Virus record (IMG/VR): IMGVR_UViG_2690316318_000022
Strand: one strand, 5' to 3'
Source of the DNA: a virus
Lineage: Duplodnaviria > Heunggongvirae > Uroviricota > Caudoviricetes
DNA length: 21,121 nucleotides
Shown here: one piece after another, positions 1 to 21,121 of the stretch
Position numbering within the stretch: position 1 is the first letter of the stretch
Layout: each line of letters starts with the position of its first letter
Position numbers and translations under genes: made by a program
Notes under the pieces: model-generated
Database searches by the model: none
Told to the model about the DNA's origin: nothing
What the model saw: the letters and a program-made list of their open reading frames with translations, nothing else

Positions 1-276
1 TTCGAGAATGCCACGATCTTTTGCATCAATTTCCGACGTGATGCGAATGCCTTTGCGGGTCATATCATCCGGGATAGCATCGACTGCTTCGCCGATGATC
101 CAGGATGAACGATAGGACCATTCCACCAGCATGCGGTTACGACTGGTGAAATTAGCCCGGTAGGTGGATGCTGAGTGCTGGTTAGGTGTCTGCATCCCTA
201 CGCGGGCAATAAAATTCTCATAACCATCAGCTGTGGCCTGCGCAGTTCGCCGCAGGGCTTGTTTGTTTCGTGCCAT
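1..276 (-). CDS. Putative portal protein, N-terminal part (gene runs off the left edge)
   Basis: Minus-strand ATG at 274-276 overlaps the terL stop (ATGA), with GGGAGA SD-like upstream. Open frame continues to position 1 ([22 protein letters not shown]...). Assignment rests mainly on position directly downstream of terL; the family was not confirmed. Confidence 0.45.
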   Translation of the reverse strand, partial: MARNKQALRRTAQATADGYENFIARVGMQTPNQHSASTYRANFTSRNRMLVEWSYRSSWIIGEAVDAIPDDMTRKGIRITSEIDAKDRGILE

Positions 277-1898
277 CAGGCCTGTCTCCCTAGCAGCTCC
301 CAGATGTTCAGGACTGAATTCATTGGGGCATAGTTGATCATCACCGAGTCGGCAAGGTTTGGCGATCGGGTTCCATCAGGCTGTTTATCAATAACGATTT
401 TTCCCACACCATTAATGGAATAGGTCGGCTGCGAAAGCTCGATGATGAGTTTATCTTTGAGTGCCATGCTACTGCTGATTGAGATGATTTCGTCCGGGTT
501 GTAAGCCATACCTTCAACCACGGCGCGCCAGGTATTCTGAAAAAGTTTACGTAACCGCCACCAGCTCTGGGCTTTGGCGTTAGCGAAGAAGTCCTTGTTC
601 AGACGTGCGGCTTGCCCGTTGTCCCCGCGAACAGCTTCATCATCCGGATCAAATACCGCGCCACTACCTCGAAACGGTGTGGCAAGTATTGACGGTCGAC
701 GCGCAGCGTTACGCAGTTCGTTGATAGCGCGTGCATCGCCGCGAACGCCAGCGCCCAGCCCGTCCTCGTCAAAGCGAAACTCTTCGAGGTTGTCCTGTTC
801 GCAAAAGCCGAAAACCTTCTCGACGGACTGATAAATGTCGCTGCCCACACCGGACCATTCCCGCACATTTTCCAGGAGGAAGCCATGACGGGTGGAAAAG
901 GCATTTTTGTCCCTGCCTTCGTCGGCGACATCCATCGCGCCAAGTCGTTTGCCTGTTGGCTGGATACCCAGTTTGATATGCGCATCGACGGCAGCCTGTA
1001 CCCATTCGGATGGAATCAGAACGCCTTCCGCTGATGCGCTGTAGTTCAGATCAAGTTCCTGTGCCACCACCACCGGATTATCGATTTTCTCGCATTCCCT
1101 GCGATACCACTCTTCATCCTTGCGAGGATCATCCCGCCAGTGGAATGTGAATACCGGTATCTTCCCGCCATGACGCTTCTGAGCGAACGGGTTAGCCATG
1201 CCGTTAACTGAACTCAGGTCGATACGGCAACGCGTCGTTTGTGACAACGCCGCATCAATCAGCAGAGGACGCTGAAGGAATGCAGCCTCATCAACCAGAT
1301 AAAGCGTGGTACGGTCACCACGACCAATATTATCGCCAGCCTCGCCTTTGATAACGGCACCAGTTTCAGGAAACTCAACACGCATATATGGCGCGTGCTT
1401 CTTCTCGCTCCACGAACCGCGAAACTCTACAGGTAGCGTTTCCACGAACTTGCGTGCCTTCCAGAACAATGCTTTCGGGTCACCGGTGCTGTCGACGTAT
1501 TCCTCTTTACGGGAGCCGAAACCGATAACCATTTCTTTGTTGAAGAGACAAAGCGAGCAGGCCAGTCCGATCGCGGTCCAACTGAGCCCCATTTCACGGG
1601 ATTTTTCGGTAATACCATTCTCCCGATTGCCCCAGCGTTCCATAATCCAGTGGATCCACTCCTCCTGCTTAGGGAAGAGTAAAAACGGAATGGTCACCGG
1701 CAGGCCATAATCAATATTACGCGGGTCCGTTGTCATGCCCCAGTCGATGATGAACTGAGCCGGATTGGTTCGGTAAAACTGCTTCAATACGGGCAATATT
1801 TCAGGATTCTGGCGAATGCGCTGTAGGCGTTCCATCCGCCATTCAAAAACCATCTGGTAATCAGGATGTTTAAAATCGAAGGGGAATGGTAACGGCAT
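276..1898 (-). CDS. terL: Terminase large subunit (TerL)
   Basis: 540 aa ORF from the track. ATPase-like N-terminal region with a Walker B-like LYLVDEAAF, nuclease-type C-terminal region, immediately downstream of the small terminase gene; typical TerL size. Confidence 0.85.
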
Positions 1899-1900
1899 AC

Positions 1901-2473
1901 TTAGCCCATCATTTTTCTATACGCCTCTGCAGCCTGCTCCGGCGTTAAGTTGGTAATTTCTGTTCTGACGGGTCCTCCATCAGCGCCAGTCACTTCATTT
2001 TTGACGTTGTCTTTAAACGCCTGAACAGAAACATGACGCCCAAGCAACTCAAGGTTTTTAACCTTATCAGGCCACTTAATCTTTTTAAGGATCCCGACCA
2101 TTTCTCTGTCATCTCCTCGCCCCTCAAACATTTCAGCGAGGTTAAATCCACTCAGGTACCGACGCCACGATTCCGGCCACGCAGACAGAGGCTTAATACT
2201 TAAATCGTCCTCCAGGATGTCAGCCACATCGAGCCTGTCGATCTCAACCAGTCGCATCAGCACATAATTCGCATCAATGCCCAGTTGATCAATACGCTCC
2301 TGCTTTAGCTCGTTAATACGGGCGCGTATCTCAGGTTTACCGTATAGTTCAGCCCCCGTAACATGTGCTCGCCTGGAGACGTAGCCTGCGCGAATAGCTG
2401 CTTGTGTAGCATTCAGATCGACAAGAAACTCGCGACAAAACACCTCGTGTTTTGCTTTCAGCTTCTTAGTCAT
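1901..2473 (-). CDS. terS: Terminase small subunit (TerS), HTH-containing
   Basis: 190 aa ORF ending 3 nt before the terL start. N-terminal segment [25 protein letters not shown] resembles the conserved DNA-binding motif of small terminases. Confidence 0.75.
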
Positions 2474-2534
2474 TTTATTTTCCAGTTATCAGGTCATTAT
2501 CGAAGCCCCTCCTGGAAGAGCTTCTGTAATGCTA

Positions 2535-3059
2535 TTACCGGGACTGTTCTATTTGTCGGACACCAGCCAACTGGTTATTCGCCTTCTCGATGGCTGCCAA
2601 CAGTGGGTTAATCCACAGAACAGCCTGGCAATATGTCAACGTTCTGGTGGTAGTGGCACGATCACCGGCTGAGTCAATGTCCCCGGAATCGGCGTGCAAT
2701 GCGCTGGCGCGTAAACGGTTCGCGTAGTTGAGCAACCCGACAGCAATATCAACAGGAACAGGGAAATCACAGTTCTTTTCACGGAGCAGAACCTCACGGT
2801 ATTTGATGACTGTCTTCTCGTGACCGATGTCGACCAGAGAATTTAATCGGCTTGCGTTTTCTGCTATCTGGTTAAAACGATTGAAGTTTAATGCCTGATT
2901 AGCTATCACTTTCCCTTGATATTCAGCTTCACCTTCCGCTTTATCAGCCCGCAACTTTTCTGCCTGATACTTGCTGTGGTAATGGTTTGCAGACCAGACG
3001 AGCGCCCCAAAGGCAGAGAAGAAAAATGCCGCGATGACAATCTTATAAGTCAGCTTCAT
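2535..3059 (-). CDS. Rz: Rz-like i-spanin
   Basis: 174 aa with an N-terminal transmembrane segment (IVIAAFFFSAFGALVW) and a long charged, helical periplasmic region. Overlaps the 3' end of the endolysin gene by 17 nt and is last in the lysis cassette. Confidence 0.75.
   Translation of the reverse strand: MKLTYKIVIAAFFFSAFGALVWSANHYHSKYQAEKLRADKAEGEAEYQGKVIANQALNFNRFNQIAENASRLNSLVDIGHEKTVIKYREVLLREKNCDFPVPVDIAVGLLNYANRLRASALHADSGDIDSAGDRATTTRTLTYCQAVLWINPLLAAIEKANNQLAGVRQIEQSR
2636..2782 (-). CDS. Rz1: Rz1-like o-spanin (outer-membrane lipoprotein) embedded in the +1 frame of Rz
   Basis: Hand translation of the minus strand gives (M/GTG)KRTVISLFLLILLSGCSTTRTVYAPAHCTPIPGTLTQPVIVPLPPER-stop: basic N-terminus, hydrophobic core, lipobox LSGC and a Pro-rich mature peptide, wholly inside Rz. 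No in-frame ATG; GTG start assumed. Confidence 0.55.
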   Translation of the reverse strand: MKRTVISLFLLILLSGCSTTRTVYAPAHCTPIPGTLTQPVIVPLPPER

Positions 3060-3519
3060 TTACCACCCCACCAGCATCTTTAAACCTGGAAATCAGGTCA
3101 CCGATTTTATGTTCATACTGACCGTAACCTGCACCAGGTAACGACGCCCAGATATTGCTGCAACGGTCGATTGCCTGACGAATATCGCCACGGTCAATCA
3201 TCGGTAAAGCGCCACGCTCTTTAATCTGCTGCAGCGCCACAGCGTCCTGACTTTCTGGCGAAAAATCTTTCAGGCCAAGCTGCTTGCGGTAGGCATCCCA
3301 CCAGCGTGAAAGAAGCTGATACCGGCCTGCGGCTGTTGATTTAAGCTTCGGGTTTAGCGTGACAAGTTTGCGAGGGTGATCGGAGTAATCAGTGAACAAC
3401 TCACCTCCGACGATAACGTCATAACCGTGATTACGTGTCGGTTGTCGCCCGTTATCCGTTCCTTCTGACCATGCCACCATATCCAGGAAAGCTTTGCGTT
3501 GGGAATTTAGTGTCTGCAT
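3043..3519 (-). CDS. R: Endolysin, lambda R-like lytic transglycosylase
   Basis: 158 aa. Long identical runs to phage lambda R as I recall it (QRKAFLDM.AWSEGTDNGRQ.TRNHGYDVIVGGELFTDYSDHPRKLVTLNPKLKST.AGRYQLLSRWWDAYRKQLGLKDFSP.SQDAVALQQIKERGALPMIDRGDIRQAIDRCSNIWASLPGAGYGQ) and the same length. Confidence 0.9.
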   Translation of the reverse strand: MQTLNSQRKAFLDMVAWSEGTDNGRQPTRNHGYDVIVGGELFTDYSDHPRKLVTLNPKLKSTAAGRYQLLSRWWDAYRKQLGLKDFSPESQDAVALQQIKERGALPMIDRGDIRQAIDRCSNIWASLPGAGYGQYEHKIGDLISRFKDAGGVVNEADL

Positions 3520-3522
3520 GAA

Positions 3523-3864
3523 TTACTCCTTAGAGCCACCAAACTTGTTACCGATTACTCGCATTGCAGCCCCACGAATAGCATCGACACCGATCAGCCC
3601 AACACCACCACCAATGGCAACAGAAAGAGATTTAGGCCATCCAACATACTCAAGAGCGGATGCAAAGGTCAGCGTCAGAGCACCACAGAGCAAAATCTCA
3701 AGCGTTTTTCGTTTCCAGCCGCCGCCACCGCCAAAATAGGCAATGCGCAAGCCAGCCATAACAATTGACATAACCACTGCGCCCAACGGCGTATCTCCAC
3801 GCCACCAACTTTGTAAGAGTTCCAGTAAGTCAGGCCAGGAATGAGGAGCATTGTGCATTTTCAT
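3523..3864 (-). CDS. Holin, three predicted TMDs, probable dual-start (MKM) motif; the track ORF extends to 3882
   Basis: Three hydrophobic segments (LGAVVMSIVMAGLRIAYFG, LEILLCGALTLTFASALEYVGW, LSVAIGGGVGLIGVDAI) and a charged C-terminus, directly upstream of the endolysin. A strong SD GGAGGTGGGA lies 7 nt before the ATG at 3864, and a second in-frame Met follows two codons later. Confidence 0.7.
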   Translation of the reverse strand: MKMHNAPHSWPDLLELLQSWWRGDTPLGAVVMSIVMAGLRIAYFGGGGGWKRKTLEILLCGALTLTFASALEYVGWPKSLSVAIGGGVGLIGVDAIRGAAMRVIGNKFGGSKE

Positions 3865-3965
3865 ACTTCCCACCTCCGCCATTACGGGGTGTTGTTGAAA
3901 GGCGGGCCCTGCGTATACGCCCGTAGGATTGGGTTATGAGCCGTCCTTCGGTGGGCCCTGAATAC

Positions 3966-3988
3966 AAAAAAAGTTCGCCATAGCGAAC
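3966..3988 (-). terminator. Rho-independent terminator on the minus strand, upstream of the holin
   Basis: Minus-strand RNA would read GUUCGC-UAUG-GCGAAC followed by UUUUUUU (plus-strand A-run 3966-3972, stem 3973-3978 and 3983-3988). Confidence 0.6.
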
Positions 3989-4218
3989 CTTGTTAAATTT
4001 GTTAAAAAAGGAAGTTATTTAACATAATGTACGTTATAGGAACCACACGATCCCCGCTCGCAATAGATTTGCGATGAAAGGCCTATTTAATCAACTTAAG
4101 TGGTCCAGAATGACGAAATTCGAGTGAATAAAAGGTGCATAAAAAAGGGCAAAAACTGCATAGCGTTTTTTCGCGACGAAAACCCTGTTTTATTAACTTT
4201 TACTGAGAATAGAGCATT

Positions 4219-4242
4219 AAAAAAGGCCCCCTTGCGGGAGCC
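4219..4242 (-). terminator. Rho-independent terminator on the minus strand (tR'-like, late-promoter proximal)
   Basis: Minus-strand GGCUCCC-GCAA-GGGGGCC (7-bp GC-rich stem, one mismatch) followed by UUUUUU. Lies downstream of Q and the following ORF, upstream of the lysis genes. Confidence 0.6.
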
Positions 4243-4309
4243 TCTTCGTGATGAACTGTTTTCAACAGATATCAGGCTAATCGGCTTTTTGGAATTCCAC
4301 AACTATTTT

Positions 4310-4651
4310 TTATCTTACCTTGATGCCTGATGCCGTCAGATGTTTACGACAGTCCTGAATACCTTCGTTATAACCCGCATCGTAGAAGCTATCCGGCTTT
4401 GCCTTCAGCGCAGGAAGCGTAACGCTGGTAGCTCTTCGTTCGGCCAGAACACCTGCCTGAAAGAGTGTCCACATCAACTGAACTGCTGAATCACAGTAAG
4501 TAACATCTTCACTGTACAATTCTCGTTCAATCCTGATGCCAAGTTGAGCCTTCATTGATGCGCCAATATTACCTTTGACCTGCAACGACAGGTCTGGGTA
4601 CCTCTGTTCCATGAAGCTTTCAAATCTGTTGCGAACGCTGATCAGAGCCAT
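4310..4651 (-). CDS. Hypothetical protein (113 aa) between Q and the late terminators
   Basis: ORF with AGGGA SD-like 6 nt upstream of the ATG, 31 nt after the Q stop. No recognisable motifs. Confidence 0.5.
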   Translation of the reverse strand: MALISVRNRFESFMEQRYPDLSLQVKGNIGASMKAQLGIRIERELYSEDVTYCDSAVQLMWTLFQAGVLAERRATSVTLPALKAKPDSFYDAGYNEGIQDCRKHLTASGIKVR

Positions 4652-4682
4652 CTGGTTCCCTTACGTGATTGATTGCTGGATA

Positions 4683-5105
4683 TTATGCCGCCGAGCAGCT
4701 CCTACGCAAAGTCCTGATAGCCTGAGGCTTTGACTGAACCGACTGATCCATTTCGAGCACCACATCCAGCATGGCTAAGCAACCGTCAATAAATCCCTCT
4801 GCCGCCTGAAGCCTCTTCAGAACGTGGGTGTGAGATACGCCGAGCTTCTCACCCATCGCCCTCACGGGCATGGCCTGGACGTAATGCCACTCAAGGAGCG
4901 TGCACAGATACGGATCTTTTTTCTTCAGGCAGCTCATAGCGGAGTTGATGATAAGACCGTCATTGTCACTGCATTTCAGCCTTCCAGACTGCGTCGCGGG
5001 TAGCAGATTCTTAAACCCGGCTGCAACAGGAGGAAAGTAGACGCTACCACCTTCACTCGCTGCCCAGCCACCCCAGCGCTCTAAAACCTGTTGAATATTA
5101 CGCAT
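4683..5105 (-). CDS. Q: Late-gene antitermination protein Q (phage 82-type Q family)
   Basis: 140 aa. N-terminus MRNIQQVLERWGGWAA and the central DLL..Y....M.....G.KLG. pattern match the Q antiterminators of 82-like lambdoid prophages as I recall them. Position between the replication and lysis modules is canonical. Confidence 0.8.
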   Translation of the reverse strand: MRNIQQVLERWGGWAASEGGSVYFPPVAAGFKNLLPATQSGRLKCSDNDGLIINSAMSCLKKKDPYLCTLLEWHYVQAMPVRAMGEKLGVSHTHVLKRLQAAEGFIDGCLAMLDVVLEMDQSVQSKPQAIRTLRRSCSAA

Positions 5106-5169
5106 AGCTCTGACCTCTACGTTTTGCTACGAAAAAATTTTCTGAGAACTACGTCTGTATATCCGTGGG

Positions 5170-5425
5170 TGTGGATAACGCAGTTCCGATTCGCATATTG
5201 CATGTATCAACATGCAAAAAGTTGCTAATGCGGAGTGGAACCACCTGCCCCCACCTGGAACCACCTTTTCCTAACCTTTCCCTCAATCGACTTATATATA
5301 TATATGGGGTTTCTAGTAGAAAGGCGGTTCCAGTGGTTCCAGTGGTTCCGCCCCGCTTGCCACAAGGTCTGCAAGGTGGAACCTCCTTCTCTTTTAGGTG
5401 GTTCCGCGTGGTTCCAGCGGTTCCC
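5170..5425. promoter_or_regulatory. Putative origin of replication: DnaA box, 20-bp palindrome, iterons in both orientations, (TA)6 unwinding element
   Basis: Seen directly: TGTGGATAA (reverse complement of the TTATCCACA DnaA box) at 5170-5178; perfect palindrome TTGCATGT-ATCA-ACATGCAA at 5198-5217; TGGAACC at 5236 and 5256; alternating TA run at 5294-5305; GGTTCC at 5326, 5335 and 5344 (9-bp spacing), GGAACC at 5378, GGTTCC at 5400, 5410 and 5419. Sits at the 3' end of the primase-helicase gene. Confidence 0.65.
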
Positions 5426-7580
5426 AAACCTTGCATTTTTTCCCCCCAATTCGCCTTTGGGCACGCTTATACCCGCAATTTTGCAAAACATTACTAATTC
5501 GCATTTCTTCGCGTTTTCCGATGCGGTCAGGATTTAGCCCAATCGCATCACGCAAAACATCACTTGCGCGTAAAAATTCGCAATTTCGCGGAAGTTCATT
5601 AGTCATCAGGTCTGGCGTGTCGAGCCATTTCTCTACCGTTTCAAGCCAAGCATCCTTGATGGTGTACTGTTCATGGACACTCGCTGCCAGTTGTTCAGCC
5701 TCACGGAACTGGATACCCCCCAGACGCTGAAACACCTCACGAGCCTCAGCCCAAAGTAAAAGGAGATCTCTTTTTATCGCTTTCACGTCGACTTTCGACA
5801 CTTCCACGGGGAGCCAGCGACGGTTACCAGTCTTGTCCGCAAGGAATTCGTCCTCATTGGTGGTACCAACGAACACCAGGCGACGAGGAAACTGGGTGGC
5901 GAACTCCCGGTATTTCGGGATCCAGTTTTCGTGAGTACGCGTCACAAACGCTTTGATTGACTCCAGCTCTTTGGTATTAAGTCCGCGCAGTTCACCAATC
6001 TCTGCCACCAGCCGACCACGCATTTTTCGAGCGAGATCATCGTCTTTTTCGGCAAAAGAGATTTCAGTAAAAAACGCAGGATCAGGGCTCAGTGCCTCCA
6101 CTCCGGAAGACTTACCGCAGCCCTGCGGACCAACGAGGATCGGCACCATATCCGCTTTGATGCCTGGCTCCAGTACTCGCCCCGCCAACGCGGTCCACAT
6201 GTACATAGACACCGCACGGGTATAAGGCGTGTCGGCGGTACCGAAGTGCGTATGGTAGAAACATTCGATGCGCGGCACGCCATCCCACTCCAGTCCGTTC
6301 AGCCAGGTGATCGCTGAATCGAATGGTTGTTCATCGGCTGCAAGTAACACCACATCGCGAATAAGTTCACGACCAACAGGTTTAAATCCCCGCTTTTCCA
6401 TCGTGATGCGCAGGCGCGCATAATCCGCATCGGTGAAAGCCTGCCACTGGCCGGAGCCTGCCTGGGCGAACATGATTTCGTCACGGAACTGGTCAAAGCG
6501 AATATCGATGTCCACGAAGTCAGGACGCACAACGGCTTTTGCCGCGTTGCTGATGGTGGCCTCGATGCGGCCCCATTTGTCGCGCTCGAACGCCGGCAGC
6601 GGTAACGGCTCGGCCACTTCGGTGCTGGTCAGGTCTTCGAAATCGTCGTTGCGGATCCCGATGGCATTAAGGAAATCGCCGTCGTCGCGGTGCGCGCAGC
6701 TGGCGTGCAGGCACTTAAAATGCCCCTGCTCAAAGCCCGCGGTACCACCCGGGAAGTAAACTGTGCTGGTCGGGTCACCGCCAGTGCTGTGACCGTCTTC
6801 AAACGGGCAGCGGATGTAACGCTCTCCGTTCGCTCCGTCACGTAATGTCCAGCCGTTAGCATCCAGATAATCCGCTGTTTCATCCGTGGCGCCAGGCGTG
6901 AACGTTGAGCGATCGCGCATCTTAGTGCTACCAGCTTCAATGGTTACCGACACAGGGAGTTGTTCAGCCAGGCGCTGCCACAGCGTTTCAAGCTGCTCAC
7001 CAGTAATAGCCGGAGGTTCATCCGGCAAACCGCCGTCCCATTCAATACGCGCGCCGCTGCTGTGCGTACCACAGGCAACGAACTGCTGCCCGTTCGCCAG
7101 CAACTCGATAATGCCCATATCCCCCGCCAGGCGATGGATACGCTTACGGAAATCGCCATCAACAGCCAGCAGGTACAGGCATTTGTTACTGTTGGCGCGC
7201 CAGCGACGCGGTGGCAGCTCGCCAAGCAACTGCACCAGCGTTTTGCGAATATCGGCTTGGATGTCTTCGTCTTCGCTGTCACAGTCCAGCGCCAGCCAGC
7301 CATGGCCTGTACGCACGCAGATCCCATAGTCCGGTTCGTTCGACCAGCGGGCAAAATCATGCTCAGTTACGACGTGCCCAGTCCAGTCGTTAATTCCGGT
7401 AGCCAGACGGTTGCGGTTATACAGGCTCGGCGTTTTGCCAAGCACTTTGAGTTTGCTGTTCGGTGAAATAATCGCGCCCGGATTGCACACGACCGGTAGC
7501 AGCTGGTCCGTACGACCCAGCACCAGGTCGAAGTGGAACCATTCGTCAGGCGTCGCCCCCCACGGTTTGCTATCAGACAT
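5394..7580 (-). CDS. Replication initiator: AEP-type primase/polymerase N-terminal domain fused to an SF3 (D5/P4 alpha-like) helicase
   Basis: 728 aa. Acidic DxD-type motif LALDCDSEDED in the N-terminal region; Cys/His cluster CPFEDGH...HFKCLHASCAH; Walker A VGPQGCGKSS and a Walker B-like acidic stretch in the C-terminal half. Translationally coupled to cro and followed by the iteron array. Confidence 0.8.
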   Translation of the reverse strand: MSDSKPWGATPDEWFHFDLVLGRTDQLLPVVCNPGAIISPNSKLKVLGKTPSLYNRNRLATGINDWTGHVVTEHDFARWSNEPDYGICVRTGHGWLALDCDSEDEDIQADIRKTLVQLLGELPPRRWRANSNKCLYLLAVDGDFRKRIHRLAGDMGIIELLANGQQFVACGTHSSGARIEWDGGLPDEPPAITGEQLETLWQRLAEQLPVSVTIEAGSTKMRDRSTFTPGATDETADYLDANGWTLRDGANGERYIRCPFEDGHSTGGDPTSTVYFPGGTAGFEQGHFKCLHASCAHRDDGDFLNAIGIRNDDFEDLTSTEVAEPLPLPAFERDKWGRIEATISNAAKAVVRPDFVDIDIRFDQFRDEIMFAQAGSGQWQAFTDADYARLRITMEKRGFKPVGRELIRDVVLLAADEQPFDSAITWLNGLEWDGVPRIECFYHTHFGTADTPYTRAVSMYMWTALAGRVLEPGIKADMVPILVGPQGCGKSSGVEALSPDPAFFTEISFAEKDDDLARKMRGRLVAEIGELRGLNTKELESIKAFVTRTHENWIPKYREFATQFPRRLVFVGTTNEDEFLADKTGNRRWLPVEVSKVDVKAIKRDLLLLWAEAREVFQRLGGIQFREAEQLAASVHEQYTIKDAWLETVEKWLDTPDLMTNELPRNCEFLRASDVLRDAIGLNPDRIGKREEMRISNVLQNCGYKRAQRRIGGKKCKVWEPLEPRGTT

Positions 7581-7583
7581 GGG

Positions 7584-7808
7584 TTACACCTTTTGCTGCT
7601 CTGAATTTTCGCCGTTTAATAGCCAGTCAGGATCACATTTAAGAACTTTTGCCAATTCAAGAATGAAGCCAGTACGAGTGGCACGACCGGATTCAAGGTA
7701 CTGAACAGACTGCTGGCGCATACCAACCCTTTCCGCCAATGAAGTTTGGGTTATGCCTAAGGCTTTGCGGCGCTCCTTTATACGTGAAGCAAGAGTGGAA
7801 CCGGACAT
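7584..7808 (-). CDS. cro: Cro-like HTH (XRE family) regulator
   Basis: Small HTH protein (LGITQTSLAERVGMRQQSVQYLESG), first gene of the operon divergent from cI. ATG at 7808 has a GAGGAAG SD; the track ORF starts at an upstream GTG (7823) that I consider less likely. Confidence 0.75.
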   Translation of the reverse strand: MSGSTLASRIKERRKALGITQTSLAERVGMRQQSVQYLESGRATRTGFILELAKVLKCDPDWLLNGENSEQQKV

Positions 7809-7828
7809 AAATAACTTCCTCACATGTT

Positions 7829-7895
7829 TACAGGTTTACTTGTAATTAACCCACAGGCACTCTTGTTTGTCAAATACAGATAGCTCTGTAATTAT
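7829..7895. promoter_or_regulatory. Rightward operator (OR)-like region with divergent promoters for cro (minus) and cI (plus)
   Basis: Two 16-bp sites of form TACAnn-N4-nnTGTA: TACAGGTTTACTTGTA (7829-7844) and TACAGATAGCTCTGTA (7875-7890). Minus-strand -35 TTGACA (7868-7873) with a -10-like GTTAAT; plus-strand -35 TTGTCA (7867-7872) with a -10-like AATTAT (7890-7895). Confidence 0.6.
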
Positions 7896-7917
7896 CAATG
7901 ACAGAAAAGGAGTCGAT

Positions 7918-8547
7918 ATGAATCTTGCTATCCGGGCCAAAAAGCGCAGAACAGAACTCAATTTAACTCAGGTCGAAGTTGCTAAACGAGCGGGCATAAG
8001 CCAGCAGTCAATAGAAGCTATAGAGAACGGCAAAACGCTAAAACCACGTAACCTTCTTGCTTTAGCATCGGCTCTGGAGTGTGATCCTAAGTGGTTACTA
8101 CTCGGGGGTGATGTTGTCACGAATTTCAACTACGGAGCCCGAAGGGTGCCTGTTCTAAGCTATGTACAAGCCGGAGCTTTCACAAGCACTGAACAACTTC
8201 ATGAAGGCGGTGATTTCGAATACATCCTGACAACAACGGAATTATCAGAGCGTTCGTTTGCTCTCCGTATACGCGGAGATTCGATGGAGCCAGAATTTAA
8301 AGAGGGTGACATCGTTATAATTGACACTGACGTATACCCTACCCCTGGCGAATTTGTTGCGGCATGCAATGGTAGCCATGAAGCAACGTTCAAAAAGTAC
8401 CGCCCGGTAGGGATTGGCGCTAAAGGTGAGGAAGATTTTGAACTTGTTCCCTTAAACAGCGATTACCCTATTTGCCGCTCCTGGGAAAAACCTATCAAGA
8501 TTATTGGAACAATGGTGGAGCATCGCATATTCCGCCGAAAAAGATAA
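7918..8547 (+). CDS. cI: CI-like repressor: N-terminal HTH plus C-terminal S24 (LexA-like) autopeptidase domain
   Basis: HTH (LNLTQVEVAKRAGISQQSIEAIENG), candidate Ala-Gly cleavage site in VQAGAF, Ser nucleophile motif GDSMEP and a downstream Lys. ATG at 7918 has a strong AAGGAG SD; the track ORF begins upstream at 7867. Confidence 0.85.
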   Translation: MNLAIRAKKRRTELNLTQVEVAKRAGISQQSIEAIENGKTLKPRNLLALASALECDPKWLLLGGDVVTNFNYGARRVPVLSYVQAGAFTSTEQLHEGGDFEYILTTTELSERSFALRIRGDSMEPEFKEGDIVIIDTDVYPTPGEFVAACNGSHEATFKKYRPVGIGAKGEEDFELVPLNSDYPICRSWEKPIKIIGTMVEHRIFRRKR

Positions 8548-8569
8548 TCGCATCTTCGCTTCAAACAAA

Positions 8570-8591
8570 GAGGGCTATGGCCCTCTTTTTT
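8570..8591 (+). terminator. Rho-independent terminator after cI
   Basis: GAGGGC-TATG-GCCCTC followed by TTTTTT, 23 nt after the cI stop. Confidence 0.7.
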
Positions 8592-8633
8592 ATTCCCTTA
8601 AAAACAAGTAATTAGGTTTTTAATGCAAATTTA

Positions 8634-8677
8634 TACAAGAATACCTGTTGACTTAATTACAGGTTTACTTGTACTTT
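8634..8677 (+). promoter_or_regulatory. Leftward operator (OL)-like site and PL-like promoter directing plus-strand transcription
   Basis: TACAGGTTTACTTGTA at 8658-8673 is identical to the OR site at 7829-7844; a degenerate second site TACAAGAATACCTGTT lies at 8634-8649. -35 TTGACT at 8648-8653 and a -10-like TACTTT at 8672-8677. Confidence 0.5.
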
Positions 8678-8695
8678 TAATCCAACGAAGTAATC

Positions 8696-8707
8696 GCTCT
8701 TTAACAA
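8696..8707 (+). promoter_or_regulatory. boxA-like element (GCTCTTTAACAA) in the leader just downstream of the PL-like promoter
   Basis: 12-nt match to the E. coli rrn boxA core, from memory, about 10-25 nt downstream of the predicted start. Compare lambda nut boxA CGCTCTTA. Confidence 0.4.
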
Positions 8708-8852
8708 ACAGAACCGCGTGACAGGTAAGCCGCAGTGCTCCTGGCAAAACGAAATAGCACCCGATGGGATCGAGGTAAGCGCCGAGTCCGTATGCGTACG
8801 GTAAGCGTAGAGGACAACACCGCGATGAACTGATAAGTCACGCAAGTTGAAA

Positions 8853-8879
8853 CGCCCCGATGATGGGGCGCTTAGTTCC
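8853..8879 (-). terminator. Possible terminator for the minus-strand gene 8922..9491
   Basis: Hairpin CGCCCC-GATGAT-GGGGCG (8853-8870), about 50 nt downstream of the gene's stop. The U-tract on the minus strand is weak (UUUCAACUU), so this is tentative. Confidence 0.35.
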
Positions 8880-8921
8880 TTTAACTCTGGGTGACCGGAA
8901 GGGTACCCATGCTTAAAGAAA

Positions 8922-9491
8922 TTACTGGTTGTAAGGATCGTAATCCGTGATTGCCTTCCCCGGATTTTCATCTTCAGAAGGCAGTCGGGCCTCTAAAGCA
9001 TTTCGGTTGAACAGATAGGAAGCCCTACAGTACGAACAAACCATATTAACGGCTCGCCCAAGGCCTGGCTTAGTAACCAGTCCTTCCGCTTGCAATATAG
9101 ATTTTCTCTTTTGCTCGTAGCAATTGGGACAAATATAAACCGGAGATTGGTCAGCATCTGCAGAAAGCTTGCTGCGATAGACCAGAGTCCCCCGCATAGG
9201 CTGGTAAAGTTCATAGCTCGCCGCTTCAGCGGCCCAGTTCTCTTGCTTTACTTTCTCATTTTCCAGTTCAACAATTTTCTCCTTAGCCGCAATCAGCAGC
9301 TCCTGAAGCGACATTTGCTGCATCTGAACATCCATTAGCTTATCGAGTAAGATGTGCGTCTTCTCTTTAACTGCATAGTCTACAGTCAGATTCTGAATCT
9401 CTCTTGCTGCTCCAACCGCGCTTTTAATTGCTCCTCCCACGCCGGATAACGATTCAGTTATCCGGGAAAGAATTCCTTTTTCTTCAGACAT
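8922..9491 (-). CDS. Hypothetical protein (189 aa): predicted coiled-coil N-terminal region plus C-terminal CxxC...CxxC zinc ribbon
   Basis: ATG at 9491 with a GAGAGAGA SD-like. Heptad-like charged region (LQELLIAAKEKIVELENEKVKQENW), then CPNC...(about 30 aa)...CSYC. Antisense to the PL-driven operon, adjacent to the immunity region. Confidence 0.6.
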   Translation of the reverse strand: MSEEKGILSRITESLSGVGGAIKSAVGAAREIQNLTVDYAVKEKTHILLDKLMDVQMQQMSLQELLIAAKEKIVELENEKVKQENWAAEAASYELYQPMRGTLVYRSKLSADADQSPVYICPNCYEQKRKSILQAEGLVTKPGLGRAVNMVCSYCRASYLFNRNALEARLPSEDENPGKAITDYDPYNQ

Positions 9492-9502
9492 ATCTAATCT
9501 CT

Positions 9503-9552
9503 CTCAAACTGTAGGGGTGAAGAGATATTAGACGATTTCTCACTGTAGGGGT
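9503..9552. repeat. Two direct repeats TCTCA(A)ACTGTAGGGGT in the promoter region of gene 8922..9491
   Basis: ACTGTAGGGGT at 9508-9518 and 9542-9552, each preceded by TCTCA, 34 bp apart, between the divergent gene starts. Confidence 0.45.
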
Positions 9553-9630
9553 ACAAGGAGAACCACCTCGCCTGATGTGGTTAAAAGCAGGCACTCGATG
9601 ATATCCATGTAATTGCTGTGTGTAGTCTTT

Positions 9631-9656
9631 GCCCGCCGCAAGTGACGGGCTTTTTT
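9631..9656 (+). terminator. Putative plus-strand terminator (tL1-like) between the PL leader and the first early-operon gene
   Basis: GCCCG-(10-nt loop)-CGGGC followed by TTTTTT. Short stem, hence moderate confidence. Confidence 0.45.
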
Positions 9657-9715
9657 ATGTCTGAAAGCGCACTCGCAACAGCGCGCTCCCCGATATGAAA
9701 AAAGGAATACAACCG

Positions 9716-9865
9716 ATGAAACCTGAACACATCCATCGACTGACGGGGCGCGATGTTCTCCGTTATCGCCGTAAAAACTTCGATTTGATGACCGGTCTGG
9801 CCGTTGCCACTGCGCTCGGTCTGATCATCACTTTCATTCTCCTTGTAGCGAGGACCACAGTATGA
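9716..9865 (+). CDS. Small tail-anchored membrane peptide (49 aa); not in the ORF track
   Basis: ATG at 9716 with AAGGAA 9 nt upstream. Hand translation [49 protein letters not shown]. Its stop overlaps the start of the next ORF (ATGA). Confidence 0.45.
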   Translation: MKPEHIHRLTGRDVLRYRRKNFDLMTGLAVATALGLIITFILLVARTTV

Positions 9866-10764
9866 GTTTAGAAACCAGTCTCGAACTTAATAATCAACTT
9901 CTGGCACAACATAATGCGCTGCTTGAACGTCTTATCCGCACGATGGCATCAGGTATTGTTATGCATCCTGACACGATTTCACGAGTGCAGGAATGTCGGG
10001 ATACAGCAACTGAAACTGAAAATATGTCAGCGGCAATGACACTGGATGATCTGGAGTTCAGCGACGTTATCGCACTGGCTGTTTTCTACCCGGTAGCCAC
10101 CCCTATCACAGAAGACATGCTGCAACGTGCTGTTGCCTACCGTGATGCTGAAGGCGATAAACGAGTAGTTCAGATTGATGCTCTCGACAGCGCATTGCAG
10201 GGCGTCAAACGAGCCAGGGCACTGCATAAACCCGCTCTTCTGGACCTGTCCCGTAACATTCTTAAGTTCTGGGACGACCTGCCAACCATCGGCGAGCGAC
10301 GTGCTTTTGCCGAGCAACTACTTGATGCACCTGCAGATGGGCGTGATGAAGTTAAGCCGAAAAAGGCCAGTAACAAAGATGGAGAACGCACGGGGCCGTT
10401 TTACGTCAAAAATGTATCCGGCACAGCAGCCAGTGAACTCCACACCTTACGCAAGTTGAACGAGATGCTTAAAAAAGGCCATATCGAGATCAACCGTGTT
10501 GAGTACCTTCAGCTGCAGGAAGAATTTGCACGCAGAGACGCAGCAAATTCCAGCCAGAATAATGACGCCAAAGATGACCATACAATTGATTTCGCGGCAC
10601 TACGCAAACAAGCTGAAGGGTTGATCCTCCAGTTAGCAAAAGGGGGTTACCGGGCAGAAGCTATTGCAATTCTGGAAAAACAGGGAGCCAGGAAACTTGG
10701 TGAAGTAACGGATGAAAATCTCGCTGAAGTAATCACCCTGGCTGAAAAAGCACTGGAGGGTTAA
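9862..10764 (+). CDS. Hypothetical acidic protein (300 aa), first large gene of the early operon
   Basis: Track ORF translationally coupled to flanking genes. No motif recognised. Confidence 0.55.
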
Positions 10765-10766
10765 TC

Positions 10767-12068
10767 ATGCCAGACGTTCATGCACAACTTTCTCCATCAT
10801 CAGCGCATCGATGGATGCGCTGCCCAGGAAGTCTGGCGCTGGAGGCCACACAACCGGATAAAGAAACAACTTTTGCAATCGAGGGCACTGCAGCGCACGC
10901 GCTTGCTGAAAAAGTTCTACGAAACAGGCAAAGCCACCCGGAACACTACGCCGGATGCAATGTTTCTATGTTTCTCGGCTCATACCCCCTTCGCGAAAAT
11001 CCTGATGATACATCTGGCCCACAGGTGGATGATGAAATGGTCGAAGCCGTTGGCCGGTATGTTGATACGGTCTGGACTCTTGCACAGAATAATGAACTAT
11101 TGGTTGAACAACGTGTTGATTTTTCACATATAACGGGGGTGGAAGAATCTTTCGGAACTGCCGACGGCATAATCATCGCTGGTAACGAATTACAAATCCA
11201 CGACCTGAAATATGGCAAAGGCGTCCGCATTGATGCAGAACAAAATGAGCAACTACAACTGTATGCTCTGGGTGCGCTCGAACAATTCAGCATGCTGTAT
11301 GACTTTGAGACTGTAAGATTATTTATTCACCAGCCAAGGCTCAACCACGTTTCAGAATGGTCGTTAACCGTGCAGGAACTTCAGTCTTTCGGTAAACGAG
11401 CACAGGAGGCCGCAACCAGTGCGATCCTTGTTCTCAATATTGCTGAATGCGAAGGCATTGAGACACTACCGCTGGAAAACTTCATACCTGGAGAAAAACA
11501 GTGCCGCTTCTGTAAAGCAAAAGCTATTTGCACTGCCCAGAAAATGCAGCATTTACAAACAGCGGCCAGCGACTTTGAAGATCTGACAAAGCCTGTCAGC
11601 GAAATAATCACCAATGCCAGCGCACGTGTACCTCTGTTAACCATTGAGCAGCTTGCGGAGATCTATAGCCAGGCCGACTTTATTGAGTCCTGGCTAAAGG
11701 CAGTACGGGACCGGGTTCACAATGAACTCAATGCCGGACATCCGGTACCGGGGTTTAAACTGGTAACAGGAAAACAAGGTAACCGGGCCTGGAGTGATGA
11801 AGAGGCAGCTCGCGCACTTCTGAAGGACCAGTTCAGGTACAAAACTGAAGAAGTATTCGACTTTAAACTTATTAGTCCCACAAAAGCCGAAAAACTTATC
11901 AAAAAGGCCAGTCCACGCCGTTGGTCAAAAGTCGAGGCACTGATAACACGAGCTGATGGTAAACCAACCGTCGTTCCCGAGTCAGACCCACGCCCCGCAC
12001 TCAATATCAACCCTGTAAATGATTTCGACGACGTATCCGACGATACGCTAACCGCAGACCTCATCTGA
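10767..12068 (+). CDS. DUF2800-family PD-(D/E)xK nuclease (Cas4/RecB-like, Cys cluster)
   Basis: N-terminal [15 protein letters not shown] signature, nuclease core HDLKYGKG with QLQLY (QxxxY), and C-terminal [10 protein letters not shown] cysteine triad; GGAGGG SD. Family assignment from memory. Confidence 0.7.
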
Positions 12069-12083
12069 TTTAAGGAAATACCC

Positions 12084-12632
12084 ATGAAACTGAAGCTGAA
12101 CAATGTTCGTCTGGCCTTCCCGTCTCTGTTTGAAGCTAAAACTGTAAACGGCGAAGGCGATCCGCGTTTCTCCGCAGTATTTTTAATGTCTCCCAAACAC
12201 CCACAACTGGAAGAAATCCGTAAAGCTATGAAGCAGGTAGCGAAGGAAAAATGGGGAGAGAAGTGGGAGCCCATTTATAACCAGCTGGAGAAAAAACTCA
12301 ATCTGTGCCTGCATGATGGTGATGAAAAAGCAGAGTATGAAGGCTTCCCCGGCAATTTCTTCCTGAATGCTGCTAACAAAGCGCGCCCAGCTGTTCTTGA
12401 TCGCGATCGTTCGCCACTAATTCAGGCTGATGGACGTCCCTATGCAGGGTGCTATGTAAACGCCGTTATCGATATCTGGGCACAGGACAATAATTTCGGT
12501 AAACGCATTAATGCCTCACTCGGCGGAGTCCAGTTCCTGCGAGACGGCGATGCATTCGCTGGCGGCGGAGTGGCAAGCGCTGACGATTTCGACGATATCA
12601 GCGAAGGTGCTGATGCTGAAGCACTAATTTAA
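12084..12632 (+). CDS. DUF2815-family protein (putative ssDNA-binding partner of DUF2800)
   Basis: N-terminal NVRLAFPSLFE motif and acidic C-terminal tail (DDFDDISEGADAEALI); conserved pairing with DUF2800 and a family A polymerase. Confidence 0.65.
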   Translation: MKLKLNNVRLAFPSLFEAKTVNGEGDPRFSAVFLMSPKHPQLEEIRKAMKQVAKEKWGEKWEPIYNQLEKKLNLCLHDGDEKAEYEGFPGNFFLNAANKARPAVLDRDRSPLIQADGRPYAGCYVNAVIDIWAQDNNFGKRINASLGGVQFLRDGDAFAGGGVASADDFDDISEGADAEALI

Positions 12633-12683
12633 AAATATTCATCCCCCAGCTACGTGCTGGGGTATCTCATGAGGGAAAGTATA

Positions 12684-13325
12684 ATGTCACAGCCCGTATT
12701 AACTAATCACCTTAAAACTCAAATCATCAATAACGCACTTGAGAAAGCGGGTATTCCCAAACGTAAATCAGCACTACGAGCTGCTCGTGTTGAATGGGCC
12801 GAACGTGTTCGGCTTGCAGCTATCGGGGGCGTAGAGAAAGAAGCTGAAATATTAAAAAATATAAAAAAGATTGAATCCATGGTCACAAAAATCCCTAATT
12901 CATTAAAAACCAATAGTTCTTTAATTCGAAAAGATTGCTGCATATATCTCAATCTGGCTGGAGCCAGAGCAAACATTTATTTCAATGGCAACTACAGAGG
13001 TTATGAATCAGGAGCCCCCGAGCATATTAATAAAATAGCACCTGCAGAATTTACTCTACTTGGCGAAGATCCTCTGGTAACGGAGTTTTATAGCTTTGAT
13101 GCTCTCTACACACAAATTAAAAGTGATGAAACCGAAATCATACAGAACGTCAGCGCGGCTCTAAATAAAGTTCGGACAGTAAAACGATTACTGGATGTAT
13201 GGCCCGAAGCTAAAGAACTGCTTCCAACAGACGCACCGCCAGTCCCTTTAGCACCAGCAGTACATCGAGAGACATTAAATGAAATGATAGGCCTTCCTAC
13301 CAATACAGTGTCTGATACTCAATAA
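12684..13325 (+). CDS. Hypothetical protein (213 aa from ATG 12684; the track ORF starts at GTG 12654)
   Basis: SD GAGGGA 7 nt upstream of the ATG at 12684. Moderately AT-rich. 3' end overlaps the convergent gene by 7 nt. Confidence 0.5.
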   Translation: MSQPVLTNHLKTQIINNALEKAGIPKRKSALRAARVEWAERVRLAAIGGVEKEAEILKNIKKIESMVTKIPNSLKTNSSLIRKDCCIYLNLAGARANIYFNGNYRGYESGAPEHINKIAPAEFTLLGEDPLVTEFYSFDALYTQIKSDETEIIQNVSAALNKVRTVKRLLDVWPEAKELLPTDAPPVPLAPAVHRETLNEMIGLPTNTVSDTQ

Positions 13326-14008
13326 CAAGGGGGATGCTTATTATATGATTTTGAACATTTTACAATCTCGTTAAGAGGCGTGAAATCAAAATCTCTGAAT
13401 AACACATCAGGATACTTCGCTCTTGCTTTATCCAGCAAACCAGTTAAAGTATTTTTTGTGTTACCCAACATTGTATTAACCGCCACTACATGTCTAATTT
13501 CTGGAGGTTTATCTATACCACCAGAAATTGCTTCATTAAGAACCGACGCCAGTGGGGTTTGTCCCTTACTTGTTGAATCCCACAGCGTCATTAACAGACG
13601 AGCTGCGTCTATAAATAGCTTTTTGTCAGCATTTGGCTTGACAGTAATACCGGAACTACCTGAGCCAGAACCGGAACGTTCTATTGCTGCACTGGTATCC
13701 GATTTCATAGGATTAAATAACGGAAGCTCTGTACAACCGATACGCCGAATGAAATCCTTTGCAACATCTCTACCACAGAAAAAAGCCCCTGTACAATTTT
13801 CATCAGAGCGTTTTTTAAATGAAAAACAATAGTACTGATCGGTTAACGGATAACCGGAATAACTGGTTTTAGTTTGTCCAGTAATAAGTTTCAGGTGTGC
13901 AACAGGCTGAATAATAAAATCCCGAACTATCGCATCTTTTATGTCGTTACCACGGTGACAATAATATTCAGGTAATCCATTAGGCTGTCTCTTATTACCC
14001 ACAGTCAT
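13319..14008 (-). CDS. Hypothetical two-domain protein (229 aa): Cys/His-rich N-terminal region, SGSGSGSSG linker, C-terminal domain
   Basis: Strong SD AAGGAGA 7 nt upstream of the ATG at 14008. AT-rich by eye (about one third GC in sampled stretches). Antisense to the surrounding replication operon. Confidence 0.6.
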   Translation of the reverse strand: MTVGNKRQPNGLPEYYCHRGNDIKDAIVRDFIIQPVAHLKLITGQTKTSYSGYPLTDQYYCFSFKKRSDENCTGAFFCGRDVAKDFIRRIGCTELPLFNPMKSDTSAAIERSGSGSGSSGITVKPNADKKLFIDAARLLMTLWDSTSKGQTPLASVLNEAISGGIDKPPEIRHVVAVNTMLGNTKNTLTGLLDKARAKYPDVLFRDFDFTPLNEIVKCSKSYNKHPPCY

Positions 14009-14069
14009 TAGTTGTCTCCTTTAATTCATGATATCTAGCATTTAACCATATACCATATGAGGATATTTT

Positions 14070-16133
14070 ATGTCCAATATACTATGGGGCGACCTGGAAA
14101 CCTATTGTGACATTCCGATCAACAACGGTACCCATGCGTATGCCGAAGGCGTTGAAGTGATGCTTTTCGCATGGGCTATCAACGACGGGCCAGTAAACGT
14201 GTGGGATACCACTGCCGGTGGTGGTATTCCACACGGCTTATACGAAGCAATCGCAGACCCTGAAACCCTGCTTTATTTCCATAACTCTCACTTCGACCGC
14301 ACCGTTCTACGTTATGCAATGCCGCGACTGGCACCGCCAGTCGAACGTTGGCGCGACACGATGGTGCAGGCGCTGGCGCACGGTCTCCCGGGGTCTCTGG
14401 GAGAACTCTGCGAAATACTAGGCGTCCCGCAAGACAAAGCGAAGGACAAAGAAGGTAAAGCGCTGATCCAGCTGTTCTGTAAGCCACGCCCGAAAAACAG
14501 CAAACTGCGTCGGGCCACCAGCAAAACCCACCCAGAAGAATGGCGGCGCTTTGTTGCTTACGCCGGACTGGATATCGAGGCAATGCGCGAAGTCTGTAAA
14601 CGTCTGCCGAAGTGGAATTATCAAGGGACAGAGCTGGCGCTCTGGCATCGTGATCAGCAGATCAACGACCGGGGCGTCTGCATGGACATGCAACTCGCGC
14701 GCGCTGCGATCGAAGCGGTAGACCAGGAGCAAAAGCGCCTGGCAAAGCGTACACAGGAAATGACTGATGGCGAAGTGCAGGCAGCCACACAACGAGACGC
14801 GTTGATTAAGCACATTGTTGAATCCTACGGTGTGGAGCTACCAGACATGCAACGCAGTACTCTGGAACGTCGTATTGCCGACCCCGATTTACCATCTGCC
14901 GTGAAAGAACTGCTGGCTATCCGACTGCAGGCCAGTACTACCAGCACCAGTAAATACAAGGCACTGATGAAAGGCGTAAGCCACGACGGGCGCTTACGCG
15001 GTACGCTACAGTTCTGCGGGGCGTCACGTACCGGTCGTTGGGCCGGACGGCTATTCCAGCCCCAGAATCTTCCCCGCCCTTCACTAAAACAGGAACAAAT
15101 AGACGAAGGCATCGAAGCACTGAAAGCCGGATGTGCAGACCTGCTGTTTGACAATATCATGGAACTAACCAGTTCAGCGTTACGTGGCTGCATTATCGCG
15201 CCAACAGGCAAAAAACTGGTGGTAAGTGACTTGTCGAACATTGAAGGCCGTATGCTGGCATGGCTGGCAGGAGAAGAATGGAAACTGAATGCATTCAGAG
15301 AGTACGACGCCGGAACGGGTCCGGACTTATATAAACTGGCGTATGCAAAAGCTTTCGATATTGCACCAGATGATGTTGATAAACACATGCGTCAGATCGG
15401 TAAAGTCATGGAACTCGGTCTGGGTTATGGTGGTGGTGTGTCGGCCTTCATCACTTTTGCACTGGTTTACGGTCTCGATCTCGACGAGCTGGCAAACGCT
15501 GCACTGCCAAACATTCCCCGCGATGTTATCCGCGAGGCGAAAAGCTGGTACGGCGAATCGGTTAAACGTAAGTCAACCTACGGCCTTTCTGAACGGGTAT
15601 TTATCGCCTGCGACTCACTTAAACGTCTCTGGCGCCGGGCGCATCCCGCGACCTGTGATTTCTGGTACGAACTGGAGCGCACCGTCCGCACTGCAATCGC
15701 CACACCGCAAAAAACATTGTATTGCGGTTATCTTAAAATCCGCCGCGATGGCGCGTGGCTGCGCATACAGCTACCATCCGGACGCGCTGTATGCTACCCG
15801 TCTCCGGTTATCGAAAAAGGGAATATCACCTACATGGGTGTTAACTCTTATTCGCGTAAATGGCAACGACTCAAAACCTACGGCGGAAAGCTGGTGGAGA
15901 ACGTCACCCAGGCGGCCGCCCGCGACGTTCTGGCCGGAAACATGCCGCTTATCGAAGATGCCGGTTACAGCATTGTGCTGACGGTACACGACGAGGTGAT
16001 CACCGAATCACCTGACACAGAAGATTTCAACGATAAAGCGCTTTCCGCGCTTCTCTCCACTAACCCCGAATGGGCGCCCGATATCCCACTGAACGCTGGC
16101 GGTTTTGAGGCGTACCACTACCGTAAGGATTAA
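14070..16133 (+). CDS. Family A DNA polymerase (Pol I-like) with 3'-5' exonuclease domain
   Basis: Exo I motif GDLETY (DxE); polymerase motif A DLSNIEGR; motif [17 protein letters not shown]; motif C VHDEV. 687 aa. Confidence 0.9.
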
Positions 16134-16138
16134 CTCCT

Positions 16139-16354
16139 ATGTCATTTAAATACCGGGATAATCCACTTTATTACAGGGCTGCAAGGGAAGCTTTGCGACT
16201 TGAACAATCCGGCGAATATGACCGGGCAGCGGAGGTCTGGGCAAAAGCCAACCGCGAATCACATCACGAACTGAATCAGGAATGGAGTGAACGCAGATCT
16301 GATTTTTGCCTGATGCAGAACATGCGTGAAAAGCGTAAGGCGGTCGAAGAATGA
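16139..16354 (+). CDS. Hypothetical small protein (71 aa)
   Basis: Track ORF with AAGGA SD, translationally coupled to neighbours. Confidence 0.45.
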   Translation: MSFKYRDNPLYYRAAREALRLEQSGEYDRAAEVWAKANRESHHELNQEWSERRSDFCLMQNMREKRKAVEE

Positions 16355-16650
16355 TCGTTTACGTTGCCGGGCCGATGAGCGGTTACGAGCAATTTAACCG
16401 CCCGGCCTTTCATTCCGCAGCAAAGAGGCTAACGGACAAGGGATATGTTGTGCTTAACCCCGCAACTTTACCCAATGGTTTGACACAGGCTCAGTACATG
16501 GACATCTGCCTCGCAATGCTTCGCTGTGCCGATACGATTTATATGCTCAAAGAGTGGGAGTACTCTGCCGGCGCACGTGCAGAAAACGCGTTGGCAGAGA
16601 AACTGGAATTGAATGTGCTTTTTGAAGAGTGGGATTCAGATGGCCTATGA
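16351..16650 (+). CDS. DUF4406-family protein (nucleoside 2-deoxyribosyltransferase-like fold)
   Basis: N-terminal VYVAGPMSGYEQFNRPAF...VVLNPA pattern characteristic of DUF4406, from memory. Confidence 0.6.
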   Translation: MIVYVAGPMSGYEQFNRPAFHSAAKRLTDKGYVVLNPATLPNGLTQAQYMDICLAMLRCADTIYMLKEWEYSAGARAENALAEKLELNVLFEEWDSDGL

Positions 16651-16909
16651 ACGTGAAAACCTAATCGAGAAGCATCTCGTCGCCGAAGTGAAAAAGGCTG
16701 GTGGGGTCGCCTTTAAGTTCATATCACCTGGTCGCCGCTCGGTACCAGATCGCATTGTTCTGCTACCTGGCGGCCGTCTCGTTTTCGTTGAATGTAAATC
16801 TCCCGGCAAGCCACCACGGCCTGACCAGTTGCGCGAGCATGAACGTCTGCGAAAGCTGGGCTTTACCGTGGTAGTACTGGATAGCAAAAATTTAGAGGGG
16901 ATATTGTGA
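16640..16909 (+). CDS. VRR-NUC domain nuclease
   Basis: PD-(D/E)xK-like core DRIVLLPGGRLVFVECKSPG. Start assigned to the ATG at 16640, overlapping the preceding gene's stop; the track ORF starts at 16613. Confidence 0.7.
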   Translation: MAYERENLIEKHLVAEVKKAGGVAFKFISPGRRSVPDRIVLLPGGRLVFVECKSPGKPPRPDQLREHERLRKLGFTVVVLDSKNLEGIL

Positions 16910-16914
16910 GACAA

Positions 16915-17640
16915 TCATTCTGAGCGATTTTTCTTGAGCTTAGAAGCTTTTAAAAAACATACTTTTAGTTGTTGTGTTTCTTTTATGCTTACAGGAATTA
17001 ATTTCCCCTCAATTCCTTCGACACTCATAAATTCAGAGCTATTTTTTTTACAGTTCCCCAAGACAAATTTTCCGTTATAGCTTTCGATAATATAAGCATC
17101 ATATTTTTTAGAATAAAAAAGAGGCTCATCTGATAAGTATGCCCATGCCCACCCAAGGACTGAAGGAAGCATTGCTATGGATATAAAAAGCATAACCCCA
17201 TGAGTTTTGTTTTTTATTCTAAATTCATTCCTAATAAAAACAGATACTGCCCTGACACTGATAGGGCTAATAAATCCCAATAGTATTGCTTGGGTAGCCA
17301 CATCCCTTATGGATTTTTCATAAAGGTATGAGCTACCGCCATATAAATACATTGTCCAGTATGAAAGCAAAGAGGCCAAAATGAAGAAAAATAAATACAC
17401 CCACCATGGAATATTCTTCTCTTCAGTATCAATATGCAGCAAAGCGACTAAGGTGCACAAAAGTCCTAATGCAATAACAGAAAATTTAACTATTTCCTCA
17501 ATCCCAATAGAAATAAAACTTACAGGGAATCCATAAAATGAGCAGTACCCTTTGTAAAAAGAAAAAGCCATAAAATAAAGGGCGGCCAAGAGAACCGTTG
17601 TAATTGATAAATCTTTTACATTCATGATGTTCAAGAGCAC
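16915..17640 (-). CDS. Hypothetical multi-pass membrane protein (241 aa), AT-rich antisense insert
   Basis: AAAGGTG SD-like before the ATG at 17640. About four or five hydrophobic segments in the first 170 aa and a charged C-terminal tail. About one third GC in sampled stretches, against roughly 55% in the flanks. Convergent with VRR-NUC and divergent from SNF2. Confidence 0.6.
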   Translation of the reverse strand: MLLNIMNVKDLSITTVLLAALYFMAFSFYKGYCSFYGFPVSFISIGIEEIVKFSVIALGLLCTLVALLHIDTEEKNIPWWVYLFFFILASLLSYWTMYLYGGSSYLYEKSIRDVATQAILLGFISPISVRAVSVFIRNEFRIKNKTHGVMLFISIAMLPSVLGWAWAYLSDEPLFYSKKYDAYIIESYNGKFVLGNCKKNSSEFMSVEGIEGKLIPVSIKETQQLKVCFLKASKLKKNRSE

Positions 17641-17663
17641 CTTTCTAATCAGGGATTTTCTTC

Positions 17664-19055
17664 ATGATAACTTTTAAACCACGTCCCTACCAAGATCTCA
17701 TCATCAATCATCAAATCGAGACCCTGCGCGGCAACATCTGGGCAGGGATGGGGATGGGTAAAACCGTAGCGACACTCACCACGCTGGAAGATCTTTTCAT
17801 GGCTGGAGCAGAAACACGCCCCGCGCTGGTCCTCGCGCCGCTACGCGTTGCAGCAAGCACTTGGCCTGATGAAGCTGTTAAATGGGGGCATCTGCGTAAT
17901 ATTGAGGTACAGCCGATCATCGGTAACGCCAAAGCGCGCTCTACAGCGCTGGCGAACAGCAACGCGAGCGTGTTCACAATCAACTACGATAACCTTGTCT
18001 GGCTGGTTGAAGAATTGGGAGAACGATGGCCGTTCGGTACTGTCATTCCAGATGAAAGCACCCGGCTAAAATCCTTCCGGCTGCGAGGTGGTGGTAAGCG
18101 CGCGGCGGCGCTGGGCAAAGTGGCGCACAAGTATGTCCGGCGCTGGATAAATCTCACCGGTACGCCAGCACCGAACGGCCTGGTAGATTTGTGGGGACAA
18201 TCGTGGTTTGTGGACCAAGGGCAACGTCTCGGGCGCACTTACGGCGCGTTTACCTCACGCTGGTTCAAATCGATACAGTTTCCGGGGCAGAGCTGGACCA
18301 AACTGGAGCCTTTTGCTCACTCACAGGGTGAAATACAGCGAGCGTTAGCCGATGTGACCCTCTCGCTGGATGCGGCCGACTGGTTCGATATCAAAGACCC
18401 CATCCATAACGTAATCCGCGTGGATATGCCGCCGAAGGCCCGTCAGCAGTATCGTGAAATGGAAAAGGAAATGTTCCTCGAGCTGAATGGCGAAGGCATC
18501 GAAGCACCGAACGCCGCGGCAAAGACACTGAAGTGTCTGCAAATCGCCAGCGGCGCAGTATACACAGATGACACCGGAAGTTGGTCAGAACTGCATGACA
18601 CCAAACTACAGGCGCTGGACAGCATACTGACCGAAGCAGCTGGCGCACCTGTGCTGGTTGCTTATCACTGGAAACACGATCTTGAACGCTTGCTTAAAGC
18701 ATTTCCTCGCGGTCGTCACCTCGACCAGGATCCACAGACACTACGTGACTGGAATTCCGGAAAGATTCCTGTTCTCTTTGCACACCCAGCCAGCGCGGGC
18801 CACGGTCTGAACATGCAGGACGGCGGAAACATACTGGTATTTTTCTCACATTGGTGGGACCTGGAGCAGTATCAGCAAATTATTGAACGTATCGGCCCAA
18901 CCAGACAGATACAGGCCGGACACAATCGTCCGGTATTTATTCACCACATTATTGCTGCCGACACTATGGACGAAATGGTGATGGAGCGGCGCAACTCAAA
19001 ACGAACAGTGCAGGACATCCTGCTCGATGCCATGAAAAAGAGAGGTATAGCATGA
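17664..19055 (+). CDS. SNF2-family (SF2) helicase/ATPase
   Basis: Q-motif PRPYQ, Walker A GMGMGKT, DExx-type motif VIPDEST, C-terminal helicase domain; 463 aa. Confidence 0.85.
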   Translation: MITFKPRPYQDLIINHQIETLRGNIWAGMGMGKTVATLTTLEDLFMAGAETRPALVLAPLRVAASTWPDEAVKWGHLRNIEVQPIIGNAKARSTALANSNASVFTINYDNLVWLVEELGERWPFGTVIPDESTRLKSFRLRGGGKRAAALGKVAHKYVRRWINLTGTPAPNGLVDLWGQSWFVDQGQRLGRTYGAFTSRWFKSIQFPGQSWTKLEPFAHSQGEIQRALADVTLSLDAADWFDIKDPIHNVIRVDMPPKARQQYREMEKEMFLELNGEGIEAPNAAAKTLKCLQIASGAVYTDDTGSWSELHDTKLQALDSILTEAAGAPVLVAYHWKHDLERLLKAFPRGRHLDQDPQTLRDWNSGKIPVLFAHPASAGHGLNMQDGGNILVFFSHWWDLEQYQQIIERIGPTRQIQAGHNRPVFIHHIIAADTMDEMVMERRNSKRTVQDILLDAMKKRGIA

Positions 19056-19252
19056 GCGAGAAACCCGACGATTTACTCACCCCGGATGAAGTATGCCAAA
19101 AGTTAGGTATTACACAGAAAACGCTATGTGAGTGGAATATTAAGCATCGTCATCGGGCTATCCTGGCACCAATTCGTTTCAGTGCAAAAGTAGTTCGTTA
19201 TGAGCGCCGAAATGTCGACGCTTTCATTCAAAAATGTCGCAGCCGGTATTAA
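19052..19252 (+). CDS. AlpA-type HTH protein, probable excisionase
   Basis: 66 aa with an AlpA-like pattern (LLTPDEVCQKLGIT.KTL..W...........RF...VVRYERR.VDAFI); adjacent to and convergent with int. Confidence 0.7.
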   Translation: MSEKPDDLLTPDEVCQKLGITQKTLCEWNIKHRHRAILAPIRFSAKVVRYERRNVDAFIQKCRSRY

Positions 19253-20646
19253 CCTCGCCGCCGTAGCAATGCCACCTGCGCAAGTATGCTCCGCTCGTGA
19301 GCCTCGAAAGCTTCGCGCTTCAACGCAATCTCTTCCTGTAAAATCTCATCAGAAAAGTCGTAATGTTCTGCCATCGGGTCATCTGACTTGCTGGAGTGGT
19401 GAAGGCAAAGGAGGCTGATTTCCCTTCGGTCTGAGCGGGAATAGCCTCTTTCCTTCATCAAGGCAATAACATTGCTCTTAAGGAATTTACGGCACATCGT
19501 ATTAAATGCACCGTCTTTCCCTTTAACAGTCCCATCATGTTTTATTCCTTTTACAGCCCCGTCCGGGCTGTATGTTTTCACCAGCTTATCCAGTGATCGT
19601 TTTGAAAATGGCTGCATTGGATCACGTGGCTGCAAAAATACATAATCCCTGTTGCACTCAGGAACTGAATCACGCCAGGCTTTCTGCTCGTCGATAATCC
19701 GCCGGATCTCAGGCGTTATCGGCAGCCGGAAAGCCTTTTGTGTTTTCATAGCCCCTCGCATGCCGATAACCCCTTCCGGATAAACAATTTCACCAGCCTC
19801 CTCGTGAACGTAGTCCCAGCGCAGGTTATGGACATTAATCGGACGAACGCCAGTGATGATCATGAAGCGAACAGCATTCTTCTGGTGTACAGAGGTGCAG
19901 GCAGCAACATTGAGCCAGAGTCGGGCGATTGATTCAATATCGGTAAAAAGCCGTGTGGGGGCGGGTTTCTGTACGCGGGAGGAAACATAATCATCTGGCA
20001 AACTGGCGGCAACATTGCGGCCGTTGCAAAGAGTAGGTGCGCAGAACTTCCAGAACCGACGGAGCTCGGCAAACAACTCCAGGGCGTTATTGTTCGAGCG
20101 AGTGGCGATCCACTCGTCCAGCACTTCCACCAGCCGACTGTATGTTACGTCGCTGAACACCTCGCGCTCGCCGAACGTTGCTTTAATCCGGTCGATACGC
20201 ACCCCGTAGGTTGTGAAACTGTCCGGGCTCAGCTTCTGACGGGCTACTTTGGCTTTGAGGTCATCCCGGTACATTTCCAGCGCTGCATGTACGGACTCTG
20301 CCCGCAGTCCACCGTCAGCCATACCTAGTGCTTTTTCGCGCGCCAGCTGGATAGCGAGCTCCGGCCACTCGCCGAGCTTTTTACCTTTGAGGCCCATCTT
20401 TTTTGGAAACTCGGCGTAAAATGTAACCTTACCGGCTTTGCTGAAATCGATACGGAGATAGTTCTCTTTTTCGTATTTGGAACGGCGAGCCACGCCGGAA
20501 GCAGCGAGGATGATTTTGGCGGCAGCAACACAGATTTTCATGTGTGCGCTGGTATAGGGGGGTTTACAGGCGTCCCATTTTTCAGAAGCGGCTAAAACAT
20601 CGTCATTATTGGGGCTATCCAGATTATGTGTTACAGTGCGCGGCAT
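19249..20646 (-). CDS. int: Tyrosine recombinase, lambda Int family integrase
   Basis: Box I-like ITGVRPINVHNLRWDYV and box II-like LLCLHHSSKSDDPMAEHYDF (compare lambda Int HLLGHKSDTMASQYRD, catalytic Tyr). Start assigned to the ATG at 20646 with AAGGA SD; the track ORF starts at TTG 20652 and an internal ATG at 20541 is an alternative. Confidence 0.8.
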   Translation of the reverse strand: MPRTVTHNLDSPNNDDVLAASEKWDACKPPYTSAHMKICVAAAKIILAASGVARRSKYEKENYLRIDFSKAGKVTFYAEFPKKMGLKGKKLGEWPELAIQLAREKALGMADGGLRAESVHAALEMYRDDLKAKVARQKLSPDSFTTYGVRIDRIKATFGEREVFSDVTYSRLVEVLDEWIATRSNNNALELFAELRRFWKFCAPTLCNGRNVAASLPDDYVSSRVQKPAPTRLFTDIESIARLWLNVAACTSVHQKNAVRFMIITGVRPINVHNLRWDYVHEEAGEIVYPEGVIGMRGAMKTQKAFRLPITPEIRRIIDEQKAWRDSVPECNRDYVFLQPRDPMQPFSKRSLDKLVKTYSPDGAVKGIKHDGTVKGKDGAFNTMCRKFLKSNVIALMKERGYSRSDRREISLLCLHHSSKSDDPMAEHYDFSDEILQEEIALKREAFEAHERSILAQVALLRRRG

Positions 20647-20851
20647 TCTCAATCCTTATCTGCGTAGGCGCAGAAAACAAGCTCACACATACAAGTCTTT
20701 TCTACGGGACAAAATGCAATGTGTTGCGGTTTTGTGTTGCTGGACTGAGTTTATCAAGGTTAAATACACTGGATCAACATACAGTAAGTTAATGACAGTA
20801 AAACATACAAACTCGATACAACTTACTGATTTTAAAATGATTTAACGGTAA

Positions 20852-21121
<270 letters not shown>

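What the first reader, a model, noticed from the sequence alone, without database searches (positions are those of the whole stretch)
3883..4682. Late regulatory region: extra ORF after Q, two minus-strand terminators and a GC-rich palindromic element before the holin
Q is followed by a 113-aa ORF (4310..4651), then a terminator at 4219-4242, a second terminator at 3966-3988, and a GGGCCC...GCGTATACGC...GGGCCC element (3904-3958) just upstream of the holin SD. Two sequential intrinsic terminators fit Q-dependent control of lysis genes. The extra ORF and the palindromic element are not explained by the standard PR'-qut-tR' layout, and I could not place the late promoter with confidence.
Basis: partly seen in the sequence, partly recalled or inferred. 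Interest (0 to 1): 0.45.

Follow-up and report, generated by a model that had tools for sequence, protein, structure and literature searches.

The report
Phage late-gene switch with tRNA-like RNA
This is the late-gene (lysis) control region of an E. coli prophage, ordinary in outline, but its "GC-rich palindrome" belongs to a widespread, unannotated folded RNA that copies the anticodon arm of the cell's initiator tRNA and whose function is unknown.

Summary

**Ordinary parts**
- The region is a Q21/933W-family late control cassette on the minus strand.
- Q (PF06530) is followed by ORF113, a PF26207 "phiTE_015" protein. This protein recurs directly after Q21-type Q genes in distant prophages and is dispensable: it is deleted in phage vB_EcoM-689R2.
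- The late promoter most likely lies just after ORF113: TTGTGG-17-TAGCCT, with a candidate Q-binding site GGAATTCC|AAAAAGCC and a start near 4267.
- Terminator T1 follows at about +25 and T2 at about +300, as in Stx phages.
- A hairpin that covers the ribosome-binding site and an MKM dual start precede a lambda-type holin.

**Unexpected part**
- The element at 3958-3904 is a three-way-junction RNA.
- My covariance model finds it, always on the sense strand, in 59 phage loci. These fall into 55 distinct sequence clusters.
- Its helices covary: 12 pairs carry changes on both sides, and 0 of 500 shuffles reach the observed values.
- It occupies two fixed positions: after the terminator that follows Q of all three Q families, just before the holin, and in the early-left operon of SfV-like phages.
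- In most members the invariant hairpin is the exact 14-mer CGGGCUCAUAACCC of E. coli initiator tRNA; the window copy keeps 12 of those bases.
- It matches no Rfam family, tRNA model or known put RNA by sequence.

Its mechanism is inferred, not shown.

The parts
4683..5105 (-). Antiterminator Q, Q21/933W family (140 aa)
   Evidence: PF06530 at E = 5e-42. PF06530 is the Q21 family (PMC9388147). It is 42-46% identical to Stx-phage Q proteins and 66% identical to a Rahnella prophage Q, with a near-identical C-terminal DNA-binding half.
4310..4651 (-). ORF113, PF26207 'Phage_phiTE_015' family protein of unknown function. It is a conserved partner gene of Q21-type Q.
   Evidence: ORF. The homologues carry PF26207 and have conserved motifs VQLMW and YDAGYNEGI. 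The gene lies 15-20 nt after a PF06530 Q gene in Rahnella (L292) and in a metagenome contig (L293). It is deleted in phage vB_EcoM-689R2. It is present in 66 E. coli genomes, while 137 carry the downstream RNA element. The AlphaFold model has pLDDT 72.7 and no fold match.
4274..4302 (-). Best candidate for the late promoter PR'. The -35 is TTGTGG (4302-4297) and the -10 is TAGCCT (4279-4274). The candidate Q-binding element is two tandem 8-mers, GGAATTCC and AAAAAGCC (4298-4283). The inferred start is near 4267.
   Evidence: PWM score 6.5. The 17-mer TTGTGGAATTCCAAAAA is identical after the phiTE_015 gene in L292 and L293. There it is followed at a 17-nt spacing by TAATCT-gt-TAAGAGTGGTTAC, the motif at the mapped Stx-phage PR' start. 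The geometry matches the phage 21 and phage L Q-binding sites: two tandem 8-mers ending about 15 nt before the start (PMC8022706). The region is retained in the ORF113 deletion variant. This placement is inferred, not mapped.
4219..4247 (-). Terminator T1, at about +21 to +49 of the inferred late start
   Evidence: -21.1 kcal/mol, z = -4.5. It aligns to the terminator portions of Rfam leader and sRNA models. The hairpin is conserved with different stem sequences in L192 and L189, where it lies 20-35 nt after the Q stop codon.
3992..4218 (-). Conserved leader between T1 and T2. Block A is 4201-4184. Block B is 4173-4121 and holds TTATGCA-type repeats spaced 21 and 11 nt apart. Block C is 4029-4016. 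Block D is 4009-3996. Blocks C and D form the hairpin TGTTAAA (4024-4018) / TTTAACA (4006-4000).
   Evidence: The blocks are conserved in L192, L189 and L188. Blocks B and C plus the terminator are also conserved in Yersinia phage YP3. The leader corresponds in position and length to the 258-nt Stx-phage PR'-tR' RNA that RNase E processes into the sRNA StxS. Its function here is not established.
3966..3991 (-). Terminator T2, the tR'-equivalent, at about +277 to +302
   Evidence: Found by the scan. -10.4 kcal/mol, z = -3.7. The position is conserved with compensatory stem changes in L192, L188, L189 and YP3.
3959..3965 (-). Single-stranded linker GUAUUCA between T2 and the RNA element. It contains an RNase E-type RN|WUU motif.
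   Evidence: Variants such as cgTATTCA, caTATTCA and cgTATTAA are conserved in most late-type members. GU|AUU is the RNase E cleavage motif mapped in the Stx-phage leader. Cleavage here has not been tested.
3904..3958 (-). P1 pairs 3958-3953 with 3909-3904. P2a pairs 3951-3949 with 3923-3921. P2b pairs 3947-3944 with 3928-3925. The apical hairpin is GG-CUCAUAA-CC at 3942-3932. P3 is 3920-3911.
   Evidence: The minimum-energy fold gives this architecture independently for the window, L128 and L068. Model R2 scores it 48.2 bits, E = 2.5e-7, and gives 59 sense-strand hits. Covariation: 82.7% of cells paired against 70.7% in shuffles, 12 pairs changed on both sides, 0 of 500 shuffles as high, and 27-54% when partners are slid. 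The core matches the E. coli initiator tRNA anticodon arm. There is no match in Rfam or ARAGORN.
3871..3900 (-). Hairpins resembling lambda's sdi. The inner stem 3891-3871 sequesters the SD GGAGG (3877-3873). The outer pairing joins UUUCAAC (3900-3894) to the first start-codon region.
   Evidence: Fold of -14 kcal/mol, z = -2.5. The same hairpin appears as a plus-strand hit. The motif CACCCCG...CGGAGGTG followed by ATGaagATG is conserved in the diverged loci L268 and L275.
3523..3864 (-). Lambda-family class I holin with an MKM dual start (ATG at 3864-3862 and at 3858-3856). The longest ORF starts at 3882, inside the hairpin loop.
   Evidence: TIGR01594 at 7e-40 and PF05106. RefSeq annotates the 342-nt version.

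Best explanation
The region is a Q21/933W-type late-gene switch followed by a conserved leader RNA.

**Proposed order of events (minus strand)**
1. Q and its partner gene ORF113 are transcribed from the early-right operon.
2. The constitutive late promoter lies just after ORF113, at 4302-4274, and carries a Q-binding site in its spacer.
3. Without Q, transcripts stop at T1 (about +25 to +50) or at T2 (about +300). This yields a short leader RNA like the StxS precursor of Stx phages.
4. With Q loaded, RNA polymerase reads through both terminators.
5. The polymerase then transcribes a 55-nt three-way-junction RNA, next a hairpin that hides the ribosome-binding site, and finally the dual-start holin.

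**The junction RNA**
It is a real, strand-specific, tRNA-derived structure. It has an acceptor-like stem followed by GCC, an arm ending in the initiator-tRNA anticodon loop, and a third hairpin.

I propose that it acts after transcription, and only on read-through transcripts. It would be a 5' processing and stabilising module that also helps set translation of the first downstream gene. An RNase E or RNase P cut at its 5' edge would separate the terminated-leader RNA from the late mRNA.

**Shown and inferred**
- Shown: the features themselves, the family, its structure, and its two conserved positions.
- Inferred: the promoter placement and every step of the RNA's function.
For: **Cassette**
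- Q is PF06530.
- A lambda-type holin, an endolysin, Rz/Rz1 and terminase genes follow.

**Promoter placement**
- The identical 17-mer TTGTGGAATTCCAAAAA follows the phiTE_015 gene in two distant cassettes.
- Their Q shares 66% identity with the window's Q.
- In those cassettes the 17-mer leads into the TAAGAGTGGTTAC motif. The Stx-phage late start was mapped in that motif.
- The spacing matches the phage 21 and phage L Q-binding sites.
- DNA next to Q changes with the Q allele, whereas the T1-T2 leader does not. L190 has a different Q but the same leader. L189 has the same Q as L190 but a different leader interior.

**Terminators**
-, with conservation shown.

**RNA element is real**
-.
- G:U pairs are common, for example U:G in 25 sequences at one P1 pair. 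The fold therefore exists only on the sense strand.

**Position is conserved**
- The element lies after a hairpin or terminator and before the holin.
- It lies downstream of Q of PF03589, PF06323, PF06530 and DUF1133 types.
- 27 of 29 early-type representatives have a T-run ending exactly 32 nt before the core.

**tRNA link**
- There is an exact 14-mer match to metZ.
- Real tRNA genes occupy the same spot in Stx phages and in phage L.
- A tRNA-Thr gene abuts the element in L280.

**Processing idea**
- The conserved GUAUU-type linker resembles the RNase E site mapped in the Stx leader.
- Most late-type copies have RCC after P1.

**Translation idea**
- Start contexts downstream pair with the CUCAUAA loop over at least 5 bp in 29 of 56 cases, against 387 of 1622 control starts.
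Against: **Promoter**
- No transcript ends were mapped.
- The proposed -10 (TAGCCT) is weak.
- A second candidate scores higher: CTGACG-16-TAAGAT at 4339-4312, with a perfect GGCATCA tandem in its spacer (7.6 against 6.5).
- No clear sigma-dependent pause element was found.

**Processing or stability role**
- A processing or stabilising role does not explain why about 20 nt of the anticodon-like arm never vary.
- Early-type members have a 16-17 bp P1 with no RCC tail, so an RNase P-type substrate fits only the late type.
- The window's own copy has GG/CC instead of GGG/CCC and a minimal P3.

**Start-codon complementarity**
- The enrichment rests on related sequences that are not independent.

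**Distribution**
- The element is absent from most Q21-family cassettes: 1 of 62 species-level loci, and absent from L292 and L293. It is therefore not required for Q function.
Confidence: 0.5

Rival explanations
1. The element is a cis-acting translational regulator. Its anticodon-like loop (CUCAUAA) pairs with the start-codon region of the first downstream gene. In members whose P3 loop reads CUCCUAA, that loop also pairs with the Shine-Dalgarno sequence. The RNA would thus imitate the two mRNA-reading parts of a 30S initiation complex in order to hide or present the ribosome-binding site.
For: - The loop is invariant and identical to the initiator anticodon loop.
- P3 loops CUCCUAA and UUCCUAA recur in many early-type members and in L068 and L089.
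- Downstream start contexts complementary over at least 5 bp: 52% against 24% of controls.
- The element always precedes the first gene of its operon.
Against: - The distance to the start codon varies from about 60 to 270 nt.
- The window's P3 loop is UAUA, and a separate hairpin already hides its SD.
- The complementarity is short (5-6 bp), and the sample is phylogenetically non-independent.
Confidence: 0.15
2. The element is a decoy or sensor that mimics the initiator-tRNA anticodon arm. It would bind a host factor that recognises that arm, for example the VapC/MvpT toxins of Shigella and Salmonella that cut tRNA-fMet in the anticodon loop, or else MetRS, IF3 or the 30S P site. It is made only in lytic growth because it lies behind terminators.
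For: - The exact 14-mer CGGGCUCAUAACCC includes the three G:C pairs that mark initiator tRNA.
- It is invariant across contexts whose flanks have diverged completely.
- Hosts of carrier phages include Shigella, Salmonella and E. coli.
- Enteric VapC toxins cleave tRNA-fMet, and all tested VapCs cut anticodon-stem-loop-like structures (PMC7180214).
Against: - No binding or cleavage data exist.
- The element is embedded in an mRNA leader at one or two copies per phage, which is an odd design for a sponge.
- The window copy has only two of the three G:C pairs.
- The fixed position directly upstream of the first gene argues for a cis role.
Confidence: 0.12
3. The element is a put-like antiterminator RNA. 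It would bind the transcribing RNA polymerase and make it resistant to downstream terminators, as HK022 put does.
For: - It has two arms held in a junction, with invariant nucleotides, as expected for an RNA that binds a conserved host machine.
- The early-type copy lies in the early-left operon of phages with no N gene at the usual place (L128).
- Phage LLS, which is reported to lack N and is suspected of RNA-mediated antitermination (PMC12315714), carries the element.
Against: - There is no sequence or model similarity to HK022 put or the HK639 putL-like RNA.
- It lies downstream, not upstream, of the promoter-proximal terminator.
- There is only one copy in loci that span both early operons, whereas HK022 needs putL and putR.
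- The late-type copy lies behind Q, which already supplies antitermination.
Confidence: 0.1
4. The element is a decaying tRNA pseudogene, or a DNA-level palindrome such as an operator, recombination site or REP-like repeat, with no RNA function.
For: - tRNA genes are common at this position in lambdoid phages.
- The hexamer GGGCCC occurs twice, and GCGTATACGC is a perfect DNA palindrome.
Against: - Helices are kept by compensatory changes and G:U pairs on one strand only.
- A core of about 20 nt stays invariant while the flanks diverge fully, and it recurs in a second operon context.
- The outer GGGCCC repeat becomes GGGCUC/GAGCCC or GGCCC/GGGCC in relatives. These keep the RNA pairing but lose the repeat of an identical hexamer.
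- No cloverleaf is detectable.
Confidence: 0.05

Closest known systems
Late control cassette of phage 21, phage L and Stx phages (Q21/933W family): Q, PR' with a tandem-8-mer Q-binding site, a leader RNA (StxS precursor), and tR'
   Same: - The Q family is the same (PF06530).
- The promoter abuts the end of the upstream gene.
- A candidate tandem 8-mer site ends about 15 nt before the start.
- A first hairpin lies at about +25 and a second terminator 250-300 nt downstream.
- Lysis genes lie behind the terminators.
   Different: - A PF26207 gene sits between Q and the promoter.
- The leader sequence is unrelated to StxS.
- The -10 is weak.
- Instead of the tRNA genes found after tR' in Stx phages and phage L, there is a tRNA-like junction RNA.
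Phage-encoded tRNA genes just downstream of tR' (ileZ-argN-argO in Stx phages; Asn and Leu tRNAs in phage L), and E. coli initiator tRNA
   Same: - The genomic position is the same.
- There is an acceptor-like closing stem followed by GCC.
- The anticodon loop is CUCAUAA.
- GGG-type members share the exact 14-mer CGGGCUCAUAACCC with metZ.
   Different: - There is no D arm and no T-loop.
- The anticodon arm is irregular and extended.
- The closing stem has 5-6 bp in the late type and 16-17 bp in the early type.
- ARAGORN does not call it, even in D-armless modes, and the Rfam tRNA model does not match it.
Lambda S gene translational control (dual start Met1/Met3 with the upstream sdi stem-loop)
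   Same: A lambda-family holin, an MKM dual start, and a stem-loop covering the SD and the first start codon.
   Different: The sequence is not homologous to lambda's sdi. An extra conserved RNA domain lies 13 nt further upstream.
HK022 put and HK639 putL-like antiterminator RNAs
   Same: These are also folded, factor-independent phage leader RNAs in antiterminated operons, with invariant nucleotides.
   Different: - There is no sequence or model match.
- The element has a closing stem and three helices.
- It lies after, not before, the first terminator.
- It also occurs in Q-controlled late operons.
The thrS operator and other tRNA-anticodon-arm mimics in mRNA leaders
   Same: An anticodon stem-loop look-alike placed in the 5' leader of a regulated gene.
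   Different: This comparison rests on my own knowledge and was not tested here. No cognate synthetase gene lies downstream, and the element is 45 nt or more from the SD.

Membership tests
Q21/933W-family Q-dependent late antitermination cassette | Q protein of Pfam PF06530 | tested here: met
   E = 5e-42, full-length match. The family assignment comes from PMC9388147.
Q21/933W-family Q-dependent late antitermination cassette | Constitutive promoter next to the Q region, with a Q-binding element of two tandem 8-bp subsites upstream of the start | tested here: inconclusive
   The candidate is TTGTGG-17-TAGCCT with GGAATTCC|AAAAAGCC (4302-4274). It is supported by a 17-mer conserved in L292 and L293 and by the spacing rule from phage L. 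A rival candidate lies at 4339-4312. No mapping data exist.
Q21/933W-family Q-dependent late antitermination cassette | Sigma-dependent promoter-proximal pause element (-10-like, within about +1 to +25) | tested here: inconclusive
   Only a weak candidate was seen by eye (AACAGT at about +9 to +14). It is not conserved enough to call.
Q21/933W-family Q-dependent late antitermination cassette | Intrinsic terminator(s) between the promoter and the late genes, with lysis genes downstream | tested here: met
   T1 and T2, followed by the holin, endolysin and Rz/Rz1 genes.
Q21/933W-family Q-dependent late antitermination cassette | Q-dependent read-through of the terminators | not testable with these tools
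   This needs in vitro transcription or reporter assays with and without Q.
tRNA | Cloverleaf with D arm, T arm and T-loop, detectable by tRNA models | tested here: not met
   ARAGORN finds nothing in standard, mitochondrial or relaxed modes. The Rfam tRNA model gives no hit at E up to 10.
tRNA | Anticodon stem-loop with a 7-nt loop | tested here: met
   GG(G)-CUCAUAA-(C)CC. There is an exact 14-mer match to metZ in GGG-type members and a 12-mer match in the window.
HK022-type put antiterminator RNA | Sequence or structure similarity to putL, putR or the HK639 putL-like RNA | tested here: not met
   No motif or covariance-model hit in HK022 or HK639. The annotated HK639 putL-like sequence is unrelated.
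HK022-type put antiterminator RNA | Location between the promoter and the first terminator of both early operons | tested here: not met
   The element follows a hairpin with a T-run. There is a single early copy per locus.
HK022-type put antiterminator RNA | Terminator read-through that depends on the RNA polymerase beta-prime zinc-binding domain | not testable with these tools
   This needs genetics or biochemistry.
Any Rfam 15 family | Match to a curated covariance model | tested here: not met
   Nothing overlaps the element at E up to 10 in the window. The only overlapping hits on the sense strand in L128 are far below gathering scores and to unrelated families. Nothing overlaps it on the sense strand in L068. 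There are no gathering-level hits in 8 loci.
Lambda-type holin control (dual start plus sdi) | Lambda-family holin with two in-frame starts (MKM) and an upstream stem-loop covering the SD | tested here: met
   TIGR01594 at 7e-40. ATG codons at 3864 and 3858. Hairpin 3891-3871. The effect on the ratio of the two products was not tested.
Pfam PF26207 (Phage_phiTE_015), for ORF113 | Profile match to the family | tested here: met
   All 14 homologues carry precomputed PF26207, and RefSeq names the identical protein 'phiTE_015 family'. My local Pfam copy gave no hit, presumably because the model is newer.

The most novel reading that the evidence does not exclude
The junction RNA may be a new class of phage leader RNA that works by molecular mimicry of the initiator tRNA anticodon arm. 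In many members it would also mimic a CCU/anti-Shine-Dalgarno-like loop.

Two readings fit the evidence. It could dock in cis on the start codon and ribosome-binding site of the first lytic gene. Or it could capture a host factor that reads the initiator anticodon arm, such as a VapC-type toxin, the 30S P site with IF3, or MetRS. In either case, early-left and late gene expression would be coupled to the state of the host's translation-initiation machinery.
Probability: 0.25. Interest if true: 0.85.

Novelty: new variant of a known kind. Interest (0 to 1): 0.62.

Why it matters
**The RNA element**
- This RNA lies in the leader of the lysis genes, and in SfV-like phages in the leader of the early-left genes. 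It is present in many temperate phages of E. coli, Shigella and Salmonella, including Stx2c-converting phages, SfV, SfIV, ST64B, cdtI phage and mEp460.
- The window's version alone is present in 137 of 5426 complete E. coli genomes. It is annotated in none of the listed records.
- It is found behind all three Q families. It may therefore be a general, previously unnoticed layer of control between antitermination and lysis.
- A functional copy of the initiator-tRNA anticodon arm in an mRNA leader would be a new regulatory principle in bacteria. It is easy to test, because identical prophages sit in standard strains such as ETEC H10407 and O103:H2 12009.

**The Q partner gene**
- The Q and PF26207 gene pair is conserved. 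This suggests an unstudied partner of Q21-type antiterminators.

Tried and rejected
**Searches that found nothing**
- ARAGORN on the window, and on element sequences in permissive modes, gave no tRNA.
- Rfam at E up to 10 on the window, L128 and L068 gave only chance-level hits.
- Text searches for the core sequence found nothing. King 2011 on the new put RNAs could not be read.
- The HK022 and HK639 genomes hold no copy of the motif. The HK639 'M3-like RNA' is unrelated.
- E. coli K-12 CPS-53, which has yfdP/yfdQ homologues of the early-type neighbours, lacks the element.
- For ORF113, the Pfam, NCBIfam and PADLOC scans were empty. PHROG hits carry no useful function. The AlphaFold model had only moderate confidence, and Foldseek against the PDB found nothing.
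- Fetching ST64T to read the phage L Q-binding site failed because the record is numbered differently.

**Ideas I considered and set aside**
- Placing PR' at the Q stop codon (TTGCGT-16/18-CATAAT/TAATAT, score 7.0), with ATCCAGCA/ATCAATCA as the Q-binding site. I dropped this after finding that Q and phiTE_015 form a conserved gene pair with the conserved 17-mer after it.
- Placing PR' in the T1-T2 leader (blocks B and C). I rejected this because the leader does not change with the Q allele.
- Reading block C/D as a plus-strand promoter (TTGTTA-18-CATAAT). It is equally well explained as the two arms of a conserved RNA hairpin, so I left it open.

**Technical note**
- The first covariance model (R1) produced reverse-strand hits because of the long P1 helix. 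I replaced it with R2.
Full report
**1. Observation check**

- The 113-aa ORF is at 4310-4651.
- T1 has a GC stem at 4242-4225 and six U at 4224-4219. It folds at -21.1 kcal/mol with z = -4.5.
- T2 has its stem at 3991-3970 and U-tract to 3966. The scan finds it and it folds at -10.4 kcal/mol, z = -3.7.
- The GGGCCC...GCGTATACGC...GGGCCC stretch is at 3958-3904.

The number of terminator-like sites is not above shuffle expectation. The case for function rests on conservation. Diverged relatives (L192, L188, L189) keep hairpins at both positions with different stem sequences.

**2. Context**

The window is an E. coli prophage.
- 72 complete genomes carry the whole Q-to-endolysin stretch, the listed ones at 99.2-99.4% identity. 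They include ETEC H10407 and O103:H2 12009.
- The order on the minus strand is:
  - VapE-type primase;
  - an iteron-rich gap;
  - Q;
  - ORF113;
  - the region in question;
  - holin;
  - endolysin;
  - Rz/Rz1;
  - small and large terminase.
- Q is PF06530. This is the Q21 family (PMC9388147). It is 42-46% identical to Stx-phage Q proteins.

**3. ORF113**

- It is a real, conserved gene: 14 homologues, all PF26207, with invariant VQLMW and YDAGYNEGI motifs.
- In a Rahnella prophage and in a metagenome contig, the 45-48% identical homologue lies 15-20 nt after a PF06530 Q gene and ahead of the lysis genes. Q plus PF26207 is therefore a recurring gene pair, not a chance insertion.
- It is dispensable. 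Phage vB_EcoM-689R2 has lost all but the start region and the last 57 nt. Relatives with other Q alleles (L189, L190, L192) lack it entirely.
- It is in 66 E. coli genomes, while 137 carry the downstream RNA element.
- Its function remains unknown. There were no informative profile hits, and a three-helix model of moderate confidence has no fold match.

**4. Where the late promoter is**

Three lines of evidence point to 4302-4274, just after ORF113.
- **A conserved 17-mer.**
  - TTGTGGAATTCCAAAAA is identical after the PF26207 gene in L292 and L293.
  - Their Q is 66% identical overall to the window's, and nearly identical in the C-terminal DNA-binding half.
  - In those loci the 17-mer supplies a -35. 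It is followed at 17 nt by TAATCT and then TAAGAGTGGTTAC.
  - The same motif lies at the late start of an Stx2a phage. The published start is 258 nt before the tR' 3' end (PMC7547250), which falls on A1957 of L289.
- **Geometry.**
  - In phages 21 and L, the Q-binding site is two tandem 8-mers ending about 15 nt before the start (PMC8022706).
  - Here GGAATTCC|AAAAAGCC (4298-4283) ends 16 nt before the start predicted from the -10 TAGCCT.
- **Linkage to the Q allele.**
  - DNA next to Q changes with the Q allele, whereas the T1-T2 leader does not.
  - L190 has a different Q but the same leader. L189 has the same Q as L190 but a different leader interior.

The ORF113 deletion variant keeps this promoter block.

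A rival promoter scores slightly higher and cannot be excluded. It is CTGACG-16-TAAGAT at 4339-4312, with a perfect GGCATCA tandem in its spacer.

All of this is inference. No transcript ends were mapped.

**5. Terminators and leader**

- With a start near 4267, T1 lies at about +21 to +49 and T2 ends at about +302.
- The Stx2a phage shows the same plan: a hairpin with a T-tract at about +25 to +51 and tR' at +258.
- Between T1 and T2 lie blocks conserved in L192, L189 and L188. Blocks B and C plus the terminator are also conserved in Yersinia phage YP3, which has no Q gene beside them.
- Blocks C and D form a 7-bp hairpin just before T2. The plus-strand promoter-like hit TTGTTA-18-CATAAT is made of the same two arms, so I cannot tell the two readings apart.
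- By analogy with StxS, the leader may yield a small RNA. This was not tested.

**6. The GC-rich element is a member of a widespread RNA family**

- **Discovery.**
  - A 17-nt match to a Pantoea prophage (L057) led to scans of IMG/VR.
  - These returned more than 120, 93 and 15 loci for three core patterns.
  - After clustering at 90%, 55 representatives are true elements.
- **Architecture.**
  - A closing stem P1 is followed by a single A.
  - A long irregular arm (P2a, P2b) ends in GG(G)-CUCAUAA-(C)CC.
  - A variable hairpin P3 and a second single A lead back to P1.
  - Minimum-energy folding recovers this independently for three very different members.
- **Model search.** A covariance model (R2) finds 59 hits, all on the sense strand, including the window at E = 2.5e-7.
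- **Covariation.**
  - On that alignment 82.7% of cells pair, against 70.7% in shuffles.
  - 12 of 21 pairs show changes on both sides (101 cells against 34).
  - No shuffle in 500 reaches any observed measure.
  - Sliding the partners drops pairing to 27-54%.
  - The alignment was fitted to the model, which favours the structure, but hand comparison shows the same swaps:
    - P1: GGGCCC:GGGCCC, GGGCUC:GAGCCC, GGCCC:GGGCC;
    - P2a: CCG:CGG, CUG:CAG, CUGUCUG:CGGGCAG, CUACCUG:CGGGUAG;
    - P2b: AGGA:UCCU, GCGA:UCGC.
- **Strand specificity.** Frequent G:U pairs mean the fold exists only on the transcribed strand.

**7. Two fixed positions**

- **Late type.**
  - The element follows a GC-rich hairpin, which carries a run of four or more T in at least 13 of 26 representatives, and a TATTCA-like linker.
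  - It precedes the holin by 50-270 nt.
  - It lies behind Q proteins of PF03589, PF06323, PF06530 and DUF1133 types, and ahead of several unrelated holin types.
- **Early type.**
  - In SfV, SfIV, mEp460, cdtI phage, ST64B, Stx2c phages and LLS (62 phage records), it lies after the repressor gene.
  - It follows a hairpin whose T-run ends exactly 32 nt before the core in 27 of 29 representatives.
  - It precedes the first early-left gene.
- One contig (L181) has both types.
- The element is not part of every Q cassette. Only 1 of 62 Q21-family loci from other species has it, and L292 and L293 lack it.

**8. Resemblance to tRNA**

- GGG-type members share the exact 14-mer CGGGCTCATAACCC with E. 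coli initiator tRNA metZ, that is, the anticodon arm with its three G:C pairs. The window copy shares 12 nt.
- Real tRNA genes occupy this position in Stx phages and in phage L. In L280 a tRNA-Thr gene abuts the element.
- Late-type P1 is usually followed by GCC or ACC.
- P3 loops often read CUCCUAA or UUCCUAA.
- It is nevertheless not a tRNA by any model, and no Rfam family matches it.

**9. Between the element and the holin**

- A hairpin at 3891-3871 buries the SD GGAGG.
- An outer pairing of UUUCAAC with the first AUG region is predicted.
- The holin is lambda-family with an MKM dual start.
- The hairpin sequence and the dual start recur in diverged loci (L268, L275).
- This resembles lambda's sdi control. 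That comparison comes from my own knowledge of lambda S.

**10. How it most likely works, and the rivals**

- **Shown:** the parts, the RNA's structure, and its conserved placement behind terminators. The placement means that only antiterminated polymerases transcribe it.
- **Inferred (my preferred reading):** a tRNA-derived 5' module of the lytic mRNAs. A cut in the conserved GUAUU-type linker, or at the base of P1, would free the leader RNA and leave a structured, protected 5' end. The module would also contribute to translation control of the first gene.
- **What this reading leaves unexplained:** the invariant anticodon-like arm.
- **The rivals address that gap:**
  - pairing with the start codon has weak support: 52% against 24% complementary start contexts, from non-independent data;
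  - a decoy or sensor for factors that read the initiator anticodon arm, such as enteric VapC toxins;
  - put-like action on RNA polymerase, which is disfavoured by position, by copy number and by the lack of similarity.
- **Largely excluded:** a silent pseudogene or a DNA palindrome, because of the strand-specific covariation.

**11. Verdict**

The cassette itself is an ordinary new member of the Q21/933W kind, with a conserved extra gene. The 'palindrome' is the interesting part. It is a candidate new RNA family with initiator-tRNA mimicry, common in medically relevant prophages, unannotated, and directly testable.

Noticed in passing
window 5230-5430: At least nine copies of GTGGTTCC(A/G), in both orientations, flank an (AT)7 tract between the VapE-type primase gene and Q. 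This looks like an iteron-type replication origin.
   Followed up: partly
window 4044-4037: One more copy of the iteron core GTGGTTCC lies inside the T1-T2 late leader. L192 has GTGGTGCC at the same place. Its meaning is unknown.
   Followed up: no
window 3999-4028 (+ strand): This is the only promoter-like hit of the scan: TTGTTA-18-CATAAT, pointing back toward ORF113 and Q. Both hexamers are conserved in L189, L190 and L192 while the spacer varies. It could drive an antisense RNA. The same bases also form the two arms of a conserved sense-strand hairpin.
   Followed up: partly
window 4173-4121; L003 2498-2550: A 53-bp block holds three TTATGCA/TTATTCA repeats spaced 21 and 11 nt apart. It is 87% identical in Yersinia phage YP3, where it lies ahead of structural genes with no Q gene beside it. 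It may be a protein-binding site or part of a mobile sRNA or promoter module.
   Followed up: partly
window 4339-4312: A perfect tandem GGCATCA GGCATCA lies in the spacer of a promoter-like site, CTGACG-16-TAAGAT, at the 3' end of ORF113. The repeat is imperfect in phage 689R2, whose Q differs by 11%. This is an alternative late promoter and Q-binding site.
   Followed up: partly
L152, L105, L171, L068, L089 (P3 loops): Many family members carry CUCCUAA or UUCCUAA in the P3 loop. This looks like a CCU anticodon loop or an anti-Shine-Dalgarno sequence. The P3 region of L068 aligns at 21 of 31 positions with the anticodon-arm region of the Stx-phage tRNA(CAU).
   Followed up: partly
L128 3213-3401 (- strand): C4 antisense RNA and IsrK (Rfam gathering-level hits) lie about 2.5 kb from the early-type element in an SfV-like prophage.
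   Followed up: no
window 3880-3882: The longest holin ORF (119 aa) starts at an ATG that sits in the loop of the SD-sequestering hairpin. RefSeq uses the ATG at 3864.
   Followed up: no
L280 783-858 and 864-932: A bona fide tRNA-Thr(TGT) gene is followed within a few nucleotides by the junction RNA and then a holin. This is a useful natural intermediate for the tRNA-origin idea.
   Followed up: partly
L289 1982-2008: In the Stx2a phage, a canonical-looking hairpin with seven T lies only about 25-51 nt after the mapped late start. The published 3' end is nevertheless at +258. The role of this first hairpin appears unaddressed.
   Followed up: no

Follow-up and report, generated by a model that had tools for sequence, protein, structure and literature searches.

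What is the role of the short repeats crowded between the primase-helicase gene of a temperate prophage and the gene for its Q-type antiterminator? The window analyzed here, 21,121 nt of viral DNA, comes from an E. coli prophage that is temperate and lambda-like, and an earlier note on it had read the repeats as an iteron origin served by an initiator with a specificity of its own. Our analysis agrees with that reading. Positions 5237 to 5424, probably with an extension to about 5195, are very probably the replication origin, forming a rep-ori replicon of the SaPI/PICI kind that would be recognized by the adjacent primase-helicase. We favor this view because the helicase is homologous to a characterized initiator-helicase, SaPI1 Rep1, and because a layout of three iteron clusters is conserved across 108 related loci in which the iterons change in step with the C-terminal end of the initiator. 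The elements on which the argument turns are as follows.

4683 to 5105, minus strand: gene for a Q-family antiterminator, downstream neighbor of the primase-helicase gene, listed for context only (Pfam Phage_antitermQ, E = 5e-42)
5237 to 5264, minus strand: iteron cluster III, two exact copies and a decayed middle one, inverted relative to cluster II and on the other flank of the AT-rich core
5288 to 5311, no strand assigned: AT-rich core, the proposed melting site, AACCCCATATATATATATAAGTCG on the sense strand, with (TA)6 at 5293 to 5305
5324 to 5349, plus strand: iteron cluster II, a direct triplet of 9-nt period flanking the AT-rich core on one side
5378 to 5385, minus strand: lone iteron pointing the other way, some 20 nt away from cluster I and in the same relative place in about 100 loci
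5398 to 5424, plus strand: iteron cluster I, three direct copies (GTGGTTCC, GTGGTTCC and GCGGTTCC) overlapping the last 10 initiator codons
5394 to 7580, minus strand: putative initiator gene, 728 aa, with AEP prim-pol, Cys/His zinc motif, SF3 VapE-type helicase and predicted C-terminal winged helix

The hexamer GGTTCC or its complement GGAACC occurs 14 times in the window, and nine of these copies fall within 5237 to 5424, the number the earlier note had counted in about 190 bp (5237 and 5257 on the minus strand; 5326, 5335 and 5344 on the plus strand; 5378 on the minus strand; 5400, 5410 and 5419 on the plus strand). Shuffled windows contain 8.9 copies each, or about 0.08 per 188 nt, and by our own estimate the Poisson chance of finding at least nine in 188 nt is about 1e-15. 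Spacing between copies is 9 and 9 nt in one triplet, 10 and 9 nt in the other, and 20 nt in the inverted pair. The phasing of 9 to 10 bp and the inverted copies described earlier are therefore real, but only two of the three supposed direct triplets are; the third group is the inverted pair at 5237 to 5264 with its decayed middle copy, and a lone inverted copy completes the array. The six-nucleotide unit also needs enlarging, since it is the core of an iteron of about 9 nt, GYGGTTCCR, which sits in the 12-nt context CTGGAACCACYK on the sense strand of the primase-helicase gene. As had been proposed, the repeats flank the (TA)6 tract, with the three plus-strand copies of cluster II and the two minus-strand copies of cluster III oppositely oriented about it. 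The AT-rich core has a GC fraction of 0.35 to 0.375, and the block is kept across iteron types even where the iterons differ.

The iterons begin inside the final 10 codons of the gene, an overlap that had been recognized from the start, and occupy most of the 288-nt gap up to the next gene; the tail of the protein, W-E-P-L-E-P-R-G-T-T, is encoded by the iterons themselves. PGAP annotates no gene in the gap between primase and Q in eight RefSeq genomes. Three open reading frames overlap the repeats (5149 to 5436 and 5225 to 5491 on the minus strand, 5165 to 5497 on the plus strand), and we set them aside as genes: all are unannotated in these eight relatives and incompatible with the cassette replacements described below. 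No Rfam family matched across 4900 to 5700, where the one sub-threshold match lies within the Q gene.

The protein encoded next to the repeats has the parts expected by homology of a self-sufficient initiator. An N-terminal AEP prim-pol, which in fold searches resembles those of pRN1 and NrS-1, is followed by the zinc motif, a helicase at aa 393 to 657 and a predicted winged helix at about aa 644 to 721. Pfam recognizes a VapE-like domain (E = 2e-60) and otherwise only DUF5906, PF09250 Prim-Pol is recorded for homologues, and the PHROG matches are to DNA helicase and primase families. In a phmmer search of the PDB, aa 393 to 657 match 7PDS, which is SaPI1 Rep1, with E = 8.7e-34, and in a Foldseek search the AF2 model aligns with Rep1 over almost its entire chain (E = 3e-18, about 455 columns); this full-length model has a pTM of only 0.38. 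The modeled C-terminal domain has the topology H-(b)-H-H-b-b of a winged helix at pLDDT 75 to 85; searched alone, its top Foldseek matches are nearly all winged-helix proteins, each individually weak (best E = 0.04, none at or below 0.001).

How such a protein might use the array can be sketched from its relatives. The upstream-encoded fusion of primase-polymerase, helicase and winged helix would bind the 9-bp iterons GYGGTTCCR through the winged helix, and the opposed iteron sets at 5324 to 5349 and 5237 to 5264 would bracket the (TA)6 core with initiator assemblies. The core would then melt, the helicase would load itself, and the primase domain would lay the first primers, which the phage's own PolA (14070 to 16133) and SSB (12084 to 12632) may help to extend.

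Direct search of a phage collection with the origin DNA returned the start of the Q gene alone, so relatives were reached through the protein instead. The 108 loci gathered in this way span a range that begins in Enterobacterales and reaches phages of Caulobacter; the protein itself has roughly 1,166 homologues. A single layout is shared by about 100 loci, which come from E. coli, Yersinia phage YeP4, APSE-1, Xenorhabdus, Photorhabdus and Providencia: two or three direct iterons, one inverted, a stretch of about 35 nt, three direct iterons spaced by 9 nt, a (TA)n-containing stretch of about 67 nt, and two or three inverted iterons. It is also present in Acidovorax phage ACF1 and in Jess A, a Caulobacter phage. 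Within this frame the iteron itself is changeable, with 12 distinct sequences over the 108 loci, and the copies at a locus change in concert between types. A counterpart of cluster I is found in all relatives, but the stop codon shifts relative to it, lying between 54 nt inside the first iterons and 9 nt ahead of them. Types differ from one another over a stretch bounded by the wing codons and by the palindrome considered at the end, about 5195 to 5440, and phages of the same type whose genes have diverged still have origins at least 90% identical.

Only one segment of the protein co-varies with iteron type.

5424 to 5438, minus strand: wing residues K715-C-K-V-W719, second strand of the wing hairpin predicted by AF2

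Residues 715 to 719, which follow the invariant pair G713-K714, occur in 25 variants among the 108 loci; each variant is found with a single iteron type, and each of the 12 types is paired with one or more variants. The apparent exception, VLKVW, occurs with mixed GTAACCAC and GTATCCAC copies, a correlation that suggests tolerance of A or T at one iteron position. KCKVW, the variant of the window, is paired with GGAACCAC even in a Photorhabdus protein (L034) with an unrelated N-terminus, and proteins 90 to 100% identical over aa 70 to 700 still carry different iterons. Two independent series correlate residue 715 with a base pair, lysine with G:C and valine, methionine or leucine with T:A: in one, KCKVW occurs with GGAACCAC and VCKVW with GTAACCAC; in the other, KMRIF occurs with TGTCCCAA and MTRIF with TGTACCAA. 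Any residue-to-base code is nevertheless not simple, because the APSE-type variant VCRVW, so close to VCKVW, is paired with a rather different iteron (GTAACAACC as opposed to GTAACCAC).

Other candidates for the specificity partner were considered and rejected. An N-terminal patch at aa 27 to 66 is shared with the window by type-C phages (L005 to L007) whose iterons differ. One cluster of cro-like proteins spans eight iteron types, and Q-like clusters occur with many. The N-terminal 85 aa of the terminase small subunit, TerS, are 99 to 100% identical across types A, B and C, so TerS is not the partner either.

Judged from these comparisons, residues 715 to 719 are the most likely determinant of iteron specificity. 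In the AF2 model the wing hairpin comprises strands at 704 to 711 and 714 to 721 around the turn G712-G713, with pLDDT of about 80, and the variable residues lie on wing strand beta-3. The putative recognition helix, aa 689 to 701, is invariant although the iterons vary, which calls either for an unusual read-out by the wing or for contributions from other residues. Physical linkage within recombining cassettes could by itself yield much of the co-variation, since the wing codons lie only 0 to 40 nt from the first iterons. We therefore put forward only tentatively, at somewhat less than even odds, the idea that the wing strand rather than the invariant helix would read the variable iteron bases, and that exchange of a roughly 250-bp cassette, made up of wing codons and origin, may have split the family into 12 or more initiator/origin pairs that are orthogonal to one another. 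Were this so, the change K715V would shift preference from GGAACCAC to GTAACCAC and replacement of KCKVW by MTRIF would shift it to CTGTACCA, and the diversification would reflect selection against cross-talk, titration or hijacking among co-resident prophages and satellites.

An alternative that keeps the origin and changes its mechanism is suggested by the left edge of the region.

5170 to 5178, minus strand: exact consensus DnaA box TTATCCACA, in the Q-gene leader and outside the origin cassette

In this alternative, host DnaA bound at the box would help to open the DNA or recruit DnaB, as at the iteron origins of pSC101, P1, F and RK2. The box is exact, as had been reported, it stands 59 nt from iteron cluster III, and we estimate that only about 0.16 exact boxes are expected by chance in the whole window. 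It recurs in 24 of about 75 comparable loci and is absent, at more than one mismatch, in about 50 of them. The box is tied to one variant of the Q leader, and other leaders have TTACCCACG, TTATTCACG or TTACCTATG at the homologous position; no box is present in loci with a different downstream gene, nor in YeP4 or APSE-1. Origins with type-A iterons also exist without it (L051, L097, L053, L054, L094, L011 and L050). The box lies outside the cassette that swaps specificity and is missing or degenerate in most comparable loci. From established knowledge of plasmid origins, the job of DnaA there would be dispensable for an initiator with its own helicase and primase in a phage with its own PolA and SSB. 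We consider a DnaA-assisted origin unlikely and do not retain the earlier suggestion that host DnaA may participate. A nearby consensus box should not be counted as part of an origin unless comparison supports it.

Other explanations do away with the origin itself. Rightward transcription from cro and the primase gene crosses the repeats on its way to Q, and a protein occupying nine sites there could act as a roadblock or operator timing Q and hence the late genes; the stretch from the primase gene to Q has no predicted intrinsic terminator, which makes some other control of read-through plausible. The same array, however, is found ahead of genes other than Q (YeP4, the group with a 91-aa 'dn0' gene, Jess A and ACF1), and an AT-rich core between inverted iterons, next to a homologue of SaPI Rep1, favors replication. 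A dedicated transcriptional control array is for these reasons very unlikely, and a roadblock effect could in any case coexist with origin function. In some packaging sites, that of phage P1 among them, short repeats surround a center, and the general likeness to repeat clusters about an AT-rich center might suggest a pac site or a recognition site for the terminase small subunit. That the array always follows the primase-helicase gene and never the terminase genes, together with the uniformity of TerS described above, leaves this possibility with very little probability. Least credible of all, to the point of being negligible, is a repeat due to chance or to coding that does nothing in its own right. 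One triplet does overlap coding sequence, but nine copies far exceed expectation, six of the nine are noncoding, and both the shifting stop codon and the concerted change of copies between types are at odds with repeats conserved only as coding sequence.

If the array is an origin, it has close counterparts in SaPIs. The SaPI Reps are self-loading initiator-helicases whose C-terminal winged helix binds iterons, and the SaPI ori lies directly downstream of rep, with iterons in opposed directions flanking an AT-rich region (PMC9371898). Passages of a second study describe the same rep-ori organization, functional, in the E. coli PICI EcCICFT073 (PMC6092414). The present locus resembles the rep-ori units of SaPI1 (Rep1) and SaPI5 (PriRep5) in having a homologous SF3 helicase, so that initiator and helicase would by homology be one protein, and it resembles SaPI5 in the fusion of primase and helicase. 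An origin directly 3' of the gene and short opposed iterons around an AT-rich center, at least two on each flank, follow the SaPI/PICI pattern, as does the match between iteron and C-terminal domain, which is correlative here; the winged helix predicted at the C-terminus would be a further likeness. The differences are equally plain. The iterons are about 9 bp long rather than 5 to 6 bp, a third cluster and a lone inverted copy lie at or over the gene end, and the primase domain is a pRN1-like AEP prim-pol. Rather than a satellite island, the host element is by gene content a full temperate phage from Enterobacterales. Genes for terminase small subunit, holin, Q, cI/cro, PolA and integrase are all in the window, and RefSeq relatives add lysozyme, whereas satellites are defined by the lack of structural and lysis genes and by reliance on a helper phage. 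With the pri-rep-ori unit of the Gram-negative PICI EcCICFT073 the locus also shares its host species, as far as passages of PMC6092414 describe it; PICIs are satellites without structural genes, and the likeness is one of organization. The same passages report allelic variants of PICIs and contain no residue-level tie to iteron sequence.

Likeness to the satellite phage P4, to whose ori and crr logic the earlier note had compared the layout, turned out to be a loose analogy. P4 alpha is a multifunctional primase-helicase whose C-terminal domain binds direct and inverted short iterons near an AT-rich region, the type I iteron being TGTTCACC, and its primase is not known to belong to the AEP prim-pol type found here. 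P4 requires separate ori and crr sites, and its ori does not adjoin the gene end. The iteron here is GYGGTTCCR, and a search over the 21 kb of prophage in the window for a second, crr-like site, one the note had thought possible, gave only isolated single matches to GTGGTTCC with at most one mismatch outside 5237 to 5424, leaving a single iteron cluster region. P4 alpha and its ori are briefly described in passages of PMC6092414.

The locus resembles iteron plasmids (pSC101, P1, F, RK2 and R6K) in that direct repeats, which in the plasmids are bound by an initiator that the plasmid encodes, adjoin an AT-rich unwinding element, and in that a DnaA box stands nearby in this window. The Reps of such plasmids have no helicase or primase and need DnaA, DnaB and DnaC, whereas the initiator proposed here is a helicase-primase, not of the RepA, pi or TrfA type, and the box is not conserved among relatives. 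With the lambda origin it shares a lambdoid context, a rightward early transcription unit, and iterons beside an AT-rich region; but the lambda origin is contained within the O gene, whose product brings in host DnaB by way of P, and Pfam found homologues of neither O nor P in the window.

The kind of replicon is thus already known from SaPIs and PICIs, and this origin is an additional member. In the literature searched, with incomplete coverage, only that analogous work was found, and the working of non-lambda replication modules of Stx phages is said to be wholly unknown (PMC8951638). The assignment would give an origin and an initiator to widespread temperate phages of E. coli, Salmonella, Enterobacter, Klebsiella and Yersinia, as well as to APSE phages of aphid symbionts, and would place a replicon design of staphylococcal satellites in full phages of Alpha-, Beta- and Gammaproteobacteria. 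Near-identical initiators whose iterons vary along with three to five residues offer a ready-made series on the switching of DNA specificity in winged-helix proteins and, if confirmed, a set of orthogonal origin/initiator pairs.

One further element lies beyond the repeats, where the earlier note had rightly placed a perfect 8-4-8 palindrome.

5198 to 5222, no strand assigned: palindrome (5198 to 5217) with adjacent A/T run, CTTTTTGCATGTTGATACATGCAA on the sense strand, within the variable origin cassette

Folded as single-stranded DNA, it has an energy of -7.8 kcal/mol, with a z score of about -3. We rejected it as an intrinsic terminator, since no T-run follows on either strand and the terminator scan was empty from the primase gene to Q, and as a conserved hairpin, since stability among relatives ranges from -8.8 to 0 kcal/mol. 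The perfect palindrome is specific to this lineage, and what is widely kept is only the GTAAYTTTWTTGCA half or a TTTTTTGCA-like motif.

The 288-nt gap (5106-5393) between two minus-strand open reading frames, encoding the 728-aa initiator (5394-7580) and the 140-aa Q antiterminator (4683-5105), holds most of an unusually dense array of short repeats. The 21,121-nt window has 14 copies of GGTTCC or GGAACC, of which 9 lie within 5237-5424, compared to shuffled expectations of 8.9 copies per window and about 0.08 per 188 nt. The full repeat unit, or iteron, exceeds the hexamer and reads GYGGTTCCR, about 9 nt. The clustering of nine copies described in an earlier note was confirmed by this count, as were the inverted copies, the consensus DnaA box, and the perfect palindrome; of the three direct triplets it described only two exist, the other copies forming an inverted pair and a lone inverted copy.

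Elements in and around the gap (plus-strand coordinates)
5170-5178, exact DnaA box
5198-5217, perfect 8-4-8 palindrome
5237 and 5257, inverted pair of iterons 20 nt apart in plus-strand layout, with a decayed copy between
5293-5305, (TA)6 tract
5326, 5335, and 5344, direct triplet with a 9-nt period
5378, lone inverted copy
5400, 5410, and 5419, direct triplet overlapping the last ten codons of the 728-aa reading frame

The initiator ends in ten residues, WEPLEPRGTT (5397-5426), that are a plain translation of three iterons. Residues 725-728 have pLDDT values below 50 in the predicted model, and at two related loci (L043 and L097) the reading frame runs further into a longer tail.

The anatomy of the repeats, homology of the initiator to a known origin-binding helicase, an architecture conserved among relatives, and co-variation of the repeats with one protein segment only are all established here, and together they make it very probable that 5237-5424 is a replication origin read with its own specificity by the adjacent primase-helicase, as the earlier note had proposed.

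Of 5,426 complete E. coli genomes, 105 carry a 401-nt region covering this array, in each case on the chromosome, and the matches fell into two identity classes, at least 95% and about 75%. Across the lower class and more distant relatives, the architecture was kept and the repeated word was changed: TGGTACAG in E. coli M-17, GTGGTAACA in a third E. coli group, GGTTGTCTA in Yersinia phage YeP4, and GGTTGTTAC in APSE-1. When a further 105 loci were retrieved via the initiator protein and compared by script, the sense-strand order was nearly universal: two to three direct iterons at the gene end, an inverted copy about 20 nt on, about 35 nt, three direct iterons with a 9-nt period, about 67 nt containing CCCC(AT)nAAGTCG, and then two to three inverted iterons. 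The same plan extends to Acidovorax phage ACF1 (iteron CTGTTCCTAC) and Caulobacter phage Jess A (TGTAWCCACC). Across these relatives the stop codon can fall as deep as 54 nt within the array or as far as 9 nt ahead of it, so it is not as coding sequence that the repeats are conserved, which answers a refuting condition set in the earlier note. The central block AACCCCATATATATATATAAGTCG (sense strand, 5288-5311) is nearly constant between types while the surrounding iterons are swapped, and YeP4 carries a similar block, CGACTATATAAGGGG, in the opposite orientation. At least one E. coli genome has the region at two places, so that co-resident copies occur, and loci sampled from IMG/VR and RefSeq include several iteron types; both observations bear on whether selection favors origins that do not cross-react.

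The only solved structure matched by the initiator sequence (E 8.7e-34), and also its top fold match, covering almost the full chain (E 3e-18), was 7PDS, which is Rep1 from the staphylococcal island SaPI1. SaPI Reps act as initiator-helicases that load themselves; their C-terminal winged-helix domain binds short iterons, 6 to 12 of which lie directly downstream of the rep reading frame, and the SaPI origin has an AT-rich center with at least two iterons per side in opposite directions (PMC9371898). An account of E. coli PICIs, members of a phage satellite family, gives the same organization and reports that pri-rep plus ori maintains a plasmid (PMC6092414). The anatomy in the window, where the winged helix is a predicted one, matches the published account on each point, and its replicon, with a homologous helicase, would work like the SaPI/PICI rep-ori; it differs from a PICI in being a complete phage. 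A literature search with incomplete coverage returned no description of this particular origin. The likeness to the P4 ori and crr suggested in the earlier note did not hold, as the primase type and iteron differ and a search of the 21,121-nt window found no second, crr-like iteron site.

What reads the repeats was narrowed by asking which protein changes with them. A single cro-like protein cluster occurs with eight iteron types, single Q-like clusters occur with many, and the DNA-binding N-terminus of TerS is 99 to 100% identical among types A (the iteron of the window), B, and C; none of the three can be the specificity partner, which argues against the array being an operator or a pac site. 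E. coli initiators are 90 to 100% identical over residues 70-700 whatever their iteron type, and the variable N-terminal patch at residues 27-66 was rejected as a specificity determinant, type-C phages sharing the patch of the window. The sole initiator segment that tracks the iterons is the extreme C-terminus. Across 108 loci, the five positions that follow the invariant G713-K714 (KCKVW here) came in 25 variants paired with 12 dominant iteron types. Only one variant, VLKVW, appeared to have two types; since GTAACCAC and GTATCCAC copies are mixed in every such locus, its iteron is a single degenerate type.

Wing residues and iterons of initiators sharing the identical preceding strand KRVQRRVDGK
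KSKVW, GGAACCAC
MTRIF, TGTACCAA
VLKVW, GTAWCCAC
KMRIF, TGTCCCAA
MTKAW, GTAGCCAC

Residues past the wing are irrelevant to the pairing: two tails, RRA and QRMLPPVTTF, are seen in type C, and EAVSQPVPASK and EPV both end type-B proteins. A Photorhabdus protein with an unrelated N-terminal half (L034) still pairs KCKVW with GGAACCAC. DNA identity profiles of loci with different iteron types stay at 90% or more on both flanks of a replaced cassette, which stretches from the wing codons as far as the palindrome (about 5195-5440); between phages of the same type with diverged genes, the origin is the best-conserved part. Such physical linkage could explain much of the co-variation, so a "wing code," in which these residues set iteron read-out, is put forward only tentatively. 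The existence of at least 12 natural initiator/iteron pairs separated by three to five wing residues is a step beyond known systems.

The AlphaFold2 model of the whole initiator is moderately confident (mean pLDDT 69.8, pTM 0.38). In the C-terminal domain it places helices at 644-653, 672-680, and 689-701 and a beta hairpin at 704-711/714-721, with residues 715-719 in the second wing strand, and a separate model of the domain alone gave the same elements. Nearly all matches in a fold search with this domain were winged helices (PadR, MarR, kleisin, RTP, and Stf76); as their E-values were weak (0.04 or higher), a winged-helix topology is likely rather than proven. The helix at 689-701, KREEMRISNVLQN, is invariant among initiators, and a helix in this position of a winged helix normally reads DNA. 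The iterons share an ACC/CCAC core with variable bases 5' of it, and a division of labor can reasonably be inferred, the helix contacting the constant core and the wing the variable bases.

The window is a temperate, lambda-like prophage, and its leftward arm (9862-19055, plus strand) carries a complete replication gene set. Possession of its own polymerase is unusual for a lambda-like prophage, and the Nmad5 gene hints at DNA base modification.

Genes of the two arms
7584-7823, right arm, cro-like helix-turn-helix protein
7867-8547, right arm, cI-like repressor
10767-12068, plus strand, left arm, DUF2800/PD-(D/E)XK nuclease
12084-12632, plus strand, left arm, Enc34-type single-stranded DNA-binding protein (SSB)
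12654-13325, plus strand, left arm, Nmad5 (nucleotide modification associated domain 5)
14070-16133, plus strand, left arm, family A DNA polymerase
17664-19055, plus strand, left arm, SNF2-type helicase
Also present: an integrase in the left arm; the 728-aa protein, Q antiterminator, holin, and terminase small subunit in the right arm

The initiator combines a VapE-like SF3 helicase domain (Pfam E 2e-60; PHROG helicase and primase families) with an N-terminal domain modeled like the pRN1 and NrS-1 primase-polymerases, so primase-helicase is a fair description; it also has a Cys/His motif and a C-terminal domain of about 85 aa, and PF09250 is recorded on its homologues. At such an origin, the C-terminal domain would bind the iterons, initiator assemblies on two inverted sets would flank and melt the TA-rich core, and the SF3 ring would load itself, as proposed for SaPI Reps. 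The primase-polymerase domain could then prime synthesis for extension by the phage PolA and SSB, and early rightward transcription would cross the origin, perhaps aiding its opening as at lambda ori. The direct triplet at the gene end and its lone inverted partner are a conserved extra in this scheme. The system is ordinary in kind, and offers a clean, testable case of origin-specificity switching.

Participation of host DnaA, raised in the earlier note, was not supported. The exact box is present at 24 of about 75 loci whose sequence past the last iteron could be compared, and all 24 share a single variant of one Q-gene leader; in sister variants that position reads TTACCCACG, TTATTCACG, or TTACCTATG, and no box within one mismatch was found in loci with another downstream gene or in YeP4 or APSE-1. 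Type-A origins occur without the box, which also lies outside the swapped cassette. From these comparisons we conclude that it is not a conserved origin component, and a DnaA-dependent plasmid-type origin was rejected. With a helicase and primase in the initiator itself, and PolA and SSB encoded by the phage, what DnaA does at iteron plasmids is presumably not needed here; the box may still serve this phage in a local, accessory way.

The palindrome lies inside the cassette. Only its first half and the preceding T-run, GTAAYTTTWTTGCA, are widely kept, including in a Burkholderiales contig (L018), and this T-rich sense-strand motif ending in TTGCA (5205-5226 in the window) lies 15 to 20 nt past the last inverted iteron at nearly all loci, whatever the downstream gene, YeP4 and L018 included. 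The perfect palindrome is a local extension of that motif, and hairpin energies among relatives run from -8.8 to 0 kcal/mol. It matches no Rfam family and was excluded as a terminator by a terminator scan; a primase start site or host-factor site are guesses.

No intrinsic terminator was predicted between the primase-helicase gene and Q (5106-5393), and no N-like gene was seen; origin-bound initiator could act as a roadblock to read-through into Q and hence affect late gene timing. A match in Q (5000-5040, minus strand) to Rfam c4-a1b1, targets of the P1/P7 C4 antisense RNA, is probably chance (16.3 bits versus a gathering score of 46.7, E 0.22). Four Escherichia phages (vB_EcoM-683R1, -689R2, -611R5, and -606R2) have a Q gene start identical to that of the window and a protein 62% identical to the primase-polymerase half only (residues 1-321), so the primase and helicase halves are swapped independently, each as its own module. 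In APSE phages the reverse holds: the helicase half is 72% identical and the N-terminus unrelated.

Follow-up and report, generated by a model that had tools for sequence, protein, structure and literature searches.

The closest described counterpart of the locus considered here is the immunity region of phage 434, for which the fully annotated genome OL657226.1 served as our reference. The operators of 434 follow the pattern ACAA-N6-TTGT, although its OR3 is itself ACAGTTTTTCTTGT (ACAG…TTGT); the outer 5+5 bases of the operator are contacted, the outer 4+4 (ACAA…TTGT) are conserved, and the central four are uncontacted (PMC1636474). The reference genome annotates OR1, the pR -10, OR2, the pRM -35, the pR -35, OR3, the pRM -10 and the PRM start, all of which map onto the DNA described below. 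Use of PR and PRM is reportedly mutually exclusive in 434, and in the 434 co-crystal structures Gln33 makes contact with a base near operator position 4. Phage lambda is the other point of comparison: its operators are 17 bp long and of another sequence, its N-terminal domain has another recognition helix, the -35 hexamers of its PR and PRM promoters do not overlap, and its OR2 is centred ~42 bp upstream of the PRM start.

The window, by which we mean the whole 21,121-nucleotide stretch that was analysed, is an E. coli prophage: positions 7500-9100 are 99.9% identical to several complete chromosomes, and 93 of 5426 complete genomes match the query, with at least 80% of it covered in 25. The segment around cI is very probably where this lambdoid E. 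coli prophage has its immunity (lysis/lysogeny) region, which follows the plan of phage 434. Its genes, and the terminator that follows cI, are arranged as follows:

7808-7584, minus strand: cro-like gene, 74 aa, HTH_3 (Pfam HTH_3, E=2e-14)
7580-5394, minus strand: gene for a VapE-domain primase-like protein
5105-4683, minus strand: Q antiterminator gene
7918-8547, plus strand: cI repressor gene, 209 aa, HTH_3 and Peptidase_S24 (Pfam matches)
8567-8588, plus strand: intrinsic terminator 3' of cI (terminator scan; -13.9 kcal/mol, z = -3.1)

Beyond Q, the minus strand continues with holin, endolysin and terminase genes, whilst an early operon encoding a DUF2800 nuclease, DUF2815, Nmad5, a DNA polymerase and methyltransferases runs on the plus strand from ~9716. 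The order is thus cro (minus), OR, cI (plus), terminator, OL-PL (plus), which is the lambda topology; it is also the gene order of 434. Shared with lambda, too, are the tripartite OR with ~23-bp phasing, divergent PR and PRM promoters, predicted autorepression through OR3, an OL 3' of cI in the same orientation, and a LexA-like C-terminal domain of the self-cleaving type. Unlike 434, this prophage has no hex gene 3' of cI, no cII and no N or nutL boxB, and its replication module consists of a VapE primase and PolA, where 434 has O/P. No cII homologue was found among the Pfam matches or the annotation of the window, and an Rfam scan of the entire window matched no family.

Both regulators belong with those of 434. 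In a PDB sequence search, the best matches to residues 3-63 of cI were 434 Cro (E=2.5e-14) and 434 repressor (E=2e-12), with lambda cI also matching; for the Cro-like protein the best match was 434 Cro (E=1.5e-15), and 434 repressor was found as well (E=2.2e-14). Identity to the 434 proteins is 35% for full-length cI and 50% for Cro. In both systems cI (209-210 aa) combines a 434-type HTH with an S24 domain, Cro is 71-74 aa long, and each of the two proteins has a Q-Q-S helix. The recognition helix of cI is GISQQSIEAIENG, compared with GTTQQSIEQLENG in 434: Gln28, Gln29 and Ser30 are retained, whereas the equivalent of Gln33 is Ala. That of Cro, encoded divergently from cI, is GMRQQSVQYLESG (MRQQSVQY), again of the Q-Q-S type. 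The initial annotation had predicted a repressor specificity distinct from that of lambda, a prediction that appears true but understated, as the helices point to the 434 type. In the C-terminal half, the Peptidase_S24 domain (E=2.4e-18) contains VQAG, GDSM and FKK motifs that align with A111-G112, S149 and K192 of lambda cI; this Ala-Gly site and Ser/Lys dyad predict RecA-dependent induction.

The operators announce themselves through a repeat. Two exact copies of the 17-mer TTACAGGTTTACTTGTA are present in the 21-kb window, at 7828-7844 and 8657-8673; they flank cI, as had been noted at the outset, and lie on the plus strand. No further copies appear when up to three mismatches are allowed, and two or more matches were found in 0 of 100 dinucleotide shuffles. 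The 17-mer contains a 16-bp imperfect palindrome, TACAGG-TTTA-CTTGTA, and scanning was carried out with the pattern TACARR-N4-YYTGTA (12 scored positions), with expectations taken from Markov simulation. At a threshold of at least 11 of 12, four sites were obtained in 21 kb, all within the OR and OL clusters (simulated mean 0.38, maximum 2), and at a threshold of at least 10 of 12 there are five sites in the two regulatory regions. Listed here with their scores and 14-bp cores, together with a weaker candidate, they are:

7829-7844: first OR site, 12/12; predicted OR1, core ACAGGTTTACTTGT at 7830-7843 within the 17-mer at 7828-7844; exact duplicate of OL1; aligns with 434 OR1
7852-7867: second OR site, 10/12, exactly in phase; predicted OR2, core ACAGGCACTCTTGT at 7853-7866; aligns with 434 OR2
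7875-7890: third OR site, 12/12, sequence TACAGATAGCTCTGTA; predicted OR3, core ACAGATAGCTCTGT at 7876-7889, inside the PRM spacer; aligns with 434 OR3
8634-8649: upstream OL site, 11/12; predicted OL2, core ACAAGAATACCTGT at 8635-8648; aligns with 434 OL2
8658-8673: downstream OL site, 12/12; predicted OL1, core ACAGGTTTACTTGT at 8659-8672 within the 17-mer at 8657-8673; exact duplicate of OR1; aligns with 434 OL1
8604-8617: weak, tentative OL3 candidate ACAAGTAATTAGGT; aligns with 434 OL3

The sites start at 7829, 7852 and 7875 in OR, 23 bp apart, and at 8634 and 8658 in OL, 24 bp apart. OR therefore has three clear sites, whilst OL has two clear sites and a weak, positionally conserved third (8604-8617), which lies 31 bp centre-to-centre from OL2, as in 434, and is invariant in three E. 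coli relatives, although its right half-site is poor (AGGT). The operator definition first proposed for this locus was thus sound in the sites that it reported, including a second TACA…TGTA site inside the cI promoter (7875-7890, between TTGTCA at 7867-7872 and AATTAT at 7890-7895), and fell short in the sites that it missed, OR2 (7853-7866) and OL2 (8635-8648): the pattern scan finds three OR and two OL sites in phase, and the operators had been under-counted.

All five predicted operators fit ACA(G/A)-N6-(C/T)TGT over 14 bp. They share with 434 the operator length, the conserved outer ACAx…xTGT and the free centres, and differ from ACAA-N6-TTGT as variants in which the fourth base is mostly G, not A. 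The whole of OR is colinear with 434 OR in a MAFFT alignment, in which an identical 18-nt stretch, CTTGTTTGTCAAATACAG, runs from the end of OR2 across the two -35 hexamers into the start of OR3; OL likewise aligns with that of 434, through OL3, OL2, the -35, OL1, the -10 and TTTTAA. Three OR sites, an OL2 that abuts the pL -35 and an OL1 that overlaps the pL -10 are all features of 434, and OR1 and OL1 are near-identical direct repeats in the 434 design; here they are fully identical over 17 bp. The OR1-OR2 and OL1-OL2 spacings are each 1 bp longer than in 434, and the distance from OR1 to OL1 is 829 bp here, 831-835 bp in the clade with the same helix, 845-854 bp in others and 1228 bp in 434. 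Gene order, phased palindromic sites and colinearity with 434 OR and OL together favour reading the region as an immunity switch, as the initial annotation did.

The promoter elements are:

7867-7873, both strands: TTGTCAA, in which the PRM -35 TTGTCA (plus, 7867-7872) overlaps the PR -35 TTGACA (minus, 7873-7868)
7890-7895, plus strand: PRM -10 AATTAT, with a TG at 7887-7888 provided by the end of OR3; positional equivalent of the 434 pRM -10
7850-7845, minus strand: putative PR -10 GTTAAT, 17 bp from TTGACA; equivalent of the 434 pR -10 GAAAAT
8648-8653, plus strand: putative PL -35 TTGACT, from colinear alignment with the 434 OL region
8671-8677, plus strand: putative PL -10 GTACTT/TACTTT; positional equivalent of the annotated 434 pL -10

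That the -35 hexamers of cro and cI occupy the same 7 bp had been remarked upon before, and holds at the level of sequence: 7867-7873 reads TTGTCA on the plus strand and TTGACA on the minus strand, and the annotated 434 pRM -35 (positions 1744-1749 of the 434 locus, L007, plus strand) and pR -35 (1745-1750, minus strand) align with it without a difference. As in 434, this TTGTCAA sits between OR2 and OR3, where it would provide both overlapping hexamers. The heptamer stands upstream of cI in nearly all tabulated loci with a Q-Q-S/T recognition helix, and all seven columns are invariant in a five-sequence alignment of loci with the same helix. The near-identity of OR1 and OL1 and the overlapping -35s are hence known 434 design and not a new arrangement.

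On the plus strand of the cro-cI intergenic region, the only sigma-70-like promoter called by the scanner is TTGTCA-17-AATTAT with its TG, whose -10 is nearer to the consensus than that of 434 (GAAGAT). By alignment to the annotated 434 start, transcription from PRM is predicted to begin near 7903, which would place the centre of OR2 ~43 bp and that of OR3 ~20 bp upstream; such distances are the geometry known for lambda and 434. In lambda the PRM mRNA is leaderless, whereas the cI ATG of this prophage follows a Shine-Dalgarno sequence, AAGGAG (7907-7912). The consensus-based scanner called neither PR nor PL, and we infer both from their alignment to annotated 434 elements, not from consensus score. 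The PR start, transferred from the 434 annotation, would lie near 7838, and the PL start, as the positional equivalent of the annotated 434 one, is predicted near 8684. The putative PR -10 is without the conserved -11 A (GTTAAT here; GGTAAT, TTAAAT and CAGAAT in relatives); the putative PL -10, TACTTT, matches the consensus at 3/6 positions only, and TTGAC is kept at the PL -35 position, abutting OL2, in members of the family. A minus-strand promoter at OL (TTGGAT-18-TGTAAT), picked out by eye and which would be antisense to the 3' end of cI, was dropped: it is without a 434 counterpart, and the conserved element there is the plus-strand TTGAC -35.

Comparison with related prophages, as had been suggested for this locus, shows that the layout is shared by ~35 loci and that the outer operator bases are invariant in relatives with the same helix. 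Two E. coli relatives, CREC-544 and JNEC-KY176, have a cI that is 96% identical, an identical HTH and DNA that is ~90% identical. Between the window and CREC-544, the cro-cI intergenic region differs at 0 of the 30 outer 5+5 operator positions, at 6 of 12 central-four positions, at 0/7 in TTGTCAA and at 16 of 60 other positions (outer operator positions versus the rest, Fisher p = 3e-4). In OR3 all four central bases have changed whilst the outer 5+5 are identical, and in OR2 the central bases alone differ; OR1 shows no change among the relatives from E. coli, Erwinia and Mixta. OL2 has a degenerate left half (ACCA) in relatives. Invariant outer and variable central positions match the contact pattern of 434 operators. 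A palindromic sequence, phased at 23-24 bp, with conserved contacts and a centre that drifts in relatives, supports the proposal that the 17-mer may act as a repressor operator.

Further afield, prophages of Erwinia, Mixta and Izhakiella have the same recognition helix, a cI identity of 76-89% and the same layout; OR1 equals OL1 in the Erwinia and Mixta prophages too, and in Izhakiella three left half-sites are ACAA instead of ACAG. The ~35 loci with a Q-Q-S/T helix come from Enterobacterales and Gilliamella (Yersinia, Enterobacter, Klebsiella, Citrobacter, Pantoea, Providencia, Gilliamella and others) and share the order O1, 8/9 bp, O2, TTGTCAA, O3, most with ACAG-N6-CTGT operators. Among the loci examined 3' of cI, OL is shared as well, with OL2 abutting TTGAC and OL1 ahead of a TAnnTT -10, and there are further cases, such as CobraSix and 'Ca. 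Pantoea haifensis', in which OR1 is identical to OL1 or OL2. A code in which 434 residue 33 sets operator base 4 was tried and rejected: Providencia (Ser33) and Izhakiella (Ala33) have ACAA, whilst the window (Ala33) has mostly ACAG.

In the GenBank phage collection no cI is more than 58% identical, the closest (54-58%) being those of Yersinia vB_YenM_29.18, Enterobacter CobraSix and Klebsiella ST16-OXA48phi5.2. These three have the same OR/OL layout, the TTGTCAA core and ACAG-N6-CTGT operators; they differ in a helix of the form I(R/T)QQSW… where this prophage has ISQQSIEA, in a fifth operator base that is T and not G, and in carrying cII and O/P-type or helicase replication genes. We found no experimental work on their switches; a literature search with the exact operator sequence returned an irrelevant match only, and one with Gln33 and the consensus operator as text returned nothing. 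The immunity type of the present prophage is itself probably uncharacterised. As the design is that of phage 434, our understanding of phage switches is unchanged; what is gained is a confident map, to the base, of the operators and promoters of an immunity type present in ~90 complete E. coli genomes and in relatives from several genera. Such a map can help in annotating prophages, in predicting their superinfection immunity groups and in selecting orthogonal repressor/operator pairs.

The mechanism that we infer from this arrangement, with its repressor binding, its affinities and how they rank, its transcription starts, activation and induction by SOS, would run as follows. In the lysogen, dimers of the 209-aa, LexA-like cI would place their Q-Q-S helices on the 14-bp ACA(G/A)-N6-(C/T)TGT operators. 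OR1 would cover the start region of leftward PR and OR2 would fill the PR spacer, the two jointly silencing cro, the VapE primase gene and Q. Since OR2 abuts the PRM -35, cI bound there would be positioned to contact polymerase at PRM, in the activation geometry of lambda and 434. As the -35 hexamers of PR and PRM share TTGTCAA, RNA polymerase would hold one promoter at a time; polymerase at PR would exclude PRM, and repressor, in clearing PR, would relieve this exclusion and also free PRM. At high repressor levels, OR3 in the PRM spacer would shut off cI (negative autoregulation). On the other side of cI, OL1 over the PL spacer and -10 and OL2 over the PL -35 would keep the early operon repressed. 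Upon SOS induction, activated RecA would bring about self-cleavage of cI at its Ala-Gly site, PR and PL would fire, and Cro, with the same Q-Q-S helix, would occupy the same operators and keep PRM off.

The limits of this module can be read from phages that share the backbone. In Escherichia phage vB_EcoM-606R2 the genes on either side are the same, but neither the repressor (26% identity) nor the intergenic sequences are related, and its homology to the window resumes exactly at GCTCTTTAACAA (window 8696); with homology only outside these boundaries, 7584 to ~8694 behaves as an exchangeable immunity module. At its right boundary lies one further element:

8695-8707, plus strand: boxA-like CGCTCTTTAACAA, a perfect match to the consensus (expected 6e-4 per window)

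This boxA stands ~12 nt into the predicted PL transcript. A boxB-like hairpin was not found in the PL leader, nor an N gene in the window, be it as an N-like ORF or as a Pfam or PHROG match. Read-through from PL by means of a consensus boxA without N or boxB would be rrn-like antitermination with host factors only, along a ~1-kb untranslated leader. The conserved PL leader (8684-8885) was also considered as a put- or nut-like RNA and set aside: its fold is no better than that of shuffles (z = 0.55), and a distant DNA search with it returned four near-identical phages only, too few for covariation. Between PL and the early genes we also observed a convergent 189-aa gene (phrog_1244, 9491-8922), whose ORF had no match in PADLOC, and a plus-strand terminator at 9632-9656; a hairpin at 8853-8870 is also on the path of a PL transcript.

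Whether this architecture comes with a specificity of its own is a separate question. We give somewhat less than even chances to the ISQQSIEA cI clade being an uncharacterised specificity of the 434 family, heteroimmune to 434 and with G or A at operator position 4; if true, the clade and the ~35 natural repressor/operator sets, all of one fixed architecture, would form a series across which the recognition code of the 434 HTH can be compared. It is unlikely, in our estimation, that the specificity is not new and that the repressor cross-recognises 434 operators, in immunity group 434 or one partly overlapping with it. Conservation of the Q-Q-S helix between cI and 434 repressor speaks for such an overlap, as do operator half-sites of which half are 434-like (ACAA in OR1, OR2 and OL2, and ACAG…TTGT in the OR3 of 434) and the ACAA of three left half-sites in Izhakiella, with its same recognition helix; on the other side, no operator here lacks an ACAG half and both halves of OR3 are ACAG, the equivalent of 434 Gln33 is Ala, the two N-terminal domains have many further differences, and the full-length proteins are only 35% identical. 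Against the 434-plan account in general we count the weak -10s of PR and PL, the weak OL3, the left half of OL2 that is degenerate in relatives, the missing cII and N, and the terminator at 9632-9656. It is nonetheless highly improbable that the repeats are relics of a decaying prophage, or bound by another factor, and no longer form a switch: nothing speaks directly for decay, the only hints being that the -10 hexamers are weak and that cII and N are missing, whilst cI and cro are intact here, a 99.9% identical prophage is annotated with intact genes for lysis, terminase, Q and polymerase, selection acts across genera on the bases of the operator that are contacted, and same-backbone siblings with a different immunity module (vB_EcoM-606R2 and others) have been deposited as phage genomes.

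With the 434 plan retained for the switch as a whole, the reach of its PL arm has to be weighed separately. The promoter at OL1/OL2 could yield a non-coding transcript only, of ~1 kb, antisense to the 189-aa gene and ending at 9632-9656, with the early genes separately promoted. There is indeed no plus-strand ORF between ~8684 and 9695, the 189-aa gene at 9491-8922 is convergent, and at 9632-9656 a plus-strand hairpin is followed by TTTTTT and conserved in locus L003; yet the perfect boxA at ~+12 of the PL transcript suggests processive antitermination, L003 has the same promoter and boxA followed by plus-strand genes only, and the PL transcripts of 434 and lambda cross terminators too. We regard such a short transcript as improbable, and a PL that drives the early operon, as on the 434 plan, as the better reading.

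Upstream of the 189-aa gene, we also observed an 11-bp direct repeat, ACTGTAGGGGT.

Several distinct elements lie between PL, the predicted rightward promoter beyond cI, and the early operon (listed by window position).

8695-8707, plus strand: boxA, CGCTCTTTAACAA, a perfect match to the consensus, about 12 nt 3' of the predicted PL start
8708-8850, plus strand: non-coding stretch downstream of boxA
8853-8870: stable hairpin after the 189-aa ORF
8922-9491, minus strand: ORF of 189 aa, phrog_1244 (unknown function), convergent with PL
9031-9021, minus strand: third copy of the 11-bp repeat, with one mismatch, within the 189-aa ORF
9508-9518 and 9542-9552, plus strand: two exact copies of the 11-bp repeat ACTGTAGGGGT, just 5' of the start of the 189-aa ORF
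9632-9656, plus strand: hairpin GCCCG-N10-CGGGC with TTTTTT at its 3' end, past PL and ahead of the first early genes

An exact 13-mer such as the boxA is expected by chance only 6e-4 times per window, and it is exactly at this element that sequence homology to the heteroimmune phage vB_EcoM-606R2 has its left edge; neither an N-like gene nor a boxB-like hairpin was found alongside it. Four Escherichia phages, as well as E. coli relatives, share the non-coding stretch that follows with 97% conservation; the predicted RNA fold of this stretch is no better than that of shuffled sequences (z = 0.55), and it has no match in Rfam. Further downstream, the terminator-like hairpin has a counterpart in L003 (4641-4667), a relative with the same PL and boxA, where the stem is kept and the loop differs. 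Given this hairpin, either the early genes would need a separate promoter of their own, or PL transcripts would need antitermination.

The convergent 189-aa ORF, for which Pfam and PADLOC gave zero matches, looks like an exchangeable accessory gene, or moron: in E. coli JNEC-KY176 its place is taken by a plus-strand 68-aa gene and an HNH endonuclease. The exact repeats beside it are spaced 34 bp apart, and three copies were reached in 0/100 shuffles. They may constitute a regulator-binding site.

On the other side of the switch, the stop of cro overlaps the start of a VapE primase-like gene (7580-7584). Here the cII gene is absent, as is space for a nutR site, whereas cII does lie downstream of cro in 434 and in the relatives from Yersinia and Klebsiella. 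The -10 element of PRM, the cI promoter, also differs: TG-n-AATTAT is nearer the consensus than the GAAGAT of 434.

Across the 434-type loci compared (L009-L035, L043, L084 and L085; region upstream of cI at ~1380-1500), natural recognition helices include QQSIEQ, QQSIEA, QQSW(Q/A/G)(S/A), QQSYQA and QQS(V/I)ES. The operator arms vary along with the helix (ACAA, ACAG, ACCA/TAGT), and the OR architecture is fixed throughout. This variation follows no simple one-residue/one-base rule.

Finally, RefSeq annotation of the identical prophage places within the early operon (12654-13325 and 14070-19400, plus strand) a putative nucleotide-modification protein of the Nmad5 family, together with a family A DNA polymerase, a SAM-dependent methyltransferase and a DNA cytosine methyltransferase – a gene set which suggests that the phage modifies DNA.

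Follow-up and report, generated by a model that had tools for sequence, protein, structure and literature searches.

A conserved boxA-containing RNA leader behind the early-left promoter of Escherichia coli prophages, a probable N-independent antitermination signal

A structured leader of about 175 nt follows the early-left promoter of an E. coli prophage at positions 8696-8870 (plus strand) and is probably a cis-acting signal for processive antitermination without an N protein. It is inferred to work with host Nus factors, through its boxA, and with an RNA domain that has not been described. The leader, called the module below, has no Rfam family and no sequence match in the searchable literature. 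The evidence consists of the observed conservation of the module, its constant position and RNA structure, the absence of N, an obligatory terminator downstream, and the replacement of the module by the put RNA of phage HK022 in sister phages. The window, i.e., the whole stretch of DNA analysed, is 21,121 nucleotides long (IMG/VR record IMGVR_UViG_2690316318_000022, Caudoviricetes).

The window is an E. coli prophage, and the prophage beside yfhL in E. coli strain A34 is 100% identical to it over the 391-bp stretch compared. The minus strand carries, in leftward order, a cro-like gene (7584-7808) and genes for a VapE primase-helicase, a Q-type late antiterminator (4683-5105), lysis proteins, and terminase. 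On the plus strand, a cI-type repressor with helix-turn-helix and S24 peptidase domains (Pfam HTH_3 and Peptidase_S24) is encoded at 7918-8547, and a terminator scan places the end of this transcription unit at 8567-8588. PGAP names the repressor 'LexA family protein'. The early operon begins further right on the same strand with a 56-aa membrane ORF and a 300-aa protein (9695-10764), followed by DUF2800, DUF2815, PolA, VRR-NUC, SNF2, and integrase genes.

An earlier reading of this DNA, made from the sequence only, placed the leader after PL. A PL analogue is indeed readable on the plus strand at 8648-8677, with a -35 element TTGACT (8648-8653), an 18-nt spacer, and a -10 element TACTTT (8672-8677). 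The operator 16-mer TACAGGTTTACTTGTA overlaps it at 8658-8673. The same 16-mer is found again at 7829-7844, between the cro-like and cI-like genes, and a perfect palindrome of the operator type lies at 7875-7890 in the same intergenic region (three matches in the operator search, where 0.3 are expected). Because the overlapping 16-mer recurs between cro and cI, 8648-8677 is, judging from its sequence, the repressor-controlled early-left promoter. The transcript would start at about 8685, which puts boxA at about +12. Among module-bearing relatives, a promoter-like plus-strand site (score of at least 9 of 12) is present in 37 of 79 distinct upstream flanks compared with 22 of 790 control segments (47% vs 2.8%), and its -10 element mostly ends about 17 nt upstream of boxA.

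The module begins with an rrn-type boxA, GCUCUUUAACAA, at 8696-8707 on the plus strand. The sequence-only reading had called it boxA-like and of the rrn type. The match is exact, and it is the sole one: GCTCTTTAACAA occurs once in the window, where about 0.0025 copies are expected (exact 12-mer, two strands, 21 kb). Together with the preceding C it reads CGCUCUUUAACAA, which equals UGCUCUUUA, the rrn boxA of E. coli, followed by ACAA, the four bases with which the rrn spacer begins, giving an identity over 12 nt. The consensus (C/U)GCUCUUUA is met by CGCUCUUUA at 8695-8703. The published sequences used for comparison are cac-ugcucuuuaacaauuua for rrn and cgcucuua for lambda (PMC2724277). In the 66 distinct variants of the module, the boxA core UCUUUAACAA is essentially invariant, the exception being a C-to-U change of its second base in two CX07-type copies. 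The location is also the one required of a boxA, i.e., on the transcribed strand and close to the transcript's 5' end, after an operator-overlapped promoter; the mosaic breakpoint that separates the module from the immunity region is immediately adjacent to it. It is reported that rrn-type boxA alone acts only on Rho-dependent terminators (PMC2724277). An extra RNA domain may therefore be needed to pass an intrinsic terminator, for which boxA alone is perhaps insufficient.

The module is a discrete unit. BLAST matches start at 8696 and either end at 8870 or continue, while both flanks vary freely. In four E. coli phages whose immunity region differs, the match to the window starts only at 8696 and extends rightward, and in some E. 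coli genomes it covers the immunity region plus the leader but ends at 8870, the right mosaic breakpoint. With the leader alone as query, matches starting at or before 8696 and ending at or after 8870 are found in 104 of 5426 complete E. coli genomes (about 2%). In E. coli O103:H2 12009 (NC_013353), for example, the module is at 3173657-3173836. Pattern scans find the module in more than 90 IMG/VR contigs and in genomes of Citrobacter, Pseudocitrobacter, and Trabulsiella. Looser motif scans for more distant members of the family gave only chance matches (L105, L106). The deposited phage genomes that carry the module are only four, and it is not annotated in any of them. Whatever the immunity type, an early promoter always immediately precedes the module, and this holds for at least 79 different upstream flanks. 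In classical lambdoid prophages, a variant with about 87% identity separates the repressor region from kil/gam/bet/exo or kil/recE. It occupies the position of lambda nutL and N, and nothing N-like is annotated or detectable there. Each phage has one copy of the module; a second copy on the PR side was looked for and none was found.

The module is non-coding, since its variants carry frame-breaking indels: insertions and deletions of 1, 2, and 26 nt alter every reading frame, and the substitutions show no third-position bias. An arginine-rich 32-aa ORF starting with GTG at 8735-8833 was considered as a mini-N and rejected, its start being GTA in many variants and its frame being shifted by indels. 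From the transcript start at about 8685 to position 9656, the plus strand has no ATG-initiated ORF of at least 20 aa; the ORFs present there start with GTG or TTG. Neither the ORFs neighbouring the module in three contexts nor the PGAP annotation include an N-like gene or a member of an N family. The earlier statement that no N gene is present thus survives a wider search. The covariance-model search that had been suggested as a check gave no gathering-level hit in the window with Rfam 15, and none on the plus strand of 8696-8870 even at E up to 10. A tRNA/tmRNA search also found nothing. A hammerhead-like core, CUGAUAAG, was discarded (G8 is A, no Rfam hit). Searches of the literature with sequence strings and with boxA and prophage terms found no description of 8696-8870.

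Between boxA and the right-hand end of the module, comparative pairing and minimum free energy (MFE) folding define a folded RNA domain of about 135 nt (8712-8848, plus strand). Its helices are P0 (8712-14/8846-48), P1 (8716-22/8837-43), P1a (8724-26/8829-31), P2 (8729-37/8818-26), P2a (8739-42/8811-14), the P3 hairpin (8759-76), and P4 (8779-82/8805-08), which encloses the P5 hairpin CCGTA-TGCG-TACGG (8788-8801). Hairpin T, CGCCCC-GATGAT-GGGGCG (8853-8870), forms the right-hand end of the module. The whole has seven or eight helices and a three-way junction, and P0-P1-P1a-P2-P2a run on almost without interruption as one helix for about 26 bp. The MFE fold of the window sequence gives the same helices, so that the structured leader suggested earlier is reproduced by fold prediction as well as by compensatory changes in relatives. 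A local hairpin GCCG/UGGC proposed by RNAalifold was replaced by the long-range P2, which covaries.

In an alignment of 66 sequences, 95% of helix cells hold standard pairs. Nine pairs are changed on both sides, with 44 such cells compared with 8.8 in column shuffles, and none of 500 shuffles reaches 44. When the partner is slid by 1-3 columns as a control, pairing falls to 23-42%. Nearly all helices, and every main one, have compensatory changes. P0 changes from A-U to G-C in L040, and P1 from C-G to A-U in the CX07 clade and to U-A in L040. In P1a, pair 33-137 is U.G in 32 sequences, C-G in 27, and U-A in 7, and is never unpaired. P2 has several events (CX07, L040, L021, and the L014 type), while P3, P4, and P5 have one each (in L097, the CX07 clade, and L024, respectively). 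Hairpin T changes from C-G to U-A in L100 and has U.G in 10 variants. The two hairpins pointed out in the sequence-only reading, at 8788-8801 and 8853-8870, are thus both present and both supported by compensatory changes. In the divergent copies L152 and L156, P3 is rebuilt (the upper four pairs and the closing pair) by 4-5 double changes with its bulged A kept, and a different hairpin stands in place of P4/P5. The single-stranded parts of the domain are strongly conserved. Note that the family is narrow, with a mean identity of 91%, and that many of the covarying cells come from few lineages. The evidence for the structure is comparative: on the plus strand the region is not more stable than shuffled sequences (z = +0.55), and thermodynamic stability alone would not flag it.

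The three copies of GGTAAGC noted before, at 8724, 8774, and 8800, are confirmed and can now be placed at helix junctions, each at a helix-(U)AA-helix step. Their number alone is not unusual, the window having 4 copies with 2.05 expected (19 of 100 shuffles reach 4), while their clustering, three within 83 nt, is genuine. L152 and L156 lack the third copy, and contigs L054 and L089 have an exact deletion of the interval between copies 2 and 3, by which the P4/P5 arm is lost. Because of these losses and of their location at junctions, the copies look architectural and are not repeated binding sites. A downstream complement of GGTAAGC, as in the immunity RNAs of P4 or P1, was not found in the window.

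Hairpin T is not a terminator for plus-strand transcription. On this strand a U-tract is absent in most variants, the 3' sequences being CUUAGUU, UGCAGUG, GAGUGAA, and similar, so that no small RNA would end at 8870. On the minus strand the 3' flank of T is U-rich (GUUUCAACUU in the window, given as GUUUCAAYUU), and in relative L010 a terminator scanner scores T as a minus-strand terminator.

To the right of the module is a cargo slot (8871-9595), the content of which differs between relatives. In the window it has a minus-strand gene for a 189-aa zinc-ribbon protein (8922-9491; phrog_1244, E = 3e-39). Relatives have other genes in either orientation or an empty slot, and small plus-strand cargo genes elsewhere each come after a repeated linker of about 45 nt. 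The plus-strand RNA of the slot in the window is untranslated, with C/G up to 2.5. The slot is followed by an RprA-like 3' module (9596-9662, plus strand), which includes 24 nt identical to E. coli RprA at 9611-9634 (RprA sequence from PMC7311995) and an intrinsic terminator with its stem at 9631-9650 and U6 at 9651-9656. The terminator that had been marked as a candidate at 9631-9656 is therefore real and conserved. The RprA-like 3' module is found in 66 of 90 loci with the element and in all 22 put-type relatives, and its stem covaries. It cannot be taken as a full RprA sRNA: Rfam RF00034 aligns at 9547-9660 with 47.5 bits (E = 1.6e-4), below the gathering threshold of 70, and only the 3' part aligns, the 5' half being unrelated and different between loci.

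In the cargo-free arrangement of L010, the U-tract of the terminator runs directly into the Shine-Dalgarno sequence of the first early gene. No promoter-like site was found between the terminator and the first early ORF. Since the terminator abuts the operon and leaves no room for a promoter, the early operon must be transcribed from PL through an intrinsic terminator. An RprA-like module or a stringent intrinsic terminator is present within 2 kb downstream at 85 of 86 loci. The distance between hairpin T and the RprA-like module ranges from 46 to 741 nt across loci, which makes local attenuation by alternative pairing implausible. Readthrough must be processive, because the signal that permits it acts at a variable distance, here across about 0.75 kb of untranslated RNA. 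It is also possible that the RprA-like terminator is simply leaky.

The strongest available evidence that 8696-8870 is an early-left antitermination signal comes from sister phages in which the module is replaced by put. A first scan of genome contigs with the 300-aa protein gave no confirmed relatives. The sample used consists of 54 viral loci that encode relatives of this protein and have the same early operon. Of these, 28 have the module according to a covariance model made from it. In 22 others the same slot is occupied by a homologue of HK022 putL, about 80% identical to it; in L108 this putL-like leader is at 2874-2962. The remaining 4 are cut off upstream, and none of the 54 has both leaders. 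Either leader can follow one and the same type of promoter and operator (L016 vs L146, L014 vs L108, and L076 vs L114), and the same RprA-like terminator and early operon come after both. HK022 put RNA is an established cis-acting antiterminator, known from experiment and structure, which works without a phage protein and against intrinsic as well as Rho-dependent termination (PMC9378689). Since each replaces the other in one slot with the same promoters and operon, the module and put would behave as alleles of a single functional slot. This is positional equivalence and does not mean identical function. Processive antitermination without N, one of the options raised from sequence alone, is strongly favoured by this interchange and by the variable spacing to the terminator.

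HK022 put antitermination is blocked by mutations in the zinc-binding domain of the RNA polymerase beta' subunit, such as rpoC Y75N, and is independent of Nus factors. The module resembles the put elements of HK022 and HK639-type phages in that it is a cis-acting RNA located right after the early promoter of a temperate phage without N, in the identical slot, and in that a processive, distance-independent effect is required of it. The put-like part of the earlier reading holds for slot and role, and it does not extend to membership in the put family. The covariance model of the module (R1) found no match in the PL and PR regions of HK022 at E up to 10, and blastn-short of the module against put gave only chance 8-10-mers. 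The architecture differs as well, put being about 70 nt long with two stems. HK022 has putL plus putR, whereas the module is present once per phage. The module has a boxA, while put needs no host factors (PMC9378689).

The module is also similar to lambda nutL, in which a boxA comes early in the PL transcript, at the edge of the immunity region and ahead of terminators that precede the early left genes. P0 and P1 put the boxA of the module about 8 nt (4 + 4) from hairpin T, akin to the order boxA-spacer-boxB. However, the tests for a lambda-type nut site are not met. No GNRA-like pentaloop boxB occurs within about 10 nt of boxA, which is followed by ACAG and then by the 5' strand of P0/P1. Hairpin T, the one simple hairpin, is 145 nt from boxA and has a variable hexaloop, GAUGAU. 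No N-family or other arginine-rich protein is encoded in the operon, and boxA has the consensus or rrn form rather than lambda CGCUCUUA. With rrn leaders the module shares boxA and the first spacer bases, as well as a promoter-proximal location before a long untranslated RNA. In CX07-type copies a hairpin even precedes boxA directly, as in the rrn order boxB-boxA-boxC. The 135-nt domain has no counterpart in rrn leaders, and antitermination of rrn operons is reported to be limited to Rho-dependent terminators (PMC2724277) whereas here an intrinsic terminator must be passed. Two other systems should be mentioned. CRISPR arrays have boxA leaders similar to the rrn antitermination leader. The EAR RNA of the Bacillus eps operon, a structured RNA of about 120 nt, has been proposed to cause processive antitermination without a dedicated protein. 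EAR belongs to another phylum, lacks boxA, and lies within its operon, and its Rfam model does not match the module.

From these comparisons the following mechanism is proposed. As RNA polymerase leaves PL, boxA at about +12 would recruit host NusB-NusE (S10) and other Nus factors, and the adjacent domain would fold, with P0 and P1 bringing boxA beside hairpin T. The dependence on Nus factors, including the binding of NusB-NusE, is inferred, as is the role of the folded domain, which would stand in for N-boxB of lambda or put RNA of HK022; there are no data on transcripts or function. The domain is proposed to add resistance to intrinsic terminators because complexes of the rrn type are reported to resist only Rho-dependent ones. 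The modified polymerase would then escape Rho termination over as much as 0.75 kb of C-rich cargo sequence that is untranslated and partly antisense, and would continue past the RprA-like intrinsic terminator to transcribe the replication and recombination operon. Transcripts that start in the cargo slot would lack the leader and would stop at hairpin T (leftward) or at the RprA-like terminator (rightward). With both terminators facing outward from the slot, cargo transcripts would be confined while PL transcripts pass, although this insulation is again an inference. It may be speculated that the topology is that of a nut site, with about 8 nt from boxA to T and the domain inserted in the spacer. 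The fullest form of the idea is a protein-free nut site, in which boxA and the domain of about 135 nt turn Nus antitermination into full resistance to intrinsic terminators, RNA replacing N. We offer it tentatively and consider it somewhat more likely to fail than to hold.

A simpler explanation is that only boxA matters. It would protect the long untranslated leader from Rho in a Nus-dependent manner, the domain would be a processing or stability element, and the intrinsic terminator would be leaky. The exact rrn consensus and the rut-like C-rich untranslated RNA downstream speak for it, and the quasi-continuous helix of about 26 bp is about as large as an RNase III substrate. In lambda, the N leader contains a large stem with an RNase III site. 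However, it is the whole module and not boxA alone that is exchanged with put, a suppressor of intrinsic and Rho-dependent terminators (PMC9378689), and conservation is strong in the single-stranded parts of the domain. This explanation is regarded as unlikely. A small RNA encoded by the prophage, also raised from sequence alone, is a still weaker candidate, though not excluded. It would be a trans-acting or processed RNA made early after induction and would be either about 170 nt long and stabilised by T or about 290 nt long and end at the Hfq-type RprA-like terminator. The minimal arrangement of promoter, module, 46 nt, and strong terminator does resemble an sRNA gene, with a 3' module identical to the region that precedes the RprA terminator. 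The module fails the test of an Hfq-type sRNA, i.e., a terminator and U-tract of its own, on 8696-8870; up to 0.7 kb of cargo can separate it from the RprA-like terminator, a search of the window gave no conserved complement of its loops, and its swap partner put works in cis.

The opposite strand deserves attention since the helices are nearly as compatible with it (about 91-94% pairing vs 95.0% on the plus strand), in the window it folds more stably than shuffled sequences (z = -2.4), and it gives hairpin T a U-rich tail. It might specify an antisense RNA, a 3' UTR structure for leftward cargo, or a protein from the ORF at 8657-8971, which PGAP annotates as a hypothetical protein in some genomes. 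The plus orientation is preferred on the basis of boxA, the promoters, and two invariant G.U pairs, 31-139 and 86-115, which would become C.A on the minus strand. No conserved minus-strand promoter is seen, and T would halt leftward transcripts ahead of the domain. One minus-strand frame is open in 63 of 66 variants, but at least seven variants have frame-shifting indels. Substitutions are spread over the codon positions without bias (29/23/21), with 33 distinct synonymous and 53 non-synonymous changes, and the 104-aa ORF, which matches no protein family and has both ends in non-homologous flanks, was rejected as a gene. A function of the minus strand is accordingly very improbable. Hardly any weight is given to an element acting as DNA, with the three GGTAAGC direct repeats as protein-binding iterons or with a single-strand initiation signal. 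The covariation of the helices would suit folded single-stranded DNA too, but the repeats are not conserved (the third lost in L152 and L156, the interval deleted in L054 and L089), and the module occurs with unrelated replication modules and is tied to a promoter and boxA.

In textbooks, early antitermination of temperate phages has two known solutions, N protein with nut and put RNA. Many lambdoid phages lack an N gene, and how they achieve it is a recognised gap, with phage LLS as a noted case (PMC12315714). Processive antitermination by the module would probably be a third, undescribed N-free route through terminators for phages, and there is a fair chance that it is a mechanistically new combination of Nus factors and an antiterminator RNA. 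If the protein-free nut site is true, it is a third independent solution of early antitermination and the first to join these two. If Nus factors and the RNA domain suffice at intrinsic terminators, this shows reprogramming of the elongation complex by RNA and provides a compact, portable antitermination part. The module would also explain how the space between the two outward-facing terminators can take up cargo genes while control of the lytic genes is left intact. The sister prophages, whose sole difference is a put or a module leader, are a natural swap of the two, which makes the module immediately testable. Copies without the P4/P5 arm (L054 and L089) indicate either that part of the domain is dispensable or that those copies are defective.

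The variant of the RNA module found in lambdoid prophages (CX07-type) has extra features upstream of boxA and downstream of hairpin T (4935-5000 and 5183-5215 in the viral loci L005 and L006; also found in L102 and L103). These copies have an additional conserved 5' leader of ~65 nt that includes a GGCGG...CGCC hairpin immediately upstream of boxA, giving the same order as boxB-boxA of the rrn type. Directly 3' of hairpin T, they also encode a mini-ORF of 3 codons, preceded by a strong Shine-Dalgarno sequence (AGGAG-N8-ATG AAG NAC TAA). In two other contigs (L054 6464-6623, minus strand; L089 1318-1477, plus strand), a clean 26-nt deletion spans the interval from the second to the third GGTAAGCG and removes the P4/P5 arm, in which P4 encloses the P5 hairpin. 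These two copies are either defective or can do without the arm.

Close homologues of HK022 putL, a known cis-acting antiterminator RNA, are found in prophages of the PolA/DUF2800 family (L108 2874-2962 and 21 other loci among L109-L158), directly downstream of the same early promoters. Within the 3.5 kb fetched for each locus, only the left-operon putL copy is found. The folded domain begins with GAACCGCGUGAC (window 8711-8722), which agrees in 10 of 12 bases with GAACGGCGCGAC, at the 5' end of the put-like RNA (L108 about 2887-2898; alignment A5). Chance could account for this match, as could a recombination junction or shared contact.

A minus-strand frame is open across the entire RNA module (window 8657-8971; L005 4921-5148), and in some genomes PGAP labels it a hypothetical protein. 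Frame-shifting indels and the substitution patterns indicate that this gene call is a mis-annotation. Another non-coding stretch may exist in the rightward (PR-side) operon, in the ~290 bp between the VapE and Q genes (window 5106-5393). No ORF there matches any PHROG family, and the translation of the candidate ORF is of low complexity and rich in GGTACTAC.

The RprA-like 3' module (window 9596-9662, plus strand) includes a 24-nt exact match to E. coli RprA (AATTGCTGTGTGTAGTCTTTGCCC), followed by a terminator whose stem covaries from locus to locus. It scores 47.5 bits, below the Rfam RprA threshold of 70 bits. The module is found at 27 further sites on E. coli plasmids; in the only plasmid checked, a small CDS lies immediately 5' of it. 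It might serve as a portable 3' end of the Hfq type, or give rise to 3'UTR-derived sRNA.

The cargo slot between hairpin T and this module (window 8871-9595; L003 4332-4600; L004 4333-4620; L076 about 930-1260) has two outward-facing terminators at its edges. Its gene content and orientation vary among relatives, and each plus-strand cargo gene has a repeated ~45-nt linker (GCAGTGAATTAATCAAAGGCTTCGGGCCTTTTACTAATCCACTGA; two copies in L076) on its 5' side, a pattern suggesting that cassettes are swapped through recombination at these linkers. For the 189-aa cargo gene of the window, no consensus sigma-70 promoter was found. On its upstream side (minus strand), a direct repeat, CTGTAGGGGT(G/A), is found at 9509-9520 and 9543-9554, which may be a regulator binding site.

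What the first reader, a model, noticed from the sequence alone, without database searches (positions are those of the whole stretch)
8922..9491. Coiled-coil plus zinc-ribbon protein encoded antisense to the PL-driven operon, beside the immunity region
The 189-aa protein has a heptad-like helical N-terminal half and a C-terminal CPNC...CSYC ribbon. It is read convergently against PL-like transcription and has its own promoter region containing two direct repeats. The position matches where lambdoid phages keep exclusion genes such as rexAB and sieB, but this architecture matches none of those as far as I can tell. It could be a defence effector or sensor, or a regulator of the genetic switch; convergent transcription with PL could itself be regulatory.
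Basis: partly seen in the sequence, partly recalled or inferred. Interest (0 to 1): 0.7.

Follow-up and report, generated by a model that had tools for sequence, protein, structure and literature searches.

The report
Rip1-type prophage anti-phage pore protein
The gene is real and encodes a close relative of Rip1, a prophage protein described in 2026 that kills an infected cell by building a membrane pore around an invading phage's small-terminase or portal ring. It is therefore a new member of a known defence family, not a new kind of system.

Summary
The ORF at 8922-9491 (- strand, 189 aa) is real. It has two long N-terminal helices and a C-terminal beta domain, and its four cysteines are invariant in 129 homologues.

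It is 52% identical (E = 3.5e-47) to phage HK446 Rip1, "ring interacting pore 1" (PDB 9oox, a complex with the T6 small terminase). The AlphaFold model matches that chain (target-normalised TM 0.85) and nothing else in the PDB. According to a 2026 review, Rip1 (Patel et al. 2026, Nature) is a one-protein sensor and effector. Twelve copies assemble around the 11-mer terminase ring of an infecting phage and form a pore.

The gene lies between the repressor gene and the early operon. It is downstream of, and antisense to, an operator-controlled PL-like promoter. Its own promoter, which contains the two direct repeats, is 86% identical to the experimentally mapped P22 sieB promoter. The same cassette sits upstream of rip1, hkaP, sieB and an unrelated gene in other prophages.

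The switch-regulator alternative is not. Three side observations may be new: a structured PL leader that starts with boxA, an RprA-like terminator module, and a variable gene slot.

The parts
8922..9491 (-). rip1-like gene, 189 aa. It has N-terminal amphipathic and heptad-like helices (2-34, 39-90), a C-terminal beta domain with CxxC (121-124) and CxxC (152-155), and a low-confidence C-terminal tail (about 167-189) that ends in ITDYDPYNQ.
9518..9555 (-). sieB-type promoter of the gene. The -35 TGTACC is at 9555-9550, the -10 TAATAT at 9530-9525, and the predicted transcript start is A at 9518. These positions are mapped by alignment to the annotated P22 sieB promoter and RNA start site.
   Evidence: 86% identity to P22 29651-29736, annotated 'sieB: promoter | sieB RNA start site'
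9508..9518 (-). Proximal direct repeat ACCCCTACAGT, at positions +1 to +11 of the predicted transcript.
9542..9552 (-). Distal direct repeat ACCCCTACAGT. It overlaps the -35 region and lies 34 bp from the proximal copy.
9561..9582 (.). Conserved inverted repeat AACCAC-N10-GTGGTT at the upstream edge of the promoter cassette. Its role is unknown.
8853..8870 (.). G+C-rich hairpin CGCCCC-GATGAT-GGGGCG, 52 nt beyond the stop codon. On the - strand it is followed by TTTCAACTT and is the likely rip1 terminator. It is also the 3' hairpin of the conserved PL leader element.
8634..8677 (+). PL-like promoter with two operator copies (8634-8649 and 8658-8673) that flank the -35 TTGACT (8648-8653). The candidate -10 is TACTTT at 8672-8677.
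8695..8872 (+). Conserved PL leader. It starts with boxA-like CGCTCTTTAACAA (8695-8707), continues with a structured domain of about 125 nt, and ends in the hairpin. PL transcripts cross it before running antisense through rip1.
9603..9656 (+). RprA-like 3' module (AATTGCTGTGTGTAGTCTTTGCCC) with an intrinsic terminator (stem 9631-9650, T-run 9651-9656). It lies between the rip1 promoter and the first early gene.

Best explanation
The ORF encodes a Rip1-family ("ring interacting pore") anti-phage protein carried as a prophage moron, meaning an extra gene with its own promoter and terminator.

**Proposed mechanism**
1. In the lysogen the gene is transcribed from its own sieB-type promoter while the repressor keeps PL off. 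The protein accumulates in an inert form.
2. A heterologous phage infects and reaches late gene expression. Its ring-shaped packaging protein (small terminase, or portal for some phages) then acts as a template.
3. The C-terminal zinc-ribbon/beta domains of about 12 Rip1 copies dock around the ring.
4. The N-terminal amphipathic helices are brought together into a membrane pore. The inner membrane is breached before progeny are finished, and the infection aborts.

**Shown here:** the homology, the fold match, the conserved cysteines, the promoter homology and the gene context.

**Inferred from the family:** ring sensing, the 12-mer, the pore and abortive infection.

**My own inference:** on induction, PL transcripts read antisense across the gene and damp its expression. 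Their leader carries a boxA-like sequence, so they may be termination-resistant.
For: - **Sequence.** phmmer against PDB sequences finds one hit, 9oox "ring interacting pore 1 (Rip1)", E = 3.5e-47, query residues 3-166 against chain residues 3-162, with 12 chains in the entry. tblastn gives 52.4% identity to HK446_037.
- **Fold.** Foldseek of both AlphaFold models puts 9oox_M first: E = 4.6e-10, target-normalised TM 0.85, rmsd 2.5 A over 128 columns. The next hit has E = 0.3.
- **Family.** phrog_1244 matches at E = 3e-39. There are 1240 representatives at 50% identity, nearly all 150-180 aa. The only invariant columns are the four Cys, and W86, Y93, Y105 and L133 are nearly invariant. D3112 orf25 and the DMS3/MP38 homologues lie between a gene similar to a prophage DNA-binding protein (orf24) and orf26, just upstream of the portal gene. 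This fits the published position of Pseudomonas rip1, between the small and large terminase genes.
- **Published function.** The review PMC13434031 summarises Patel et al. 2026 (Nature 651:1060). Rip1 is not toxic alone. Escape mutations map to the portal (Pseudomonas phages) or the small terminase (E. coli phages). Twelve Rip1 copies surround an 11-mer terminase ring. The N-terminal amphipathic helix and C-terminal contact domain are described. The complex releases dye from liposomes, and the genes are mostly found in prophages.
- **Expression.** The upstream 95 nt are homologous to the annotated P22 sieB promoter and RNA start. The same cassette precedes HK446 rip1 and HK620 hkaP, and 34 of 41 related viral loci carry both repeats.
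- **Context.** The neighbours are a LexA-like repressor, cro, operators, and an early operon with exonuclease, SSB and DNA polymerase.
Against: - No experiment exists on this protein. Identity to the solved homologue is only about 52%.
- It carries a tail of about 25 residues (...ITDYDPYNQ) and a loop insertion (VTKPGLGRAVN) that HK446 Rip1 lacks. Trigger range and even trigger type could therefore differ.
- I could not read the primary paper. The family's properties come from a review, a meeting report and the PDB entry title.
- Zinc binding, oligomerisation and pore formation cannot be tested with these tools.
- PADLOC 2023, Pfam and NCBIfam have no model for the family, so membership rests on pairwise and structural similarity.
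- The antisense-silencing step has no direct evidence.
Confidence: 0.8

Rival explanations
1. It is a Rip1 homologue that has drifted to a different trigger or output. It might sense another oligomeric phage protein, or act as a superinfection-exclusion factor without forming a ring-templated pore. The subgroup-specific C-terminal DYDPY tail would supply the new specificity.
For: - Identity to HK446 Rip1 is only 52%. The tail and loop insertion are absent from the solved protein.
- The DYDPY motif recurs in a few distant members, for example P0127.
- The family already uses two trigger types, portal and small terminase.
- Two rip1 alleles only 45% identical occupy the same slot between about 95% identical flanks, as expected if specificity diversifies.
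Against: The core fold, the four Cys and the nearly invariant residues are all retained. The tail has low model confidence (pLDDT about 56) and is absent from most members.
Confidence: 0.12
2. It is a zinc-ribbon nucleic-acid-binding regulator of the lysis-lysogeny switch or of PL transcription.
For: The gene lies next to the immunity region and is convergent with PL. Zinc ribbons often bind nucleic acids (general knowledge).
Against: - No DNA- or RNA-binding family matches it.
- The closest solved relative is a pore-forming terminase binder.
- Homologues sit in quite different places, such as between terminase genes in Mu-like Pseudomonas phages.
- Sibling prophages with the same switch lack the gene altogether (CB9615, B771). 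It is therefore dispensable for the switch.
Confidence: 0.03
3. The gene serves the resident phage's own lytic cycle. For example, it could be a lysis-timing or holin-like accessory triggered by the phage's own packaging proteins, rather than a defence against other phages.
For: It is a pore-former activated by late phage proteins. The resident phage has its own small terminase (window 1901-2473, Pfam Terminase_2).
Against: - The gene is oriented against every surrounding lytic operon and has a lysogen-type promoter shared with sieB.
- It is absent from sibling phages that are otherwise the same.
- The resident small terminase shows no detectable sequence similarity to the T6 small terminase of 9oox. 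Its only PDB hits are four small-terminase sequences, led by 3zqp.
Confidence: 0.04

Closest known systems
Rip1 of Escherichia phage HK446 (HK446_037; PDB 9oox, in complex with the T6 small terminase)
   Same: - About 52% identical over residues 3-166.
- Same predicted fold (target-normalised TM 0.85).
- Same four Cys.
- Same promoter cassette with two ACCCCTACAG repeats.
- Same orientation against the PL operon.
   Different: - HK446 rip1 lies downstream of N, inside a lambdoid PL operon. Here the gene lies directly between PL/boxA and the first early gene of a non-lambdoid replication module.
- This protein has an extra C-terminal tail of about 25 aa with a DYDPY motif, and a longer loop between the two CxxC knuckles.
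- Its trigger is unknown.
Pseudomonas Rip1 homologues (D3112 orf25 and homologues in DMS3, MP38 and similar phages)
   Same: Same family, with 30-32% identity and E about 1e-9 by tblastn. Same length class, conserved VYR, CxxC, SILQ and CxxC motifs, and antisense orientation inside a lytic operon.
   Different: They are located between the terminase genes of Mu-like phages. Escapers are reported in the portal rather than the small terminase. They have no sieB-type promoter cassette.
SieB of P22 and lambda (superinfection exclusion B)
   Same: Same genomic niche, as a lysogen-expressed gene antisense to PL. The promoter is homologous: 86% identity to the mapped P22 PsieB, including both repeats and the RNA start.
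   Different: The proteins are unrelated. There is no Pfam SieB hit and no hydrophobic segment. P22 sieB also encodes an in-frame Esc product, and I found no counterpart here.
HK620 HkaP (annotated 'putative superinfection exclusion protein')
   Same: A family member (28-29% identity) with the same promoter cassette, lying antisense in the PL operon.
   Different: It is more distant and shorter (164 aa), and was never characterised. Its annotation was by position only.
Other terminase-sensing defences (Avs1-3, TerI) and membrane-targeting abortive-infection systems such as RexAB
   Same: They also sense conserved phage packaging proteins late in infection and kill the cell. Membrane collapse as the output resembles RexAB (general knowledge).
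   Different: Rip1 is a single small protein that is both sensor and effector, with no NTPase or nuclease domain. There is no sequence similarity to these systems.

Membership tests
Rip1 (ring interacting pore 1) family | Significant full-length sequence similarity to an experimentally characterised Rip1 | tested here: met
   phmmer E = 3.5e-47 to 9oox_L, residues 3-166 against 3-162. 52.4% identity to HK446_037. E about 1e-9 to the D3112 and DMS3 homologues.
Rip1 (ring interacting pore 1) family | Fold: long N-terminal helices plus a C-terminal beta/zinc-knuckle domain, as in the cryo-EM structure | tested here: met
   The AlphaFold model (pLDDT 85.7) gives target-normalised TM 0.85 and rmsd 2.5 A to 9oox_M. 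No other PDB fold scores below E = 0.3.
Rip1 (ring interacting pore 1) family | N-terminal amphipathic helix, the membrane-active part | tested here: inconclusive
   Residues 1-36 are helical with a hydrophobic moment of 0.34-0.44, a G/A/S-rich face and no transmembrane segment. This is compatible with the feature, but membrane activity was not tested.
Rip1 (ring interacting pore 1) family | Conserved C-terminal domain that contacts the trigger ring (CxxC...CxxC core) | tested here: met
   The four Cys are invariant in 129 sequences. Y105 and L133, which lie in the VYR and SILQ motifs, are nearly invariant.
Rip1 (ring interacting pore 1) family | A single-gene system carried by prophages as an independently transcribed moron | tested here: met
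   The prophage context is shown. The gene has its own promoter and terminator. The nearest downstream long ORF is on the opposite strand in 32 of 41 related loci. No conserved partner gene was seen across contexts.
Rip1 (ring interacting pore 1) family | Assembles as about 12 copies around an oligomeric small-terminase or portal ring and forms a pore; harmless without the trigger; protects against phage | not testable with these tools
   Known only for HK446 and Pseudomonas Rip1. Testing it here needs phage challenge, co-expression and cryo-EM.
SieB (superinfection exclusion B) family | Protein homology to SieB, and its membrane-protein character | tested here: not met
   Pfam gives no SieB hit at E <= 1. 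The maximum 19-residue hydropathy is 0.86.
SieB (superinfection exclusion B) family | PsieB-type promoter (a regulatory feature, not protein membership) | tested here: met
   86% identity to the annotated P22 sieB promoter and RNA start. The cassette is also upstream of lambda sieB.
Known defence systems in PADLOC-DB 2.0 (including RexAB, Abi and PD systems) | A match to any model | tested here: not met
   0 families at E <= 1. The library predates Rip1.

The most novel reading that the evidence does not exclude
The rip1 cassette is wired into a self-immunity switch. The gene sits inside a PL leader that starts with a boxA-like sequence and a conserved structured RNA, and that ends in an RprA-like terminator module. 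On induction, termination-resistant PL transcription would run antisense across rip1 and shut it off, by transcriptional interference or antisense RNA. The prophage's own packaging rings would then not trigger its pore. This would be a functional analogue of the P22 sieB/esc/sas self-protection circuit. Separately, the subgroup-specific DYDPY tail might retune trigger specificity.
Probability: 0.2. Interest if true: 0.55.

Novelty: new member of a known kind. Interest (0 to 1): 0.3.

Why it matters
- **Annotation.** The protein is still called "hypothetical" in RefSeq and GenBank. Pfam, NCBIfam and PADLOC 2023 have no model for it. Recognising it as Rip1-type gives a function to a gene slot seen in about 100-150 of 5,426 complete E. 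coli genomes, and to a family of more than 1,200 clusters at 50% identity.
- **Phage therapy and ecology.** It predicts which lysogens may abort infections by phages whose terminase or portal rings are recognised.
- **Shared promoter.** One portable promoter cassette, the mapped P22 PsieB, drives unrelated exclusion genes (sieB, rip1/hkaP and a 159-aa unknown). It is present in more than 3,000 of 5,426 E. coli genomes. It could be used as a sequence flag to find further prophage defence genes.

Tried and rejected
**Database searches of the protein that found nothing useful**
- Pfam gave only sub-threshold noise, CRM1_repeat_2 and zf-C4_ClpX.
- PADLOC gave nothing.
- NCBIfam gave nothing.
- A Pfam scan of all 129 aligned members gave only scattered zinc-ribbon and coiled-coil noise, with at most 3 members per family.

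**RNA searches**
- Rfam at gathering thresholds found nothing in the window.

**Literature**
- A search for "hkaP" returned only unrelated papers.
- "Rip1" with "HK446" returned nothing.
- "RprA-like" returned nothing.
- The primary Rip1 paper is not held, by DOI or by PubMed id.

**Locus searches**
A2 worked.

**Ideas considered and dropped**
- I first read the gene as merely convergent with cI and divergent from the early operon. The operator pair and the TTGACT at 8634-8677 show a PL-like promoter upstream of the gene on the + strand, so I dropped that reading.
- I first took the conserved 175 nt downstream of the stop to be a rip1 3' UTR or a small ORF (104-aa ORF 8657-8971; a 47-aa CDS annotated in 606R2). 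I rejected this because the element persists in prophages without rip1 (B771), starts with boxA, and its covariation fits the + strand.
- The ECs_2282 zinc-binding protein, which follows the same leader element in another prophage, is unrelated. So is the 159-aa gene behind the same promoter cassette.
- The 5' half of the RprA covariance-model match overlaps the promoter hairpin and is probably spurious. Only the 3' 58 nt are convincing.

Full report
**1.

The window has an ATG-initiated ORF of 189 aa at 8922..9491 on the - strand. Its N-terminus, MSEEKGI..., is shared with homologues, which supports the start codon.

AlphaFold2 with a shallow alignment gave mean pLDDT 71. With a 129-sequence alignment it gave 85.7. 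Both models show two long helices (2-34 and 39-90) followed by a small beta domain. Hydrophobic residues recur with a heptad period across about seven turns of the second helix. The first helix is G/A/S-rich and moderately amphipathic. No stretch is hydrophobic enough to be a transmembrane segment.

C121, C124, C152 and C155 are the only invariant columns in the 129-sequence alignment. The two direct repeats ACTGTAGGGGT are at 9508-9518 and 9542-9552.

**2. The surroundings**

- To the left lie a cro-like gene (7584-7823, -), a LexA/S24-type repressor (7867-8547, +) and a primase-helicase.
- To the right, on the + strand, lies an early operon: a small protein, a 300-aa protein, a DUF2800 exonuclease, a Gp2.5-like SSB, Nmad5 and a DNA polymerase.
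- The repressor gene ends with a terminator at 8567-8588.
- The 16-nt operator of the cro-cI intergenic region (7829-7844) then recurs at 8658-8673 (exact) and 8634-8649 (3 mismatches). That is three matches against 0.09 expected by chance.
- These two copies flank a -35 TTGACT at 8648-8653.

This is a repressor-controlled rightward promoter, a PL analogue. The window is 99.9% identical here to E. coli prophages such as RIVM_C029670, and about 98% identical to phage vB_EcoM-606R2.

**3. What the protein is**

Pfam, PADLOC and NCBIfam have no model for it. PHROGs places it in phrog_1244, of unknown function (E = 3e-39).

Foldseek against the PDB returned one significant entry, 9oox: [quoted passage not shown]. 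With the better model, E = 4.6e-10, target-normalised TM is 0.85 and rmsd is 2.5 A. The next hit has E = 0.3. A sequence search of PDB chains gives the same single hit, "ring interacting pore 1 (Rip1)", at E = 3.5e-47 over residues 3-166. The entry holds 12 chains of it.

The phage database shows that the HK446 gene is HK446_037, at 52% identity. More distant relatives are HK620 hkaP and HK629/HK630 genes. Others are D3112 orf25 and the DMS3/MP38 genes, which lie between a gene similar to a prophage DNA-binding protein and orf26, just upstream of the portal gene. An exhaustive HMMER search finds 1,240 cluster representatives, nearly all 150-180 aa.

**4. What the family does**

This comes from the literature, not from tests here. 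I could not obtain the primary paper: Patel, McCarthy, Taylor et al. 2026, Nature 651:1060, doi 10.1038/s41586-025-10075-1. A 2026 review (PMC13434031) summarises it as follows.

- Rip1 was found in a Pseudomonas aeruginosa prophage, between the small and large terminase genes.
- It protects lysogens and is not toxic alone. Infected cells round up.
- Escapers map to the portal (Pseudomonas phages) or to the small terminase (E. coli phages).
- Cryo-EM shows an 11-mer small-terminase ring surrounded by 12 Rip1 copies, with a central channel.
- The N-terminal part is an amphipathic helix, and the C-terminal half contacts the ring.
- The complexes release dye from liposomes.
- Homologues are widespread in Proteobacteria, mostly in prophages.

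A meeting report and a Nature Communications paper agree.

**5. Mechanism proposed for this gene**

By homology, the lysogen makes the protein constitutively. A heterologous phage that reaches late expression supplies a ring-shaped packaging protein. The zinc-ribbon/beta domains of about 12 copies dock on that ring. The N-terminal helices form a pore, and the infection aborts.

- **Shown here:** the homology, the fold, the conserved residues, the promoter homology and the context.
- **Inferred:** trigger identity, stoichiometry, the pore and the phenotype.

The resident phage's own small terminase (1901-2473, Pfam Terminase_2) shows no detectable sequence similarity to the T6 small terminase of 9oox. 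Its only PDB hits are four small-terminase sequences, led by 3zqp. How the phage avoids triggering its own pore is unknown.

**6. The promoter with the two repeats**

The 95 nt upstream of the start codon form a cassette found upstream of several genes:

- both rip1 alleles of this phage group;
- HK446 rip1 and HK620 hkaP;
- sieB of lambdoid prophages;
- an unrelated 159-aa gene.

The cassette occurs in more than 3,000 of 5,426 complete E. coli genomes and in 158 phage records. In P22 the matching stretch (86% identity) is annotated as the sieB promoter and sieB RNA start site.

Transferring that annotation by alignment gives the -35 TGTACC at 9555-9550, the -10 TAATAT at 9530-9525 and the +1 at 9518. 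The distal repeat overlaps the -35. The proximal repeat is the first 11 nt of the transcript. Among 41 related loci from viral contigs, 34 carry both repeats within 160 nt upstream. In 32 of them the nearest downstream long ORF is on the opposite strand (this used a crude ORF-based gene call).

What binds the repeats is unknown.

**7. Convergent transcription**

The PL leader is itself noteworthy.

- It begins with CGCTCTTTAACAA (8695-8707). From my own knowledge, this is a 12-of-13 match to the rrn/nut boxA consensus TGCTCTTTAACAA.
- A conserved domain of about 125 nt and a G+C-rich hairpin (8853-8870) follow.
- The element is found behind different immunity regions in E. coli, Citrobacter, Pseudocitrobacter, Trabulsiella and Pluralibacter, with or without rip1.
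- On ten distinct sequences, the RNAalifold consensus for the + strand has 44 pairs, of which 7 vary, 4 are compensatory and none is broken. The - strand consensus has 7 of its 14 variable pairs broken.
- The single-sequence fold is unremarkable on the + strand (z = +0.3). The sequences are also closely related, so this is suggestive only.

A termination-resistant PL transcript would cross rip1 antisense and then pass the terminator at 9631-9656. It remains untested.

**8. A variable slot**

Sibling prophages with the same early operon show different contents between PL and the first early gene:

- this rip1 allele;
- a 174-aa allele only 45% identical, yet lying between about 95% identical flanks;
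- no annotated gene there (CB9615), or a small + strand gene in place of rip1 (B771).

In another prophage type, an ECs_2282-family zinc-binding protein follows the same leader element.

**9. Verdict**

A characterised family now exists, so this is a new member of a known kind. It differs from the solved HK446 protein by a DYDPY tail of about 25 aa, a loop insertion and a different host phage. Interest is modest for the gene itself. The shared PsieB cassette, the boxA leader RNA and the RprA-like module are the parts most worth a further look.

Noticed in passing
window 9492-9600 (- strand); also L002 about 3900-4000, L003 about 3890-3991, L009 2397-2570, L010 2357-2570, L011 901-986: A promoter cassette of about 95 nt precedes unrelated lysogen-expressed genes: rip1, hkaP, sieB and a 159-aa unknown. 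It consists of the inverted repeat AACCAC-N10-GTGGTT and two ACCCCTACAG repeats around a -10. It matches the mapped P22 sieB promoter and occurs in more than 3,000 of 5,426 E. coli genomes. It could serve as a flag for prophage exclusion genes. The factor that binds the repeats is unknown.
   Followed up: partly
window 8695-8872 (+ strand): A conserved PL leader starts with an rrn/nut-type boxA (CGCTCTTTAACAA), continues with a structured domain of about 125 nt (closing helix GCGUGAC/GUCACGC, GGUAAGC three times) and ends in a G+C-rich hairpin. It is present behind different immunity regions in five enterobacterial genera. Covariation favours the + strand (4 compensatory pairs, 0 broken). There is no Rfam family for it. 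It is a candidate processive-antitermination RNA.
   Followed up: partly
window 9547-9660 (+ strand), convincing part 9603-9656: There is a sub-threshold match to the RprA sRNA model (RF00034, 47.5 bits against a gathering score of 70, E = 3e-5). The 3' part, AAUUGCUGUGUGUAGUCUUUGCCC plus the terminator, is essentially identical to the RprA consensus. It lies just upstream of the first early gene and is conserved in sibling prophages that lack rip1. It may be a phage copy of the RprA 3' module, or simply a shared terminator.
   Followed up: partly
window 8696-9603 compared with L005, L006, L012 and L013: The interval between PL and the early operon is a variable gene slot. It holds two rip1 alleles only 45% identical at the protein level between about 95% identical flanks, no annotated gene (CB9615), or a 68-aa + strand gene (B771). 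In another prophage, the same leader element is followed by an ECs_2282-family zinc-binding protein.
   Followed up: partly
window residues 167-189 of the ORF (DNA 8922-8993): A C-terminal tail ending in (T/A)DYDPY is shared by a few family members, including a distant one (P0127, 28% identity). It is absent from HK446 Rip1 and has low model confidence. Its function is unknown.
   Followed up: no
window 13319-14008 (- strand): A second ORF (229 aa) is read against the early operon, between Nmad5 and the DNA polymerase gene. It has no PHROG, Pfam or PADLOC hit. 606R2 and CB9615 carry a 209-aa hypothetical gene at the same place. It may be another moron. The ORF at 16915-17640 (-, 241 aa) likewise has no Pfam or PADLOC hit.
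   Followed up: no
L005 3303-3497 (+ strand; E. coli CB9615 prophage): In the prophage that lacks rip1, the slot contains an unannotated 64-aa ORF with CPAC...CPGC cysteine pairs.
   Followed up: no
L001 1-3 (606R2 record 38874-39635): The sibling phage vB_EcoM-606R2 carries a gene for a TIR-like domain protein just beyond its DNA polymerase gene. This suggests that this phage group carries several defence-type cargo genes.
   Followed up: no
window 12654-13325, 16351-16650 and 17664-19055 (+ strand): The early operon encodes Nmad5 (a nucleotide-modification-associated domain), DUF4406 and an SNF2-type helicase with weak similarity to DpdE and ZorD. This hints at a DNA-modification module in this phage.
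   Followed up: no

Follow-up and report, generated by a model that had tools for sequence, protein, structure and literature searches.

Polymerase and primase-helicase genes of a temperate Escherichia coli prophage as probable halves of one known replication gene set

The window, the whole stretch of 21,121 nucleotides analysed here, covers the early region of an E. coli prophage, a temperate myovirus akin to vB_EcoM-611R5. This phage probably supplies its own replisome, its genes lying on either side of a lambda-like repressor switch, with the operon of the family A polymerase (PolA) on the cI side and the primase-helicase and iteron origin on the cro side; the cargo among these genes would not belong to the replisome. 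The PL-side operon is the polymerase half of a known self-contained phage replication and recombination gene set, and is neither new nor a second system. Our analysis establishes to which families the genes belong, that their catalytic motifs are conserved, in what order they lie, which of them occur together, and that the cargo is sporadically distributed.

Results

The prophage is inserted between yfhL and yfhH (Table 1). A first-pass annotation had named DUF2800, DUF2815, a family A polymerase, DUF4406, VRR-NUC and SNF2 on the PL side at 9716-16909; profile searches recover every one of these families on the plus strand, the SNF2 gene lying outside that interval. Also present within the interval, and omitted from that annotation, are Nmad5, the ANR regulator, p49, p300 and the 229-aa orphan; the 241-aa orphan was omitted as well.

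Table 1. Features of the window (strand "." where not oriented; fractions refer to relatives or loci carrying the gene).
Feature	Coordinates	Strand	Evidence or remark
Iteron cluster GGTTCCA/TGGAACC, both orientations, putative origin	5236..5426	.	overlaps final VapE codons
Primase-helicase (VapE), partner of the PolA operon	5394..7580	-	Pfam VapE-like 2.3e-60; phrog_256 helicase 2.1e-145
Cro-like HTH repressor, first gene of rightward (PR-like) operon	7584..7823	-	Pfam HTH_3 2.7e-14
Two operator-like palindromes TTACA-N8-TGTAA	7828-7845, 7874-7891	.	between cro-like and cI-like genes
cI/LexA-like repressor, HTH and S24 peptidase	7918..8547	+	Pfam Peptidase_S24 2.9e-18, HTH_3 1.1e-14
Intrinsic terminator	8567..8588	+	3' of repressor gene
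Putative PL promoter TTGACT-N18-TACTTT	8648..8677	+	by sequence reading
p189, accessory, coiled coil and C-terminal zinc ribbon	8922..9491	-	phrog_1244, function unassigned; between PL and operon
p49, small, hydrophobic C-terminus, first operon gene	9716..9865	+	phrog_11981; 12/40 relatives
p300, conserved, function unassigned	9862..10764	+	phrog_6784 6.5e-180; 17/40 relatives
DUF2800, Cas4/RecB-like PD-(D/E)XK exonuclease	10767..12068	+	Pfam 8.8e-110; phrog_69 exonuclease
DUF2815, T7 gp2.5-like ssDNA-binding/annealing protein, acidic C-terminal tail	12084..12632	+	Pfam Enc34_ssDNA-bd 7.6e-44; phrog_112
Nmad5, slot 1 cargo	12684..13325	+	Pfam 2.2e-54
229-aa orphan, low-GC stretch, slot 1 cargo	13319..14008	-	GC 0.40; 27 E. 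coli genomes
Family A DNA polymerase, N-terminal 3'-5' exonuclease	14070..16133	+	Pfam 1.2e-13; phrog_17 9.8e-125
ANR-family (AraC negative regulator) small protein, slot 2 cargo	16139..16354	+	NCBIfam NF033650 1e-19; 19/40 loci
DUF4406, NDT/DNPH1-like fold, slot 2 cargo	16351..16650	+	Pfam 6.3e-34; AF2 model
VRR-NUC PD-(D/E)XK endonuclease	16613..16909 (RefSeq start 16640)	+	phrog_93 9.9e-32; Pfam below cut-off
241-aa orphan, multi-pass membrane protein, low-GC stretch, slot 3 cargo	16915..17640	-	22 E. coli genomes
SNF2-family ATPase/helicase, final core gene	17664..19055	+	Pfam 1.3e-11; phrog_62 6.7e-158; PDB SNF2/Rad54 matches
Excisionase-like HTH_17 protein	19052..19252	+	profile match
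Tyrosine integrase	19249..20652	-	profile match
yfhL	20861-21121		adjoins prophage end

On the PR side, the primase-helicase and the iterons proposed earlier are borne out. The primase-helicase matches PDB 7pds (8.7e-34) and, over residues 5-316, phrog_1156 primase (3.8e-40). As read from its sequence, which carries LALDCDSED, CPFEDGH...FKCLHASC and the Walker A motif GPQGCGKS, it appears to join an N-terminal AEP-type prim-pol and a zinc-finger-like Cys/His cluster to a VapE/D5-like helicase domain. Six copies of GGTTCCA fall within 180 bp at the cluster (5236-5416), and the window as a whole holds nine versus 2.6 expected, a count reached in no shuffle. The operator-like palindrome has three matches in the window versus 0.62 expected, every one inside the immunity region, the third (8657-8674) in the spacer of the putative PL; an analogous operator pair is found in the heteroimmune relative L001. 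A pattern scan did not call this PL. Between it and the first open reading frame (ORF) lie a weak hairpin followed by U6 (9633-9657; 5 GC pairs, 10-nt loop, fold z-score -0.35) and a 1-kb stretch antisense to p189, a gene present in 3/40 relatives and absent in L001.

A polymerase-based DNA metabolism operon does, as first proposed, occupy the repressor-proximal "left" arm, with a recombination pair of an exonuclease and a gp2.5-like annealing/SSB protein where lambda has exo and bet. The DUF2800 protein also matches the Pfam profile PDDEXK_1 (E=3.8e-10); it has a cluster of four cysteines, and its C-terminal tail is acidic. C19, C246, C249, C255, D133, D146, K148, Q162 and Y166 are invariant. 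A DUF2800 protein of phage Bas14 has been likened to the AdnA/RecB end-resection nucleases (bioRxiv 2026.07.14.737667), and the view of DUF2815 as a gp2.5-like SSB has its basis in the literature (PMC5686142, PMC8093625). The polymerase stands very far from the solved PolI structures, which match it over the motif A-B region alone (E ~1e-5 to 1e-6), and its Pfam match is confined to residues 275-457; the phrog_17 match spans the full length. Direct reading finds the motifs DxE, NxxxFD and VHDE, and invariant residues are Y164/D168 (Exo III), D387/E392/R394 (motif A) and R441/K445 (motif B). The Pfam match of VRR-NUC is weak (E=6e-4, 20.3 bits versus a cut-off of 23.8); aligned with its counterparts in four distant phages, the protein shows D37/E51/K53 as invariant. 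Our searches turned up no processivity factor.

How constant is this gene set? DUF2800 is present in 1,763 of 50,697 phage records. Among the 80 best IMG/VR matches to the DUF2800 protein, a sample biased to relatives and not phylogenetically independent, 40 viral loci had enough flank for counting: DUF2815 and VRR-NUC accompany DUF2800 in all 40, PolA and SNF2 in 39 each. Core gene order is fixed in 67 loci, with a median DUF2800-DUF2815 gap of 19 bp, and the remaining three core junctions are of variable length, with maxima of 3048, 5871 and 2664 bp.

These loci bear on whether the PL genes are, as the first-pass annotation had it, a second module, possibly for recombination-dependent replication or repair, separate from and standing beside an autonomous PR-side initiator/iteron system that uses host polymerase. 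We regard this as unlikely. Although the two gene sets lie on opposite strands with different promoters, and VRR-NUC and SNF2 proteins are typical repair and recombination enzymes, independence from the primase-helicase is contradicted by 35 of the 40 loci, in which VapE accompanies the PolA set, 32 of them keeping it divergent upstream as in the window; the five loci lacking a VapE match may hold another primase or too weak a match. The phage encodes no other polymerase or clamp loader for the primase-helicase to serve, and no member of this family is known to recruit Pol III. The literature does class DUF2800 and DUF2815 as an exonuclease and a single-strand annealing protein (PMC8093625), but published descriptions also count the primase within the replication module, and a single operon holds all the genes in Staphylococcus aureus phage StauST398-2.

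Discussion

Three variable slots between the core genes hold mobile cargo that lies outside the replisome proper. Nmad5 and DUF4406 each occur in 7/40 relatives; among the 22 relatives with DUF2800 identity below 55%, Nmad5 is found in none and DUF4406 in two. Of about 159 E. coli genomes with the module, 59 carry Nmad5 and 91 carry ANR with DUF4406. Neither the 229-aa nor the 241-aa orphan has a Pfam, PHROG, PADLOC or NCBIfam match. The locus is thus a typical case of a known set, carrying a small number of mobile accessory genes between its core genes.

The earlier placement of DUF4406 in the nucleoside deoxyribosyltransferase (NDT) superfamily is upheld by an AF2 model (pLDDT 87), whose top Foldseek matches, each at probability 1.0, all belong to NDT, MilB/BcmB or DNPH1 proteins. 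D51, S72, G74 and E78 are invariant and the catalytic pattern is retained, and we read the protein as most probably a nucleotide N-glycosidase of the DNPH1/MilB type that works on the nucleotide pool.

Could DUF4406, Nmad5 and the dedicated polymerase together introduce a non-canonical base into the DNA of the virion, in the manner of M6/SN1? Nmad5 does lie upstream of PolA in the M6/SN1 thymidine hypermodification cassette (PMC9476957), and DUF4406 shares its fold and catalytic Glu with DNPH1 and MilB, whose substrates, according to PDB titles, are hydroxymethylated pyrimidine nucleotides. Yet profile searches of the window found no hydroxymethylase, nucleotide kinase, aGPT-Pplase, glycosyltransferase or methyltransferase, and none of these is annotated in the rest of the related MLI108K3 prophage, where the annotation lists structural and tail genes only. 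The structure model of Nmad5 is a helical bundle with no enzyme-like fold match, and the gene can be deleted from a Dhillonvirus (PMC11846954). Both genes are sporadic even among near-identical prophages; both are missing from the induced phage 611R5, and both occur in lambdoid phages without a polymerase. Because the cargo is sporadic and has polymerase-less carriers, Nmad5 lacks an enzyme-like match and the related prophage has no annotated modification pathway, the suggested role in DNA modification is unsupported, and we consider it very improbable.

Equally improbable is a decayed remnant with the polymerase operon out of use: low-GC opposite-strand insertions interrupt the operon and a terminator-like hairpin lies 5' of it, but all core ORFs are full length with intact catalytic motifs, the deposited phage genomes vB_EcoM-611R5, 689R2 and 606R2 carry the same operon at 97.5% identity, and full sets of structural genes are annotated in the MLI108K3 prophage and the 611R5 record.

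If both arms form one replisome, activities predicted from the gene families suggest a simple division of labour. The primase-helicase would recognize the iterons, open the origin and prime; the proofreading PolA would extend, and the gp2.5-like SSB would coat the lagging strand. DUF2800, as a 5' end-resection nuclease, and DUF2815 could act as an exonuclease/annealase pair leading to recombination-dependent replication and concatemer formation, functionally similar to lambda Exo/Bet or T7 gp6/gp2.5. VRR-NUC may be a structure-specific nuclease that resolves branched DNA ahead of packaging, and the SNF2 translocase may remodel stalled forks.

DUF2800 and DUF2815 end in matching acidic tails, DFDD...LI. 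Across 73 pairs, [DE]F[DEAS] occurs in the final 24 residues of 52 DUF2800 and 67 DUF2815 proteins, and in 0/58 SNF2, 0/63 PolA and 0/63 VRR-NUC tails. The final two residues are the same within a phage in 30/73 pairs (permuted mean 9.4, maximum 18). This suggests that nuclease and SSB may both dock on one partner, much as gp2.5 and gp4 dock on gp5 in T7.

The module is one known replisome and recombination set: a "duf2800-gp2.5-polA module" has been reported from phages of Firmicutes and from the majority of the Gram-negative phages studied (PMC8093625). The BPP-1-like Burkholderia phage BcepC6B and Serratia phage Smarc4 share the split layout of the window, with the primase and a cro-like gene on one strand and a cI-like gene, nuclease, SSB, PolA, VRR-NUC and SNF2 on the other. 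In StauST398-2, by contrast, all six genes stand in its single operon, and there, as in Salmonella phage SE2, they are packed more tightly. The co-occurrence of VapE with the PolA set, the shared split layouts and the StauST398-2 operon together argue that the two arms are two halves of one replisome.

One probable replication module on both arms of the immunity switch

By sequence comparison, the gene set of this early region is the known phage replication and recombination module built from DUF2800, gp2.5 (DUF2815) and PolA. A survey of annealing proteins in Firmicutes described a "duf2800-gp2.5-polA module" and the same context in most Gram-negative phages (PMC8093625). The replication module of phage Enc34 comprises a primase, a transcription factor, a polymerase, a VRR-NUC protein, a helicase and hypothetical proteins, among them a DUF2815 SSB with the T7 gp2.5 fold (PMC5686142), and the DUF2800 protein of phage Bas14 resembles the end-resection nucleases AdnA/RecB (2026 preprint, bioRxiv 2026.07.14.737667). 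In the window, a DUF2800 nuclease of the PD-(D/E)XK type with a Cas4-like four-cysteine cluster is followed directly 3', after 16 bp, by a gp2.5-like SSB, then on the same strand by a family A polymerase with a 3'-5' exonuclease and, further downstream, by VRR-NUC and SNF2 proteins, and a VirE/VapE-type primase-helicase lies within the same early region.

DUF2800 was found by tblastn in 1,763 of 50,697 phage records. For a closer view, 80 IMG/VR loci related to the DUF2800 nuclease (38-99% identity) were searched with the window proteins and their orthologues, and genes were counted in the 40 loci that extend at least 7 kb upstream and at least 8.5 kb downstream of DUF2800. DUF2815 and VRR-NUC are present in all 40, PolA and SNF2 in 39 each, and Nmad5 and DUF4406 in 7 each. 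Across 67 loci the order of the five plus-strand core genes is constant, and only a short gap (median 19 bp) separates the nuclease gene from that of the SSB. Since VapE accompanies the PolA set in 35 of the 40 loci (in 32 of these upstream on the opposite strand), and the split layout recurs in other phages, the two arms of the immunity switch are, by gene content and order, two halves of one predicted replisome. The first-pass annotation had placed a second polymerase-based module beside the primase-helicase and iteron origin, a division that these counts do not support. The value of this result is mainly corrective, as an annotation with two systems would mislead. The prophage could also offer a tractable E. 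coli system in which to study this module, work on which has otherwise been structural only, by way of the Enc34 SSB.

The window comprises the early region and left end of an E. coli prophage (see table). Near-identical DNA (98.8% identity to the window region) is found in RefSeq E. coli chromosomes. The region is matched in about 159 of 5,426 complete E. coli genomes, with at least 80% of it covered in 65, and the prophage family is present in about 3% of complete genomes, EHEC O26 and O111 strains included. The deposited phage genomes vB_EcoM-611R5, 689R2 and 606R2 cover 73% of the region, with 97.5% identity; a literature search returned no publication on phages of the vB_EcoM-611R5 type. 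In strain MLI108K3 the prophage sits between yfhL and yfhH, and the annotations of its remainder are confined to head, tail, baseplate and tail-fibre genes.

Features of the prophage early region, with positions in the window
Feature	Position	Strand	Remark
Terminase, lysis genes, Q-like antiterminator		-	
Iteron cluster	5236-5416		GGTTCCA, six copies, both orientations
Primase-helicase	5394-7580	-	728 aa
Iteron copies in last primase-helicase codons	5396-5426		encode ...EPLEPRGTT
cro-like HTH gene	7584-7823	-	
cI/LexA-like repressor	7918-8547	+	
Putative PL	8648-8677		TTGACT-N18-TACTTT
p189	8922-9491	-	accessory gene, phrog_1244
Direct repeats upstream of p189	9509-9558		two copies, 34 bp apart
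Hairpin	9633-9657	+	GC stem, then TTTTTT (U6)
Long operon	9716-19252	+	
p300	9862-10764		in operon
DUF2800 acidic tail	12020-12068		
DUF2815 acidic tail	12585-12632		
Slot 1 (SSB-PolA)	12633-14069		Nmad5, 229-aa orphan
Nmad5	12684-13325		
Nmad5 C-terminal region	13130-13325		contains LNxMIGLP
Orphan, 229-aa soluble protein	13319-14008	-	low GC, 0.40-0.41
Slot 2 (PolA-VRR-NUC)	16134-16639		ANR, DUF4406
ANR-family regulator	16139-16354	+	
Slot 3 (VRR-NUC-SNF2)	16910-17663		241-aa orphan
Orphan, 241-aa multi-pass membrane protein	16915-17640	-	low GC, 0.40-0.41
SNF2	17664-19055	+	
Integrase	19249-20652	-	host gene yfhL next

Protein families, catalytic residues and the iteron origin

Every family that the first-pass annotation had named was recovered in profile searches against Pfam and PHROG: DUF2800 (Pfam E=8.8e-110), DUF2815, now called Enc34_ssDNA-bd (7.6e-44), DNA_pol_A (1.2e-13, and phrog_17 at 9.8e-125 over the full length), DUF4406 (6.3e-34), SNF2 (1.3e-11, phrog_62 6.7e-158) and VRR-NUC, whose Pfam match is weak at 6e-4, under the curated cut-off, and whose match to phrog_93 reaches 9.9e-32. 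The SNF2 gene lies beyond the interval 9716-16909 assigned to the module at that stage, and four further genes had gone unlisted, namely Nmad5 (Pfam 2.2e-54), the ANR-family regulator (NCBIfam 1e-19) and the two opposite-strand, low-GC orphans.

Catalytic residues were checked by aligning each protein with homologues from four distant phages. DUF2800 keeps D133, D146, K148, Q162 and Y166, and its cysteines C19, C246, C249 and C255 are invariant in an arrangement as in Cas4 and AddB. The polymerase keeps Exo III (Y164/D168), motif A (D387/E392/R394) and motif B (R441/K445), its DxE, NxxxFD and VHDE motifs being read directly from the sequence, and VRR-NUC keeps D37, E51 and K53. The similarity of the polymerase to solved PolA structures is remote, confined to motifs A-B. 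A close relationship to the aminoadenine polymerase DpoZ was considered, and the PDB matches of the window polymerase include no chain of that name. Searches of PDB sequences with the DUF4406, Nmad5 and DUF2800 profiles gave nothing significant. The primase-helicase matches VapE-like and primase PHROG families, and its AEP type was read from the sequence.

The proposed iterons are indeed present: GGTTCCA has nine copies in the window, where 2.6 would be expected, and its cluster overlaps the final codons of the primase-helicase gene. As these codons are iteron copies themselves, the same bases encode the C-terminus of the protein and its probable binding sites. The C-terminal peptide is kept in several relatives.

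A probable T7-like replisome and its acidic tails

Most likely, the module works as a self-contained replisome, T7-like in its logic. VapE would initiate at the iterons and then prime, and DNA would be synthesized by PolA together with the gp2.5-like SSB. DUF2800 and DUF2815 would form an exonuclease/annealase pair feeding recombination-dependent replication, with branches presumably trimmed by VRR-NUC and forks remodelled by SNF2.

The C-termini of the nuclease and the SSB are matching acidic tails (that of the SSB is DDFDDISEGADAEALI), a new supporting detail for this mechanism. Among distinct pairs from related loci L005-L088, the pattern [DE]F[DEAS] occurs within the last 24 residues of 52 of 73 nucleases and 67 of 73 SSBs; the corresponding figures are 0/58 for SNF2, 0/63 for PolA and 0/63 for VRR-NUC. 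Moreover, the last two residues are identical within a phage in 30 of the 73 pairs (permuted mean 9.4, maximum 18), although relatedness among the loci inflates these tail counts. In T7, the tails of gp2.5 and gp4 dock on gp5. By analogy, the co-variation suggests that the nuclease and SSB tails share a docking partner, with a common docking site, a replisome-assembly hypothesis of modest value that is open to test.

Regulation upstream of the operon

The palindrome TTACA-N8-TGTAA occurs three times in the window against 0.62 expected. Two copies lie between the cro-like and cI-like genes and the third just past the repressor terminator, in the spacer of a promoter-like site, and the heteroimmune relative L001 has a palindrome of its own at the two corresponding places. 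The arrangement fits a repressor-controlled promoter of the leftward type (putative PL), which makes the earlier label "PL operon" reasonable. However, putative PL is separated from the first ORF by a weak hairpin and by roughly 1 kb that runs antisense to the accessory gene p189. The hairpin, approximately 60 bp 5' of that ORF, is kept in L001 (9917-9941) with loop changes and may be an attenuator, or a terminator that needs read-through. Putative PL and the hairpin are of low confidence, since both were read by eye; a sigma-70 and terminator pattern scan called neither. An Rfam scan of the whole window, for put/nut-like or other RNAs that could account for transcription past the hairpin, gave no match at gathering thresholds, and a search for an N-like antitermination gene found none.

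The p189 protein combines a coiled coil with a C-terminal CxxC...CxxC ribbon. Its gene lies between putative PL and the operon on the opposite strand, so that PL transcription would run antisense through it, and its upstream region contains two direct repeats of ACTGTAGGGGT. In L001, p189 is missing and its place is taken by a small plus-strand ORF with a zinc ribbon.

Variable cargo between the core genes

In the 67 loci, the other three junctions of the core operon vary from approximately 0 to 3048 bp (SSB-PolA), 5871 bp (PolA-VRR-NUC) and 2664 bp (VRR-NUC-SNF2). Instead of ANR and DUF4406, vB_EcoM-611R5 (locus L002, 1458-6670) has a 253-aa protein with a CAP12/Pycsar-effector TIR domain in slot 2, and its slots 1 and 3 contain orphans other than those of the window. 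Counts over E. coli genomes are 59 for Nmad5, 91 for ANR with DUF4406, and 27 and 22 for the two orphans. Of the 22 relatives with less than 55% nuclease identity, none has Nmad5 and 2 have DUF4406. This pattern of DUF4406, Nmad5, ANR or a TIR-domain protein in the slots is a lead of modest value.

The 229-aa and 241-aa orphans gave no match in Pfam, PHROG, PADLOC or NCBIfam, and their copies are confined to the genomes counted above, with identity never below 99%. Both genes are candidate morons that the lysogen would express, with roles such as exclusion or defence. A PADLOC scan of Nmad5, DUF4406, ANR, p300 and the three opposite-strand orphans found no defence-family match; SNF2 gave generic SNF2 matches only (DpdE, ZorD, DrmD) and DUF2800 marginal ones to Cas4 and DruK. 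The NCBIfam scan returned the ANR family and generic PolA fragments only. ANR, a small protein of the AraC negative regulator (Aar-like) type within the replication operon, occurs in 19 of the 40 related loci. It belongs to a virulence-regulator family, here carried by a prophage of EHEC- and EPEC-type strains.

Could Nmad5 and DUF4406 point to modified DNA, as the first-pass annotation had raised for the latter? The thymidine hypermodification cassette of Pseudomonas phages M6/SN1 has Nmad5 upstream of a phage PolA (PMC9476957), which is all that it shares with the window: no counterpart of its enzymes (hydroxymethylase, kinase, aGPT-Pplases, radical SAM and PLP enzymes) is found here, nor of the dUMP/dCMP hydroxymethylase, 5-HMUDK kinase and aGPT-Pplase that mark such cassettes in M6, SN1 and ViI. 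Neither the window profile scans nor the remaining annotation of the related prophage include a hydroxymethylase, kinase, aGPT-Pplase, glycosyltransferase or methyltransferase, which leaves the DNA-modification idea without support beyond two family names. Nmad5 was also considered as a specific partner of this PolA clade and rejected, as it occurs in lambdoid phages with O/P-type replication, among them mEp235 and SPN3UB. Common to Nmad5 homologues are an invariant WPEAKELLP motif and, at the C-terminus, the peptide LNxMIGLP; the latter lies in a low-confidence, probably disordered tail and looks like a short docking motif rather than an active site.

Predicted activity of DUF4406

The placement of DUF4406 in the nucleoside deoxyribosyltransferase (NDT) superfamily holds. 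Its AlphaFold (AF2) model (pLDDT 87) has the flavodoxin-like NDT fold and matches NDTs, the CMP N-glycosidases MilB/BcmB and DNPH1 with Foldseek probability 1.0 and a TM of about 0.7; the Foldseek matches listed, at probability 0.99-1.0, are all of this superfamily (NDT, MilB/BcmB, BlsM, DNPH1) except one conserved protein of unknown function, and some homologues show weak Pfam matches to PF05014, DUF1937 and DUF7768. In this superfamily a Glu nucleophile acts together with an Asp, and a Ser/Gly motif that binds the phosphate or the 5'-OH precedes the Glu by six residues. In DUF4406, D51, S72, G74 and E78 do not vary across 30 homologues. The S72-x-G74-x3-E78 arrangement follows S87/G89/E93 of rat DNPH1, an equivalence drawn from spacing and not from structural alignment; in DNPH1, binding of the 5'-phosphate falls to the Ser and Gly, and contact with the sugar to the Glu (PMC3834327). 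D51 and Y4 are spaced like D62 and Y7 of Chroococcidiopsis NDT. From residue spacing rather than residue-level superposition, we infer that DUF4406 is an N-glycosidase of nucleotide monophosphates, as opposed to a nucleoside transferase. At 99 aa it is shorter than DNPH1, MilB, BcmB and NDT (130-160 aa), with which it shares 15-23% sequence identity, and it lacks their C-terminal segment. The predicted activity is a lead worth keeping.

Its gene neighbourhoods vary among phages: DUF4406 adjoins ead/eae-type genes in Rac-SA53 and Pseudomonas phage MD8, stands among replication genes in Shewanella phage 1/41, and is fused to the pyrophosphohydrolase MazG in mycobacteriophage Halley. The gene is mobile. 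A tie to the PolA module was rejected, given that DUF4406 matches 667 phage records, many of them from actinobacteriophages and vibriophages, and is inverted in some relatives of the window prophage.

We regard it as unlikely that the slots are hotspots of phage-host conflict genes in which DUF4406, as a DNPH1/MilB-like nucleotide 5'-monophosphate N-glycosidase, edits or drains the nucleotide pool. In that setting its target could be a non-canonical dNMP, which it would remove, or an immune signal derived from a nucleotide, or the precursor of such a signal, which it would destroy. This reading was prompted by the TIR protein in slot 2 of a near-identical phage, also of N-glycosidase fold, by Nmad5 in slot 1, the determinant in which a point mutation allows Dhillonviruses to escape Tmn defence, and by the DUF4406-MazG fusion in some mycobacteriophages.

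Comparison with known systems

The nuclease/SSB pair occupies the same early-left operon position as lambda Red (exo, bet, gam) and would follow the same logic of an exonuclease with an annealing protein. However, the two are without homology, the window pair is embedded in a full replisome, and Pfam and PHROG matches to lambda Exo (YqaJ-type), Bet (RecT/Red-beta) or Gam are absent from all ORFs in 9695-19055. The pair is, in its predicted function, an analogue only of lambda Red.

The T7 replication and recombination set consists of the thioredoxin-binding family A polymerase gp5, the primase-helicase gp4, the SSB gp2.5, the 5'-3' exonuclease gp6 and the junction-cleaving endonuclease gp3, and its gp2.5-fold SSB bears an acidic C-terminal tail. 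The window module would work like this set, yet it is not a member of it. Its primase is AEP-type and fused to a VapE-type helicase domain, in contrast to the DnaG-type primase fused to a DnaB-like SF4 helicase of gp4, its nuclease is Cas4/RecB-like and not FEN-like, VRR-NUC stands in the place of endonuclease I as resolvase, and the SNF2 protein is extra.

The S. aureus Triavirus StauST398-2 has an exonuclease (DUF2800), a Gp2.5-like protein, PolA, a VirE primase-helicase, VRR-NUC and the SNF2 protein "hel", a polA-type module that corresponds to the duf2800-gp2.5-polA module (PMC8093625). Unlike in the window, all six genes form a single rightward operon, with about 5.9 kb of cargo between PolA and VRR-NUC, and identity is 32-35%. 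Enterobacter phage Enc34, Chivirus and Jerseyvirus (for example Salmonella phage SE2) share the primase-helicase, DUF2800, the DUF2815 SSB, whose structure has been solved, PolA, a junction nuclease and SNF2. In these virulent or non-lambdoid siphoviruses no cI/cro switch separates the two halves; in SE2 the module genes are adjacent and the polymerase is split into two ORFs.

Finally, among temperate phages, Burkholderia phage BcepC6B (BPP-1-like, Ryyoungvirus) and Serratia phage vB_SmaS-Smarc4 have virion types and hosts unlike those of the window prophage, and their DUF2800 proteins are 43% and 37% identical to that of the window, respectively. The BcepC6B integrase, unlike that of the window, is co-directional with the operon, and the slots of BcepC6B hold a DNA methyltransferase and RusA where the window has Nmad5, ANR, DUF4406 and orphans. 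Nonetheless, the split architecture of both phages is identical to that described here: one strand carries the genes for the primase and a cro-like repressor, the other those for a cI-like repressor, the DUF2800 exonuclease, DUF2815, PolA, a VRR-NUC-type endonuclease, an SNF2/DEAD helicase, an HTH protein and the integrase.

Follow-up and report, generated by a model that had tools for sequence, protein, structure and literature searches.

The segment between DUF2815 and polA in this phage genome is a real, swappable cargo slot, a hotspot. In one family of temperate phages of Enterobacterales, it lies between a DUF2815/Enc34-type ssDNA-binding gene and a family-A DNA polymerase gene (polA). 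The window, which is the whole 21,121-nt stretch of viral DNA analysed here (IMG/VR record IMGVR_UViG_2690316318_000022), carries one allele of this recombinational slot at 12633-14069, holding two probably independent accessory genes, of which the minus-strand UCP028583 gene would likely serve in defence. The region is best read as a hotspot for morons that here includes a candidate defence gene not described before. The Nmad5 family of the plus-strand gene is already known; UCP028583 is an uncharacterised stand-alone gene that recurs in anti-phage defence hotspots. This copy of the E. coli prophage is integrated beside yfhL. The allele contains the following features.

12633..12683, plus strand: intergenic region between DUF2815 and nmad5 at the left edge of the variable slot, with a 7-bp GC-rich hairpin (12644-12662) and the nmad5 SD GAGGGA
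12684..13325, plus strand: nmad5, 213 aa, Nmad5 family, in the same direction as the early replication operon
13285..13302, minus strand: terminator-like hairpin, a 7-pair stem followed by TTTCATTTAA, a pattern match only, from a consensus scan
13319..14008, minus strand: UCP028583 gene, 229 aa, PF27729, the moron proper
14009..14069, no strand assigned: divergent intergenic region of 61 bp, with the UCP028583 SD GGAGA (14019 to 14015) and the polA SD GAGGA (14059-14063), as read from the sequence
14047..14076, minus strand: candidate promoter, TGGACA (14076 to 14071), 18 nt, then the extended -10-like TGGTATATG (14055 to 14047)

An earlier note on this DNA described two convergent ORFs with a tail-to-tail overlap of 7 nt. 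These coordinates are confirmed, and RefSeq annotates the same two ORFs (12684..13325 and 13319..14008) in a 99.6% identical prophage. The deviant composition that the note wanted computed is also found: GC3 is 0.28-0.29 in the island (0.294 in nmad5 and 0.283 in the UCP028583 gene) against 0.45-0.56 in the flanking genes (DUF2800, DUF2815, PolA, VRR-NUC, SNF2). AT-richness had been ascribed to the minus-strand gene, correctly (GC 0.391), and extends to the plus-strand gene (GC 0.407). The operon had been called otherwise co-directional, which is contradicted by a second AT-rich minus-strand ORF in the operon region (16915..17640). The UCP028583 gene does have its own SD, GGAGA, located 6 nt upstream of its ATG, and the terminator-like hairpin lies within the nmad5 3' end, 17 nt past the stop of the UCP028583 gene.

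At the left edge of the slot, the stop codon of DUF2815 (12630-12632) is the last shared point, and homology among slot variants stops directly after it. The hairpin CCCCAGC-TACGT-GCTGGGG, proposed as the left boundary, is exact at 12644-12662 and sits at the left end of the variable segment; with its context it has a folding energy of -17.1 kcal/mol (z = -2.4 versus shuffles), and the hairpin is identical in the related prophage L001. A GC-rich hairpin follows DUF2815 in every slot variant, with a sequence that differs from variant to variant. The hairpin in this allele has no T-run and was rejected as an intrinsic terminator. Scans of the window for Rfam families and tRNAs found nothing.

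Comparison with related prophages gave the result predicted for an insert that is exchanged horizontally at a variable hotspot. The module is carried by 159 related E. coli prophages, and the slot between DUF2815 and polA holds at least six alternative AT-rich cargoes. The nmad5 and UCP028583 pair is present in 27 of the 159, and a 78%-identical nmad5 allele with an 89-aa membrane protein in 32. The remaining E. coli alleles consist of a single multi-TM protein (199 or 209 aa), antirepressor/BRO-N genes, or a 493-aa SIR2 protein that matches the PADLOC candidate PDC-S25 (E 5e-157); the GC of these alternative cargoes is 0.29-0.40. The 89-, 199- and 209-aa cargoes were considered as diverged UCP028583 relatives and rejected (hhalign probability <1%). 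Between the window and L001, which carries the 89-aa cargo, dS is 1.1 in nmad5 and 0.058 in polA. In another relative (L020), the island proteins are ~70-73% identical to those of the window, whereas DUF2815, PolA, SNF2 and integrase are 92-96% identical. The diverged nmad5/UCP028583 pair of L020 (70% and 73% aa identity) retains the tail-to-tail overlap. Two marks of a moron are seen in the UCP028583 gene, the deviant GC3 (0.283 versus 0.46-0.56 in the flanks) and replacement among collinear relatives.

The gpA-gpQ (old/tin) hotspot of P2 (PMC9122126) likewise holds AT-rich cargo between conserved phage genes, independently transcribed there and putatively so here. Both sites have many alternative cargoes, here including the SIR2/PDC-S25 candidate, and the P2 hotspot (gpA-portal) itself houses one UCP028583 relative. 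The present slot, however, lies between DUF2815 and polA in an early replication operon of a different phage type. Unlike the defence morons of the P2 hotspot, the UCP028583 gene is without a known domain, and its anti-phage role is a candidate one only.

The plus-strand gene, which the earlier note did not recognise, is clearly a member of the Nmad5 family, a widespread early phage accessory gene. Its product matches Nmad5 (PF18757) over the full length (E 1.8e-54, 185.3 bits versus a cut-off of 27, profile 3-206 of 206) as well as phrog_1965 (E 1.2e-57), and RefSeq annotates the gene as Nmad5. Lambdoid phages have nmad5 in their pL and nin accessory regions, and for M6-like phages Nmad5 is listed with the genes of a modification cassette that is described as preceding polA (PMC9476957). 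This thymidine-hypermodification cassette (Nmad5, aGPT-Pplase1/2, kinase, radical SAM and PLP enzymes) shares with the window an Nmad5-family gene before polA, but the window and the whole annotated prophage are without its modification enzymes. Genes for aGPT-Pplase, nucleotide kinase, radical SAM, PLP enzyme or pyrimidine hydroxymethylase are not annotated in the near-identical prophage, and the neighbours in the nmad5 region of the window are DUF2815, the 229-aa gene and PolA, not a hypermodification pathway. Here, as in the pL and nin regions of lambdoid phages, Nmad5 is an orphan. The protein is helical and apparently non-enzymatic, and its most likely targets are DNA or proteins of replication and host sensing. 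Since nmad5 is read together with the early replication genes, its product would be made in lytic growth. The only genetics comes from a Dhillonvirus, in which a point mutation in a gene that its authors named nmad5 escapes the Tmn defence, whereas its deletion does not (PMC11846954).

The minus-strand gene encodes a soluble, basic protein (pI 9.1) of 229 aa with two domains. Here the non-recognition in the earlier note stands: the protein belongs to an uncharacterised family. The gene has the anatomy of a moron. It is a full-length member of PF27729 (PIRSF "uncharacterised conserved protein UCP028583"), a family that carries no functional annotation; membership comes from the precomputed assignments of a 99%-identical cluster representative (P0001) and of every homologue found. 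The family comprises ~421 clusters at 50% identity in Proteobacteria, Firmicutes and others. The SGSGSGSSG linker is as the note described it and corresponds to a low-confidence segment (105-121) that separates two confidently modelled domains. The N-terminal 104 residues contain 5 Cys and 2 His. Among 126 relatives, the candidate metal-ligand columns show Cys in 86% at the column aligned to window residue 18, H38 in 72% and C78 in 76%. At position 50, 47% have Cys and 35% Asp, the clade of the window has Tyr, and position 85 is His or Asp. One subgroup has an extra Cys at 51 beside position 50 and C78 moved to 82. The N-terminal alpha-beta-beta-beta-alpha domain was considered as a degenerate PD-(D/E)XK nuclease and rejected, as its third strand is without (D/E)xK and the Asp that opens the second strand varies among relatives. 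In one relative, the protein is fused to DUF5710, a small domain without assigned function that is found on DNA-processing proteins of mobile elements.

Nothing significant was returned for the 229-aa protein in a Pfam copy without the PF27729 model, PHROGs, NCBIfam or PADLOC. The sole match in PADLOC-DB v2.0.0 was IetA (E 0.034, 53 residues), and nine UCP028583 relatives had no match to PADLOC models at E <= 1. VapB was the sole match among toxin and antitoxin families and was sub-threshold (E 0.04; 14.5 bits versus a cut-off of 60). A profile search of PDB sequences gave a single chance match (E 0.29), and Foldseek gave no fold match in BFVD at E <= 0.001. The literature searched had no mention of UCP028583, PF27729, PIRSF028583, IPR016913 or WP_000215799. 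Superinfection exclusion, abortive infection and counter-defence were the roles suggested earlier. Because neither protein matches a known defence, abortive-infection or counter-defence family, the defence role is proposed from genomic context.

This context was read by eye at ~25 loci, a sample that illustrates defence surroundings and is not a statistical enrichment. The places where UCP028583 is found but nmad5 is not include prophages, P2-like phages, plasmids, R-M loci, and chromosomal islands or sites. One setting is a type I R-M locus (L005/L006), where UCP028583 comes third, preceded by a HigB-like gene and an Xre-peptidase gene, and the Xre-peptidase of L005 matches PD-Lambda-2_B (E 1.5e-38). 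The gene stands behind a Phd/YefM-ParE pair in L048 and behind an MTase-S fusion in another relative. A further relative is flanked by genes for PDC-S53, HEC-07-like and GajB-like helicase proteins. The gene adjoins SIR2 in Dickeya and on a Hafnia plasmid, the latter with ToxN/AbiQ close by. Some chromosomal contexts (L004, L007, L019) have AraC-family, LysR-family or metabolic genes and no defence neighbours. In L017, L024 and L033, UCP028583 lies directly before polA, with a DUF2303 gene replacing nmad5.

Traces of the slot persist beside the chromosomal copies: polA has left 18-53 nt of its 5' end, and nmad5 up to ~108 nt of its 3' end. The copies in Dickeya, Enterobacter and Morganella carry both relics and are therefore derived from this slot. 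Because such stumps flank them, the chromosomal copies must have been retained or transplanted alone with the upstream block. The gene is under purifying selection (dN/dS 0.06-0.16), chromosomal copies included. The relics are an unusually clean trace of a moron that has outlived or left its phage.

The upstream block is the putative promoter of the UCP028583 gene. A TTGGACA-N18-TGnTATATGGTT block is kept upstream of UCP028583 genes in both prophage and chromosomal copies, and L001 has it conserved before its unrelated 89-aa cargo gene as well; the conserved part upstream of the UCP028583 gene can be written as TGGACA-N18-TGnTATATG. In the window, the candidate (14047..14076) overlaps the polA start codon. 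It is weak by the sigma-70 consensus and was not called by a generic sigma-70 scan. With the opposite strand, its own SD, a candidate promoter over the polA start and a terminator-like hairpin, UCP028583 would be a classical moron. It may be expressed from the repressed prophage, with early lytic transcription running antisense through the gene. The two genes are presumably expressed at different times because they are on opposite strands. The UCP028583 protein most likely protects the lysogen against other phages or mobile elements. As no catalytic motif or enzyme fold is detectable, we infer that it is a binding protein, either a sensor or an inhibitor, and not an enzyme.

A more specific version of this proposal is tentative. 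UCP028583 could be a protein, not described before, that acts on its own against phages or mobile elements, has a fold absent from PDB and BFVD, and is encoded by a self-contained promoter-gene-terminator cassette that moves from the slot upstream of polA into chromosomes, plasmids and P2 hotspots. The same protein might also serve as a sensor or specificity module behind TA effectors, at the position of PD-lambda-2 C.

The last point leads to an alternative in which the 229-aa protein is an accessory or specificity part that needs a separate effector such as a TA pair or SIR2, and is either inactive in the window or an orphan with a partner in the host. The third-gene position in L005/L006, after a HigB-like gene and a PD-Lambda-2_B-matching Xre-peptidase gene, the Phd/YefM-ParE pair in L048, and SIR2 neighbours in two independent elements are consistent with this alternative. 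In PD-lambda-2 (HigB-like A, Xre-peptidase B, accessory C), the third gene is dispensable for toxin neutralisation and needed for defence, and C is described as related to a P4 phage antitoxin, i.e. a different family (PMC9519451). UCP028583 takes this third place in one distant locus, but it has no match to PD-Lambda-2_C or to any other PADLOC model; only the distant L005 has a B homologue, and the window has neither an A nor a B gene and hence no such operon. A minority of the observed contexts show TA or SIR2 arrangements, the SIR2 genes next to UCP028583 run convergently and belong to separate transcription units, and the genes immediately upstream at other loci are mutually unrelated. A conserved partner gene of ~266-268 aa upstream of UCP028583 had been considered and was rejected, as the three candidates were unrelated by BLASTP. 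The Enterobacterales clade is consistently solitary, and dependence on an effector partner is unlikely. Nor are the window genes a type II toxin-antitoxin pair, which consists of two small co-directional, co-transcribed genes, whereas these are convergent.

It is similarly improbable that the 229-aa protein serves the phage itself, as a counter-defence protein or as a regulator of replication or polA whose place at the polA start reflects regulatory coupling. Such a role would suit a gene that always abuts the polA start in three diverged prophage lineages and whose conserved upstream block reaches over the SD and ATG of polA; the basic protein and the DUF5710 fusion of one relative would suit it as well. 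However, ~130 of the 159 related E. coli prophages are without the gene and have unrelated cargo there, so polA is independent of UCP028583, and copies far from any polA are under purifying selection. Counter-defence genes are usually transcribed with, not against, early lytic operons. Furthermore, tblastn of the window protein and of a distant relative (P0017) found no match in 50,697 deposited phage genomes.

The earlier note treated the two genes as one system, and a single functional unit, for example a mark and reader of DNA or a toxin and its immunity protein, is the least probable reading, since each gene occurs many times without the other: nmad5 alone in 32 E. coli prophages and 154 phage records, and UCP028583 alone in P2-like phages, plasmids, R-M loci and chromosomal sites, beside DUF2303 in apparently intact prophage modules, and under purifying selection next to a non-coding nmad5 stump. 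All 27 E. coli copies of the 229-aa gene adjoin the same nmad5 allele, the diverged pair of L020 preserves the overlap, nmad5 3'-end relics show an old adjacency, and the unusual GC3 is common to both genes. Yet opposite strands exclude co-transcription, and recombination in the conserved flanking genes accounts for the physical linkage. Within the E. coli lineage, given the 27/27 adjacency, some functional tie could still exist.

Two independent accessory genes in an exchangeable slot leave current concepts unchanged, and the UCP028583 gene is a candidate defence gene. If it protects lysogens, a compact single-gene system with a new fold would join the defence catalogue, and ~421 clusters would receive their first functional label. 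The slot between DUF2815 and polA, together with two neighbouring slots, is a place for mining more cargo in this prophage type. These two further slots lie nearby, one after polA and one between VRR-NUC and SNF2, and the one after polA holds TIR-domain genes in some relatives.

The AT-rich island between the DUF2815 gene and polA (12633-14069) is probably a moron slot whose two passengers are independent of each other: an orphan Nmad5 gene and a UCP028583 (PF27729) gene. The earlier note had proposed an undescribed two-gene system at this position, but each of the two genes proved separable from the other. The island sits within the plus-strand early replication operon of an E. coli prophage. 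Strain 2011C-4315 carries a copy of this prophage with 99.6% identity, integrated beside yfhL and shoB.

Layout of the early operon and its inserts
Ahead of DUF2800, plus strand: gene for a 300-aa protein
10767..12068, plus strand: DUF2800, PD-(D/E)XK nuclease
12084..12632, plus strand: DUF2815, Enc34-type ssDNA-binding protein
12684..13325, plus strand: nmad5
13319..14008, minus strand: UCP028583 gene
14070..16133, plus strand: family-A DNA polymerase (polA)
After the polymerase gene, in this order: ANR-family regulator, DUF4406 and VRR-NUC genes
16915..17640, minus strand, between VRR-NUC and SNF2: 241-aa membrane protein
End of the listing: SNF2 helicase, then integrase

The tail-to-tail pair of ORFs with its 7-nt overlap was found as originally described. 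Windowed GC drops from about 0.50 to 0.38-0.41 over 12600-14200, in agreement with the AT-richness judged by eye, and GC3 is 0.294 for nmad5 and 0.283 for the UCP028583 gene versus 0.45-0.56 for the neighbours. The minus-strand gene does have its own Shine-Dalgarno sequence, GGAGA, six nt ahead of the ATG. The description of the operon as otherwise co-directional did not hold, since a second AT-rich ORF lies on the minus strand at 16915..17640. This second moron has a GC of 0.343 and encodes a multi-TM protein with no matches in Pfam, PHROG, PADLOC or NCBIfam.

The replication module is present in 159 of 5,426 complete E. coli genomes, and comparison among these bore out the prediction of a variable hotspot. 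Homology among the slot variants breaks off directly behind the DUF2815 stop codon; it returns at the polA ATG or slightly ahead of it. The GC of all cargo is 0.29-0.40.

Cargo of the slot in E. coli
nmad5 and UCP028583 gene: 27 genomes
78%-identical nmad5 allele and gene for an 89-aa two-TM protein: 32 genomes
Minus-strand gene for one multi-TM protein, 199 or 209 aa long
Antirepressor or BRO-N genes
493-aa SIR2 protein (locus L010), matching PADLOC candidate PDC-S25 (E 5e-157)

In a comparison of the window with the related locus L001, nmad5 has a dS of 1.1 and polA one of 0.058. In locus L020, both island proteins are approximately 70-73% identical to those of the window, and DUF2815, PolA, SNF2 and the integrase are 92-96% identical. 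Judged by this divergence, the island alleles are far older than their flanks. The island is therefore swapped as a block via recombination in the conserved flanking genes. The E. coli copies of UCP028583 are all at least 99% identical and all adjoin nmad5 (27 genomes); block exchange accounts for this strict linkage, and no functional tie is needed.

As had been noted, a hairpin marks the left boundary of the variable segment. It was located at 12644-12662, and the folding energy with its surroundings is -17.1 kcal/mol (z = -2.4). All slot variants have a GC-rich hairpin immediately behind the DUF2815 stop codon (window 12633-12662; loci L008-L011, L020 and L033), and its sequence differs from variant to variant. 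A T-run follows it in L020 and L033; the window has none. That the hairpin recurs across the variants suggests that it has a function behind DUF2815, for instance as a partial terminator or an RNA-end structure, and is not an insertion scar. Rfam gave no match for it.

The plus-strand protein, which had gone unrecognised, matches PF18757 (Nmad5) end to end (E 1.8e-54) and phrog_1965 (E 1.2e-57), and RefSeq already annotates the gene as Nmad5. Its relatives are present in 154 deposited phage genomes at varying genomic positions. In lambdoid phages, they occupy classic accessory positions: in mEp235 the pL operon, where N/Nun and cIII flank the gene, and in SPN3UB the nin region. In M6-like phages, Nmad5 is counted among the genes of a thymidine-hypermodification cassette located upstream of polA (PMC9476957). 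No enzymes of this cassette were found in the prophage, as annotated in the near-identical copy. Nmad5 is a known but biochemically uncharacterised family and stands alone in this prophage. The only genetic result found comes from a Dhillonvirus gene named nmad5 by its authors, a possible homologue of the one in the window. A Lys-to-Glu change in it leads to escape from Tmn defence; deletion of that gene gives no escape, and the gene is toxic when cloned (PMC11846954).

The minus-strand protein had no significant match in local Pfam, PHROGs, NCBIfam or PADLOC. In precomputed annotation, its 99%-identical cluster and every homologue found carry PF27729, a family of uncharacterised proteins. UCP028583 is a catalogued, uncharacterised family without a recognisable fold. 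A word-indexed search of 5.8 billion proteins returned only 17 clusters. Among 1.84 billion representatives, a profile search picked up 421 (E <= 0.001), nearly all of 195-235 aa with one single architecture. Named members are all "hypothetical protein" (Aeromonas, Alcaligenes, Thermodesulfatator, Enterobacterales). Plasmid-borne relatives occur in Staphylococcus, Vibrio, Hafnia, Pectobacterium and Enterobacter, and none was found in 50,697 deposited phage genomes. The 229-aa protein is soluble and basic (pI 9.1). Its AF2 model (pLDDT 82.8, pTM 0.80) predicts an alpha/beta domain at residues 14-100 and, at 127-217, a helical one. The Ser/Gly run was correctly seen as a linker; it is disordered (residues 105-121) and separates these two confidently predicted domains. 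Conserved positions are mainly aromatic, and the polar invariants among closer relatives (alignment A4) are Q45, S49 and N178. Positions 18, 38, 50, 78 and 85 form a semi-conserved Cys/His/Asp set, in which the Cys is shifted in one subgroup and position 50 is Tyr in the window clade. This set hints at a putative metal site.

Outside E. coli, the gene is found without nmad5. In Pantoea-type prophages, it occupies the same position, immediately ahead of polA and in divergent orientation to it, with a DUF2303 (YfdQ-like) gene in place of nmad5 as the co-directional neighbour. In the "chromosomal" copies of Dickeya, Enterobacter, Morganella, Providencia and locus L019, homology to the prophage island extends past the gene. 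Upstream, 18-53 nt of the polA 5' end are kept (L003 7907-8746, L004 7907-8716, L018 6917-7698 and L019 3557-4466). The Dickeya relic reads P-S-N-L-L-W-D-E-L-E-T on the reverse strand, compared with the corresponding 11-residue stretch of PolA. Downstream, up to approximately 108 nt from the 3' end of nmad5 remain as a stump in L003, L004 and L019. The chromosomal copies therefore descend from the nmad5, UCP028583, polA arrangement of the prophage slot. Their dN/dS is 0.06-0.16 where dS is unsaturated, indicating purifying selection, and the UCP028583 gene evidently works alone.

Also retained upstream of these copies is a block of TGGACA, 18 nt and then TGnTATATGGTT, which is found in L001 upstream of the unrelated 89-aa cargo gene as well. 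We infer a candidate promoter for minus-strand cargo that overlaps the polA Shine-Dalgarno sequence and ATG; a generic promoter scan did not call this block. A pattern scan found a terminator-like hairpin behind the UCP028583 stop codon.

Other contexts of the family are diverse. In P2-like phages, a relative lies between gpA/Ogr and the portal gene, a site that Rousset et al. defined as the cos-proximal hotspot for defence genes (PMC9122126). In a type I R-M locus (L005 3660-5741), UCP028583 is the third co-directional gene behind a HigB-like gene and an Xre-peptidase gene whose product matches PD-Lambda-2_B (E 1.5e-38). The third gene of PD-lambda-2 is required for defence and dispensable for toxin neutralisation (PMC9519451). 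UCP028583 did not match the PD-Lambda-2_C model, so the parallel is one of position only. In another locus (L048 1455-2588), it is third behind a Phd/YefM-ParE pair, type II TA-like. Elsewhere, it follows an MTase-S fusion or lies amid PDC-S53, HEC-07-like and GajB-like helicase genes, and in Firmicutes-like elements it adjoins integrases. A SIR2-family gene is convergent to it on a Dickeya chromosome (L003 9399-12569) and on a Hafnia plasmid (L057 4914-6443), where a ToxN/AbiQ gene is nearby. SIR2 accompanies UCP028583 in these two unrelated elements and, as PDC-S25, is one of the other occupants of the slot in E. coli (L010); such recurrent proximity could be chance inside defence islands. 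Immediate neighbours are otherwise unrelated among themselves. From these contexts, a role in phage or mobile-element conflict is the best-supported guess, and defence specifically is a tentative reading that we rate somewhat below even. The gene is a reasonable candidate for cloning and phage challenge, though one among many such.

Other positions of the prophage also vary. In L002, the VRR-NUC/SNF2 slot contains a cytosine methyltransferase gene and a 106-aa gene; L001 has three hypothetical genes there, all on the minus strand, and L020 a gene of 237 aa. The position after polA is a third variable slot of the same operon. Right behind polA, L009 (3695-3940) and L011 (5288-5521) have a TIR-domain protein gene; in the window, the ANR-family regulator gene takes this place. 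The DUF4406 gene at window 16351-16650 (named after its L001 counterpart) gives way to a DUF7446 gene in L002, a prophage that is 99% identical elsewhere. A minus-strand gene (8922-9491), opposite in strand to the CI-like repressor gene (7867..8547) and located shortly downstream of it, encodes a protein of 189 aa. This protein contains two CxxC pairs (CPNC...CSYC) and has no NCBIfam match. L001 has a gene of the same size, annotated as hypothetical, at the corresponding position.

Follow-up and report, generated by a model that had tools for sequence, protein, structure and literature searches.

The window, the whole stretch of 21,121 nucleotides analyzed here, belongs to an E. coli prophage that is integrated beside yfhL/shoB. 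It carries an early/replication operon in the order DUF2800, DUF2815, Nmad5, PolA, ANR-like, DUF4406, VRR-NUC, a gap, SNF2 helicase and HTH, followed by the integrase gene; scanning the window for Rfam families and tRNAs gave no match. The gap, which extends from the stop of the VRR-NUC nuclease gene (16640–16909, plus strand) to the ATG of the SNF2/DEAD-box helicase gene (17664–19055, plus strand), is taken up by one long open reading frame on the opposite strand, convergent with the nuclease gene on its left and divergent from the helicase gene on its right. At its longest, this frame occupies positions 16915–17640 on the minus strand and encodes 241 residues from a GTG at 17640, which agrees with the first-pass annotation in describing a single antisense gene of 241 aa between VRR-NUC and SNF2. 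The likely start, however, is the ATG at 17625 (MNVKDL...), which is used by PGAP and in all homologues and yields a membrane protein of 236 aa (16915–17625, minus strand; stop codon at 16915–16917). The encoded protein matches RefSeq WP_001101051.1, the intact allele present in strain MLI108K3, in length and position, with one difference, S28C. From this ATG to the SNF2 ATG the distance is 38 nt, and not the 23 nt given in that annotation; the stop codon does abut that of VRR-NUC as described, the two being 5 nt apart.

The gene is strongly AT-rich, with a GC content of 0.343 and a GC3 of 0.326, compared with 0.54 and 0.56–0.57, respectively, for PolA and SNF2; the earlier estimate of about one third GC against flanks of about 55% is therefore borne out by measurement. 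At the stop-codon frequency expected for the composition of the gene, 241 open codons would arise by chance with a probability of about 1e-8, and the longest open stretch among 2000 shuffled sequences was 166 codons, as against the 248 observed. Pairwise dN/dS values with the homologues from E. cloacae, a thrips symbiont and a metagenome are 0.09–0.14, similar to those of the neighboring SNF2 gene (0.03–0.12). Given the improbability of the open frame, the low dN/dS and the existence of full-length homologues, the membrane-protein reading frame is a genuine gene under purifying selection.

Alignment of sister prophages with different cargo reveals homology breaks that delimit an exchangeable cassette at 16880–17685, within which the AT-rich block proper covers 16910–17663. 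Between cargo types, homology stops after the VRR-NUC codons ...LDSK and restarts at the SNF2 codons PRPYQD; a repeat search around the cassette found no notable flanking att-like or inverted repeats. The flanks of the 1.6-kb region were matched in 155 of 5426 complete E. coli genomes, and 22 of these 155, or 0.4% of the complete E. coli genomes, carry the membrane gene. The 22 copies are at least 99.2% identical, while identity over the 1.6-kb region as a whole goes down to 96.6%. At least five alternative cargo types were found in the slot: BstA, antisense, in UPEC957C and 93_0495 (PADLOC, E = 1e-115); a DUF6338 membrane protein together with an 86-aa ORF, likewise antisense, in BCE049; a 108-aa ORF in OkiPb01695; an antisense protein of 265 aa in IAI1 that is a 25%-identical relative of the window protein (E = 7e-13); and two same-strand ORFs in phage vB_EcoM-606R2, one of them with a weak TIR match. 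All of these cargoes are AT-rich (GC 0.32–0.45), as are homologues of the membrane gene at seven other loci.

The slot and the orientation are the same in Salmonella, the thrips symbiont and metagenomic prophages that have other integrases and attachment sites. In IMG/VR prophages whose PolA, VRR-NUC and SNF2 proteins are 91–95% identical to those of the window, the membrane protein is only 51% identical, and across related prophages the family alleles in the slot share 25–51% identity between flanks that are about 90–95% identical. By these comparisons, the VRR-NUC/SNF2 interval is a cargo-exchange hotspot at which alleles of the family replace one another in place. Since most sister prophages lack the gene or carry unrelated cargo, it is dispensable for the phage. 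The membrane gene is, by its composition and its replacement among prophages, an accessory (‘moron’) cassette of a temperate phage; this reading, already offered in the first-pass annotation, is strengthened by the presence of BstA and other AT-rich genes in the slot of sister prophages. What the slot shared with BstA would say about function is guilt by association.

A candidate σ70 promoter for the gene was located by pattern match at 17664–17693 on the minus strand, with a −35 hexamer TTGGTA (17693–17688), an 18-nt spacer and a −10 hexamer TATCAT (17669–17664). The site overlaps the SNF2 start, its −10 hexamer being the reverse complement of the SNF2 ATG-ATA, and the −35 hexamer falls within the codons of the conserved helicase motif P-Y-Q. 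Both hexamers are conserved in relatives, a conservation that is inseparable from the coding constraint on SNF2. The first-pass annotation had placed the promoter inside the helicase coding sequence; a σ70-like site is present there, but such sites are no more frequent in the region than in shuffled sequence. A search for terminators at the cassette returned none that was convincing.

Profile searching of 1.8 billion representative proteins recovered 37 relatives (representative clusters), which the window-subfamily profile retrieved at E-values of 1e-23 to 1e-4. They are almost all 228–265 aa long and align end to end. The named ones come only from Enterobacterales, namely Escherichia, Salmonella, Enterobacter, Cronobacter, Serratia, Yersinia, Pantoea, Izhakiella and the thrips symbiont, and every one of them is annotated as ‘hypothetical’. 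By these searches, the family is rare, unannotated and narrowly confined to Enterobacterales. By profile comparison, phrog_35408 (PHROGs v4) seems to be the only catalogued family tied to the membrane protein, and it is so through the relatives: 24 of the 36 family members show collinear matches that cover about 200 of its 228 profile positions (best E = 1.6e-45), whereas the window protein alone matches at E = 2.5 over residues 6–56. As phrog_35408 carries no annotation (‘unknown function’), the link provides no function.

The window protein had no significant match in Pfam, NCBIfam, PADLOC or PHROGs; none of the PADLOC-DB v2 models hit it at E ≤ 10, and besides phrog_35408 there was one chance-level match to another PHROG family. 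Pfam searches with all 36 family members produced scattered chance matches only, a sequence profile search of the PDB gave chance matches to transporters (E ≥ 0.016), and Foldseek against BFVD returned nothing at E ≤ 0.001. Searching 50,697 phage genomes by tblastn, with four distant relatives as queries besides the window protein, gave no match, and no locus was confirmed in a profile search of genome contigs with the close-family alignment. When the C-terminal domain alone was used as a query for other architectures, only fragments of the same protein were returned, and hhalign detected no relation to the slot-mate DUF6338. A literature search by RefSeq accessions and DUF6338 yielded nothing relevant and no expression or phenotype data. 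Homology to a phage structural or lysis protein, which the first-pass annotation had named as an observation that would speak against an exclusion role, was found in none of the family searches, so that the exclusion hypothesis survives.

Outside the slot, members of the family occupy several kinds of site. A relative that is 69% identical, P0011, lies just downstream of an integrase gene. One distant member sits in a lambdoid prophage, where antiterminator Q and the holin flank it, and another between integrase and holin genes in a prophage remnant, both on the holin strand; in these two prophage types, the distant members are 41–128 nt upstream of the holin genes. The Q-to-holin interval is a classic moron site in lambdoid phages. 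Other distant members are found in small AT-rich chromosomal islands of Cronobacter and its relatives, and in a decayed E. cloacae prophage the reading frame is intact while SNF2, VRR-NUC and PolA are fragmented. Such a scatter over accessory sites of mobile elements is typically seen for defense and conversion genes.

Hydropathy and an AlphaFold2 model of the whole protein (pLDDT 82, pTM 0.81) agree on five transmembrane helices within residues 8–164 (17134–17604, minus strand), at residues 8–31, 42–63, 74–96, 106–132 and 140–164; the first-pass annotation had counted four or five. It had also described a charged C-terminal tail. A basic helix is indeed predicted there, at residues 214–235, but it belongs to more than a tail: residues 165–236 (16918–17133, minus strand) are predicted to form a folded domain of about 70 residues, in which five strands between residues 170 and 211 build a small β-barrel. 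Modeled alone, the last 77 residues reach a pLDDT of 88. A comparison with small barrels of the MazF/CcdB type, by structural match and by conserved catalytic or interaction residues, did not support assigning the domain to them. A cleavable N-terminal signal peptide was considered and rejected, as an AxA-type site is lacking and helix 1 is the best conserved helix of the protein.

Segment charges averaged over the family alternate in sign, with +0.67 for the N-terminus, −1.25 for loop 1, +0.36 for loop 2, −0.42 for loop 3, +1.19 for loop 4 and −0.39 for the C-terminal domain. By the positive-inside rule, this predicts an N-in/C-out topology with a periplasmic C-terminal domain. In the alignment of 36 members, which share about 20% identity, the only invariant residues are two cysteines of this domain, Cys192 (17050–17052) and Cys223 (16957–16959). 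The simplest reading of an invariant cysteine pair in a periplasmic domain is a disulfide, and the alignment suggests that Cys192 and Cys223 form one. Nearly invariant are Y17, G26, G32, P34, I38 and G158. Conservation is highest in the first helix and loop 1, which contain G26, G32, P34, I38 and an ‘F-Y-G-F/Y-P’ motif, and next highest in the C-terminal domain; helices 2–4 and the predicted cytoplasmic loops are poorly conserved across the family. These loops are short, with family means of about 11–12 residues, and the model contains no soluble domain besides the C-terminal one, which leaves nothing obvious for sensing cytoplasmic events. The alignment holds no invariant polar residue that would point to catalysis. 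A role as an envelope-modifying enzyme, in the manner of O-antigen acetylases or glucosylases, was rejected, as there are neither conserved polar residues nor a match to such a family.

The element is of a familiar kind, and the protein family itself is uncharacterized. Our favored reading, put forward tentatively and well short of conviction, is that the membrane protein acts in superinfection exclusion at the periplasmic face of the inner membrane. As the early operon would be silent in the lysogen, the cassette promoter would be free there, and transcription from it, running counter to the repressed operon, would yield the protein; after induction, early transcription would read through the cassette to SNF2 and oppose transcription of the cassette. 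Sitting in the inner membrane of the lysogen, the protein would block genome delivery by incoming phages, and would do so from the periplasmic side, where it would interfere either with the ejection or tape-measure proteins of these phages or with the channel of the host that they use. The conserved parts, namely the first helix, the first loop and the putatively disulfide-stapled C-terminal β-barrel domain, would then all face the periplasm. This periplasm-facing conservation, together with the lack of a cytoplasmic sensor domain and of enzyme-like conservation, argues for exclusion, as do the residence in prophage accessory slots, one of which also houses BstA, and the deep divergence of the alleles, which resembles that of SieA. 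Against it count the absence of homology to any characterized exclusion or defense protein, the frameshifts in 12 of 22 E. coli copies, a promoter call no better than chance, and the two distant members upstream of holins, whose position would also fit a lytic-cycle role.

Among the closest known parallels is SieA of phage P22, a multi-pass inner-membrane protein made by the prophage that has no enzymatic motifs and acts on the delivery of incoming DNA (PMC10883804). SieA proteins have 162–164 residues and three to four helices, are encoded between P22 genes 16 and 9, and fall into types with a mutual identity of only about 25% (PMC10883804). We find that the P22 sieA gene is antisense and AT-rich, with a GC content of 0.337 against 0.50 in its surroundings, and that it has an annotated promoter of its own. 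The window protein thus resembles SieA as a divergent inner-membrane protein encoded by an AT-rich, antisense gene. It differs in having 236 residues and five helices, in that its conserved elements and its folded domain with the cysteine pair are predicted to be periplasmic, whereas the conserved motif of SieA is predicted to be cytoplasmic (PMC10883804), and in that its gene is part of the replication module, with VRR-NUC and SNF2 as neighbors, and does not lie between genes 16 and 9. Aligning the family profile with P22 SieA by hhalign gave a probability of 0.2%, and the motif FxRYPxEAxxFNK of SieA types A–C is absent from the family alignment. With no homology and a motif predicted on the other side of the membrane, the likeness to SieA is one of function and architecture, not of membership.

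Exclusion in the manner of SieA would also ally the protein with HK97 gp15 and T4 Imm, small phage-encoded inner-membrane proteins that stop genome injection, although both are much smaller and have one or two helices. HK97 gp15, reportedly the subject of work by Cumby and co-workers in 2012, is a model example of a moron that brings along a promoter and a terminator, and encodes a membrane blocker of genome injection. T4 Imm is cited as a membrane-anchored DNA-entry blocker (PMC11436027). BstA, which occupies the identical antisense slot between nuclease and SNF2 in sister prophages and is likewise a single-gene prophage defense, is a proven abortive-infection protein, soluble, DNA-binding and 310 aa long, whose target is phage replication (Owen et al. 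2021, PMC8585504); it has no sequence or architectural similarity to the membrane protein. SNIPE, a membrane-bound defense nuclease by which phage DNA is cut as it is injected (Saxton et al. 2026, PMC13190303), likewise works where the genome enters, in the inner membrane of E. coli, but it does so through a nuclease domain, whereas the window protein has neither a cytoplasmic domain nor a nuclease motif.

On this evidence from sequence and predicted structure, the membrane gene is a good candidate for a new phage-exclusion protein. A more far-reaching proposal, which we regard as possible but doubtful, is that the family constitutes a new, Enterobacterales-only class of single-gene anti-phage proteins in which a disulfide-stapled periplasmic barrel would recognize and block, or respond to, the genome-delivery apparatus, with divergent alleles swapped at prophage hotspots and possibly switched by a change in the length of a homopolymer tract (A8/A9; see below). 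Characterized inner-membrane blockers of phage genomes are few, SieA, Imm and gp15 among them, and their workings are poorly understood; if exclusion is the correct reading, an unrelated family with conserved surfaces facing the periplasm would offer a second approach to the passage of phage DNA across the envelope, and would add a marker for predicting phage resistance in lysogens of E. coli, Salmonella, Enterobacter and Cronobacter. The comparative result, that the VRR-NUC/SNF2 junction is a defined cargo-exchange hotspot in a widespread group of prophages, stands regardless of function. Because this hotspot already holds BstA, the DUF6338, 108-aa, 86-aa and TIR-like ORFs found in it would be inexpensive candidates for a defense screen.

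If its role is unrelated to phages, the gene would be an ordinary lysogenic-conversion gene, and this is the main rival to exclusion, a reading to be taken seriously even though we consider it rather unlikely. The protein would then alter envelope physiology, for instance by protecting the envelope or conferring immunity to a periplasm-acting toxin delivered as a bacteriocin, by contact-dependent inhibition or by a T6SS, or it would affect stress or serum tolerance or colonization. The moron signature is equally typical of such a gene, the conserved parts of the protein are predicted to face the periplasm, and the gene has stayed intact in the decayed E. cloacae prophage and occurs in islands without phage genes; a Cronobacter island member lies about 1.4 kb from a gene with a Tlde1 domain (T6SS effector-like). 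However, no toxin gene was adjacent or co-oriented in the loci examined, the protein matches no known immunity family, and the identifiable slot-mates are anti-phage (BstA and, weakly, the TIR-like ORF).

A role as an abortive-infection effector is suggested by the slot shared with BstA, itself an abortive-infection protein (PMC8585504). Here the five-helix bundle would form or open a depolarizing pore once the periplasmic domain detects a phage, and the cell would die before progeny are made. The protein, which passes the membrane several times and has a domain that might serve for sensing, has the general layout for this, a weak, non-significant SLATT_1 match of the window protein (E = 0.7) lies in the same direction, and frequent frameshifts would suit a costly or toxic gene. 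We nevertheless consider such an effector improbable: there is no cytoplasmic sensor domain and no partner gene, no significant similarity to the membrane effectors in PADLOC or Pfam was detected, and helices 2–4, which would have to line the pore, are the least conserved part of the protein.

Still less probable, in our estimate, is a function in the lytic cycle, for example as a holin-associated or lysis-timing membrane protein or as a membrane anchor for replication. This reading is suggested by the distant members that lie directly upstream of holins on the same strand, and by the PHROG membership, which places the family in phage genomes. The Q-to-holin interval is, however, itself a moron site, as noted above, and in the window and at the seven related loci checked, which come from other hosts and from IMG/VR and represent six distinct clusters of the protein, the gene runs antisense within the replication operon. 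In the window, about 13 kb separate it from the holin and endolysin genes (3043–3882). Searches of the holin, antiholin and spanin families in Pfam and PHROG gave no match to the window protein, and the absence or replacement of the gene in most sister prophages marks it as dispensable.

Exclusion, which we continue to favor, has to be set against the state of the gene in present-day E. coli. Directly after the Cys192 codon, the coding strand contains a run of eight adenines (17042–17049, minus strand; T8 on the plus strand) in the codons AAA-AAA-AAT. Of the 22 gene-carrying complete genomes of E. coli, 12 have a copy frameshifted by an indel. The change is A8 to A9 in all five representative sequences that were aligned, which span three SNP haplotypes (the O26/O111 lineage, M-17 and A34); eight other +1 copies, all O26-type, were taken without alignment as the same O26 event, and on that assumption at least 11 of the 12 frameshifts lie at the A8 tract. 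The product of the A9 allele (WP_001101050.1) stops at 195 aa, short of Cys223, and many lysogens thus seem to manage without the full-length protein. That the gene is a decaying or neutral passenger without current function in E. coli, as its rarity and its frameshifts on at least three haplotypes might imply, is nonetheless very unlikely in view of purifying selection over deep divergence, full length kept across about 37 representative clusters, two invariant cysteines, and an intact copy in an otherwise decayed prophage. The A9 alleles may be due to recurrent loss, to a cost that the protein imposes, to phase switching or to rescue of the product by slippage. The A34 copy has a second homopolymer insertion in addition to A9. 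For strain 97-3250, two independently made assemblies both show A9, which speaks against an error of sequencing in that strain.

The codons at both edges of the VRR-NUC|SNF2 interval vary with the type of cargo that the interval holds. Across loci L002–L008, L011, L013, L028 and L032, this applies to the 3′-terminal codons of VRR-NUC, which follow the LDSK motif (window positions 16880-16909), as well as to the first codons of SNF2, which precede the PRPYQD motif (17664-17685). Judging from this sequence pattern, the cassettes seem to be exchanged by recombination inside the conserved motif-coding sequence of the two flanking genes.

The cargo itself is diverse. Escherichia coli UPEC957C (L004, 1766-2698, minus strand) and 93_0495 (L006, 1905-2837, minus strand) carry a full-length gene for the abortive-infection protein BstA in the slot (PADLOC E-value 1e-115). 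The RefSeq name of this protein is merely "hypothetical protein" in one of the two records. Elsewhere, the same slot is occupied by unannotated genes: one for a DUF6338 membrane protein, accompanied by an 86-aa partner, in the sister prophage of BCE049 (L005, 2084-2671, minus strand), a 108-aa ORF in that of OkiPb01695 (L007, 1760-2086, minus strand), and, in phage vB_EcoM-606R2 (L002, 3301-4222, plus strand), a 163-aa ORF that weakly matches a TIR effector. Their position makes all of these candidate defence genes.

Variation extends to other sites of the replication module. Between Nmad5 and the DNA polymerase lies a second AT-rich antisense gene (13319-14008, minus strand; 229 aa, GC 0.39, GC3 0.28), which had no match in Pfam or PADLOC; its position looks like a further accessory slot in the same operon as the membrane gene. 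The site directly after the DNA polymerase looks like an additional variable slot: a TIR-domain gene is found there in sister prophages (311-1072 in both L005 and L008, the latter from IAI1) and in phage vB_EcoM-606R2 (1810-2571), while the window has none. The nucleotide-modification-associated gene Nmad5 (12654-13325, plus strand), likewise inside the module and low in GC (0.41), is missing from some sister prophages. A small ANR-family, PerC-like regulator gene between PolA and DUF4406 (16139-16354, plus strand; Pfam PerC E-value 4.6e-4, below the cut-off) is frameshifted in IAI1 and BCE049.

The membrane gene itself has an indel in 12 of the 22 complete E. coli genomes that have it. Directly 3′ of the codon for the invariant Cys192 is an A8 tract (17042-17049), which we compared with L001, L023, L024 and L025. 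The O26/O111 lineage and strains M-17 and A34, which represent three distinct SNP haplotypes, have A9 instead, cutting the protein to 195 aa. Possible readings are that the gene decays repeatedly, that it is phase-variable or that slippage rescues the allele.

In Enterobacter cloacae GCA_021426745 (L009, 5500-9600), a decayed copy of the window's prophage adjoins proA; here, the membrane gene has kept its 236-aa ORF intact, and only fragments of SNF2, VRR-NUC and PolA are present. Distant family members occupy a site different from the VRR-NUC|SNF2 slot, immediately 5′ of holin genes and on the same strand (L020, 8001-8836; L021, 45-793; L018, 8001-8767). The member in L020, a lambdoid prophage, lies downstream of the gene for antiterminator Q and upstream of the holin gene.
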